Shown: positions 1-48,658, numbered from the stretch's first letter. The stretch is 48,658 nt of DNA from Nannocystales bacterium (GCA_050633305.1 JBOEGF010000067.1:1-48658), one strand, 5' to 3'. Translations and numbers: made by a program. Notes: generated by a model from the sequence alone, not told the origin.

Positions 1-610
1 AGACCGGAGCGCGGGAGACCCACTGAAACCGGCCACCCCGGCGCGCTTCCTCGACCGAGCATTCCAGCCGTAGTCCCGATCGGGACCCCCGTCTATCCCG
101 CAGCCCAGACCGGCGCTGCGGGCGGCAGACCCAACGAAACCGCACCCCGGCGGGCTTGCTCAACCGAGCACCCAGAGAACTCGAGCCGAGCTCGGAGGCC
201 ACCGACTCCCGCTGTAGTCCTACAAGCCGAGTCCGGGGATCCCGGGCAAGCGGGTGGCGGCGGGGTCTCGAGGGGCCTGGAGCCCGCGAGCTACGGGACC
301 GGGAGGTGATTCACCACCGGCGCAGGAGCAGGATTGAGGCTCTCATCATTGCCAGCCCATGAGGCCTGGAGCCTGCGAGGGATGTGGTGGCATCCACGGG
401 GCAAGCGGGTCGCGGCCAGTCCTCGAGAGGCCTGGAGCCGGCGGTTGATCGGGACTGCGGCTGTATGTCGTTGAATCCTGCGGATTCAACGCTGTGGGGG
501 CAGGACGACTGCAAGCGGTGGGCGAATCCTGCTTGGGGCCGGGGTCTGGCACTAACGCTTGGGAGGCTGAGGACCAACGCAAGCAGGGGGAGTCCCGGAG
601 GGATTCGCCC
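1..610. repeat. Cluster of degenerate direct and inverted repeats (REP/MITE-like or structured RNA)
   Basis: Direct repeats 1-61 ~ 107-170 and 244-290 ~ 399-440; palindrome 73-86; inverted pair 65-81/447-463; hairpin 469-491; inverted pair 520-529/601-610. No ORF with recognisable protein character. Confidence 0.6.
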
Positions 611-872
611 GCGGCACCTGAGTCTAGGCGTTGTTCGCGCACGAAAAAAACGCGACTCCCACAATTGGGAGCCGCGCTACCCGGAGACCACGGACGCCGG
701 GTCGCCCACGAAGGGCGAAGGGGTGGCGGGAGCAAGTTGTCCCCGCCGAACGTACTCGCACTCGCAATGACGGGCGGTGTGCACCCCGGTTGCGGATCCA
801 CGGCCAGAAAATCCGCGTGGCCCTATAGGGGGCCCGGAGGGACGGCCATGGCATGCTGCGACCAGGAGCGAC

Positions 873-2576
873 ATGTCGATTTCTCGCAGGGAACTCATGC
901 GGCGCGCGAGCGCCCTCTCTTTGAGCGCGGCGTCCTCGCCGCTGGCCGGCTGTGGTGATGACGGTGGCGGAGCCGGGCCGGAGGGCGGAACCACGGGCGC
1001 TGCCACGAGCGGGACAACGGCCGAGCCCGCATCCTCTTCGGGCGACATTCCCACGAGCACCGCCGCGGATTCGTCGTCGAGTGGTGGCGACGACGGCTTG
1101 CCTCACTACGAATATGACGGGGAGCCGGGGCCTGAAGACCTCTTCTCCCATGGCGTCGCTTCTGGCGACCCGCTTGCGGACGCCGTGATCCTCTGGACGC
1201 GACTGACGTCCGAGGACGATGGCGTGCTCGAGGCGTTCTTCGAGGTCGCGCTGGATCCCGAGTTCGAGATGCGAGTCGCCGCCGACTACATCGACTCGGT
1301 GCCCGACCGAGATCAGACGATCAAGTTGGACGTCGAGGGCCTCAGTCCGGGGACGACCTACTACTACCGCTTCTTCTCTCTGGGCCGCGAGTCCGTGCCC
1401 GGCCGGACCCGAACCGCCCCGGCGGGCGAGGTGGATCGGATCCGTGCCGCCGTGTGCTCGTGCGCGAGCCTGGCCCACGGGTACTTTCACGCGTACCGCC
1501 GTGTCGCGGAGCGAGCAGATCTCGATGTGGTCATTCATCTGGGCGACTACATCTACGAGTACGGGACGGGCGAGTACGGGGAGCTCCGGGAGTACGAGCC
1601 TGCGACAGAAATTGTCTCGCTCGCGGACTACCGCACCCGCTACGCGCAGTACCGACGCGACGCCGATCTTCAAGAGCTGCATCGACAGCATCCGATGGTC
1701 GCGGTGTGGGACGACCATGAGTCCGCCGACAACGCGTACCGAGATGGCGCCAGCAACCATCAGCCGGTCACCGAGGGCGAGTGGGAGGATCGCAAGGCCG
1801 TGGCGTTCCAGTCCTACGCGGAGTGGATGCCGTTCCGTGAAGGCGCGCAGGCGGTGATCTACCGGGCGTTGCCGTACGGCGACCTGATGCACCTCATCAT
1901 GCTCGACACCCGCATTGTGGGTCGGGATGAGCAACCGGACGACCTCACGGACCCGGAGCTGCTCGACGACCCGGATCGGCAACTTCTGGGCATGGAGCAG
2001 GAAGCGTGGATGGTCGACCAGGTCACCAACAGCACGGCACAGTGGAAGCTGATCGGCCAGCAGGTCGTGATGTCGGAGGTGATCTTGGGCGAGGGGCCGT
2101 TCAACGCCGACCAGTGGGACGGCTATCGTGCGGCTCGAGGTCGTTTCTACGACCTCGCCGGATCCACCGGCAACGTGGTCGTGCTGACGGGGGACGTCCA
2201 CTCTTCGTGGGCATTCGACCTTGCCGTCGATCCCGCGGGGACGTACGACCCCAGTGACGGAACGGGATCCGTGGGCGTGGAGTTTGTCGTGCCCGCAGTG
2301 TCCTCGCCCGGGTTCCCGCTCAACGCGGGGCCTGCTCTGCTCGCGACAAATCCCCATCTTCACTGGATCGATATCCGCGAGCGTGGCTATGTGCTCCTCG
2401 ACGTGGACACCGAACGTGTTCAGGCCTCGTGGTGGTTCGTCGAAGAAGTGGAGTCGGCCGATGGTGCTGGTGAGAGCCTCGCTGCGGTGTGGGCGGTTCG
2501 AGATGGAACGGATCACCTCGAAGAAGAACTCGAGGCCGCCGAGCCTCCGGCGGATCCGCCCCCGCTCGCACCGTGA
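873..2576 (+). CDS. phoD: Alkaline phosphatase D family protein, Tat-exported lipoprotein
   Basis: ATG873 with AGGAG RBS at 864-868; Tat motif SRRELM and lipobox LAGC; PhoD motifs FSHGVASGDP, HLGDYIYE, WDDHE, DQWDGY, LTGDVH. Confidence 0.93.
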   Translation: MSISRRELMRRASALSLSAASSPLAGCGDDGGGAGPEGGTTGAATSGTTAEPASSSGDIPTSTAADSSSSGGDDGLPHYEYDGEPGPEDLFSHGVASGDPLADAVILWTRLTSEDDGVLEAFFEVALDPEFEMRVAADYIDSVPDRDQTIKLDVEGLSPGTTYYYRFFSLGRESVPGRTRTAPAGEVDRIRAAVCSCASLAHGYFHAYRRVAERADLDVVIHLGDYIYEYGTGEYGELREYEPATEIVSLADYRTRYAQYRRDADLQELHRQHPMVAVWDDHESADNAYRDGASNHQPVTEGEWEDRKAVAFQSYAEWMPFREGAQAVIYRALPYGDLMHLIMLDTRIVGRDEQPDDLTDPELLDDPDRQLLGMEQEAWMVDQVTNSTAQWKLIGQQVVMSEVILGEGPFNADQWDGYRAARGRFYDLAGSTGNVVVLTGDVHSSWAFDLAVDPAGTYDPSDGTGSVGVEFVVPAVSSPGFPLNAGPALLATNPHLHWIDIRERGYVLLDVDTERVQASWWFVEEVESADGAGESLAAVWAVRDGTDHLEEELEAAEPPADPPPLAP

Positions 2577-2607
2577 GACACGACGCCCGCACTGGAGCGG
2601 AAACCAC

Positions 2608-2640
2608 AAAAGAGGGCGCCCCACGAGAGGCGCCCTTCTT
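2608..2640. terminator. Probable bidirectional intrinsic terminator
   Basis: Stem AGGGCGCC (2613-2620)/GGCGCCCT (2629-2636), flanked by AAAAG and TCTT, between two convergent genes. Confidence 0.7.
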
Positions 2641-2661
2641 CGAGTCCTAGGACGTTGCGTC

Positions 2662-4542
2662 TCAGCCCGGAGCGGGCAGGGCTTCGGGCGGCACCAGGAT
2701 GAAGACGTCTCGGTCATCGAGGTCTCCACAGTCGTCCGCGAGGACCTGAATGTTCGCCGTGAAGAGGCGAGCATCCGGTCCCTGCTCGACGAAGTCGTTG
2801 AACGCGGTGACCGTGAAGATCACGTCCGTGTCGGGGACGACGTTTTCGAATGTGGTCGGGGTGAGCGTGGGGTCGGGCACGCCCGGCAACGGGACGACTC
2901 CGTGGTCGAACGGAGTCACCGCTTGGATGAAGTCTGCCGTGGTGGTTCCCATCGGAAGGGCAACGCCGTCGACGTCGGTGCCGCCGCCGGTCACCGCGCT
3001 TGTGACGTCGAAGCGCCCGTAGGCTGCCAACAACGGGACTGCGCTCGCGAATGAATCGCCGACACCATTGCCGCTCGCGTCGGCCGTGAACGTCATCGGG
3101 CACAAACCCTCGCCGTCCGCGGCTCGACCCGTGCCGTTTTGGCCGGTGCAGCATTGGCCCGCAGCACATCCCGGTGGGCGCCCGACGACGTCCCAAGCCT
3201 CAGTGGGGACTCGTGCATCGGTTGCGTTGTTGAACGCGAGCCCATCCTCGTACGCTGTGCAGGACCCCGTACCGCCGATGGCGATCTGAATGACACGGCC
3301 GCAGATGTTGTTCATCGCGTCCATGGCCTCGGTCTGGCTATGGGCTGCTGCTGCAACGGCTCCCGAGTACTGACGGCCACAGGTTGCGACATCGGTGTCG
3401 TGGGTGACGTTGTCCGTGATGGACACGACGATCGGCAGAGACCCTTCTCGGAAGCCGACGCCGCCAATTCCCGAGTTGTTTGCCGCGACCGACGTGGGCG
3501 CGGGTCCAACCAGCCCGTCGCCGGTTGCGATCTGGTAGAGCGCCTCGACACCCGACTCCGGGCCGTCGTTTCCGCCGGCCGCAGAGTAGGTGTTCACCGC
3601 GGTCTGCACGAGCGCGACGTTGTTGGTGATCTCCTGCAGCAGTACGAACGGCTGGTCCGTCCCCGCGGTGCCATAGGGGCTGATCGGGAAGTCATCGAAC
3701 GAGCCAGCCCCAAACTGGGTGTTCGGTACCTCGGCAAGGATGGCCGGGATGACGTCGCTGGCCAGCGCGCTGCGGAGGTTGTTGATCTCCCCGGCCATCG
3801 ACCCGGTCGTATCCATGTTGATGAACACGTCCATCGACTTCACGTCCGTGTTGAACGTGAGCGGCTGGTCTTGTGGGCCGTCCTTGTCTTCAAACGGCAG
3901 CACAAAGAAGAAGTCGTTGGCGAGGTCGTACGCAGCGATCGTGACCTGCGCTTGGCCCGTCTCCCCGGCGACATCCGCCGTCAGGATCGCGGACTCGAAA
4001 AAGCTGTCCGCGAATCCGGGGATCTCTAGGGTCGCGCCATTCATCGCACCGACGGCGGCGTTGGACACATCCCACGTCGCGTCCCCGGTGACGTCGATGG
4101 AGCTTCCGTCGCTGTAGTTGGCCGTGACAATGAAGTCGACCGAGCTGCCGCTGTTGAGATCGAGTTCGAGAATGGTCTCCGGAGGCGTCACCTCGAGGAA
4201 CAAGAGCGTCGGCTCGTTGTCCGTATCGCTGGCGTTCGTGTCGTCCGTGGTTCCTGTGTCCGCGGTGTCGCTGTCGTCGGTGTCCGTCGAACCACCCGTG
4301 GTGGTGTCGCTGTCCGAGCTCTGCGTGTCGGAGCCCATCGAGTCGCTGTCGATCGTGTCTGAGGAGGCGTCGGTGCCGCCGTCTGTGCCCCCGTCGGTGG
4401 CGGTCGCGGAACCGATCGTATCGATGCCACCCGACCCGTCATCGCCGCCGGGCGCAGTCGCCCCGTCGCAGCCCGCAATCAGCATCACGCCGAGAAGCGC
4501 GCCAAAATAGCCAACCTGATGTTTATAAGCTCCGCGATCCAT
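2662..4542 (-). CDS. Lipoprotein with S/T/D-rich linker, Ig-like domain and VWA domain
   Basis: Lipobox LIAGC; Ig-like segment LEVTPP...ANYSDGSSIDVT...W; MIDAS-like DTTGSM, then GGNDGPESGVEAL and ITD. Start at ATG4542 (GGGGA upstream) or 4584. Confidence 0.8.
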   Translation of the reverse strand: MDRGAYKHQVGYFGALLGVMLIAGCDGATAPGGDDGSGGIDTIGSATATDGGTDGGTDASSDTIDSDSMGSDTQSSDSDTTTGGSTDTDDSDTADTGTTDDTNASDTDNEPTLLFLEVTPPETILELDLNSGSSVDFIVTANYSDGSSIDVTGDATWDVSNAAVGAMNGATLEIPGFADSFFESAILTADVAGETGQAQVTIAAYDLANDFFFVLPFEDKDGPQDQPLTFNTDVKSMDVFINMDTTGSMAGEINNLRSALASDVIPAILAEVPNTQFGAGSFDDFPISPYGTAGTDQPFVLLQEITNNVALVQTAVNTYSAAGGNDGPESGVEALYQIATGDGLVGPAPTSVAANNSGIGGVGFREGSLPIVVSITDNVTHDTDVATCGRQYSGAVAAAAHSQTEAMDAMNNICGRVIQIAIGGTGSCTAYEDGLAFNNATDARVPTEAWDVVGRPPGCAAGQCCTGQNGTGRAADGEGLCPMTFTADASGNGVGDSFASAVPLLAAYGRFDVTSAVTGGGTDVDGVALPMGTTTADFIQAVTPFDHGVVPLPGVPDPTLTPTTFENVVPDTDVIFTVTAFNDFVEQGPDARLFTANIQVLADDCGDLDDRDVFILVPPEALPAPG

Positions 4543-4734
4543 GTTGTCCCCAGCACATGATAGTCGCCGAATGATGCCGCGCATAGTCCGAAACTGCGCG
4601 TCGGCCGGGCCGCTCTTCGTTCAGGTGCGCCGTGGCCGTACATTCACGGACTCCGGCTTGCCGCGTTTTCGCGTGCGGCAAAGTCGCCCGTAGCCCCCAC
4701 CGCTAGGGGCCCGAGACCGCTGCGGTTTTCCGCA

Positions 4735-7700
4735 TTGATGTCGTTCCAGCTTGCTAGACTCCACACCGGGAACGCAGTGCGCGTCGTCAACGATCGCAGA
4801 CGACTCCCTCGGGTCGCCTGGAACGGCCAGGCCGTGATTCAGACCCGTCGGGGCGAGGTCCGTGGAGTTGGGCTCGATTTGAGCGCTGACGGGATGGCCG
4901 TGCTCGCTGCATCGCCAGGCAAAGCGAAGGAGCGGGTCCGTGTTCACATGCAGCTCGGCGAGTTCCCGCTCCTGACCGACGCTCGCGTCGTTCGGATGAC
5001 GAAGCGCCGGGATGGATACCGATGGGCGCTTCGCTTCGACCGCATGGATGAACGGATGCGGGCGAACCTGGAGGCATACGTCCGGCAACAGCTCGCGAGT
5101 GCAGCACGAGTGCGGCAAGCCCAGCTCTACTCGCAGCGACTCAAGGGGGGAGCGCTGCCCACCCCGCCGAGCGCGACGCCGCCTCCAACGACTCTGACCC
5201 CGGCACCTGCGGGCGTACCGACACCCGCTCCCGTCGATCCGCGAGTCCGTGCCGGGATCACCCTGCCACCGATCGAACCCAAGGACCTGGCGGTTCCTGG
5301 GGGGGGTCGTGGAGGGCAGGAACCGCAGGAGGATTCGCTCGACGGCTTGGCGGAGGTGTTGCCACAGCGGCCGCTGGAGATCGAACTCCCCTCGATGGCC
5401 CCAGGTCCAGACCAGCCGGTGTTGGACATCGGCGACGCGCCGCCGACCGAGCAAGACGTCTACGTCCCGTACCAGTCGAGTTCCGCGACGGACGAAGCCG
5501 CGCTGTTGGGCGAAGGACCGATGACACCCGCTCCGGAGAGCAACCCCCCAGCGGTCGCAGCGACGCCTCCTCCCCCTCCGCGTCAGGTCGAGCGCAATCC
5601 CGCGGAGGTCCTCGCCCCCGGGGTGATTGAGATCTCCGACGACGAGGACTTGTCCCTCGAGGACATCTTGGCCGAGGTCGAGGCCGGCGGGACGCTCGTG
5701 CCTACTGGGAGCACGGACACCCCTGTCTCGGACCTTCAGATGCCACCCAAGCAGGACGCGGCCAAGGTGCCGACGATGGGTTTGGGCGATGTTCCGGTCC
5801 TCGACGACGACATGGGGGACGAGGAAGAAACCCTCGCCCGGGACTCGGCTCCGGTGGCTCGGACGGTGGTGAAGGTCGACGGTGCCGCTGCGTTTGTCGG
5901 GACGCCGCAGGAGCCGGCTTTGGACGCGGCGCTGGTGGCGGATACCCCGGCTTTGGATGCAGGGCTGTCGGAAGACGCACCGGCGATGGATGCGGTCTTG
6001 CTGGAGGACGCGCCGGCTTTGGATGCTGGGCTCTCGGAGGATGCGCCGGCGATGGACGCGGTGTTGTTGGAGGATGCGCCGGCCCTGGATGCGGGCCTGT
6101 CCGACGATGCGCCGGCGCTGCTGGGGGCGCCGATGGGCACCGCCCCGGCTTTGGATGGCGCGCTCTTGGATGACACATCGGCTCCCCTCGCGGAGGGTCT
6201 GGGTGCTGCGTCGGGACCTTCGCGGGACAGTGCCGCTCTGGCGTTGGACGCGGGGCCCGTGGGTGGGGGGGCTGCGCTCGTTGGGGAGCCGGACGATGCC
6301 GCAGCCGCACTGTCGGGTGCTCCGCTGCACGATGGCCCGGCACTGGACAGTGCCCTCTTGGGCGACGCGCCGGTTCTTGGAACTCCGCCCCCTGAGGTCG
6401 TGCCGGTTCCCTCCGGTGCGCCGCTGGAGGAAGAGCCCGGGCTCGACGCTGGCCTCCTCCAGGATGCGCCGGCGCTCGTCGGTTCACCAGTCGAGGCCGC
6501 GCCCGCGCTGGGCGACGGATTGTTGGACGAGGCTCCGGCGCTCGCAGGTGCTCCGTTCTCGGCTGCGCCTCCCTCGGCTCGCGCCACCCTCCTTCCAGGC
6601 GCTCGGGAGTCCTCCACATCGAACTCGGCACCGGAGTTCGGTGGGGCGCCCTTCAGCACATCGCCGCCGCCGGGGGAGAACTCCGCGGAGATCTCGTTGG
6701 CCGACCTCGCGCCTGCGATGCAGCGAGCCGCGGCGCATGCGACCGAGGTCGCGACCGAGCCCGAACCCGCGAACCCCTACGCGACCCCCCCACCGTCGAG
6801 CCCGCAGCCCTACATTCCGGTGCCTGCGGACCCTGAGCCCGCGGAGCCCCCCGTTGCCCGAGAGGCCGATGCGCCTCTTCCATCCGGCGTCCCGACTCCA
6901 CCTCCGAGCCAGGGCCACGCCTCGGTGCAGGACACGACCCCGGACGAGGACGAAGAATTCCCCGAGCCGCCCGCGCTGCTGGACCCGGTCGACGGAACGG
7001 AGCCGGCGCCTCCTGCTGCGCCGCCGTCGACGACCACGTTGTATGCCGACGATGCTGCGCCGTTCGACCCGTACGCGCCTAACCCCGACCCACCCGCGGG
7101 GGCTGCCAAGGCGCGGTTGGGCTCTGCGCCTCGGGCGTTGGGGGAACTGCCTCCGGTGGTCGAGGGGCTGTATACACCCACGTCCAACCCTGCGATCCAC
7201 GAGGGATCGGGGGCATACCAGAGCGCGTCGTTCGAGCCGTTCCCCAGCGCCGAGGCTGGTCTCTACGGAGGTCGGGAGGACGTGACCTTCGAGCAACAGC
7301 AGGGCAACCCCCGCCAGCGCCTCGCCGTACTGCAGCAGGACGACAAGTCGACACACAAGCTCGCGCAACAGCACGACCTGTTCCTTGGTGACATCGAGGG
7401 CGTGACGTCGGGGGTGGACGTCCCCGCAGTCCCTGCGGTTCCAGAACCTCCGCAGGCTCCTCCTCCAGATGCTGGTGCAGATGCTGGCGCAGAGGATCTC
7501 GAACACGATGCCGCGGCGGATGCCGACGAACTCGACTTTGCGGAGCTCGAGGAGGTCCTCGATGCGGCGGAGGCGGACGCCAAACAGTCCGCCGCCGCCA
7601 AGTCCGCGGTCGATGGTCTCGCAGCTGCGAGGGCCGAAGCAGAGCAGCTCCAGGCCGCCGTTCCCGACCAAGAGTTGGGAGCCAATGCCCCAACCTCCAT

Positions 7701-8931
7701 GCATGGCCTGCCGGAGCTGGCCGAGATGGCGCCGACGCGCCCGATCGACGTCCATGCTCCGGAGGAGTTTACGCCCGCCCCCCACGACCTCACGCCGCCC
7801 CCGCAGGATGTCGCGGCCGAGGACCACACGCCGCCGCCCCAAGAACTCAGCCTCGATGATGTTGGGCCACCCGAAGGCGGGCGCGCATCGTCGACGTCGA
7901 ACAACCGGGTCGCGCCGACGTATCCCGAGTTCAACGTCATCCCCGACTACGATCAGCCGCTGGAGTCAGACGGTGCTCCGTCGGGTCCGGAGCCCGCGCA
8001 GTCGGGAAACACAATCGTCGCTTCGTTCGAAGACCTTGGTCTCCCGGCACCCTCCTCGGACCCGGTCGCACGACCTGCGCCCTCTGCTCCGAGTGACTTC
8101 GCGGTGCTGCCGAGCTTCGGAGGTCCACAGATTGGCGCCGGATTCACGATGGTCGCCGCCTTCGATGCCGGGGAGGAGGCGGACGTGGGTGCCAGCAGCA
8201 CGATGATCGCGACCGCGGGCGACATTGAAGCGTGGCGGTCCGCGGGGGTCGCTTCGGCCGAGCCGCCGAGCGCGACGGATGCCATCGTTCCGCCTGAGTT
8301 CGAGGAAGAGCGGACTGGCATGTACACGCCCGCGCCGGGTTCGCTGCCTCCGCTTGCCCCCGCACCTCAGGTTCCGGTGGTTGGCGCTCCAGGCCTCCAA
8401 GACGAGGCGCTGACAGCCATGCGGGTGGGGCGTGATGCTCAGCCTACGGGCGCTGGGTTCGAGCTCAATCCTCGAGGTCCCGCGCCGGTTCCGGTGCCGT
8501 CCGACCCGACGGTCGCGGTTTCCGTGGGTGCGCCGGGTCCGTCTTCACGGGGTCAAACCAGCCTGGACAAAGGGGGGCGGCCCGGGCCTCCTCCCAAGCC
8601 GGTCGTCGCACCGCCGCCGCCCAAGCCCGATCCGTCCGCCGCGCCTCCGCTGCGAGGCAGTGGGTCTGTCGCGCCCGCTTCGCCGCCGACCGCCCGCCGT
8701 TCACTTGTGGAGGACGCCTTGGCGGACCTCAAACGCAAGACCGATTCGAGACGGAAGAAGCGCGAGACGCTCTCGCCCGTCGAGGAAAAGGCCCGGGCCC
8801 TGGCTGCGGAGAAGAAAGCCGCCAAACAGGAGCGTCGTCGTCGACGGCTGGGCAAGGCCGAGCTGGTCGACCCCGCGATCGCGGACCTGTACAAGGCCGC
8901 AATGACCGACCTGTCGCGTACGCGAGATTGA
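4735..8931 (+). CDS. PilZ-domain protein with ~1200-aa acidic Pro/Ala-rich extension
   Basis: N-terminal RRLPR (RxxxR) and DLSADG (DxSxxG) c-di-GMP motifs; the rest is low complexity with a basic helical C-terminus. Exact start uncertain. Confidence 0.8.
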   Translation: MMSFQLARLHTGNAVRVVNDRRRLPRVAWNGQAVIQTRRGEVRGVGLDLSADGMAVLAASPGKAKERVRVHMQLGEFPLLTDARVVRMTKRRDGYRWALRFDRMDERMRANLEAYVRQQLASAARVRQAQLYSQRLKGGALPTPPSATPPPTTLTPAPAGVPTPAPVDPRVRAGITLPPIEPKDLAVPGGGRGGQEPQEDSLDGLAEVLPQRPLEIELPSMAPGPDQPVLDIGDAPPTEQDVYVPYQSSSATDEAALLGEGPMTPAPESNPPAVAATPPPPPRQVERNPAEVLAPGVIEISDDEDLSLEDILAEVEAGGTLVPTGSTDTPVSDLQMPPKQDAAKVPTMGLGDVPVLDDDMGDEEETLARDSAPVARTVVKVDGAAAFVGTPQEPALDAALVADTPALDAGLSEDAPAMDAVLLEDAPALDAGLSEDAPAMDAVLLEDAPALDAGLSDDAPALLGAPMGTAPALDGALLDDTSAPLAEGLGAASGPSRDSAALALDAGPVGGGAALVGEPDDAAAALSGAPLHDGPALDSALLGDAPVLGTPPPEVVPVPSGAPLEEEPGLDAGLLQDAPALVGSPVEAAPALGDGLLDEAPALAGAPFSAAPPSARATLLPGARESSTSNSAPEFGGAPFSTSPPPGENSAEISLADLAPAMQRAAAHATEVATEPEPANPYATPPPSSPQPYIPVPADPEPAEPPVAREADAPLPSGVPTPPPSQGHASVQDTTPDEDEEFPEPPALLDPVDGTEPAPPAAPPSTTTLYADDAAPFDPYAPNPDPPAGAAKARLGSAPRALGELPPVVEGLYTPTSNPAIHEGSGAYQSASFEPFPSAEAGLYGGREDVTFEQQQGNPRQRLAVLQQDDKSTHKLAQQHDLFLGDIEGVTSGVDVPAVPAVPEPPQAPPPDAGADAGAEDLEHDAAADADELDFAELEEVLDAAEADAKQSAAAKSAVDGLAAARAEAEQLQAAVPDQELGANAPTSMHGLPELAEMAPTRPIDVHAPEEFTPAPHDLTPPPQDVAAEDHTPPPQELSLDDVGPPEGGRASSTSNNRVAPTYPEFNVIPDYDQPLESDGAPSGPEPAQSGNTIVASFEDLGLPAPSSDPVARPAPSAPSDFAVLPSFGGPQIGAGFTMVAAFDAGEEADVGASSTMIATAGDIEAWRSAGVASAEPPSATDAIVPPEFEEERTGMYTPAPGSLPPLAPAPQVPVVGAPGLQDEALTAMRVGRDAQPTGAGFELNPRGPAPVPVPSDPTVAVSVGAPGPSSRGQTSLDKGGRPGPPPKPVVAPPPPKPDPSAAPPLRGSGSVAPASPPTARRSLVEDALADLKRKTDSRRKKRETLSPVEEKARALAAEKKAAKQERRRRRLGKAELVDPAIADLYKAAMTDLSRTRD
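5911..6174 (+). repeat. In-frame tandem 33-nt (11-aa) repeats, DAPALDAGLSE/DAPAMDAVLLE
   Basis: Alternating 11-aa units form a 22-aa higher-order repeat; more degenerate copies continue to about 6560. Confidence 0.9.
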
Positions 8932-8936
8932 ACCTG

Positions 8937-10082
8937 ATGACCTACGATTTGATCGTGGTGGGGGCCGGACCCGCGGGGGCCGCCGCTGGGGTGACCGCGG
9001 CTCGTGCAGGGGCACGAGTGCTGGTGGTGGACCGAGCCACCTTCCCCAGGCCAAAGACATGCGGAGACGCGCTCTCGAACCGAGGCGCTGAGGTCGTCGA
9101 TCGCATCGTCGGTAAAAAGCACGCTCTGAGCCAGGTTCCGCACGCGGTCGTTCACGGTGCGGTCGCCGTATTTCCGGATGGCGCTCGGATCCGGCGCGGG
9201 TTCGGGGGACACGACGGATACATCGTGCCCAGGTACGCGCTCGACGGTCTGCTTCGTGCCCAGCTGGAAGGAGCCGGGGCCGAGGTTCGCGAGGGCGCTC
9301 GGGTTGAACGGCTGCTCTCGAGCGGTTCGGATATCGTCGGGGCCCAGGTCGAGGGGGAGCGACTGTTCTCCCGCGCTGTGATCGCCGCGGACGGTCCGGG
9401 ATCTGTGGGGTGGCGAGCGCTTGCCGTCCCCTACCGTCGCGGGCGAAGTCTTGCGGTGGCGATCACGGCGTACTACGAAGATGTGGATTTCGGGGAGGAC
9501 GTCGGCCGAACCGAGCACTACTTCGAGTCCGACCTTCGCAGCGGCTACGGCTGGGCGTTTCCTCCCGTGGAGGGCGAGTCGAATGTTGGCGTCTATCAAC
9601 GCTCCGATGCGTTTGAGCACGGCCCGCGAAAGCTCGGGGCTTGGCTCGAGGCGTTCGTCGAGCGTCACCCCGAGCGTTTTCACCGGGCTCGACGGGTTGG
9701 AAAGACCCGCACCTGGTCCCTTCCCCTCGCGATCCGGCCCGGTCCGCCCGGGGGTGCTGGCCTGCTTCTCGCCGGGGACGCCGCCAACAGCATCGATCCT
9801 CTGTCGGGTGAGGGAATCTGGCAGGCCCTCGACTCCGGGGAACTCGCGGCGCAAATCGTGCTCAAGGCGCTCGACAGCACAGGCCTCACGATGCGCTGGG
9901 TTCGGCAGTATCAGGCACAGTGGACCGCCCGCATCGGGACCACATCGATGGTCCGCCTGGGTATCCAGGACGCCATGGATCGCTTCATTGGGAGCGGTCT
10001 GTATCGTAGCGGACTCGCCCGCGGTTTGCTCAAACGCGCCTACTCCAGCGAGGCGTTCGAAGTGAGCAAGAAACTCAAGTAG
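8937..10082 (+). CDS. Geranylgeranyl reductase family FAD-dependent oxidoreductase
   Basis: GAGPAG dinucleotide motif, FPRPKTCGD, YIVPRYALD, AADG, GYGWAFP, GDAA..IDPLSGEGI. Confidence 0.88.
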   Translation: MTYDLIVVGAGPAGAAAGVTAARAGARVLVVDRATFPRPKTCGDALSNRGAEVVDRIVGKKHALSQVPHAVVHGAVAVFPDGARIRRGFGGHDGYIVPRYALDGLLRAQLEGAGAEVREGARVERLLSSGSDIVGAQVEGERLFSRAVIAADGPGSVGWRALAVPYRRGRSLAVAITAYYEDVDFGEDVGRTEHYFESDLRSGYGWAFPPVEGESNVGVYQRSDAFEHGPRKLGAWLEAFVERHPERFHRARRVGKTRTWSLPLAIRPGPPGGAGLLLAGDAANSIDPLSGEGIWQALDSGELAAQIVLKALDSTGLTMRWVRQYQAQWTARIGTTSMVRLGIQDAMDRFIGSGLYRSGLARGLLKRAYSSEAFEVSKKLK

Positions 10083-10092
10083 TGTCCCTGCG

Positions 10093-12000
10093 ATGAAGGC
10101 CCTCCGCACGCCTCGCGAGCGCACGCGCTTTGCGATCGCCGTGCTCGCCGTGTTGGCGATGCAGGTCGGGTTGTTCTTCTACTTTGGCGGCGCGTTCCTT
10201 TTTTCGGATGTGCCCTACGCCGGCCTCGATTTCGATACCCACATCACCCAGGCCTACCGCGTCGTGGAAGGCCTGGAAGGGTTCAACCGGACCTGGGTCT
10301 ACGATGTTCAGCTGCTCGCGGGCGCACCCAACGGGGTGATTTTCGACGCCGACAACAAGGGCTGGTCGTTGGTGACCTATGCGGGCAAGCAGCTCGGGCT
10401 CTCGCAGGGGTTCTCGTTCAACCTCTTCATCTTGGCCGCGCATGCCGGGGTGGTGCCTCTCGTCTATGCAGGGGCGCGTCTGCTTCGCGTTGGACCCTGG
10501 GGCTCTCTGCTCGCGGCCGCATTCGCGGTGTTGTACTGGAACTTCGATTCTTGGTCGCACTGGTGCTGGTACGTCGGCATGATCGCCTACGGCCTTGCGA
10601 GTCTCGTGTTCGTGCTTCCGCTGGGCTTCTTCTACCGTTGGTGTGACGAGCAGAAGCGTTGGCAACTCGCAGCCACGGCGGTCAGCCTCGCCCTGGCGCA
10701 CTTGGTGCACCCGTACACCTTCTTCATCCTCGCGTTCCCGATGCTCGCCTTGTACGTGAGGGCGTCTCCTTCGCTGCGGTGGCGAGGACACGTTGGCGTG
10801 TTGGGGGTCGTCGCCTGCGTTCTGCTGGTGAACGCCTATTGGCTGATCGATGCTGCACGGTTTTGGCACTACATCTTGGACTCGTCGCTGTTCGCGAACA
10901 CGGGCCCCAAGAGTGCCGTCTGGGACCTGCTCAACATTCTGGTCGAGCCCGCCGCAACCGGCATCATCGGCAAGCGCGCTGTCTTTCGCACGCTCGCGCT
11001 CCTCGGTGGCCTGAGCATGGCGGTCGTTTGGTGGCGGCGCGGCGACCCGCGTGCCCTCCCGCTGGGCGGCGGCCTGCTGACGCTGATCGTGTTCGGCTAT
11101 CTGGGAGGCTGGACACCGCTGGCCCAGACTCAGCCCTACCGTAACCTGCTACCCGGCGGTTTCCTCGGGTGCATCCTCACCGGGGCGTTGGTCGAGTTCG
11201 CGGTGAAGGAGCGGGTGTTTGCTCGGTTCAGCATCGGAGCCCGGTGGACCGTCGGGCTGGTCTCGGTGCCCGCGTCCATGCTGCTGGTTCACGAGGCGCT
11301 GTACTACTTCATCGACGACCTTCCCACGCCTGCGAAGCTTCCCCACGGCGAAGCCGCACAGCTCTCCGCGATGGGCTTTCCACAGCATGCGCCGTACGAC
11401 TACGGCGATTGGCACGTCGACCCGATCGCGGACTGGGTCCGAGAAAAGGATGACGGGACTGGGCGGTTTCTGGTCGAAGGCTGGAGCTGGGGCGAGCAGC
11501 TGGCTTGGAAGACCGACGCTCAGATCATGGGCGGGTTCATCTGGCGCAACATCCAGCACAGCTGGTCCAACTTCTTCCGTCGTCGCCCGCAAGGCATCGC
11601 GAGCCCGAAGGAGTGGCAGCAGTACCTCGACACCTATGCCATCCACTGGGTGATCGTCACCTCGCCCCGTCATGCGAGCCCCTGGTGGAATCATAACCCC
11701 ACGCTCGAGAAGGCGGCCGACCTTGGCGATTTCCGGGCGTATCGGGTCCGGAAGCCGACCGGATTCATCGAGCGTGGACCCGGCCGGGTGGATGCCTCGA
11801 CGAACCGGATCGAGGTCTACGGGACCGACCCCTCCCAGCCGGTCGTGCTCCGATATCACTGGCTGGAGACGCTGCGGTGCCTCCCCGACTGCACGATTGA
11901 GCGGGTCGAGGTGCCCGGGGATCCCGTGGGCTTCATTCGTGTGGCTCCGGGGCACCCCAAGGACTTCCTCGTGTTCAACAAGTACGCGTTTCCCAACTGA
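10093..12000 (+). CDS. Polytopic membrane protein, GT-C/YfhO-like glycosyltransferase candidate
   Basis: About 12 hydrophobic segments; acidic DFDTH motif in the loop after TM1; soluble C-terminal domain. Confidence 0.55.
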   Translation: MKALRTPRERTRFAIAVLAVLAMQVGLFFYFGGAFLFSDVPYAGLDFDTHITQAYRVVEGLEGFNRTWVYDVQLLAGAPNGVIFDADNKGWSLVTYAGKQLGLSQGFSFNLFILAAHAGVVPLVYAGARLLRVGPWGSLLAAAFAVLYWNFDSWSHWCWYVGMIAYGLASLVFVLPLGFFYRWCDEQKRWQLAATAVSLALAHLVHPYTFFILAFPMLALYVRASPSLRWRGHVGVLGVVACVLLVNAYWLIDAARFWHYILDSSLFANTGPKSAVWDLLNILVEPAATGIIGKRAVFRTLALLGGLSMAVVWWRRGDPRALPLGGGLLTLIVFGYLGGWTPLAQTQPYRNLLPGGFLGCILTGALVEFAVKERVFARFSIGARWTVGLVSVPASMLLVHEALYYFIDDLPTPAKLPHGEAAQLSAMGFPQHAPYDYGDWHVDPIADWVREKDDGTGRFLVEGWSWGEQLAWKTDAQIMGGFIWRNIQHSWSNFFRRRPQGIASPKEWQQYLDTYAIHWVIVTSPRHASPWWNHNPTLEKAADLGDFRAYRVRKPTGFIERGPGRVDASTNRIEVYGTDPSQPVVLRYHWLETLRCLPDCTIERVEVPGDPVGFIRVAPGHPKDFLVFNKYAFPN

Positions 12001-12033
12001 GCGCGGGTGTGTGACCATCGAGTCCCAGCCTCG

Positions 12034-12846
12034 ATGCGGGCCGAACTCAAGATCGCTGCAGACGTCGCCTGGTACCGGCTGCGACGGTTTGAGATGGCCA
12101 ACCTTGGCGCCGCCGGGGCGATCGCCGTGGCGCTGGCGCTGCCGTGGGGCGACGTGTTCGTGCGGCTCGCGTTCGGTGCCCTGCTGAACGTGTTGGTCTA
12201 CCTCAACAACGATTACCTCGATGTCGCCGAGGATGCCGCGTCGCCGACCAAGGACCGGACCAAGACGCGCTTTCTCGCGGAGCACCGCGGCGCAGCATTG
12301 CGGGCCCAGCTGGGTCTGCTGCTCGCCCTTGGGGTCGTCGCTTGGCTGTGGGGTGGGGGATTGGTCTGGCCGCTGCTGTTGGGCGGGGGCATCTGTTGGG
12401 CCTACTCCGCCGTGCTCAAGCACCGCCCGTTCGTCGACGTTGTCGCGATGATGGTCTGGGGCGTCACGATGCCGTGGGTCGCGGTGCCACCCGACTCGGC
12501 GCTCGGCTGGGCGCTGCTCCTACAGCTGGGACTCTTCTCCGGCGTGTTCGAGACCATTCAAGTCATGCGAGACCATGACGAAGACCGCGACACCGGGGTG
12601 CGCACCACTGCGGTCGCGTTGGGCTTGCCGCGGACCCGATGGCTGCTCAGAGGCCTCGTCGTGGCGGCGGGTGTCTATGCCGCGGTGACCTTCGGATGGT
12701 GGCTGGCGTTGTTGCCTTGGAGCGTGCTCCTGCTCCCGATCCCCAACCGAGACCTCTCCGGATACTGGAACCGCGTCCGCCTGCGTCTTGGCGCGACGCT
12801 GCTCATCGAGTGCGCCCTCGTGTATTTCGGCGCTGCGATCGGATGA
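12034..12846 (+). CDS. UbiA-superfamily prenyltransferase
   Basis: Asp-rich motifs NNDYLDVAED and RDHDEDRDTGVRT, YS...LK motif, multiple TM helices. Start at ATG12034 or GTG12007. Confidence 0.85.
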   Translation: MRAELKIAADVAWYRLRRFEMANLGAAGAIAVALALPWGDVFVRLAFGALLNVLVYLNNDYLDVAEDAASPTKDRTKTRFLAEHRGAALRAQLGLLLALGVVAWLWGGGLVWPLLLGGGICWAYSAVLKHRPFVDVVAMMVWGVTMPWVAVPPDSALGWALLLQLGLFSGVFETIQVMRDHDEDRDTGVRTTAVALGLPRTRWLLRGLVVAAGVYAAVTFGWWLALLPWSVLLLPIPNRDLSGYWNRVRLRLGATLLIECALVYFGAAIG

Positions 12847-14699
12847 CCCCACAACGTGCGCTGTCGGGGGCCCTCGCGGCCATCGCCGTCCTGTGCGGTG
12901 TCCTGTACATCCCGGGCCTGGACGCAGGGTTTCTCGCCGACGACTTGTTCCAGATCTCCATGCTGGAGAAGCGCATGGGTTCCTACTCGATCGCGCACTT
13001 GTACGCCTTTGCGCCCGGGGATGCGGCGACCAACGCTGCGCATGTACAGCGGGGCAGCCTTCCGTGGTGGACACACCCTGAGTTTCGTTTCGTGATGGTG
13101 CGGCCGTTGTCGAGCTTGCTGCTCTCGCTGGACCATTTCGTCTTCCCCAGGCAAGCGTTCGCGCACCACGTGCACTCCGCGGTGTGGTTTGCCGCCATGC
13201 TTGGCAGCGGCTACCTCCTGCTTCGCCGCCTGTTGGGGTCCTGGATTGCGGCGGTGGGCATCGGCTCGTTCGCGGTCGACGAAACCATGACCTGGATGGT
13301 CGCCTGGTTGGCCAACCGTTGCGCGCTGGTGTGCACGGTCTTCGCCTTCACCGCGCTGTGGGTTCACATCCGAAGTGCGCGCAACCCTGACGCATTCCGA
13401 GGCCGAGGACCGGTCGTGGAGCTGCTGCTGTGGCTCGGGGCGTTCGCGGGCGGCGAGTATGCCGTCGGCGGTGTCGCGTACCTCGGTGCCTTCATGTTGC
13501 TGGGTGACCGACGGGCCCCGAAGACGCGCATCCTCTCCATGTGGCCTGCTGCGGTCGCACTTCTCGCGTTCGTGACCGCGTACATCGTGCTCGGCGGGGG
13601 CGTGTACGGAGGCACAACCTATGTTGATCCGTTCCGAGAAACGGGGCAGTTCTTCCGCGTGATGGGGCATCGCGTCCCGCGGATGGCGGGTGAGGTGTGG
13701 TCCAACTGGGCCGGCGAGAGCGAGCGCTTCTGGATGCGGTATGCGGGCAGCGGGCTGAGCGAGCGGGTGATGCCCCCGGGGATCAAAGACCTCGGGACCC
13801 AGGCGTATCGCCACGCCGCATTCGCGATGGTGACCACGGCGGCATGGGTCGGCCCGGTGTGGTGGCTGGCACGCCGACATTGGACGCAAGACGAACGCCG
13901 AGCCGTACGCTGGCTGGTCCTGGGTTCATGTTTCGCCCTTCTGCCCATCTCCGCGATCCCCCCGGCGACCCGAGCCTTGATGCTGCCCAACTTCGGCGCT
14001 GCGGCGTTTGTGGGCGCATCCCTTGTCGCCACCGTTCGCGCCTGGAGGACGGGTGACTCGCGCTTCCGTCGGGCGGCGCTCACCGGGTTGGCGCTGCTCA
14101 TGGGCTGGCTGCATTTCGTCCGCGAGTTCGGCTACACCAGAGAGCACCTCGACGCGATCCTCGGAGCTCAGCGCGCCTACGCGCAGTTCTATCGCAACGA
14201 GGCTTTCGCGGCGCTCGACCTTCGCGACAAGCACGTGGTCGTGGTGGCGACTCCCGGACTCGTCACCGGGATTCACGGGGTGAGCATGATGCACGTGTTG
14301 GGCATGCAGGCGCCGAAGACGTGGCACGTGCTGGGGATCGGCCCGCGTCCGTACACCCTGCGCCGCGTCGCGAAGCGAAAGCTCGAACTCAGCAGTGTGG
14401 GCGGGGCGATGCACCACACGCCGCAGGAGATCCTCTTTCGCAATCCATACGACGCTCTGAAAAAGGGCGACCACGTGGAGGCGGGGCTGTTCAAGGCCAC
14501 AGTGCTCAACGACCGGAACGGATCCGGACCAGGGTCGGTCCTGTTCGAGTTCCTGTGGTCGCTCGATGACCCCAGGATCGTTGTGGTCGAAGTCGGTCCA
14601 ACCGGCCTCCGTCCGTTTTCTCTTCCGGCGGTCGGGAAGGTGGTCCCGGTCGCACCGCCTGCACTGCCCGAGAGCCCCGCGGCTGGACCGGTGGATTGA
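12843..14699 (+). CDS. Polytopic membrane protein, TMTC/PMT-like GT-C glycosyltransferase candidate
   Basis: ATGA overlap with the ubiA-like stop; FLADD after TM1, then RPLSS, HHVHS and WLANR, a pattern typical of GT-C/TMTC-like proteins. Confidence 0.6.
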   Translation: MTPQRALSGALAAIAVLCGVLYIPGLDAGFLADDLFQISMLEKRMGSYSIAHLYAFAPGDAATNAAHVQRGSLPWWTHPEFRFVMVRPLSSLLLSLDHFVFPRQAFAHHVHSAVWFAAMLGSGYLLLRRLLGSWIAAVGIGSFAVDETMTWMVAWLANRCALVCTVFAFTALWVHIRSARNPDAFRGRGPVVELLLWLGAFAGGEYAVGGVAYLGAFMLLGDRRAPKTRILSMWPAAVALLAFVTAYIVLGGGVYGGTTYVDPFRETGQFFRVMGHRVPRMAGEVWSNWAGESERFWMRYAGSGLSERVMPPGIKDLGTQAYRHAAFAMVTTAAWVGPVWWLARRHWTQDERRAVRWLVLGSCFALLPISAIPPATRALMLPNFGAAAFVGASLVATVRAWRTGDSRFRRAALTGLALLMGWLHFVREFGYTREHLDAILGAQRAYAQFYRNEAFAALDLRDKHVVVVATPGLVTGIHGVSMMHVLGMQAPKTWHVLGIGPRPYTLRRVAKRKLELSSVGGAMHHTPQEILFRNPYDALKKGDHVEAGLFKATVLNDRNGSGPGSVLFEFLWSLDDPRIVVVEVGPTGLRPFSLPAVGKVVPVAPPALPESPAAGPVD

Positions 14700-14718
14700 C
14701 CGGTGCGCGGCCGCGAAC

Positions 14719-16252
14719 GATGATGCCCTGCATGCGGGCACGAAGTATGGGGCTGATGGTTGTGTTGGCGTTCGGCTGCGGTGACGACGTCACGCCAGCG
14801 GCTGACGGCGGCAGCTCCTCCGGCTCGAGTACCCAGACGTCCACCAGCGCAACGGACGGGCCCTCGACGTCGAGCACCACTGGCCCGACGTCTACGACGC
14901 AAACCTCCCAGGCCGACGCATCATCCGGGACCGGCTTCGAGCCGCCCGAGCCCGCCTGTGGCAATGGGTTTGTCGAGGAGGGCGAGGAATGCGACGACGC
15001 CAACGATGACGAGGAGGATGGATGCACCTCCTCGTGTGCGCTCCGCTGCGGGATCGAGTGGACGACCGAGGTGCTGCCGCCGACCGATACCTCTGTCATC
15101 GATGCCCAAGACGTCGCGACCAGCGCGGACGGGGGTGCTGTGGTGGGCGGACTCCTGCGCGAGATCACGACCGATCAACGGGGGAACCAGACCATCCTCG
15201 ACGACGAAGGCGTCGTTCTACGGGTTGGACCCGACGGTGAGACGTTGTGGAATACCGCGATCGAGGTGGACGGCTTCGATGCCACCGTCACTGGCGTCGC
15301 GGTGGACGATGCTGGCAACGTCTATGCCGCCGCGACAGTCGACGCGATCGATACCGACGCCGACATCCGGCTGTACAAACTCGACCCTCGTGGTGCGGTG
15401 TTGTGGTTCTCCGAGTTCGACTCGGCGGTCGACACAGCCGAAGACCTCTCGTTTGGTGTGGCGGTCGGGGGCGATGGCAACCCTGTGATTGTCGGCCAGG
15501 TCCGAGCAGGCGAGGGGGACAACGATGTGTGGGTCTCCTCCCGTGACGCCCGCACAGGCGATGAACTCTGGTCCTCGACGTGGTCGGGGGAAGGCAGTGG
15601 GGGGTTTTCCACGGACACCGCCGGCCCGATCTCCATCGCGTCTGACGGCACTGTCTTCGTGTACGCCGACGAGTACGTCGACTTTCAGAACCGACTGCCC
15701 ACGCTGCTGTCCTTCGATGCCGGCGGCGGCCCGGCGACCGAGGTGTACACACCCGAGATTGGGGTTGGTGGCGCGGAGTTCACTCCACTCGATCTCGCGG
15801 TCGAGGCGGGAGGCTCGTTGCTGCTCACGTCCGTCCGTGTACTGCCCGCGGAGAACACGTTCCAGCTCGAGCGTGTGGACGCCGGTTCGGGCGAGGTGAC
15901 GTGGAGCGTGGACGCACAGTTCTTTGAAGATGCATCACCGATCAAGAACTCGACGGACTTCAACCTGGTCGGTGCCCAGCCTCTCGAGGGTGGTGGGGTG
16001 GTCGTGACCGGCCTACTCCAGCGCTCGGCCAGGGACGCGGGGTGGGTCGAGAGTTGGGTGGGGCGCCTCGATGAGAACGATGCGATCGACTGCGTGTTTG
16101 TGCGCGAGAACCCGCAGCTGTCGTTGATTCCCGGTTCGCTGTTTGGCCGGACGATCTCTGCGGCCAGTTCGGGCCGCGCCGTCCTCGCCGCCCAAGAGGT
16201 CTCGGCTGATGGTGCGCAGTCGCTCTGGGTTGGAGCGTTCCGGCCGGATTGA
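14719..16252 (+). CDS. Lipoprotein with Myxococcus Cys-rich repeat (DUF4215-like) and beta-propeller-like domain
   Basis: Lipobox LAFGC; S/T linker; CGNGFVEEGEECDDAN...GCTSSC; repeated GVAVD/LW motifs. Start uncertain (14696-14748). Confidence 0.75.
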
Positions 16253-16350
16253 GCGCGTCCCGCGTGGGGAGCGTTCGGCAGCCCAGCCCGTTCTCGAGAA
16301 AATCGGGGAGCCTGGGAGACCCAATCGCGACCGGTCGCGTTGAAAGGCGT

Positions 16351-16824
16351 ATGCGACTGCCCGCTTCTGTTCTCGGCCCCCTGCGACTCGGTCTGGGTGC
16401 GACTGCGCTGTTGGCGGGTGGGTGCGATGCTCAGGAGACGCGGACGCTGGAACCGGCGACCGCAGCTGAGCCGGTCCGTGTGGTCCCCGCGGATGATGCG
16501 CCGCAGGTTGCCGCCGAGGTGGTTGCAGTGCTCGAGCGTGCCGCCGCGCAGGCGCCTGCACCGACCCGGCAGGCCGTACGGGAAGTCGCCGCGATCACGT
16601 CACCGCTCGTTGCCGAAGTGTCTGAGGACCTGACCGCGTTCGTCCCGTTCTCGGAGCAACCCGGTGACGCGAAGCCGATTCGGCCCCGCATCCGGACTCG
16701 TGTTCCGGCCCGGCCCCGTGTCGCATCGCGGCCGGTGGAAGTTGCGAGGCCCTGGAGCCCTCCAGAGGTCACGTCCACACCGAAATGGGATGGCGGCAAC
16801 TGCCCGGCGTGCGGTCGCGGCTAA
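16351..16824 (+). CDS. ChrA-like RiPP precursor with lipoprotein signal peptide and C-terminal CPACGRG core
   Basis: ATG16351 with GAAAGG upstream; lipobox LAGGC (Cys25); Ala/Pro/Arg-rich linker; ends CPACGRG (16801-16821); 12 nt upstream of a DUF692 gene. Confidence 0.8.
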   Translation: MRLPASVLGPLRLGLGATALLAGGCDAQETRTLEPATAAEPVRVVPADDAPQVAAEVVAVLERAAAQAPAPTRQAVREVAAITSPLVAEVSEDLTAFVPFSEQPGDAKPIRPRIRTRVPARPRVASRPVEVARPWSPPEVTSTPKWDGGNCPACGRG

Positions 16825-16836
16825 CATGGCGTTCGC

Positions 16837-17679
16837 ATGCAGGTCGGCCTCTCGTTGATGCTCGACGACGCGTTTCGACAGACGGCGCTGCCCCTGTTCG
16901 AAGCGGGAGTGGTCGACGCCATCGAGTACAGTTTTGAGCTTGGCTGGGCCGGGCCGCGCCCCTCGTGGGCAGAGGCGCTGCTGCGGCACTACGGAGGTGC
17001 GGGGCGACTGTGGGGACACGGTGTGACCTTTTCGCCGTTGAGTTCGGATGCCGCGGAGCACCACGCGGCGTGGCTGGCACGGGTGGCGCAGGAGTGTGCG
17101 GTTCTCGAGCTGCAGGGGCTCAGCGAGCACTATGGATTCATGGGAGCGGGCCATGACGACGTTGGGGCGCCACTTCCACCGCCTCCTCTACCCGAGGTCA
17201 CCGAGCTGGGGACGACGGCACTGGGCGCCCTGGCGGTCGCGAGCGGCGTCCCGGTGGGCATCGAGAACCTGGCCCTCGCGCTGAGCCCTCAGGACGTCTA
17301 CGCCCAACCGCGACTCATCGCGCAGATTCTGGACGCGCTGGATGGGTACCTCGTCCTCGACTTGCACAATCTGTGGTGCCAGGCGACCAACTTTGGGCTG
17401 GACCCGCTGACGCTACTGGGACGCTATCCACTGCATCGAGCTCGGGTCGTGCATCTCTCGGGTGGCTCGTGGTCGACCCACGCCACGACGCGGTTTCGCC
17501 GAGACACCCACGACGGCCAGGTGCCGGAGCCCGTGCTCGCGCTGCTGCCAGAGGCCCTGTCGCGTTGCTCCGATTTGCAGGCGGTGATCCTGGAGCAGCT
17601 TGGACCGAGTCTGGACGACCCGGGGGCCGCTCAGGGGTTCCGGGAAGACTTCGCCCGCGTCCGGGAGGTTTGCGCATGA
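16837..17679 (+). CDS. DUF692 family multinuclear non-heme iron-dependent oxidative enzyme (MNIO), ChrH-like
   Basis: Metal-ligand motifs GHG, SEHYGF, PLP, GIENLA, LDLHN, HLSGG, RRDTHD, ILE in the expected order. Confidence 0.9.
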   Translation: MQVGLSLMLDDAFRQTALPLFEAGVVDAIEYSFELGWAGPRPSWAEALLRHYGGAGRLWGHGVTFSPLSSDAAEHHAAWLARVAQECAVLELQGLSEHYGFMGAGHDDVGAPLPPPPLPEVTELGTTALGALAVASGVPVGIENLALALSPQDVYAQPRLIAQILDALDGYLVLDLHNLWCQATNFGLDPLTLLGRYPLHRARVVHLSGGSWSTHATTRFRRDTHDGQVPEPVLALLPEALSRCSDLQAVILEQLGPSLDDPGAAQGFREDFARVREVCA

Positions 17680-17867
17680 GCGCGCTCGCGCATTACCAAC
17701 GACGGCTTTCGAGGCTACTGCTCAAGGGCCACAGCCCCGAGTCCATTCGCCAGGCCCTGCTGGAGGACCCCGCATTGGAGTCGCTGCACGGCTACATAGA
17801 GAGCCTCCAGGATGCACCGCTCGAGGTTGCGGTCGAGCTGGCAGCCAAGTGGGGCCGCCCGCTATAG
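17676..17867 (+). CDS. 63-aa helical protein coupled to the MNIO (partner or split C-terminal domain)
   Basis: ATGA overlap with the MNIO stop, GGAGG RBS upstream; MSALAHYQRRLSRLL...EVAVELAAKWGRPL. Confidence 0.7.
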   Translation: MSALAHYQRRLSRLLLKGHSPESIRQALLEDPALESLHGYIESLQDAPLEVAVELAAKWGRPL

Positions 17868-19610
17868 CAGGTCGTTCGGCGCGTCGGGAACCATGCCGGC
17901 CCGAATCGCGGATAGAGGCGCCGCCCCATACGAAAGCAATTCGTCGTGAAACGCCTTGGCGTCGAAGGGGGTTCCTTCGGCCTCCGCCTTGGCCTCGAGG
18001 TCAGCGCGCATCTTCTTGATCACCAGCTTGCCGGTCGTGTAGGCCAGATACATCGGGTCAAAGGTGCCGCGACGTGATTCTTGCTCTGCGTTGCCCTCGC
18101 TCTGGAAGGCCTTCTCCACAAACATCTGCCGACAGCTCTCCACGGTCATGCCTTGGGTATGCAGTCCGATGGCGCACAGCGATCGAACATCCCGGAGCAG
18201 TGCATTCTGGAGCTGCCCCACGTGCACGGCTGGGTCGTCGGTGAAGCCTGCGTTCCACATCATCTCTTCGGTGTAGTGCGCCCAGCCTTCTCCGGTCGCG
18301 TAGTTCCACAGCGCCTTGAGCACGGCGGAATCGCTCTGTTTGAGGTGCAGTGAGTGCAAGAAGTGGCCCGGCCACACCTCGTGGATCGTGATGAACAGGA
18401 GGTCGGCACGACCCGGCACATAGTCCCGCTGCTTGGCCTTGGACCACGAGGGGTCCGGCGGGCTGATGTAGTAGAAGCTCGGCAACGGCTTGGTCTCGAA
18501 GACGCCCGCGCTACTGAGGAACGCCGCGTTCCACCGCATGAACGGTGGCGTCTCCACGACCTGGGCCTTGTCCTCGCTGGGAATCGTGACGATGTCCTTC
18601 TCCTGGAGGAACGCCCGCATCTGCACGGACTGTTCGGTGGCTTCTTCGAGCACTCGGTTCAGCTTGGGCTTGTCTCGCTGGACCTTGGCGATGACGGCTG
18701 CGGTGGACTTCTTGGTGGAGATCTTGGCCGCGGCTTCCTTCATCGCCGCCAGGTTTCGCTCGAGGTCGGCACGGATGACGGCCTCGAGCGCGGCCAACTC
18801 CACATCGATGCCCTGGGTGCTCGACAACATCCGCTGGAACACTTCGGGGCCCAGTGCGAACTCGTCCGTCGCTGTGCTGCTGGCCTCTTCGAGGTAGCCG
18901 GCATAGCCATCGAGTGCGGTCGCCATGCCCTCGAGCGCCTTGCCCAGGCGGGAGGAGAGGGGGCCGTCGGGCAGTGACTCCATCGCGGCCGGCACGTCGG
19001 TCCGCGCGAAGGAGGCCGTGCCGCGAGCTTGAATGAGCGCGGTCTGAATGAACGTCCGCGGGAGGTTCGAATCCAGGTTGGTCTTCGCTGCGCTCAGGTG
19101 CGCTGGCACAGCCTCGGCGAACGAGATGATCGCCTCCGCACGTTGCTCGATGGGCGCGTAGTCCCGGCTGACGTACGGCGTGAGGTCGAGGAGTCCGACG
19201 TAGAACATCGGGTTCTTCTGCGGTTCGCGGAGCACCTCGATTCGAAAACGGACCTCCTCGAACGTGGTCAGCAGCGCCGCCCGCTCGGCGCGTTGGTGGG
19301 CATCGAGCGCCCCGGGGTCGAAGCTCTCGAGGGTTTCGATGGCGGTCGCCGTGCTCTCGACCGTCGCGGCCAGGCCCTCGGCCGTGAAGTCGGGGAGCGC
19401 TCCGTCGTACTGGTGCAGGCCGACTTCAACACCCACCGTGGGGCGGGAGCCCAGGTACTGACTCAGCAGCATCTGTGCCGTTTGCTCGAAGCTCGGTACT
19501 TTGGCTTGGACCTGGGCCGGCTCACTCTCGGGCGCAACCGGGGGCGGCGTCGTCGGACTCGCGTTGCAGGCAAGGGCAGTGGCGAAGGTCCCCAGGGCGA
19601 TTCGTCGCAT
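17862..19610 (-). CDS. DUF885 family lipoprotein (putative metallopeptidase)
   Basis: Lipobox ALAC; HEVWPGH, EGWAHYTE and YTTGK motifs. Confidence 0.88.
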   Translation of the reverse strand: MRRIALGTFATALACNASPTTPPPVAPESEPAQVQAKVPSFEQTAQMLLSQYLGSRPTVGVEVGLHQYDGALPDFTAEGLAATVESTATAIETLESFDPGALDAHQRAERAALLTTFEEVRFRIEVLREPQKNPMFYVGLLDLTPYVSRDYAPIEQRAEAIISFAEAVPAHLSAAKTNLDSNLPRTFIQTALIQARGTASFARTDVPAAMESLPDGPLSSRLGKALEGMATALDGYAGYLEEASSTATDEFALGPEVFQRMLSSTQGIDVELAALEAVIRADLERNLAAMKEAAAKISTKKSTAAVIAKVQRDKPKLNRVLEEATEQSVQMRAFLQEKDIVTIPSEDKAQVVETPPFMRWNAAFLSSAGVFETKPLPSFYYISPPDPSWSKAKQRDYVPGRADLLFITIHEVWPGHFLHSLHLKQSDSAVLKALWNYATGEGWAHYTEEMMWNAGFTDDPAVHVGQLQNALLRDVRSLCAIGLHTQGMTVESCRQMFVEKAFQSEGNAEQESRRGTFDPMYLAYTTGKLVIKKMRADLEAKAEAEGTPFDAKAFHDELLSYGAAPLSAIRAGMVPDAPNDLL

Positions 19611-19670
19611 GGCCGGAGCACGCTACGCGGCCCCGTCTCGCAGCACCAGCCGAATCACCGGACGGCTCCT

Positions 19671-21296
19671 CTACCGGATCGTACGAATCTCGTCTGCGCC
19701 CGCACGGAAACTCGACCCGGGTGCAGACACGTTGACCGCGGTCATCGTCCGCGCAGCCTCTGTGAGCGGGACCTCGATGTACCTCGCGTTGTGTCCGTGG
19801 GGCACGGGCAGGACTCGGGCGACCGTTTCAACACTCCCCTCGGGCGTCTCGAATCGTGCGGTGCCCGAGGCCGTCGAAGGGTCGACCCGGCCGGGTTGTG
19901 TCCACCACTCCGTGCTCCCGTCCTCGTGCACCATGCCCGCAAGCACGGCGCCCGGATCTTGGGAACGGTCGGCAAGGTCAAAGCCGGTGAGGGTTTCGAT
20001 GACCTCGAGCGTTTGTTCCCAGCCGTAGTCGCTGACCCACTCGTTGGAGCAGTAGGTCATGTAGTCGCGGCCGCCCGAGGGACTGCGAAGCTCGAAGTCG
20101 TAGATGCCGAAGCCCCACACCCCGATGCGTCCGCCCGCGTGCGGGTAGGCTGCGTCGATGCCCGCTTCGCCGCCGCTGCATCGCACGTGCCGTCGGCCCT
20201 GGGTGTGCCCGACTTCGTGCACGAACGTTTCCGCGGCCGCGGCTCCGCTGCCGTTCCAGCGACCGGTGGAGATACGCTGTTGGCCGTTGTCCATCGTGGG
20301 CGGGCCCGCGATGGCGATCGCTTGTCCGAGTAGTCCCGGCGGATAGCCATCGCAGGGGTCGACGAGGCCGTAGTAGTAGACGCTGGGGTCGGGGTTGTCG
20401 GCTGCGCGTGCCCGAGCCAGTGCAGCCAACAGCGGACTGAAGCCGCCGCTGTCGCCGATGGTCTCGGTGTAGACCATCGGCTCGCGAATCTCGAACGTGG
20501 CCGCCTGCACGGGGTTGTTCTGCTCGAGTTCCATGCGCATCGCGTCGACGTCGGTCTCGGTGATGTCGGGCGTTCGGGAACAGCCTTCGAACTCGTGCTG
20601 AACCGGGACCAGCACGACGCGCAGCTGAAGCGGAATGTCGTACAGCCCGAGCGCGCCCGGTCCCGCCAACGGGACGACCGGAGGTGGATCGCTGAGCTCG
20701 CCTGGAGCTTTGCTCCCAGGCATTTCGAACAGACGCGCGCGGTACATCATCCCCGGCACGACCTCCTCGGGTTCGAGCAACCACTGAAACGACGCTGCGC
20801 CTGCGCCATCGCTGCTCTCCCCATCGACGAACTGCACGAAGTCTTGCTCGACGCTCGTTCCGTCCGGGTAGCTGATCGTGAGCCGACCCATGATGTCGCG
20901 AGGCTCGAAGTTGGCGTGCAGGCTCCAGAAACCGCGCACCAGCGTTCGGCGCCCCGAGATCACCCGAGTGTTGTAGTCCTCGGGTGCGACTTCCAACCCA
21001 CCCGCGACGACCTCGACTTGCGTGGCTTGGTTGACCGTGAGCCGGTCCAGACGGATGTCGCGAGCGAAATCAGGCACCGCTTCCGGTTCGTCACCTGTGG
21101 AGGTCGAGTCGTCTGCAGCCGATGTCCCCGTTTGTGAGTCGTCTGTCGTCCCGCTGTCCGATGTGCCGGCGGAGGTTCCCGATGTGTCGGTCCCTGAGCT
21201 TCCACCCTCGGTTTCTCCTCCCGAGCCCGCGTTACCCACATCGTCGCCACAGGCGAGCAGCAGGATTGCCGAGAGACTGATCACGGTCCGACGCAT
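19671..21296 (-). CDS. Secreted metzincin metalloprotease lipoprotein (M66-like)
   Basis: Start MRRTVISLSAILLLAC (lipobox); HEVGHTQGRRH zinc motif and DYMTY Met-turn. Confidence 0.8.
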   Translation of the reverse strand: MRRTVISLSAILLLACGDDVGNAGSGGETEGGSSGTDTSGTSAGTSDSGTTDDSQTGTSAADDSTSTGDEPEAVPDFARDIRLDRLTVNQATQVEVVAGGLEVAPEDYNTRVISGRRTLVRGFWSLHANFEPRDIMGRLTISYPDGTSVEQDFVQFVDGESSDGAGAASFQWLLEPEEVVPGMMYRARLFEMPGSKAPGELSDPPPVVPLAGPGALGLYDIPLQLRVVLVPVQHEFEGCSRTPDITETDVDAMRMELEQNNPVQAATFEIREPMVYTETIGDSGGFSPLLAALARARAADNPDPSVYYYGLVDPCDGYPPGLLGQAIAIAGPPTMDNGQQRISTGRWNGSGAAAAETFVHEVGHTQGRRHVRCSGGEAGIDAAYPHAGGRIGVWGFGIYDFELRSPSGGRDYMTYCSNEWVSDYGWEQTLEVIETLTGFDLADRSQDPGAVLAGMVHEDGSTEWWTQPGRVDPSTASGTARFETPEGSVETVARVLPVPHGHNARYIEVPLTEAARTMTAVNVSAPGSSFRAGADEIRTIR

Positions 21297-21435
21297 GAGG
21301 AGCACGGTACACCGGGCAGGAGCGCCAAAGTGAGGCGGTTGCGGCGCTTGGTATGCCGGAGTCCCACCCTGACGAGAGCGCAACCGTTGGGTATCGTGCG
21401 GCTGGCCCCAGGGGGCTGTCGGGAGCGAAGAAAGC

Positions 21436-22944
21436 ATGGGTATCAAAAAGCTGTTGTGGATTGGGTTGGCGACCGCAGCCGTTGGGCTTGCGGGATGTGA
21501 CGACGCTGCGTCTGGGGGGAGTGCTTCGGAGGGTGCAAGCTCGGGGATCGATCCCACCGCTGGCATGCCGACCGGGACCACGACCGGAAGCGGAGCCACA
21601 TCCACCACGGGAACATCGACCTCCGACTCTGATCCGGGCGTACCGACCAGCACCACGGAATCTGCGGGTGACGAAACCGTCGGCCCGCCTGTCGTCTTCG
21701 ACGTGAACGACCCAACCGGTGGAGCCAGCGGCTGCCAGGGCGCGCCCAACGACCTGACCCTCACCGGAACCGTGTGGGCGCCCAACGGCGTCATCCCGGT
21801 CAGTGGCGCGCTTGTCTACACCAGCGCGGGCGCACCCGATGGGATCCCCCAGGAGGTCTACTGCGCCGAGTGCCAAGAGTTGGACTGCGACGATCGGTTC
21901 ACCACCACCGCTGCCGATGGGTCGTTCGAGCTCGGGACCTTCGCCCAGGGCGCGAACTACCTGGTCGTGCAGAAGGGGCAGTTCCTCCGATACACCCCGA
22001 TCAACTACGGCACCGGGGCCGAGGCCGTCGAGGACGAGCTCACCACGCTGCCCGGCGAGAACGATCCCGACAACGGGCTGTTCATCCCGCTGATCGCGGT
22101 GGGAGATGGCTCCTACGACCGACTCGAGGATGGCCTCGGCAAGTTCGGACTTGGCGACACGCTGATCTCGAACTTCGAGGAGCAGCTCGTTCCCGGCACC
22201 GAGCCCTTCGACCTGTACGACAACGGCCGCAACCCGACGACCGACGGGTTCACCAGCCAGGGCACCTTCGCGCAGCTGGTCGCGAGCCCCGAGATGCTCG
22301 CGCAGTACCACATGATCTTCGCGCCCTGCAGCGAAGACGACTACGTCTCGGCGCTGACTCCGGCGAACATCCAGAACATTCGCGACTGGGTTGCGGCAGG
22401 CGGCCGTTGGTACGTTTCGGATTGGTCACAAGAGTGGCTGCGCCTCGCGTTCCCGGAGTACCAGGAGCTCAGCTGTCCCGATGACTTACTCGGTGGCGAA
22501 TGTGACAACCCAGCGTATGACTCCCTGGCGAGCGTGTTGGACGATGGCCTGCTCGAGTGGCTTGAGGCCCTGCCGGAGCCCCTCAAGGACATCAACCCGC
22601 TCAACGACGAGTCTCATCCAACGCTCTTCGAGTTGCCACAGGTTCAGACGGTCGACAACTGGTCGGACATTGAAAGCATAAATCCCGTGCTGGTCGATGA
22701 CGGCAAGGGCGGCCTGGTCGACGTGGGGTACAAGGTCTGGCTCGAGGGCGCTGGCGGAGACGTGGGCAGTACCCACCCGCTGACCGTTACCGGTCAGTTC
22801 GGCTGCGGTAAGATCCAGTTCACGAGCTACCACATGGCCGAGTTCTTCGACTACGTGGGCCTGAGCCCGCAGGAGCTGGTGCTGCTGTACACGATTCTGG
22901 AGATCGGCGTCTGTCAGGAAGCACTTCCGCCTCCGCAGGGATAG
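21436..22944 (+). CDS. Myxobacterial lipoprotein with carboxypeptidase-regulatory-like domain
   Basis: Lipobox LAGC; T/S/G linker; LTGTVWAPNG..PVSGALVY; acidic, Cys-containing C-terminal domain. Confidence 0.7.
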   Translation: MGIKKLLWIGLATAAVGLAGCDDAASGGSASEGASSGIDPTAGMPTGTTTGSGATSTTGTSTSDSDPGVPTSTTESAGDETVGPPVVFDVNDPTGGASGCQGAPNDLTLTGTVWAPNGVIPVSGALVYTSAGAPDGIPQEVYCAECQELDCDDRFTTTAADGSFELGTFAQGANYLVVQKGQFLRYTPINYGTGAEAVEDELTTLPGENDPDNGLFIPLIAVGDGSYDRLEDGLGKFGLGDTLISNFEEQLVPGTEPFDLYDNGRNPTTDGFTSQGTFAQLVASPEMLAQYHMIFAPCSEDDYVSALTPANIQNIRDWVAAGGRWYVSDWSQEWLRLAFPEYQELSCPDDLLGGECDNPAYDSLASVLDDGLLEWLEALPEPLKDINPLNDESHPTLFELPQVQTVDNWSDIESINPVLVDDGKGGLVDVGYKVWLEGAGGDVGSTHPLTVTGQFGCGKIQFTSYHMAEFFDYVGLSPQELVLLYTILEIGVCQEALPPPQG

Positions 22945-22962
22945 TAGGTCGAGTCCCAACTC

Positions 22963-23002
22963 GAAGAGAGCCTCGTCGAAACCGGCGGGGCTTTTTCGTT
23001 TT
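22963..23002 (+). terminator. Intrinsic terminator
   Basis: Hairpin GAGAGCCTCGTCG-AAAC-CGGCGGGGCTTTT followed by a T-rich tract, just after the stop at 22944. Confidence 0.8.
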
Positions 23003-23322
23003 CGGCTCGCCACGTCAGCCCCGTGCGTTCGCGGCTCTTGTCGTTGTCAAGTTTCCAATCCGCCGAGGGACAGGTGTCACTATGAGCAGAGAGCCAGACC
23101 GTTGTCTCGCACACTCCTAAAGACCTGTTGTCCTCTTGGGACGTATGCAAGCACTTCTGTGTTGACACTGCCGGAGGACACCCGTATCCGTACGTTGTCC
23201 AGGCTGGACCATGTCCGTGCGGAGTGCACGGCCGCGTGAGCCTCCCTGCCGCTGGCGATGCTTTCCATCTCCCCAGGCGGTTTTCGGTGTGCGCACAACT
23301 CAGCCGGGCTCAGGAGGATCCC

Positions 23323-26300
23323 ATGACCACCAGAAAACTCGGAAGATCTGCCGTTGCGGCGCTTTGCTCGCTTACTCTCGTCTCTGCATCGTGCGGCGGC
23401 TCGGGCGGGGGTGGTGCGCAAGACCTTGAGATCGAGGGCGGCACAGAGCTACGAACCGTAGTGGGAGACTGGCTGCCTGAGCTCGTTCAGCTTCGGTACG
23501 ATGTCCCAGATTTCGATGACTCTGCCGCAGTCGGCGCGCTCCCGGCACGATCGTGGGTGGACGATGGCGGGGGGGCTCACTACGCGATTCCGCTTGACGT
23601 GGCTCCCGGGCCTGCCGGCTACGCACCGTCGCTGAGCCTCAGTTACTCCAGCCAGGGAGGAAACGGAACGTTCGGAGTCGGGTTCTCCGTGGCAGGCACG
23701 GCGATGGTGACTCGGTGCCAGCGCAATCTCGCCAAGGACGCCTACTACGAAGCATTGACCTTGGGAGTGGAGGACCCGATCTGCTACGGAGGCGAGCGCC
23801 TTGTGCTCTGGCAAGGGACCTACGGAGCCCCCGGGTCGACCTATCGGCTGGAGTCCGACCCCTCCAAGAGGTTCAGCTACAAAGGGCATCTCGACGAGCC
23901 GCAAGAAGGCGTGCAGTGGTGGATGACGACCGCCGGAGGCGAGGTCTACACATTCCGAGGGATGGGCGGGGCGCTCGACCGTTGGCCGCTCGTCGAACGG
24001 AGTGACGAGGCAGGAAACCGGATCTCCTACGCTTGGTCAGTACTCCCGGACAACGAGGTGGTCCTCTCCGAGATCAGGTACGGCGGTACGGGCACGCCGG
24101 ACTCCACGCGAAAGGTCATCTTCAACTATCAGGACGAGGACCGGTCCGATGCTCGCGAGGGCTATGTCCGCGGTGACCTCTATCGACGGACTCAGCTGGC
24201 GAATGAAGTTCGGGTCGAGGCCCCTCACGGTGAGCTGCTCACCCGGTACGAGCTGGAGTACGAGCTTCACCCGCACTCACTTCAGAGCATCCTAAAAAGC
24301 GTGACGAAGTTCGACGCGCAGGGGGTGGCGCTGCCCGCCACTGAGTTCGACTGGACTGTTGCCGACGCTCCGCCGCTCGCGGAGGGGGCGATTGGCGCGG
24401 TGGACTCGGACGTGGTGCACCCCAGTTTCACGCCATCGAAACTGCGGCGGAGCCAAAGGCTTCTCGTGGGCGATTTCGAGGGCGATCAAAACGACGAGGT
24501 GTTGGCCTACCATCCCGACGACGAAGACGAGCACGACGCCAGCTTTAAGCTTCACGGCGTCGTGTCCGGGCACGCGGTCGATGTGTTCTTCCCGACCTCC
24601 ACGATGCCCGAGGCCTGGGAGCCGCCGACGCCGCCGTATCCCTACCTCTGCGGAAATGGCGTTCTCGACCCTGGCGAATCGTGCGACGGGCAGACGCTCA
24701 GTCCGTCGTGCTTGGACCTAAACTCCTCAGGTACGGCGATGTGCAGCGATTCTTGTCAGTTTGACTACAGCCTGTGCGCAAGCTGTGAGTCGTCGTCTGC
24801 CGCCCACTGTGAGCCTCCGGCGCCCCCGGTATTCGAGCCGATCACCCTCACCAATCTGCATCGGGTCCGACCTCCCCTCGGGCTCATGAACATCAACTAC
24901 GCCCACAATGATCGCCGCAGCAACCTGCTCATGCCGCACGCCAACGGCGAGGGCGTAGACGAGTGGGGGATCCCTTGGGCAGACCGGCTCGCCGTCTTCG
25001 AGATGTACAACGACCCCTCGGACGCGTGGCAGCAAGGAACTTCGGTGATCTTCTCAGCCCTCGGCGGAAACCCCACCGCCGCTCCGGTGTACTCGGTCGT
25101 CCCACTAGAGTTCAACGGGGACGGACGTGACGATCTGTTTCTCTGCCAGGGCTACGGCTACAAGACCTCTCGGTGGCATCTCGCGCTGAGCAAGGACGTT
25201 GTCGAGTCAGGCGAACTCGGATGGGACTTCTATGATACTGGCGTCGGCTGCTCTACCCACGATGAGACAACGATCCTCCCCCATCCGCGTGGAACCGAGG
25301 TGCTTGCAGTCATTCAGAGGTTCCCGACAAGTTTGCAGGACTATCCTGTCGGCTTCGACGACCCGGAAGACTATTGGGCTAGCGTCTTGCCGATCGCCGA
25401 AGAGGATCGCGGGGGATACCGGGTTCTGGACTTCGACCCCGCGACAGGCGTGGGAGCTCTCTCAGAAGAAGTCCTACCGCGAGATCTCTACCAGAGATGG
25501 TCGGACCTCAACTGCAACAACGGGTACATTGCTGCAGGTCTGGGGGAGCCTTCGTTGGGCGTGGGGGCCCCTTTGTTGGGGGCGGGACTCAGTCGAGACC
25601 TGCAGATCGACCTACACGGCGACGGACACCGGGACGTCGTTCGGTTCGAAGTTGAAGGCGGCGACGACTTCTCCAACTTCGCGGCGATTCATTTCGAGAA
25701 TTACGACACCGGGGCTGGCTTTACCTATGAACCATCGTGTGTGGACGGGTACCAGGAAGGGATCCTCCGTGTATACCGCAACACTGGCGAAGGGTATGTC
25801 GCGGCAGAGGAACCTGCCTTCGTGTTCCCAGGGCTAGCGCACGAAAACCTGTTCCTCAACTGGTACGGCGCTCAGACCGTCGACTGGAACGGAGACGGCT
25901 TGACGGACATCTTGCTCCCCTCTGACGGGGTCCCGGATGATCCCGACGCCCCGACACAGGACGAGGATTGGACGGTTTTGCTCTCCAACGGGGACGGTGA
26001 GTTCACGCCGCTGGATGTACAAAACGGCGTCGCTTGGCCGCACTACATCGAGGGAGCGGGAACGGCGGCCAACGCTGATACGTTCGAGAACACACGTGTC
26101 CTCTCGCTCCGCTCGGGCTCCCGTGTCAAGCAGCTCTTCGTGCGCTCGGGCCAGCCAACGCAGGACTGGTCCTCTGCACAACGTGGAAAGGGCGCTCTGC
26201 TAGAGCGCGCGACCGACGGTCAAGGACTGGAGCATAGCTTCTCCATGGTCCGGACGGGTAGCGGATACGTGGTTCGGAGCCGGGCCGTCAACACGCCTGG

Positions 26301-29300
26301 AACCGGCGTCCCTTATGACCTTCCTTCGAACACCCGCACGTGGAGCTACGAGTACTCGGATCCTGTCCGCGACCGCTACGGCATGCGCGATATCGGGTTT
26401 GCCTGGGTTCGAGAGACGTTCCTCGGCGAGCGCAACGGGTTCCCGTGGAGTCGTAGTACGCAGCTCCGCACCTACGACCGAACCTACGACGCTGGGTTGA
26501 GGGACTACCCTCGCTCTCGACAACCCACCCGTGTCGAAACCGCGTGGGTATCCGACGACGGCGACCCTGAGGAAGAATGGCACATTCAGTGTTCGCGGGT
26601 GGATGAGTGGAAGGTTGAGGTCCAGGCCCTTCCCGGCGGCGATATCTGGCAGGCGTATCCGGCTTACACCGAGTCCTTCTCGGCCGCTCTTCCGGCGTCG
26701 GAATACAACCGGCTGAGCCCGGGACACGAGTCGGGGCCAGGCCCGGACGGGCAATGCGACGACATCTCAGAGTGGTCCTACCTGACTCACTCGACAGCAG
26801 AAGTCGAGCGCGACGACTTTGGCAACGTCGAGTTCTCTCGAACGGCCGTGCTGCGCGGGGTGAGCGAGGAAACGGCAACCGAGACGGTCTACAGCGACTT
26901 CGACTACGACGTCGGCAACTGGATCGTCGCGGCTCCGCAGTCCGTTGTAACCACAAGCTACGTAGGCCCGACGGACCAAAAAACGCGAGAAGTCGCCATC
27001 GAGTACCAGCCAGCGTCGAACATGGTGGCTTCGGTGACGCGTGAACCTGCGACTCCAGAGGAGCAAACGACAACGTTCGGCTACGAGAGTCACGGCAACG
27101 TCAACCTCACCGTTGTCTCCACCCCCACGCAGGGCTCTCGATCCATGTCGATGGTTTGGGACGCGGAGGGCGTGGTGCCGATCAGCCAGACGAACGATCT
27201 TGGGCAGGTCACCAACCTGGTCTTCCATAGTGGAACAGGCTTGCCAGTCGCCACGGTCGACGCGAATGGACTGACCCAGAAGGCCACGTACGACGGGTTC
27301 TTCCGGCCTACCGGAAGTTCGTTCCACAGTTCTCCATTGGGCCCGAGTGATGGCGCAGACGCGTCCGTAGAGTATCAGGCGAGTCTGGTAGACGGCGCAG
27401 TCCTCGACGTTGTCGCAGGGGCCCAAGGCCAGGAAACACGGACATCGTACGACCGTGCAGGTCGTGTGGTCCGGGAACTGTGGCACGGGGTCGCGAGCGT
27501 TGCGGCCGACGTCGAGTTTCCCGTCAGCCCCGCTCTCGAGGGCCCGGAGGTCTGCCGCTGGTATGAGTACAGCTTCCACGGCCAGGTGCTCCGCACGAGT
27601 GAGGCCACGGCGTCGTGCGGGAGCCCGCCGACTTCGACGGAGGCCTGGAGCCGGAACGAGTTCGACAACGGCGGCCGTCTCCTCTCGACGCACTGGTACG
27701 ACGACGAGGCTGGCCTGGAGGTCGAATCCTCCGTCGAGCACCTCGACATCCAGTGGGTTGGGGATATCAGCGGCGAGGTCCCGACTCCTCAGGGTGCTGC
27801 TGTCGTGATGCGGGACCCCGAGAACCACCCCACAACGCGGGTGGTCGACGCGCTCGGTCGGGTCAGCGCCAGCGTCGATGCGCTGGGTGTCATGACCTGC
27901 TTCGACTACGGCCCGTTTGGGGAGGTCGACGCGGTCCATCGAAACTGCGGCGTCAACCCTCAGGGCCCCGTCGAAGTCTCGACCTATGGCTACGACAGCC
28001 TCTCGCGACTCGTCACGTCGACCGAGCCTGCCAATGGCACTCAGATCCTCTCGTACACAGAGTTCGACGAGCTCGATATCGCGCTCGACCCCAAGGGCCA
28101 GATCCTAGACCACGACTACGATTCGCTCGGACGCATGACGTTCCAGCACTCCACTGTAGATGGCACGTCGAGCTGGACGTACGACGATGGACTCGTGGGC
28201 GCGCTCGTCGAGCAGGAAAGCGCGGACGGTGTCCGCCAAACGTTCGAGTACGACGAGTTCGGTCGCCCAGAGAAAACCCGTCACTACATGCCCAGCCTCG
28301 AGTCCCCGGGCATGTGGGAGGTCGATTCGAGCACCGCTTGGCTGTTTTCGTACAACTATGATGGTCTTGGCAGGCTCTCGGACATCGTCTATCCGACCAC
28401 GAACGCGAAGGTTGGCAACGACCTGCCCGGTGAGGTCAGCCCTGTCCAGAAAACGTTCGCGGCCACATTCCAATACGACGGCTCGAACAACCTGCGCTCG
28501 ATTGCCGGTGCGGGGCGTATCCTGTGGGCACTCGACGACGCGAATGAGGCAGGCTTGCCACTGATCGAGCGGTTCAACGACGGAATCACCGGATCAGCGT
28601 CGCAGTCAAAAAGCACTCGGTATCAGCCGCTCACAAACAGGGTGCTCGAGATCGGAGTGGAGGCCGCGAACGCGCCGGTCCAAAACTTTGTCTACGAATG
28701 GACACCTTCCGGAGACCTGCACCGACGGGAAGAAGGGACCACCGGACAGTCGGAGACGTTCGGCTACGACGCCCTACACCGCCTAACCGGCCAAGACGGC
28801 GGCACCGCGGCGACCTATGATGCCCTGGGGAACATCACGAGCCGCCCTGGCGTCGGCAACTACGAGTACGACGCAGATACCGGCCATCTGAGTTGGTACG
28901 GCTGGTCGGGCAACACGGTGCCGCACGACGCCAACGGAAACGTTGAGCAGCTCGGAAACGTCGGTATCACCTGGTCCGCGCTCGACAAGGTTCGGACCTT
29001 GTCGAGCGGTGGCCAAACGTCCTCGTTCGTCTACGACGCAACGGGTGCTCGGTCCCTGCGACATGGCGAAGACGGCTACACGATGACCATCGGGGGCCTG
29101 TTCGAGCTTTCGGACCAGCCCGGCGCCAAGCTCAACTCGCGCGACACCAAGGCGCGGTACTTCGTGCCCGTGGGCGGCTCGGTCGTCGAGGTCCGCGACC
29201 AGCTTCTCTCGAGCCCGGACACGCCTGGGAAATGGAAGCGCGAGGTGTTCTACCAGTACAACGATCACCTCGGCTCGGGCTCACTGCTGGTGAACGAGGA

Positions 29301-30969
29301 CGGGGATGTCGAGGAAGCTGTCTCGTATGGCCCGTGGGGCGAGGCCCGCGCCTGGGAAGACTGGACGCTGGATGCCACCCCAGAGGAGTTGCAGAACTTG
29401 GCCTCTGGGTTCACGGGGCACCAGCCCGAGTTGGATATGGGGCTGATCAACATGCGGGGGCGGATGTACTCCCCAGTGCTGGCTCGGTTCTTGAGCGTGG
29501 ACCCGGTGATCGAGTCGGCTGCGGATGCGCAGACTTGGAATGCGTATAGTTATGTTTCGAACAACCCGCTGCGGTATGTGGATCCTTCGGGGCTCTGTCG
29601 AGAAGCGACAGACTGGAGCGAGCCGAAAGACAACGGGCACGGAACTATTAACCGCTGGAGGACCGATGGCAGTGACTGTGACAGGGGCAGCGTTCCTCAG
29701 GAGGTTCCCCCACAGGACACCGGACCGTCGGGAGGTTCGACGGGAACGGGCGATACTGGCGGCGGTGGTGGCAGGTCCGGGGCGGGCGGAAACTCGGAGA
29801 GCCCCAACGGCGCAGGCCAGGGCGGCCCGAGCTATGAGGAACTCCGCTATATCGATAATACCTGGCCCATAGTGGCGGTTCACGACGCCGTATGGCGGGT
29901 CGGGGAGGAGAACAGACGCCGGAGAGAGCCGGGAGCGTGGGATAGTGTGACGGCAAAGCTCGGAGGCTACGTCGATTGGATGGTTGGAGAGTCCACGGGG
30001 GGGGGCTTGTCCGTGGTGGGCAGCCCGTGGGTCCTGCTCGGACTACTCGGGTTCGCCGACAAGCAGTCTAGTACCTTCGAAACCGCCGAGACGGTTGGGG
30101 TGGGCATGTCGCTGGCTGTCGGGGCCGGGGAGTTCAGCTACGGAGCTTGGCGGTTCGGCGCCAACTACTTTGGACGACAGGCAATTCGTACCCTGCGACC
30201 TGCTTGTTTCGCCGGAGGTACGTTGGTTCACACGGAGGAAGGCCTAATACCTATCGAGGACGTCAAGGTCGGCGACCTCGTTTGGACCAGAGACGAGCAA
30301 ACTGGTCGGAGTTCGCTACGCCCCGTCAAGAGGGTGTTCGTCACCTCCGATCGGAAACTCCTCGAACTCACTCTCGAAGGCGACGGCGATATTAGAGAAC
30401 GGATTCGGACTACGGCGGAACATCCGTTCTGGACGAGGGGCGGTGGGTGGGTTGCAGCTGCGCAACTCGGTCTGGGTGACGAAGTCTTACAGCGCTCGGG
30501 CGGTTGGCTCCGAGTCGGGGCGGCGACCTGGGAGCAGGAACGTGCTGTTGTCTACAACTTAGAGGTGGATGAGTTCCACACGTACTTCGTCGGAAAGCAC
30601 GGGGCGTGGGTCCACAATGAATGCATCCAGATTGCGCTCGGCCTGGACATCCCCGGGGCGGGGATGAAGGCGCTTGCGCAGCAAACGGGTGCCTCTTGGT
30701 GGAGATTCTGGGAAAGTGCTGGCGTCACGCGGAGGGTTGTCCAGCGTAACTTCGGACGAGCCTTCCACCAAGCCGTGAAGCGGGCTGATCGAATTCACTT
30801 CTCGCTGGACGGAATCGCGAATCCCGCGGCGGCAGCGCGTGCAGGCGCAAGCGGGTTCACTATCGGGAATATGACCAACGCAGAGCTCCGCTACATCGCA
30901 AGCAACCCGGACATCTTGGCCAAGACTGTCTTCTACCGTGGTGGTAAGATCGTCCCGTCGCCGTTCTGA
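23323..30969 (+). CDS. TcB/SpvB-FG-GAP-RHS/YD-repeat polymorphic toxin with pretoxin HINT domain and C-terminal toxin
   Basis: ATG23323 with AGGAGG RBS; SpvB-like YAIPLDVAPG...PSLSLSYSS.GGNG; FG-GAP motifs (GDFEGD, DWNGDG); YD repeats; Rhs core end NPLRYVDPSG (DPSG at 29581); HINT from CFAGGT (30205) to VHN (30618). Confidence 0.93.
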   Translation: MTTRKLGRSAVAALCSLTLVSASCGGSGGGGAQDLEIEGGTELRTVVGDWLPELVQLRYDVPDFDDSAAVGALPARSWVDDGGGAHYAIPLDVAPGPAGYAPSLSLSYSSQGGNGTFGVGFSVAGTAMVTRCQRNLAKDAYYEALTLGVEDPICYGGERLVLWQGTYGAPGSTYRLESDPSKRFSYKGHLDEPQEGVQWWMTTAGGEVYTFRGMGGALDRWPLVERSDEAGNRISYAWSVLPDNEVVLSEIRYGGTGTPDSTRKVIFNYQDEDRSDAREGYVRGDLYRRTQLANEVRVEAPHGELLTRYELEYELHPHSLQSILKSVTKFDAQGVALPATEFDWTVADAPPLAEGAIGAVDSDVVHPSFTPSKLRRSQRLLVGDFEGDQNDEVLAYHPDDEDEHDASFKLHGVVSGHAVDVFFPTSTMPEAWEPPTPPYPYLCGNGVLDPGESCDGQTLSPSCLDLNSSGTAMCSDSCQFDYSLCASCESSSAAHCEPPAPPVFEPITLTNLHRVRPPLGLMNINYAHNDRRSNLLMPHANGEGVDEWGIPWADRLAVFEMYNDPSDAWQQGTSVIFSALGGNPTAAPVYSVVPLEFNGDGRDDLFLCQGYGYKTSRWHLALSKDVVESGELGWDFYDTGVGCSTHDETTILPHPRGTEVLAVIQRFPTSLQDYPVGFDDPEDYWASVLPIAEEDRGGYRVLDFDPATGVGALSEEVLPRDLYQRWSDLNCNNGYIAAGLGEPSLGVGAPLLGAGLSRDLQIDLHGDGHRDVVRFEVEGGDDFSNFAAIHFENYDTGAGFTYEPSCVDGYQEGILRVYRNTGEGYVAAEEPAFVFPGLAHENLFLNWYGAQTVDWNGDGLTDILLPSDGVPDDPDAPTQDEDWTVLLSNGDGEFTPLDVQNGVAWPHYIEGAGTAANADTFENTRVLSLRSGSRVKQLFVRSGQPTQDWSSAQRGKGALLERATDGQGLEHSFSMVRTGSGYVVRSRAVNTPGTGVPYDLPSNTRTWSYEYSDPVRDRYGMRDIGFAWVRETFLGERNGFPWSRSTQLRTYDRTYDAGLRDYPRSRQPTRVETAWVSDDGDPEEEWHIQCSRVDEWKVEVQALPGGDIWQAYPAYTESFSAALPASEYNRLSPGHESGPGPDGQCDDISEWSYLTHSTAEVERDDFGNVEFSRTAVLRGVSEETATETVYSDFDYDVGNWIVAAPQSVVTTSYVGPTDQKTREVAIEYQPASNMVASVTREPATPEEQTTTFGYESHGNVNLTVVSTPTQGSRSMSMVWDAEGVVPISQTNDLGQVTNLVFHSGTGLPVATVDANGLTQKATYDGFFRPTGSSFHSSPLGPSDGADASVEYQASLVDGAVLDVVAGAQGQETRTSYDRAGRVVRELWHGVASVAADVEFPVSPALEGPEVCRWYEYSFHGQVLRTSEATASCGSPPTSTEAWSRNEFDNGGRLLSTHWYDDEAGLEVESSVEHLDIQWVGDISGEVPTPQGAAVVMRDPENHPTTRVVDALGRVSASVDALGVMTCFDYGPFGEVDAVHRNCGVNPQGPVEVSTYGYDSLSRLVTSTEPANGTQILSYTEFDELDIALDPKGQILDHDYDSLGRMTFQHSTVDGTSSWTYDDGLVGALVEQESADGVRQTFEYDEFGRPEKTRHYMPSLESPGMWEVDSSTAWLFSYNYDGLGRLSDIVYPTTNAKVGNDLPGEVSPVQKTFAATFQYDGSNNLRSIAGAGRILWALDDANEAGLPLIERFNDGITGSASQSKSTRYQPLTNRVLEIGVEAANAPVQNFVYEWTPSGDLHRREEGTTGQSETFGYDALHRLTGQDGGTAATYDALGNITSRPGVGNYEYDADTGHLSWYGWSGNTVPHDANGNVEQLGNVGITWSALDKVRTLSSGGQTSSFVYDATGARSLRHGEDGYTMTIGGLFELSDQPGAKLNSRDTKARYFVPVGGSVVEVRDQLLSSPDTPGKWKREVFYQYNDHLGSGSLLVNEDGDVEEAVSYGPWGEARAWEDWTLDATPEELQNLASGFTGHQPELDMGLINMRGRMYSPVLARFLSVDPVIESAADAQTWNAYSYVSNNPLRYVDPSGLCREATDWSEPKDNGHGTINRWRTDGSDCDRGSVPQEVPPQDTGPSGGSTGTGDTGGGGGRSGAGGNSESPNGAGQGGPSYEELRYIDNTWPIVAVHDAVWRVGEENRRRREPGAWDSVTAKLGGYVDWMVGESTGGGLSVVGSPWVLLGLLGFADKQSSTFETAETVGVGMSLAVGAGEFSYGAWRFGANYFGRQAIRTLRPACFAGGTLVHTEEGLIPIEDVKVGDLVWTRDEQTGRSSLRPVKRVFVTSDRKLLELTLEGDGDIRERIRTTAEHPFWTRGGGWVAAAQLGLGDEVLQRSGGWLRVGAATWEQERAVVYNLEVDEFHTYFVGKHGAWVHNECIQIALGLDIPGAGMKALAQQTGASWWRFWESAGVTRRVVQRNFGRAFHQAVKRADRIHFSLDGIANPAAAARAGASGFTIGNMTNAELRYIASNPDILAKTVFYRGGKIVPSPF

Positions 30970-30978
30970 GGGCACCAG

Positions 30979-31308
30979 ATGAGACCCACATACTCCGAAA
31001 AGAAGCTTAAGTCTGCCCGAACATTTTTCTCTCGATGGAAAGGCGCCACCGGACAGATGTGGGGGATGACGCCCTCACATCGGTCTTTGAGGATCGTTCT
31101 CGGGCGTGGCGAGCCTCACGTGCGGAACCTTGTCGTGGATTGCGCCCCCGTTCAGATCTGCGGGCCGGTGGAGTGGGCAGATGCAGAACTCAAGGTCGCA
31201 GCGATGGTGCTTCCAGACGGGACCGACGGATTTCGAGTCACCGACAGCGGGTGTGGCCTGGAGGTCCACTGTTTTGCACTTGAGGTGGCGGAGAACGTCA
31301 AGCTGTGA
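30979..31308 (+). CDS. Putative immunity protein for the Rhs C-terminal toxin
   Basis: 109-aa ORF 9 nt after the toxin stop with GAGG upstream; assigned by position only. Confidence 0.65.
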   Translation: MRPTYSEKKLKSARTFFSRWKGATGQMWGMTPSHRSLRIVLGRGEPHVRNLVVDCAPVQICGPVEWADAELKVAAMVLPDGTDGFRVTDSGCGLEVHCFALEVAENVKL

Positions 31309-31533
31309 CAGAGGCGTCCCGGCGTTCTCCGAGTGTTCTGGGTCCGTAGCGTCGAGAAACGGTTAGCTTTCCTCACCGCGGGCGAGCGGGGTTTGACAGT
31401 GAGCCCTTCCCTACGACGACCAACTCGGTCGGGTATCGCCCTCGCGGTGGTCCGTGTCACGACGTGGTTCGTCGAACGGATACCTTCGTCCTACCCGTAC
31501 CACTGAACCGCCCCGGAAATTCCGGAGAGCTGT

Positions 31534-32759
<1,226 letters not shown>

Positions 32760-32829
32760 GTCTTTGAGTTTCTCTCTTTCTTGAGTCTCCGAGAAACCCG
32801 GGGCGGTTCACACTGCTACCTCCTACGAC

Positions 32830-32883
32830 GTAAGTCCTCGCCGTGCCGGGCTGAGGGTAAGTCCTCGCCGTGCCGGGCAGAGG
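32830..32883. repeat. 27-bp tandem duplication
   Basis: GTAAGTCCTCGCCGTGCCGGGC(T/A)GAGG twice, one mismatch. Confidence 0.9.
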
Positions 32884-32949
32884 CACCGACTCCTCGCGTA
32901 GCGGCGGCGTGAGCCGCTGCTACAGGGTGAGTTCGTTGGGCAACATCGC

Positions 32950-33897
32950 CTACGGCTGCAACCGAGCCCGGCGAAAGACACCCGGTGGGCTGCCGTGCCA
33001 ACGCTTGAATGCGGTCGCGAAGGCCGGCTCGCTGCCATAGCCAACGCGTTCCGCAATCGTCGCGACGTTGAGCTGACTGCTCGTGAGCAGCTCGACGGCG
33101 TGGTCCATTCGCACGCCCGTCAGGTAGCGCAGCGGCGTCACGCCGATGAGGTGTTGGAACTTGGCCGAGAATGAAGACCTCGACATCCCTGCGAAGCGGG
33201 CGAGGCTGTGGACGGTCCAATCGCGTTCGAGTTCGTTGTGGATCACGCCGAGGACGGCACCGATCTGCGGGCTACGAGCCGCTTCGAACCAGCCTTCGAG
33301 TTGCTCCTGCTCCGCGTAGGCGCGCACGATCAGCAAGAACAGGACCTCGGTGATGCGGCCGATGACTTGGCGCGAGCCTGGGCCTGGCTGCTCGGCTTCC
33401 TCGGTGAGGCACTCGAGCTGGCGAACCATTGCGGGCATCGTCCGCGTGTTCCCGGTACAGAGGACAAAGCGCTCAGGCAGCGCATCGAGGACAACCCTGC
33501 GGCTCGGACCGGCAAGGGCGACTCCCGCACCAAGCACTTGTGCGCGCTCACCCTGGCCCCCGACCTCGAACACCACCGCGCCTGGACTGGAGCCGATCGC
33601 CACGGCCTCGTCGAGCGCGATCGGTGTCGCATTCGAGTCGTCGTGGACGATGCGAGGGACGCCGCACCGCATGAACAACACGTCACCACGCTCGAGCCAG
33701 AGCCGTTCAGCCTCTCCCTCGAACTCGACCGCACAGCGGCCCTCGGCCACGTAGTGGATCGCGGGCACGCCTTCGCCCGTGATCGCGACCGACCACGGTG
33801 AGCGGAATCTTCCAAAGCAATGAAACGAGCAGCGCACACGCAGGCTCGCCAGCACGACCCCGAGTGCTGCGGATGTGGCGCCGTCTTTGTCTGTCAC
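32950..33897 (-). CDS. AraC family transcriptional regulator with N-terminal cupin (RclR-like)
   Basis: IHYVAEGRC cupin; WTVHSLARFAGMSRSSF and VGYGSEPAFATAFKR double HTH. Start at GTG33897 or ATG33960. Confidence 0.9.
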   Translation of the reverse strand: MTDKDGATSAALGVVLASLRVRCSFHCFGRFRSPWSVAITGEGVPAIHYVAEGRCAVEFEGEAERLWLERGDVLFMRCGVPRIVHDDSNATPIALDEAVAIGSSPGAVVFEVGGQGERAQVLGAGVALAGPSRRVVLDALPERFVLCTGNTRTMPAMVRQLECLTEEAEQPGPGSRQVIGRITEVLFLLIVRAYAEQEQLEGWFEAARSPQIGAVLGVIHNELERDWTVHSLARFAGMSRSSFSAKFQHLIGVTPLRYLTGVRMDHAVELLTSSQLNVATIAERVGYGSEPAFATAFKRWHGSPPGVFRRARLQP

Positions 33898-33899
33898 GG

Positions 33900-33935
33900 T
33901 GGACTTTCGCGAAAGTATTGTGGACTGACTATTAT
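33900..33935 (+). promoter_or_regulatory. Candidate AraC operator and -10 box for the divergent hydrolase
   Basis: TGGACT at 33900 and 33921 (21-bp period) followed by TATTAT at 33930-33935. Confidence 0.5.
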
Positions 33936-33971
33936 TGTTCGTCCACCGGAGCGCCACCATGGTGAGCGCGG

Positions 33972-35648
33972 ATGGCACGATCTCATCACGACCTGCGAGG
34001 TTCCGTCTCCCTCGCGCTGTTCGTCGTCCTCGGCTGCGGCCAAGAGCCAAACGGATCCAACGACACGGAGCCCGGTCCTCAGTCGACCGATGCCGGAGTC
34101 GGGAGCGAGGCGGGTACCGGGAGCGAGGCGGGCACGGGGGGCGACACCGACACCGACACCGACGCAGGTGAAGACGCGTACGACTTCTTCGATGCCCACG
34201 CCGCCTACGCGGACCTCCATGGCATCTCACTGCTCGCCACCGGCACCCGCAACTCGCCGGGACAAGGTCCGAGCGCCGAGGAGCCCTTGCTCGACTTCAC
34301 CAGCTTCGAGGCGACGCTCGCCTATGACGTCGACGCCGACGCGCTGCGGGTCGATTGGGCCCGCACTGTCCGCGAGCCGATCATGGGCGCGTACGACTTC
34401 TCGGAGATCGTCGCGGGCACGCAGGGCTACATCGAGGGGGTCGACAACCTCGCGTTCTTGCCGCCCCGCCCGATGACCCCGCAGCGCGCCGCGGCGGTAC
34501 GCAAGCAGCAGCGTCTGCTCCATCCTGCGGTCCTTCTTCGTCGGGCGGTCAGGGATCCGAGCACGGTGACGATTCTTCCCGACGAAGACCTCGACGGAGC
34601 CCCTGTCCACGTGGTGGAAGTCGCTGACGACACGGAGCCCGTGCGTCTGTTCGTCGACGCTGACTCCCGGTTGCTGGTGCGTGCGGAGACATTCGAGAGC
34701 GACCCGCTGCTCGGAGACATCGGGATCTCCGCGAGCTACACCGAGTGGGTCGAGTTCGGCGATGTTGAGGTCCCAGGCCGTGTCGAGCTCTCCATGGACG
34801 AGCACCCAATCCACACCCAAACCCACGCGGAAATCGAAGTCGATCCGCCGTTCGCGGCCGACACCTTCGCGCTCACGGAGCCCGGTCCCGAAGACTCGGA
34901 CGCCTATCGCAGCGGCGATACGCGCTCCCAGTGGCACATCCGCTTCGGTCACCTCGGCATCCCCATCGACGGCCCCACCGCAGTCCTCTCCGACTTCGAG
35001 CTCGCGCCCGGCGTCGTTTACCTGACGGGCGCGACCCACCACTCGTTGGCGGTCGAGCTCCCCCGGGGAGTTCTGCTCGTCGACCCTGTGATCGATTCGA
35101 GTTTTGCCACCTCGTTGGCCGAGCGGATCGAGTTCTACTTTCCGGGCAAGCCCGTGACCCAAGTGCTGTGCACGCACCACCACTCCGACCACATCGGAGG
35201 CGTCCGGACGTTTGCGGCACTCGGCGCCGAGCTGCTGATCTCCGAAGAGCATCTCCCGTTCCTCGAAGAGGTTGTCGCCCGGCCCCACGCGCTGGCCCCC
35301 GATGCGCTCGAAGGCTCGCCGCAAGAGGTCGTCTTGACCCCCATCCCCGCGCAGGGCATCAGCATCACGGGCGCCACGGTCACCGTCGAGCTCCTCACGA
35401 TCCCCAACTCGCACAGCGACGGGATGCTTGGGGTCTACCTCCCCGAGCTGCAGCTCTTGTTCCAGACCGACCTCTACAGCCCGCTGCTCTTCCCTGCGGG
35501 GGTCCTGTTGCCCGAGCCCCAGCTGACCTGGTCGACGGAGCTGCACGCGGCACTGCTCGAGCAGGGCGTCGAGGTTCAGCAGCTTGTGGGCGGGCACGGC
35601 CTCGGGGTGGGAACCTATGCGGGCTTGCTGGAGAGCATCGGGCAGTGA
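33972..35648 (+). CDS. MBL-fold metallo-hydrolase lipoprotein
   Basis: Lipobox VLGC; THHHSDHIGG, downstream HSDG, TDLY and GGHG motifs; N-terminal beta-rich domain. Confidence 0.85.
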   Translation: MARSHHDLRGSVSLALFVVLGCGQEPNGSNDTEPGPQSTDAGVGSEAGTGSEAGTGGDTDTDTDAGEDAYDFFDAHAAYADLHGISLLATGTRNSPGQGPSAEEPLLDFTSFEATLAYDVDADALRVDWARTVREPIMGAYDFSEIVAGTQGYIEGVDNLAFLPPRPMTPQRAAAVRKQQRLLHPAVLLRRAVRDPSTVTILPDEDLDGAPVHVVEVADDTEPVRLFVDADSRLLVRAETFESDPLLGDIGISASYTEWVEFGDVEVPGRVELSMDEHPIHTQTHAEIEVDPPFAADTFALTEPGPEDSDAYRSGDTRSQWHIRFGHLGIPIDGPTAVLSDFELAPGVVYLTGATHHSLAVELPRGVLLVDPVIDSSFATSLAERIEFYFPGKPVTQVLCTHHHSDHIGGVRTFAALGAELLISEEHLPFLEEVVARPHALAPDALEGSPQEVVLTPIPAQGISITGATVTVELLTIPNSHSDGMLGVYLPELQLLFQTDLYSPLLFPAGVLLPEPQLTWSTELHAALLEQGVEVQQLVGGHGLGVGTYAGLLESIGQ

Positions 35649-35716
35649 GCTGCGGTCGCTTGCAGAACGCTTCTCGATTGCGCCGACAAAACCGGTCGTG
35701 TCGCCGAACGCCGGGC

Positions 35717-38245
35717 TCACGCAGGAGGGGGAACCGACTGTGCCGGCGTGTCGGAGAACCAGGCGTCCACCATCCCGACGTCCTGCGGTGGCTTCCCCTC
35801 GAAGAACGCAAGAGCGTCCTCGAGCTCTTGCGGGTCGGCAGGCAGCGTGTCCGAGATCCAGGCGTTGGTCTTGATCAACGCATAGTCCACCACCGCGAGC
35901 GCGGCGTCGCCAAGCGTCTTTCGGTTGGTGTCGGCGGTTTCTCGGGTGCGCTCGGCCAAGCGACGCGCGGAGACCTCGTTGCGGGTACGGACCGCGACTT
36001 CGAGGGCGCCCAGCAGGGGTCGCATGAGCTTGATGTGTCGCTCGCCGTACGCGACGGTGAGACCCTCGAGCGCTTCGTCGTAGAGTTCGAGTGCCTCGTC
36101 GAGACGTCCCCGCTGTGAGTACCCGAACGCGAGGTTTCCAGCCATCTGGGCGAGCGAGGGGTGGCCCGGCGGCAACTCTTCGCGGGCCGTCTCGTAGGCT
36201 CGGAACTGATACTCAGAGGCGCGGGCTTCGTTCTCTTCCTTGCAGGCGGCAGGGTCCTCTGCGTCCACGCACGGAACCCGCCCGTAGTAGATCGCGAGGT
36301 TGGCCGTGACGACGTAGTAGTCGGGGAGGGCGGCGTGGGCACGCTCCAGGGCCTTGCGCGCGCGCTCGAAGTCACCAAGCTCCATGGCGTAGGTTCCGAG
36401 GTCGTTGAGGGCTCGGGCGAGGTCGACGGGGCTCCCTCCCTGCAGCGACTCGCCGAGCGTGATGGCACGGTCCAAGGTGCGAATCGCTGAGCGCTTGTGC
36501 CCCTGAAACCACTCCATGTTTCCGCGGGTGAGCGTGAGCAGCATGGCGACGTCGGTGCGTTCGAGGCCGTGCGTTTCGAGCAGCGCCATGCCCTGGTCGA
36601 GGGCGTCTTCAGCCTCGTCGTATCGCGCGAGGCGATCGAGAAGGTGAGCGCGGTCCTGAAGCAGACTGGCGCGCCGCATCGGTGGCATCTGCGGTCGGTC
36701 GAGCGCGAGTGCGGCATCGATTTCGGTCAACGCCGCCTCCCGATCTCCGCGCGCCCGAAGCACGTCGGACGCGACACGACGGGCTTCGACGTGGTCGTTT
36801 GGGTCGACCCCGGCGCGCTCGAGCCGTGCGCGGGCGATCCGCAGCCAGTCTTCCGCGGTGTCGGACTGAGCGGCTACGGGTCGGGTGCGCGCGAGTTCGA
36901 GTGCGATGTCGGCTTGTAGTCGGTCAGGGGTCTGGGACGCGTCGTGCTCGAGCGCGGTCAATACCCGGGCGGCCTCGGTCCGCTCTCCGGCAGTGTCGAG
37001 CATCTTGGACCAGCGCAGCCCGAGCTGAGCGCGAGCCGAGCTCCGGAGTGCCTCGTTCTGCGCCCCCGTCTGCAGCAGTGCGCAGGCCCCCCGCAGATCG
37101 CCCTGTTTGCGGGCCTGCTCGGCACTGGCGATCGTCTTCGCCACCTCGAGTGACGGATCGAGGCCGACAAACCGCGATTCGACGGCCGCCACCAGGACAT
37201 CGATCGGCTCGCGTGAAGCCGCCGCTGCGGTCGTGGCAAGAGCCGCCGCCAGACCCAGGCCGACCAGAGGCAGGACCCACCGGCGCTTCGTGGTGCCCTG
37301 CATGGCGTTGTGAAGCGCGGCCAACGAGGACCAGCGCGCCTCGGGTCGAGGCAGCAGTGCTCGCTTCAACGCGCGACGCACCGCAGCGGCAAGCCGGTCT
37401 CCACCGTGCGGAGGGAGCTGCCCCGTGAGCGCCTCCCACACGCTTGTTGCGAATGCGTACTGGTCCGAGGCAAACGAGACGGAATCGCCTCCGCGTTGCT
37501 CGGGCGGCATGTAGCAAGGCGTCCCGCCAGGCGCTTTGCCGGCGTTGCCTGCGGAGTCGGCGAGCAGCGCGAGGCCGAAGTCCGCAACGAGTACACGGCC
37601 ATCGTGCGCGACCAGTACGTTGTCGGGTTTGACATCGCAATGCACCAGCCCGGCGGCGTGCACCGCGGCCAGCCCTCGAGACACGGTGCGATAGGCCTCG
37701 AGGACTTGGGCTGCGGAACGGCCGTGTTGCCATGTGCGCAGCGTCTGCCCCTCGACGTACTCCATCACCAGGTACTCGCGCTCACCCCGTGCGAGCACAT
37801 CGAAAACCTCGACCACGGCCGGATGCGAAATCGACGCGAGGGCCTGAGCCTCCCGGCGGATCCCCCCAGACTTCGTGTCGGCTCGGCGGAGCGCCTTGAT
37901 CGCCACACGGCGGCCGAGCCGGGTGTCGCGTGCCTCAAAGACCAACCCCAGACCACCCCCGCCGATCACGCTGTGTAGGCGGTAGGGACCCAGTTGGGCG
38001 TTGAGGAGCTCGCGCATGATGGCCAAGTCCTCACCGAGAAGCTCGGAGACCGAGACTTCCACGCGCGAGTGCGTGGCGGTCGCGCACACGCGCCCCGCGG
38101 CGGCCATGAGCTCCGCACACTCGTCACACCCGTCGATGTGCCGCTCGACCCCGTGGCGTCGGGCTGTGTCGAGCCGGTCTGAGCACCACGCGGCGAGAAC
38201 CGAGGGGTCGACGCAAGCATCCGAAGGGAAGGGGTGTTGGCTCAT
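35717..38245 (-). CDS. Ser/Thr protein kinase with N-terminal zinc-binding anti-sigma-like motif, TM helix and TPR region
   Basis: HIDGCDEC (HxxxCxxC); GGGGLG, VAIK, HCDVKPDN, DFG, GTPCYMPPEQ; hydrophobic WVLPLVGLGLAAAL; TPR-like helices. Confidence 0.92.
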   Translation of the reverse strand: MSQHPFPSDACVDPSVLAAWCSDRLDTARRHGVERHIDGCDECAELMAAAGRVCATATHSRVEVSVSELLGEDLAIMRELLNAQLGPYRLHSVIGGGGLGLVFEARDTRLGRRVAIKALRRADTKSGGIRREAQALASISHPAVVEVFDVLARGEREYLVMEYVEGQTLRTWQHGRSAAQVLEAYRTVSRGLAAVHAAGLVHCDVKPDNVLVAHDGRVLVADFGLALLADSAGNAGKAPGGTPCYMPPEQRGGDSVSFASDQYAFATSVWEALTGQLPPHGGDRLAAAVRRALKRALLPRPEARWSSLAALHNAMQGTTKRRWVLPLVGLGLAAALATTAAAASREPIDVLVAAVESRFVGLDPSLEVAKTIASAEQARKQGDLRGACALLQTGAQNEALRSSARAQLGLRWSKMLDTAGERTEAARVLTALEHDASQTPDRLQADIALELARTRPVAAQSDTAEDWLRIARARLERAGVDPNDHVEARRVASDVLRARGDREAALTEIDAALALDRPQMPPMRRASLLQDRAHLLDRLARYDEAEDALDQGMALLETHGLERTDVAMLLTLTRGNMEWFQGHKRSAIRTLDRAITLGESLQGGSPVDLARALNDLGTYAMELGDFERARKALERAHAALPDYYVVTANLAIYYGRVPCVDAEDPAACKEENEARASEYQFRAYETAREELPPGHPSLAQMAGNLAFGYSQRGRLDEALELYDEALEGLTVAYGERHIKLMRPLLGALEVAVRTRNEVSARRLAERTRETADTNRKTLGDAALAVVDYALIKTNAWISDTLPADPQELEDALAFFEGKPPQDVGMVDAWFSDTPAQSVPPPA

Positions 38246-38286
38246 GGTTGATCTCCAAGGGGAGGAAGCGCGCCTATACTGCGCGG

Positions 38287-39183
38287 GTGGTCGAGGAACT
38301 GCGTCGCCTGTGTGCAGCCGAGTTCGGTGTCGACGCGAGCTCCGACGATGTCGTTGCTTCGGTGGAGCGTCTGGCCGAGCGCGCGCGGAGGCAGCACGGA
38401 GTGCGCATTCCGGCGGCGACTTTCGTGCCGCGATGGGCGGCGTCGCTCCGGCATGCGCGCACGCAGGACGACAACGCGATGCTGAGCGCCGTCGCGACCG
38501 ATGACGTGTATCTGACGGCAGGTGTCCTCGCAGGACAGAGCGATGCCGTCGAGACGTATCGAGCGCTCATCGGGCCGGACCTCGACCGTGTCGTGCGGAG
38601 GCTGTTGCCCGAGAACGAGCGCGTGGAGGCACGACAAGAGCTCGAGACCCGCATCCTCGTGGGCGACGACTCGCGGGGCCCGGCGCTCGAGCAGTACCGT
38701 GGATCGGGCGGCGTGCGAGCCTGGAGTCGAGCTGTCGCCACGCGGGCGGTCATCGACATGCGGCGACGCCGAGACCGGCGGCCCCAGGTTCTGCCGTGGG
38801 TCGACGAGCAAGGCGAGGAGGCGGGCGACACCGACTTTGCGCTGGCGGTCGGCGAGCACGTCGCCGCTGTCCGGGACGCAATGCGAGGGGCGTTTGCGAA
38901 GCTGTCGGTGCGCCAGCGAAACCTGATCCGTCAAAGCGTCCTTCATCGCATGACGATCGATGAACTCGGCGCGCTGTACGGCGCCCATCGAGCGACCACC
39001 GCTCGATGGGTACAGCGGGCGCGGGCCGATCTGTCTCGGCATCTCGAAGAGAACTTCGCCGAGCGCGTGGGCGCCACACCGTCCGCGGCGGCGAGCCTGC
39101 TGCGTTCCCTGCGGAGCAAAGCCGACGTCAGCATTCGCAGCTTCCTGCCCTCGGCCCTCGAGTCGGAACACGAAGACGCCTGA
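38287..39183 (+). CDS. Myxococcales-type ECF sigma-70-like factor
   Basis: DVYL..G...G...A, L.QYRG.G....W, LSVRQRNLIR..., TIDELGALYGAHRATTARW (region-4 HTH). Start at GTG38287 or TTG38248. Confidence 0.8.
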   Translation: MVEELRRLCAAEFGVDASSDDVVASVERLAERARRQHGVRIPAATFVPRWAASLRHARTQDDNAMLSAVATDDVYLTAGVLAGQSDAVETYRALIGPDLDRVVRRLLPENERVEARQELETRILVGDDSRGPALEQYRGSGGVRAWSRAVATRAVIDMRRRRDRRPQVLPWVDEQGEEAGDTDFALAVGEHVAAVRDAMRGAFAKLSVRQRNLIRQSVLHRMTIDELGALYGAHRATTARWVQRARADLSRHLEENFAERVGATPSAAASLLRSLRSKADVSIRSFLPSALESEHEDA

Positions 39184-39386
39184 AGCGCGATTTCCTCGTG
39201 CGACTTCCCGAGCTTCGGGCGTCCATGAAGAGTGAGAGGTCTGCCGAAACGCCATGCGTATGCCGAGTCGCACCCGCAAGACGGGGCGGCGCCGCTGGGG
39301 TCGCGCACGCACCTTGTGAGAAACGTCACCTTCGGGACTTCTGAGCGGTGCTGCGACAACATCGGAGTCGGTCGTCACTACCGTCG

Positions 39387-39977
39387 ATGACCCCAGCGCC
39401 GTGGATCCAACGCACCGCTCTCGCCCTCACCCTGGTCGCCTTCGGTTGTGACTCCGCCGATGACGCAAAGACCAAGGCCGCGGCCAGCGACAAGAAGCCG
39501 GCCGCGTCCAAGGACAAAGCAGCGGCCAAAGCCGAGTCTGCCAAAGCAGAGCCTGCCAAAGCAAAGCCCCCGAAAGCGGAGCCCAAGGCGGAGCCGGAGC
39601 CCGCGAAGGGCACGGTTGTGCTCGAGGAGGCTGAGCTCGAGGGCCTTGGCAAGATCAAGATGCCCAAGGGCTACAAGAAGCTTCACGAGAAGGGGTGGAA
39701 GTACGACCTGGGCGACTTCAAGAGCATCAGCGTCTCGTGGGAACCCCACGGCGCGAAGAGCCTCAAGGAAGCCAAGAAACTGTCCAAGGTGCTGGCCAAC
39801 GCGCCGACAGAGAAGACGGCAGAGACCCTCGAGAGCGGCTATCACGAGATCGAGCGGGTTCGAGACTCCGACGGGTTTTCTTTCGTCGCTGTGTTTTCCG
39901 ACAGCTGGTACGTGAAGTGCTCGGCCCCCCTCGACGCGATGGAGCACTGCCGAGACATCGTCCGCTCGAAAGAGTGA
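39387..39977 (+). CDS. Hypothetical lipoprotein with Lys/Ala/Pro-rich linker
   Basis: Lipobox VAFGC; KAE(P/S)AK repeats; small C-terminal domain with two Cys. Confidence 0.75.
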   Translation: MTPAPWIQRTALALTLVAFGCDSADDAKTKAAASDKKPAASKDKAAAKAESAKAEPAKAKPPKAEPKAEPEPAKGTVVLEEAELEGLGKIKMPKGYKKLHEKGWKYDLGDFKSISVSWEPHGAKSLKEAKKLSKVLANAPTEKTAETLESGYHEIERVRDSDGFSFVAVFSDSWYVKCSAPLDAMEHCRDIVRSKE

Positions 39978-40526
39978 ACTCCCCGGGGTTCGTACCCGGA
40001 AGCTCATCGTACCGCTTGCCCAGCTATCGGCGTGGGGGAGCCGATCGTGCGCGGCGGTGCTGCGCCCGCTTGAATCCCTCGCAACCCTGGCCGCGCCCTA
40101 TCCTCAACGATGCTCGGGGGCAGTTTCGACAACGTTCGTGGCGGATTCGAGGTCGCCTATGCTCAAACCGTGGTCTTGCCCCTTATCCGCACAGCCGTGT
40201 CTCTCAGCGTCGCGTCGGCGGGTTGTCGGCGACTTCACCACCGTGGTCGGGCTACTTCGTGCTCATACACGTGGAGGGGCGGCCCGAGCCGTTCGTCGCG
40301 AGCGTGGTTGTCGCGGGGGGGGGGCTACGCCTCAACCCCCGTGCTCCGTCCGCGTTGGGGATCGCGGACTGCGAGGGGTCACTGGACGTCGACAACATCG
40401 CGGAGCTCGGCCCGTGGGACGCAATGTGGGACGCGATGACCGCCCTCGTTGGGCCAACCGCCTCGAAGGAGTACCAGGCAGCACCGACTTCTCGTCCGTG
40501 AAGAATTCGTGTCCCGTGGGGCCCGG

Positions 40527-41750
40527 TCAGAACTCCTCCGTACACAGAACGAAGTCCTCCGGGGCCAGCTGCCCGCCGTCCCTCGGGCTCCCCGCCGATC
40601 GCATCCACTCGATGTCGGCCTCGGGACACCGAAGTCGATGGATCGACTCTATCGTGTCCCCCTCGCTGGGCCGAATCACCAGGAGCCTCAGCCCCGGCGA
40701 CGAACCCCACATGGAGCGCAGCTTCGCCTCGGCCTCCTCCACGGTGGTATCCGGGCCTCCTTGGTAGGTCATCTGCCGCCAGGCTCCGCTTGGACTCTCG
40801 ACCGCTGCGTGGACGACGACTGCGCCTTGGCTAGGGTCCGGGCGCAAGTACAACGAGTGCGCCTCGATTGTGGCAGCCAACTCCCCGGGCGACTTGGGGG
40901 GAAGATCGCTCCGTGCTGAAATCGAAAGGCGATCCCCGGTCGCATCGTGATAAGCGAGCAGCGGCTCGCACGGCGAGGCCGTGGATGCTTCGACATGCCA
41001 GCTCTCGAGTCCCACCAGAGCGACGCCGGGCGTTTTGAGAACCGCGCCGTGTAAGCTGTCGGCGAGGCGATCGGGTCCCGACCGTCCCTCTCTCCTCGGC
41101 GTCGCTTCGAGGAACTCGATCCGCCGAGCGAGCTCCTCAGCGCTGTGTGGCGGAAGATAGCTCCCGAGCATCGCGAGAACCCGGGGAAGGGCGGCCGTGT
41201 CGTAGCCGCTACGTGCGAGCAGTTCGACAGCGATCGCGTCCGCTTCCACCTCGTCCTCGAACGGGCTGTTGGACACGGGACCGCCTTCGAACACGGCCGC
41301 GAGCGATTCTCGACCATGGCCCGCGAGCTCGTGTCCCATTTCATGGGCCAACACGGCCGCGAGCTCTGCCTCGGATCGGACTCGATGCAAGAGGCCGACT
41401 GCGACGTAGACGAAAGACCCCGGCAGACCGAAAGCGCTTGGCCGGTGCTCATCGACCAAGCGAAATTTCCAGTCTCCGCCCGTCCGGGCCGCGAGGCGAC
41501 CACCCACTGACGCTACGTATTTCCGGAGCTGGGGGTCGGGACTCGGCGAGACGCAGGACATCACCGCCGAGTCGAGAAGCGAGCCGAGCGTGCTCCCGCC
41601 CGCCGGAGGCTCAGGCGATGACTCCTGGTCTTGCGCGGTCGGTGGAACGGCGGGAACCGAGGCGCCCGCGCATCCGGAAACTGCCAGGGACAGCAGCGCG
41701 GCTGCGCCCGTCCGGAGCTTGTATCGACCGATAGGAGACCGACCCGTCAT
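40527..41750 (-). CDS. M48 family metallopeptidase lipoprotein (BepA-like) with degenerate LysM-like C-terminus
   Basis: Lipobox VSGC; SAFGLPG, EAELAAVLAHEMGH, EVEAD, GYD; C-terminal GDTIESI. Start at ATG41750 or 41768. Confidence 0.8.
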   Translation of the reverse strand: MTGRSPIGRYKLRTGAAALLSLAVSGCAGASVPAVPPTAQDQESSPEPPAGGSTLGSLLDSAVMSCVSPSPDPQLRKYVASVGGRLAARTGGDWKFRLVDEHRPSAFGLPGSFVYVAVGLLHRVRSEAELAAVLAHEMGHELAGHGRESLAAVFEGGPVSNSPFEDEVEADAIAVELLARSGYDTAALPRVLAMLGSYLPPHSAEELARRIEFLEATPRREGRSGPDRLADSLHGAVLKTPGVALVGLESWHVEASTASPCEPLLAYHDATGDRLSISARSDLPPKSPGELAATIEAHSLYLRPDPSQGAVVVHAAVESPSGAWRQMTYQGGPDTTVEEAEAKLRSMWGSSPGLRLLVIRPSEGDTIESIHRLRCPEADIEWMRSAGSPRDGGQLAPEDFVLCTEEF

Positions 41751-42461
41751 GGTCGCGTCAACAACCATACCAGCCGAAGTCTGCCTGCCGGCCCGCATGG
41801 GCCGAGATTTCTCCGTATCAGGCATACCACCCCCAGTCCTTCCCTTGCTCCCCGTCCGAAGCTCGCGTTGTCGTGCACGCCGAGGCGGCACAGCCGCACG
41901 GCAGGGGCAGCCTTGCATGAGTCGCGCAGCGTTCGTGGCATCGCGTCGACAGCGAGTCCGTACTCGCTCGACATGCACACCCAGGGATTGCGTACGTGCT
42001 GACACGGGGGGCGCGGAGCGGCGGCTCTTTTCTTCGGCCGTCGGCCTCCCCAAGTTGTTGCGACATCGGCTTCGGCCGGGTGTCCGGAATGACAACGCGC
42101 GAATGGGCGAGATTGTGCTGGGACTGGACTGTGATTGAGGTGAGCCCACATCGCATTCCAGACTTCCGCTGCAGCCCCTCACCGCACAACAGTAGGCCTG
42201 TCTCATGAATGCCACCACCCGCCAGGAAAGAGCACAGCTGATGCGACGCCGTTCTTCGACACGTTTGTCGCCTGCGATTCACGACGCGTCGCGTACCGCG
42301 GACGCAACCTCTCTCGCCCGACCATCGCGCGTCCCTGGAGCAGGCCGAGACCGCGGGCCCTTCATTCCCGTTGTGGGAAACCGGCCGCGAGAAGAGGAGG
42401 GCCGGGGGCGGGTCAGGCCATATGTGGAGGTGCCGTTCACTCGAATGCGTAGAGGTCGGAG

Positions 42462-42839
42462 ATGCTAGTTATCAGCGATCAACAGATGGACGCGCTGTCC
42501 GTCTCGAGGCTGCGACAGGGGCTTCCGTCTCTGCTGGAGCAGTGCTTCCCTGACGAATGCGCGACCCTGGGGCGCGCGCTCGTGACTGCGCGGGTCCGAG
42601 CCGCGGTCACACGGGCAACGTTGCACGGGTTCACGGCTCCCGAACATGTGACGAAGTTCGTCTGCATGACGTTCCTCGCAGGCGCTCGCTTCGATGAGGA
42701 CCGCGCTCTCGTTTGGGCGGTACGTGCGGTTGCTGCCGGACGCCATCGCACCGCCGACGCGAGGATGCAGGCACTCGAGGACGGGCTCAACGAGCACCTT
42801 GCGACACGTTCGGGAGGAGGCCGGCGTGCCGCTGTCTGA
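42462..42839 (+). CDS. Small helical protein resembling the C-terminal extension of DUF4123 T6SS adaptor proteins
   Basis: Pattern ML.I...QMDAL...FP...G...RA..HG......F......G.RFD.D, recalled from T6SS-linked proteins; overlaps the next gene by 14 nt. Confidence 0.5.
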   Translation: MLVISDQQMDALSVSRLRQGLPSLLEQCFPDECATLGRALVTARVRAAVTRATLHGFTAPEHVTKFVCMTFLAGARFDEDRALVWAVRAVAAGRHRTADARMQALEDGLNEHLATRSGGGRRAAV

Positions 42840-45378
42840 CTATCTTCCCAACCTCGGCTCGGTCAAGACCTACGCTGTTCAGACCTGCTTTGCCCGCTAT
42901 GCCGTTCAGGCGAGACTCGATGTGGGAGATGGCGATGTGTTGCTCGAAAGTCCGGTCCCCACACACCCACACCGGCTGAGGATCCGGCCGCATATCGTCT
43001 ATCGCTATGGCGGAGGTACGGTGAGTAACTTCGACGGGACGGCGGTCATCAGTTGCAGTCACGCAGGAAACGTCACCCTTTACAACGCCGCGCAGGGCGG
43101 GGCGGTGGTCGCCTGGGGCTCGGATGTCCTCGCGGTCTCGAATGCCGGGACACCGCTGTTCGTAGAGGGCGTGACGCAGGGGGGGGCGAGAATCACGCTG
43201 ACGCTCGGCGCGACGGGCAACACCCCGGTTCATCAGGCCACCGCGGCGGGAGACGTTGACGTTGTCGACTTCACCCTGGAGATCACCGCCACGGACGGGA
43301 CAACGCCACCCAAGTCGGTTCTGCTGGCTGCAGACGCGAAGTTCCGTGCAGCGTTGACGGGGGGATCGGGTGGCACGACCTACCTTTGGTCGATCCGGGG
43401 CGATACTCGAGGGCTAAGCTACCAAGGCGGCTCCCGAAAGAAGAAGAGTCGCGAGGTGCGCCTCGCGACCACGTACAGGAGCGACATCAAGAACGACCGG
43501 TCTGTGCAGGTGAAGACCACCAGCCGAGGCCGCTCTCTGGTGAAAACACACGACTACACGATCGTCGATCCTGCGCTGCGAGCGGCAGACGGGGGGGACC
43601 CCATCACGTCGATCCTCGTGGGTCAGACTCGGGAGTACAAGGTCGTTGTGACGCCTAGCGACTCGGACCTCGCAGGCATCGCGTACGAGTTTGCGGATGG
43701 TGGCGACCCACTGGACTGCGAGGCGAGGGTCGATGCTGCAGAGATTGTCGTCGTCAAGGGCAAGGCCGCCTCAGATGCGGGAAAGGTCGCTGCTAAGACG
43801 ACTCTTGGGGGGAGCTCGAAGACTGTCGAGCTGGAACTCGACGTCGTTGAGCTGGCCACATCTCCGCAGATCATCCCCTTGCTGTACACGGATGCGGCCA
43901 CGTGCAGGTTCAAAGTCGCGAACACTCATGAAGGCGACACCCACGCCTATGCGTGGACAGCCTCGGGCAAAGGAAGCATTGAGGGCACGAGCACCGGAGA
44001 ATCCGTCAAGATCAAGACGGATGCGTCGGGACCAGGCGTGGCGGTCGCCAAGCTGAAGTACAAGCCCAACGGCGGGGACGAAATCTCAGCGAGCGGTCGG
44101 GTTGTGTTCCTCCGTCTGGGCCTGACCAAGATTCGCACACAGAGCGACAACACATGGACGACCTACACCGCTGGCAACGGGCCCGGAGACAGACCCTTTG
44201 AGGTCTTGCTCGCGCTCTCGAGCGACCCTGCGCCTTGGAACGTGGGTCGCCTCGACGCGTTCGCGAGGCGAGAGCCCGAGAACGTCATGCACGGAACCTA
44301 CGAGCACCTGGGGACCACGTCGTGGACTCCGCCACGCAATGGCCATGTCCGCGCGGCGGGGGCTCAACCCGACGACCATGGAGAGGACGAACCCCAGGTC
44401 AGGCTTCTCGCACTTCCCAAGGCGCGCAACCTGGGGCCTCCGGCCGATCCGGGCTACACGGATGAAACGGTCGAATATGCATACAAGATGAACAGCTACC
44501 TGCCCGACACGCGCACGGCCACAGCCAGGGCCGAGTTCAATGTCCGCGTGCACAGGTTCGGGTGCTCGTCCGTACGATGGCGCCGCAGAGGAGGGGGCGT
44601 CAGCTGGGACGATCGCATCCAACAGTGCACCCATCATGTCGATGGAGGACAACACTGGCATGGGCAAGGCCCCACATGGATGGCGGGCACGCACGGGCGG
44701 CTGCGAGGCGACCGCGACATCACCGCGCCCGGCGGCCACCAACACGGCGGTCGCTGCCATTGGTGCTCGGGTGCAGCAGGCGAAGGCGTGTCCGCCTGTC
44801 CGCGCACGGTTTGGCACTACGTCGAGCCGAGCGCGACGGTTCTGACGCGAGCCCGTTTGGTGGCGAATGCGCTGCGGACCTTCGCCCGCGGTGGGACACC
44901 CGCACCCAATGCTGCCTACAATGCGCTCCTCACGGCGGGCGCGCGGGCTCACATCAACCGCAGGAAAGGGAGGATGCTCGCCGTGCTGCTAGACAGCACA
45001 GGCAGCTACACCTACGCGCTGTCGGGGGCCTGGGATGCAGACGGGCCCTGGAAACCCAAGATCCCGGGACTTGACTCGCGGGATACCTCTCGCACCTTCG
45101 AGGGCTACTCGCGAAGCTCGGTCACGTACCGCAACGTGCGGGCTCCGTTCAACACGGCTCCGTTCGACAGTTTCGGACGCACGGGTCGATGTGCCGCACC
45201 TGCGGTTCTGTACGCGGCCAAGCTGGCAGGCCTTCACGACATCAGGATGCACGAAGTCTGGGTCTCTAGAACCGATGACCCCAACGAGGGACACTTCAAC
45301 CATGGCCACGAGATCGCGTCCTGCCAGTACTGCCGTCGAATTCTAGGCGCGATGTTGTGTGAACATGGTGCGCGGTAG
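42826..45378 (+). CDS. Putative polymorphic toxin: beta-rich Ig/PKD-like stalk, His/Cys-rich segment, C-terminal deaminase-fold-like domain
   Basis: GTG42826 with GGAGGAGG RBS; no signal peptide; repeated Y.W-containing beta modules; C-terminal GRMLAVL...ALSG...CAAP...MHE.W...SCQYC; followed by a SUKH gene. Confidence 0.65.
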   Translation: MPLSDYLPNLGSVKTYAVQTCFARYAVQARLDVGDGDVLLESPVPTHPHRLRIRPHIVYRYGGGTVSNFDGTAVISCSHAGNVTLYNAAQGGAVVAWGSDVLAVSNAGTPLFVEGVTQGGARITLTLGATGNTPVHQATAAGDVDVVDFTLEITATDGTTPPKSVLLAADAKFRAALTGGSGGTTYLWSIRGDTRGLSYQGGSRKKKSREVRLATTYRSDIKNDRSVQVKTTSRGRSLVKTHDYTIVDPALRAADGGDPITSILVGQTREYKVVVTPSDSDLAGIAYEFADGGDPLDCEARVDAAEIVVVKGKAASDAGKVAAKTTLGGSSKTVELELDVVELATSPQIIPLLYTDAATCRFKVANTHEGDTHAYAWTASGKGSIEGTSTGESVKIKTDASGPGVAVAKLKYKPNGGDEISASGRVVFLRLGLTKIRTQSDNTWTTYTAGNGPGDRPFEVLLALSSDPAPWNVGRLDAFARREPENVMHGTYEHLGTTSWTPPRNGHVRAAGAQPDDHGEDEPQVRLLALPKARNLGPPADPGYTDETVEYAYKMNSYLPDTRTATARAEFNVRVHRFGCSSVRWRRRGGGVSWDDRIQQCTHHVDGGQHWHGQGPTWMAGTHGRLRGDRDITAPGGHQHGGRCHWCSGAAGEGVSACPRTVWHYVEPSATVLTRARLVANALRTFARGGTPAPNAAYNALLTAGARAHINRRKGRMLAVLLDSTGSYTYALSGAWDADGPWKPKIPGLDSRDTSRTFEGYSRSSVTYRNVRAPFNTAPFDSFGRTGRCAAPAVLYAAKLAGLHDIRMHEVWVSRTDDPNEGHFNHGHEIASCQYCRRILGAMLCEHGAR

Positions 45379-45401
45379 CGATTCGGATTGAGGGGTCCCC
45401 G

Positions 45402-46139
45402 ATGGATGAGATCGACGAAATTATCGCGTACTGCACCAGGATCGAGCCCGGGTTCCCGCAGGGCTTGCACGGGAGCTCTGCGGCGGATATCGCCGCGTTG
45501 GAACAGGCGCTGGGGAAGCCATGTTCGCCTCTGTACCGCAAGTTCTTGTCGACGATGGGCGATGGGATCGACGCCTTGCAGATGGGGAGCTACAGCACGC
45601 GGCCAGCGGAACTCGCGGACCGTGGTGCCGACCAACTCCGCGGCTTGGTCGATGGCGTGGAGCTGTTCGCGGTCTCGGATCTGGACGACGAGGACATCTT
45701 CTTGGTCGCTAGAGAGCCTCGCGAGACGTTGATCGTCGCGCACGCGTCCTCCAACGCCCACACTCCACCATTCGACGCCGAGCAAGGGGGCATCGTCGCG
45801 GGGTCACTGTCGCAGCTCGTGTGCCTCCCCGTATTCAGTCGTGTCCGTGTCTTGCCCCTGCGCTACCGCGCGGAGTTCGTGGCCACGGAGGTGGGTCCAG
45901 ACTACCTGGTCCATCTGAGTCGTGTCGCAGCTGACGTGGGCGCCAAGGCGGCCTGGTTCAGTGACAGCACCGCGTACGTCGGTGAAGTTGAATCGGTTGT
46001 CATCGTCGGCAAGCAGTCACCCACGTCGTACTTCTCGCTGGGAGTCGCTGCGGACGACGCTTGGTCGTGCGTCGCAGTCCTGGCCGCGTTGGCGCGCGCG
46101 TTCGACGAAGCCCAGCTCGGGCTCGACCGTACACGATAG
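45402..46139 (+). CDS. SMI1/KNR4 (SUKH) family immunity protein
   Basis: GSSAADIAALEQALGKPCSPLYRKFLSTMG is the SUKH N-terminal signature; SLSQL near the domain end; extra C-terminal domain. Confidence 0.8.
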   Translation: MDEIDEIIAYCTRIEPGFPQGLHGSSAADIAALEQALGKPCSPLYRKFLSTMGDGIDALQMGSYSTRPAELADRGADQLRGLVDGVELFAVSDLDDEDIFLVAREPRETLIVAHASSNAHTPPFDAEQGGIVAGSLSQLVCLPVFSRVRVLPLRYRAEFVATEVGPDYLVHLSRVAADVGAKAAWFSDSTAYVGEVESVVIVGKQSPTSYFSLGVAADDAWSCVAVLAALARAFDEAQLGLDRTR

Positions 46140-46178
46140 TCGCCGCATCGGGTTCCTCATCCGGGCTAGGGACGCCCT

Positions 46179-47591
46179 CTAGGGGAACGCGTAGCGGCGG
46201 ACGAAGACATTGTCGTCCTCGCCGATCACCTCTTCGAATCCAACGACGAAAAGAGTCCCGTCGGGTCCAAATGCGAGGTCCCGACCCACGTCGTTGAGGC
46301 CCGACTCGTGGCCGTAGGTGTCGGTCCAGATCGGATCCCCCTGCGTCGTCCAGGCGGCGACGAACACATTGAACTGCTCGCCGACCACACCGATACCGCC
46401 TGCGGCCGCGACTCCACCCTCGAACGCGCGAATTCCATAGATCACATCGAATCCGGGGGTGGTGTCCGTGAAGACAACGTCATCCAGGGTCGGGGTCCGC
46501 CGCTGGATCCAACGAATCCCGCCCGCTGTCACACCGTCGGCGTCGACATCGAGCGCGAACACTTGGTCGGGAAGCGCGGTTTCGATGGCGAGAGGCTCGC
46601 CCTCTGGCGAGAGTCGGCCCAGGATCCCTCCCTCCGACCCAGGGGCTTCGGAGGAGAGTCCACCGAAGACCACATCGCCATTGGGGGCGAGGGCCAACTT
46701 GCGGGGAAAGTCATCGTCGTGGCCCGCACCCGTATACAGCCACGACCACAGCTCGGCTCCGTCGGCGTCGTACTTCGAGATGCGGATGTCGGTGCCCTCG
46801 TCAGGTTCACGGGAGCTGTAGGCAGCATAGACCTGTCCTTCGTCGTTCACGGCGACATCGTGTGCATAGTCCCGGTTGGCGATTTCGCTGCCCTCGTCGG
46901 GACCGTCGTGGGTCAGGCTCCACACGGGCGCAATCCCCGGGTCGAGGGGTGGATCGGGGAAGTCGAAGCGAGCGAGTGTTCCGTCCTGCTCCTCACCGAC
47001 GGTAAGCGCACCGGTCACGAGGATGTCACCCGTGGGGTGCAGTGCGATGGCGCTGAGGGTGTGCTCTTCGGCGAGTGCCGGGTGCCACGCGGGCATGAAG
47101 CCGGAGTCGGGTGCGTAGGCGAGCACGAGCGGGGCGACGGTGAGCGTCCCCTGACCGCGCACTCCGCCTGCCATCCACGCGACCCCATCATCATCGACGA
47201 CGACTTCGAACACCCCTTCAGTTCCACTGTGAAAGCTGCTGGTCCCGAGCACTTCGAAGGCGATTCGACAGTCGAAACGGCACGCGTCTCCGTCTTCGGT
47301 GTTGCCGTCGTCGCAGGTCTCGGTGCCTTCGACCACCCCGTCACCACAGACGGACGCGCCCGCGGACGAGGAGCTCCCGTCGCCGCCGGACGTACCGTCT
47401 TCGGTGTCCGGTAGCCCGGTGGAGGACGTCGACTCGTTCCCTGCTCCCGTCGTCGATGGCGGAAGACTGGAGCTCCCGGTGGTCGGTTCGCCAGAAGAGG
47501 AGTCGTCGTCCCCAGTCGCGGTGGGGACAGCGGATTCGGAGCAGCCAGCGAGGAGGAGAAGAGTGCACAGAAGCGGGCGCGGCAAGGTCAC
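46179..47591 (-). CDS. Lipoprotein with Myxococcus Cys-rich repeat (DUF4215-like) and beta-propeller-like domain
   Basis: Lipobox LAGC; S/T/G linker; CGDGVVEGTETCDDGN...DACRFDC; propeller-like repeats. Confidence 0.78.
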   Translation of the reverse strand: MTLPRPLLCTLLLLAGCSESAVPTATGDDDSSSGEPTTGSSSLPPSTTGAGNESTSSTGLPDTEDGTSGGDGSSSSAGASVCGDGVVEGTETCDDGNTEDGDACRFDCRIAFEVLGTSSFHSGTEGVFEVVVDDDGVAWMAGGVRGQGTLTVAPLVLAYAPDSGFMPAWHPALAEEHTLSAIALHPTGDILVTGALTVGEEQDGTLARFDFPDPPLDPGIAPVWSLTHDGPDEGSEIANRDYAHDVAVNDEGQVYAAYSSREPDEGTDIRISKYDADGAELWSWLYTGAGHDDDFPRKLALAPNGDVVFGGLSSEAPGSEGGILGRLSPEGEPLAIETALPDQVFALDVDADGVTAGGIRWIQRRTPTLDDVVFTDTTPGFDVIYGIRAFEGGVAAAGGIGVVGEQFNVFVAAWTTQGDPIWTDTYGHESGLNDVGRDLAFGPDGTLFVVGFEEVIGEDDNVFVRRYAFP

Positions 47592-47693
47592 GCGGCACCC
47601 AACGTCGAAGCGCGGGCTCCGCTTTCACCAATTCCGTCCCAAAGCACGCCGCGCGATGGATTCACCGCAAAACGAAGAAACCTGACCTGGGTG

Positions 47694-48461
47694 CTAAGGC
47701 CGGGCGCCTGTGGGCGATGCGGTGCGGTGCTGCTCGATCAATGCTCGGGTCGTCCGAGGGTCATTCGTCAGCACCGCATCGACGTCCATGGACAGGTACC
47801 TGGGCAGGCGTCGATGAAGATCCGGGTCGAGGGGGCAGACCCTCTGGCCGCGAGCGTGGGCTCGTCGCACGTACGCGGGGTTGATCGCGAGCCAGGGCCA
47901 ATACGGACCAAGCAGCTCCGTGGTCGAGTTTGCGTGGGGCCGGGTGATCGCAATATGTCCCGCGACCAGGTCGGGGGCTTGCCGCTTGATCGCCCGAATG
48001 AGGCCGAGGTCTTCGGCGATGATACCCGCGCGTTGTGCCTGGACGCGCGCACCCAGCACGCGAAGAAGCTGCGCGAGTGGTCCGGGGTGACGAAAACTCG
48101 GATCCTTGATCTCCGCGACGATCACGACGTGGGGCGGGGTCTGCTCGACGAGCTGTTGCAACGTCGGGATTCGTTCACCTGCAATGCCGTGCTCGGTGTT
48201 GAGTCGGAGCGTCATCAGCTGGCTCTGCGAGACGGCGGTCACCCGGCGGGGGTCGCCGGTCATGCGCTGCAACGTCGCGTCATGGTGGCAAACGATCTGG
48301 CCGTCGGCGGTGAGCCAAATGTCGGTCTCGATGAGGTCGGCGCCGTGCCGAACGGCCAGGTCGAAGGACGCGAGACTGTTTTCGGGCGCGAGGTCTGAGG
48401 CTCCGCGATGCGCCATCACCCATGGCCGAGGACCCTCCAAGCTGAGCCGTTGCACAGACAC
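47694..48461 (-). CDS. Glycerophosphodiester phosphodiesterase (GDPD)
   Basis: AHRGAS, PENSL, IETDI, CHHD, EIK and TNDP motifs. Confidence 0.92.
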   Translation of the reverse strand: MSVQRLSLEGPRPWVMAHRGASDLAPENSLASFDLAVRHGADLIETDIWLTADGQIVCHHDATLQRMTGDPRRVTAVSQSQLMTLRLNTEHGIAGERIPTLQQLVEQTPPHVVIVAEIKDPSFRHPGPLAQLLRVLGARVQAQRAGIIAEDLGLIRAIKRQAPDLVAGHIAITRPHANSTTELLGPYWPWLAINPAYVRRAHARGQRVCPLDPDLHRRLPRYLSMDVDAVLTNDPRTTRALIEQHRTASPTGARP

Positions 48462-48599
48462 GTGGAGCCCGATCTATCGGGGACCGGGACGGTTCGCAAG
48501 GCGACGAGGGCATGGGCGCTTGAGGATGGGTCCTGTTCGACGGGTATTGGCACCATCCAGCAGACCGACCCCGTCGCGCTTTGCCTCCCGTGAGCGTGA

Positions 48600-48658
48600 T
48601 GTAGTAGCCCCCGCTTTAACCGGACACGTCCGAGACGACGAATCCGATGTCAGACGAA
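48600..48658 (+). mobile_element. Probable left end of a second IS3-family element, truncated by the window edge
   Basis: TGTAGTAGCCCCCGCTTTAACCGGACAC resembles IS3-family 5'-TG terminal repeats; ATG at 48647 opens a frame that runs off the end. Confidence 0.5.

Follow-up and report, generated by a model that had tools for sequence, protein, structure and literature searches.

The window, a 48,658-nt stretch of Nannocystales DNA, carries a three-gene cassette that we read, with good confidence, as making a DAG-RiPP with a two-subunit enzyme and a lipid-anchored product, probably within an envelope-stress response under an ECF sigma factor. For a role in envelope-stress display, taken by itself and with the biosynthetic reading granted, we see about an even chance. 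DAG-RiPPs have been named as the combination of a lipoprotein precursor and an MNIO of the ChrH/DybH subfamily, in which the same work places Myxococcota (PMC13056109, PNAS 2026), and the central idea of the cassette, a lipid-anchored ChrH-type product, is already published as this class. An arginine core, a stalk of 116 to 149 residues, a near-invariant signal peptide, and an ECF-like motif are undescribed in the main texts, and the supplements may list such clusters; "CGRG," "Nannocyst," and "promoter" have 0 occurrences in the main text of the preprint PMC12636315.

The locus and its enzyme

The cassette lies on the plus strand and comprises the following features:

16317..16341, plus strand: predicted ECF-sigma-like promoter motif (AGACC at 16317-16321, 16 nt, CGTT at 16338-16341)
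16351..16824, plus strand: precursor gene, 157 aa, predicted prolipoprotein and MNIO substrate
16351..16425, plus strand: predicted SPII signal peptide with lipidated Cys25, from conservation and a pattern rule
16426..16800, plus strand: low-complexity stalk of 125 residues, acidic by the anchor and basic by the tip
16801..16821, plus strand: core CPACGRG (Cys151, Cys154), predicted macrocycle and hydantoin site
16837..17679, plus strand: MNIO catalytic TIM-barrel subunit, 280 aa, assigned to the ChrH/DybH subfamily (PF05114, NF050165)
17676..17867, plus strand: 63-aa gene, MelHc-like by phmmer, read as the C-terminal helical domain of the enzyme encoded separately

Twelve nucleotides separate the precursor from the MNIO gene, whose stop codon overlaps the start of the 63-aa ORF (ATGA). 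In the precursor, Cys25 is preceded by L-A-G-G and the C-terminal end is CPACGRG. This three-ORF layout, the lipobox, and the terminal motif had been described in the sequence-only reading and proved exact when the ORFs were reinspected. We place the start at the ATG at 16351 because all 14 long precursors aligned (14 of 14) show homology from its Met onward and because the conserved upstream motif ends 9 nt before it; on the same two observations we rejected a TTG start at 16249, which would give 191 aa. A terminal CPxCGxG is expected by chance 0.12 times among the 144,716 stop-to-stop ORFs of the genome. CxxCGxG ends no more than 3 residues from the ORF end in seven of them, of which one, the precursor, looks by eye like a real gene, and this genome-wide scan for the terminal motif found no further substrates for the enzyme. 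Neither a transporter nor a protease is present within the three-gene unit.

The MNIO matches PF05114 (E = 1e-21) and, at 230 bits, the ChrH model NF050165 (model positions 4 to 281 of 363; cutoff, 600), with the other MNIO family models scoring 64.5 (BufB), 47, and 38 bits. Two Chryseobacterium proteins pass the 600-bit cutoff (P0182 at 692 and P0203 at 654 bits), and Bacteroidota relatives from Chitinophaga (P0207, 378 bits) and Paraflavitalea (394 and 395 bits) also fall below it, which indicates that NF050165 marks chryseobasin in the strict sense. We built a quick tree of 74 rows, covering de-duplicated loci of near-full length, 8 named proteins from Bacteroidota, and 5 further MNIOs of the genome; loci that were partial or broken are omitted, and the outgroup branches are long. 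In this tree the window enzyme forms one clade with the Chryseobacterium equivalogs and the Bacteroidota DybH-like enzymes (SH-aLRT, 99). The five other MNIOs of the genome fall outside this clade, and an own-family clade of 29 rows includes the window enzyme with a support of 95. With NF050165 as its best match, the enzyme falls where it had been expected, in the ChrH cluster. It is 37 to 42% identical to the 8 named Bacteroidota enzymes, and the closest named relative, locus L001 of a Nannocystaceae genome, is 81% identical, which makes Nannocystaceae the likely family of the host.

Residues H61, H98, D175, H206, D223, and H225 are invariant across 104 homologs and align, through the Bacteroidota homologs, with the DybH-numbered positions H65, H102, D179, H210, D228, and H230; DybH has six mutation-tested iron ligands (PMC13733907). 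The predicted fold (pLDDT 94.9) has TglH and MbnB as its top Foldseek matches, and a search of solved structures gave no ChrH sequence. As judged from its sequence, the window enzyme is a ChrH/DybH-subfamily MNIO with all six tested iron ligands. The cassette is not a chryseobasin cluster in the strict sense, since the enzyme stays below the NF050165 cutoff, the precursor has no match to NF050124 at an E of 0.1, and no match to ChrI (DUF1772), the ChrE epimerase, or the ChrP M42 peptidase was found among the 11 window proteins scanned. ChrI has been described as dispensable (PMC13056109). The features of bufferins and oxazolins (BufB/HvfB-type enzyme, DUF2063 partner, Cys-rich or EGKCG precursor) are not found in the cassette either. 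Six further PF05114 matches in the genome are located on contigs C7, C11, C15, C32, and C38 (L041 to L045 and L047), among them the bufferin maturase of the genome (L041), over its cutoff and apart from the cassette, and a tandem pair of divergent matches on C38.

The 63-aa ORF is no ChrI-type partner; it is homologous to the C terminus of fused enzymes. Compared by phmmer with the last 60 residues of fused homologs, it matched P0049 (9e-13), P0070 (8e-12), and P0065 (3e-11), with 5 of 15 long proteins at E < 1e-4 and the others weaker. P0049, a fused homolog with 58% identity, carries the name Paraliomyxa miuraensis in its source record. A small-ORF profile, built from the same candidates in which it was counted, matches after 51 of 51 short MNIO loci (those whose end is complete and followed by 250 nt of sequence, duplicates included) and inside 27 of 30 long MNIOs; the window ORF alone recovers 47 of 52 matches. 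The profile also matches the C termini of Chitinophaga, Fibrella, and Larkinella enzymes (E of 2e-7 to 2e-8) and, weakly, those of Chryseobacterium (5e-4 to 0.1). Since the ORF is homologous to the C termini of fused enzymes and since split and fused forms alternate on the tree, we identify it as a MelHc-type domain, i.e., by homology, the helical C-terminal domain of the enzyme, split off into a gene of its own. It has no Pfam or NCBIfam match over cutoff and its Atlas result was uninformative; on the family scans, together with the homology, we rejected a ChrI/DUF1772, DUF2063, or RRE partner. MelH is inactive without its separately encoded MelHc (PMC13056109), and by analogy the small subunit would bind the barrel and be needed for activity.

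No neighbor is kept across genera among the contexts listed (at least 21), as assessed by clustering and by eye. Upstream, at window positions 8928-14699 (plus strand), a gene of the geranylgeranyl-reductase family, one for a 635-aa membrane protein, one for a UbiA prenyltransferase, and one for a membrane protein weakly resembling PMT_2 form a run, possibly a lipid-linked glycosylation unit. The run is syntenic within genus g1 only, and these genes and a 518-aa lipoprotein were rejected as parts of the cassette because they are kept only there. Positions 23128-30969 (plus strand) hold a 2613-aa ORF that, by eye, we take to resemble an RHS/YD-repeat protein; an intein-like domain seems to be present, and the C-terminal tip looks variable.

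Precursor, core motif, and predicted product

A lipoprotein-type precursor and lipid-anchored display had both been proposed from the sequence, and both are supported. The window precursor and 20 of 24 clade precursors satisfy a PROSITE-type lipoprotein pattern, on which, with conservation, the SPII call rests; Cys25 and Gly24 are invariant in 14 of 14 long precursors, and lipidation has been shown for DybA (PMC13056109). The window precursor is thus predicted to be a DAG-RiPP-type SPII lipoprotein, with the lipobox Cys on the MNIO substrate itself. The genome encodes Lgt (4 matches over cutoff), LspA (3), and Lnt (2). Model NF050125 (ChrA_rel_RiPP) is weakly matched by 12 of 14 long precursors, the window one at E = 0.0011 over residues 1 to 31 (19.7 bits; cutoff, 40). 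The Asp at +2 was considered as a signal for retention in the inner membrane and rejected, since 172 of the 851 lipoproteins crudely predicted in the genome have it; in Myxococcus xanthus, the retention signals reported are Lys+2 and Ala+7 (PMC3222651).

Inside genus g1, the signal peptide is 88 to 96% identical, and among 7 orthologs codons 2 to 25 carry 6 to 13 synonymous versus 1 to 3 nonsynonymous differences, while 2 to 5 core codons are changed with all residues kept. The three most distant g1 loci have signals 88 to 92% identical though their enzymes are only 62 to 67% identical; at the same loci the signals of two neighboring lipoproteins, a control from which the mismatched row L096 was removed, are 40 to 73% and 50 to 62% identical. 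The hydrophobicity of the h-region is only moderate, with a Kyte-Doolittle mean of 1.7 for the best 11 residues, and an invariant Arg12 interrupts it, both of which count against the lipoprotein reading. A role as obligatory leader is weakened by the fact that DybH modifies GFP bearing only the motif and that the bufferin signal is dispensable. Since DybH needs no leader, the conservation of the signal peptide calls for another explanation, and our guess is a delay of export.

The linker (residues 26 to 150) is 125 aa long and, in a 123-residue count, contains 23 Ala, 18 Pro, 17 Val, 13 Arg, and 11 Glu. Residues 26 to 100 have 5 K/R and 12 D/E, versus 10 K/R and 5 D/E in residues 101 to 150. 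Its identity in g1 is 20 to 57% over residues 27 to 87 and 46 to 93% over the better kept segment, residues 88 to 115, and the Atlas model of the precursor has a pLDDT of 0.51 and a pTM of 0.22. From lipobox Cys to core, stalks measure 116 to 149 residues in genera g1, g2, and g15, and 54 to 95 residues in g17 where the rule found a Cys.

As expected beforehand, the CPACG tail is conserved in syntenic homologs, with Cys151, Cys154, Gly155, Arg156, and Gly157 invariant in 14 of 14 long precursors. CPxCGxG is the motif modified by DybH, ChsH, HymH, and MelH/Hc (PMC13056109). The Met-to-Arg change in the core, pointed out in the sequence-only reading, is a real difference from ChrA but is not special to this locus, as 24 of the 57 distinct two-Cys cores that we collected have Arg at the Met position, some of them from Bacteroidota and Planctomycetota. 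Arg and Met cores are adjacent in tandem precursors of one cluster (L014, L015), which suggests that one enzyme handles both. HymH accepts Leu at this position (PMC13056109), and DybH tolerates ring changes, the seven-residue motif on GFP being sufficient (PMC12636315).

DybH alone turns DybA, an SPII ChrA-like precursor, into a macrocycle-hydantoin of -4 Da that carries no methyl group, and MS showed DybA to be triacylated in E. coli (PMC13056109). By analogy, the likely product here is a triacylated lipoprotein of 133 residues that bears the same unmethylated -4 Da macrocycle-hydantoin; the amide nitrogen of the Arg at core position 6 is predicted to enter the hydantoin. The three genes would be transcribed as one unit. 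In the cytoplasm, going by the DybH and MelH work, Cys154 would undergo four-electron oxidation to a thioaldehyde, its carbonyl would bridge the amide nitrogens of Gly155 and Arg156 to form the hydantoin, and Cys151 would close the thioether macrocycle, leaving one free thiol and a mass change of -4 Da; ring closure is the last step in the published mechanism (PMC13733907). Sec export, addition of diacylglyceryl to Cys25 by Lgt, cleavage after Gly24 by LspA, and N-acylation by Lnt would follow, giving a mature 133-residue triacylated lipoprotein that holds the ring on a 125-residue stalk in the membrane.

A thiomethyl group, named earlier for the ChrA product, is unlikely because most homologs yield the unmethylated -4 Da product (PMC13056109) and because methylation can be spontaneous with SAM, ChrH and DybH having no SAM-binding domain (PMC13733907). 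More broadly, the Arg core could give another product (S-methylated, noncyclized, or unmodified), or the precursor could be exported through an SPI signal without a lipid. ArlA/ArlH, the one myxobacterial pair tested, gives a mix of methylated and unmethylated products in E. coli (PMC13056109), the window enzyme is only 37 to 42% identical to its Bacteroidota homologs, and many collected relatives have no lipobox Cys; set against the spontaneous methylation, the invariance of Cys25 and of both core Cys, and the tandem Arg and Met cores, this makes such an outcome very unlikely in our estimate.

The stalk could also be a carrier from which a periplasmic or surface protease clips off the macrocyclic peptide as a diffusible signal or antibiotic. 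A Trp is present 1 to 5 residues ahead of the core in 24 of 24 clade precursors listed, and genes for known or presumed peptidases lie nearby in two genera. Two genes upstream of the cassette, three g15 genomes have a divergent gene for a prolyl oligopeptidase (PF02897, PF00326) whose start resembles that of a lipoprotein (L101:1948-4251 and its counterparts in L100 and L103). In genus g1 the cassette is followed, in convergent orientation, by a DUF885 lipoprotein gene that has the motif HExxPGH and presumably encodes a peptidase. The g15 gene echoes a Spirosoma cluster (PMC13056109). However, both neighbors are on the opposite strand, genus limited, and compatible with ordinary synteny, the unit itself has no transporter or protease, and a lipid anchor would be unneeded for simple release, so that clipping seems quite unlikely to us.

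Among known systems, DybA/DybH of Dyadobacter crusticola (PMC13056109) shares with the cassette an SPII-type signal, the extra conserved Cys, a C-terminal CPxCGxG, and a ChrH-subfamily MNIO directly downstream, with no ChrI or dedicated transporter. It differs in that DybA-like precursors collected are 55 to 66 aa long rather than 157 and have Met instead of Arg in the core, whereas here the enzyme is in two genes, the host belongs to Myxococcota, and an ECF-like motif lies upstream. MelA1/MelH/MelHc of Melainabacteria (PMC13056109) has, like the cassette, barrel and helical domain on adjacent genes and a large precursor with a terminal motif, but MelA1 is a folded 34-kDa TPR protein with an SPI signal and CPACGMG, in place of a low-complexity stalk and a predicted lipid anchor. 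The chryseobasin system ChrA/ChrH(I) (PMC10214503) has the same enzyme subfamily, iron ligands, and two-Cys core, but ChrA has an SPI signal and ChrI, ChrE, and ChrP are present; here there is none, and S-methylation would not be expected. ArlA/ArlH of Archangium (PMC13056109) is likewise a Myxococcota member of the subfamily, active in E. coli, but the CPACGMMM of ArlA is embedded in a small peptide, in contrast to a terminal core on a long lipoprotein.

Upstream motif and candidate functions

Alignment of upstream DNA gave the consensus AGA[CT]C-N16/17-CGT[TA], 8 to 13 nt ahead of the ATG, a layout that we take to resemble ECF promoters. In patterns derived from the same sequences in which they were counted, the strict motif precedes 14 of 24 clade precursors and the loose motif 24 of 24 (shuffled mean, 0.04), and outside the clade the loose motif precedes 1 of 14. 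With a matrix trained on 13 orthologs and the window left out, the window site ranks third of 38,210 candidate starts in the genome, behind an unnamed lipoprotein gene and a serpin lipoprotein gene (G000). The motif is also found before the unnamed-lipoprotein family in G004 and G001 and, in G065, before the cytochrome-c-like lipoprotein that shares its operon; such an MNIO was not found in G001 or G065 by the family genome search. The best-scoring copy belongs to an operon (G000:C14:362328-365183; L110:2329-5184) of two paralogous unnamed lipoproteins and a 451-aa, cytochrome-c-like lipoprotein with two CxxCH, conserved with its motif in G004, G001, and G065. We found no sigma-70 site upstream of the precursor and no Shine-Dalgarno enrichment (3 of 24 versus 2.7 shuffled), and the mRNA is likely near-leaderless.

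The regulon is to be taken as small and tentative, since genome-wide a 16-nt spacing of the strict motif is not commoner than one of 13 or 19, 1 of 600 random 500-nt windows beats the window site (19.1 versus 18.6), and no self-regulated or cognate ECF gene was identified among 150 scored. The best cognate candidate was dropped because its motif match falls inside a coding region. Many other pattern matches precede no plausible gene.

The same chemistry and anchor could instead serve a copper-buffering metallophore, and copper binding had been suggested for the locus before. Bufferins (BufABC, PMC11626156) are MNIO modified, Sec exported, sometimes lipidated, and ECF controlled, as is predicted for the product here; bufferins and oxazolins are copper-linked MNIO products, some of them lipidated, with bufferin clusters under an ECF sigma factor (PMC11626156, PMC13056109). 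In addition, the predicted product has a free thiol, and a putative substrate in the relative L159 carries PF11617. But bufferins have a different enzyme family, a DUF2063 partner, thiooxazole chemistry, and a shown copper role, the genome has its separate bufferin maturase, and no copper gene was recognized in the contexts listed. PMC13056109 states that the function of every ChrH/DybH-type product is unknown. Motif scores are 5.3 to 8.0 before four P1B-type ATPase and two multicopper-oxidase genes and 0.9 to 7.2 before five other MNIO matches, i.e., near the background median of 5.3, compared with 18.6 for the cassette, which argues against copper coregulation. Since the motif is found at envelope lipoprotein genes and not at the copper genes checked, copper binding finds no support in the neighbors, the motif scores, or the enzyme family, and we hold this alternative to be unlikely.

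The weakest links of the envelope-stress reading would be that the motif acts as a promoter and that the ring is a ligand-binding or thiol-reactive head, kept at a distance from the membrane, that protects the envelope. A more specific version would join three elements: a dedicated Nannocystaceae ECF regulon that displays an Arg macrocycle-hydantoin on a 12- to 15-kDa stalk across the envelope, a ring whose role is to bind an anionic target in the wall or to trap damaging electrophiles, and a near-invariant, weakly hydrophobic signal that delays export until the tip is modified. Taken jointly, these are improbable.

Distribution and relatives

Of the 72 genomes of the host family, 23 gave a match to the enzyme (4 of 17 genera), as did 12 of 401 more widely sampled genomes; in these counts kin are nonindependent and many genomes incomplete. 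A precursor accompanies it in 22 of the 23, directly upstream in 21 and displaced by a phosphoesterase gene in G047; in G069 the enzyme is present and no precursor was seen. Sixteen of the 22 precursors end in CxxCGRG and six in CxxCGMG, and the enzymes of the 23 genomes are split in 20 cases and fused in 3. Precursors of relatives reach 163 to 181 aa in several cases, outside the 50 to 160 aa to which published mining was limited (PMC13056109); the 157 aa of the window precursor are inside. Acidimicrobiales, which are Actinomycetota, have ChrH-type clusters with CPACGMG or CPPCGLG precursors (L013, L017, L019, L022 to L024, and L032), and the main text of PMC13056109 names Gram-negative phyla only.

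Several relatives have single-Cys cores in which the second Cys is kept: L161:874-1455 (G421), L163:981-1466 (G466), L037:3318-3962, L038:3588-3995, L072:193-744, L030:3050-3646, and L056:2656-2979. Their endings include PPPCGRG, MAACGRG, AAACGRG, MIECGMG, MVDCGMG, and FPPCSFG; L161 has two tandem lipoprotein-like precursors of this kind, and the iron ligands are intact at all loci save L072, where the enzyme is broken or cut. DybA without its first Cys gives a hydantoin, with a reactive intermediate trapped by glutathione (PMC13733907), which suggests that single-Cys precursors may give natural noncyclic or thiol-trapping products. Such clusters were not found in literature searches on this enzyme subfamily.

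A Polyangiaceae locus (L020:1963-2250) encodes an NHLP-leader precursor (TIGR03793, 64.4 bits; cutoff, 50.9) ending in CYSCGAG. After 19 nt it is followed by a ChrH-type enzyme in split form, which scores 293 bits and has its MNIO starting at 2273 and its small subunit at 3108-3350. This substrate bears a leader and no signal peptide, in a subfamily described as leader independent. L159:2351-3836 (G339) has two tandem candidate substrates ending in CGGG with a second Cys about 10 residues earlier, one of which carries the putative metal-binding motif PF11617, and L057:437-1054 is a lipoprotein-like ORF ending in MRCGKG with a Cys 14 residues earlier; the substrates of both loci could give larger rings. 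Compared with the window, the single-Cys and NHLP-leader relatives are more distant from the published motif.

If the joint reading of an ECF regulon and an Arg-tipped stalk is true, it would provide the first regulatory handle on the function of chryseobasin-type products. The lineage offers a conserved promoter-like motif, which bears on when the product may be made and with which genes, and a natural Arg variant at a position predicted to enter the hydantoin, and its long stalk tests how a C-terminal modification outruns export.
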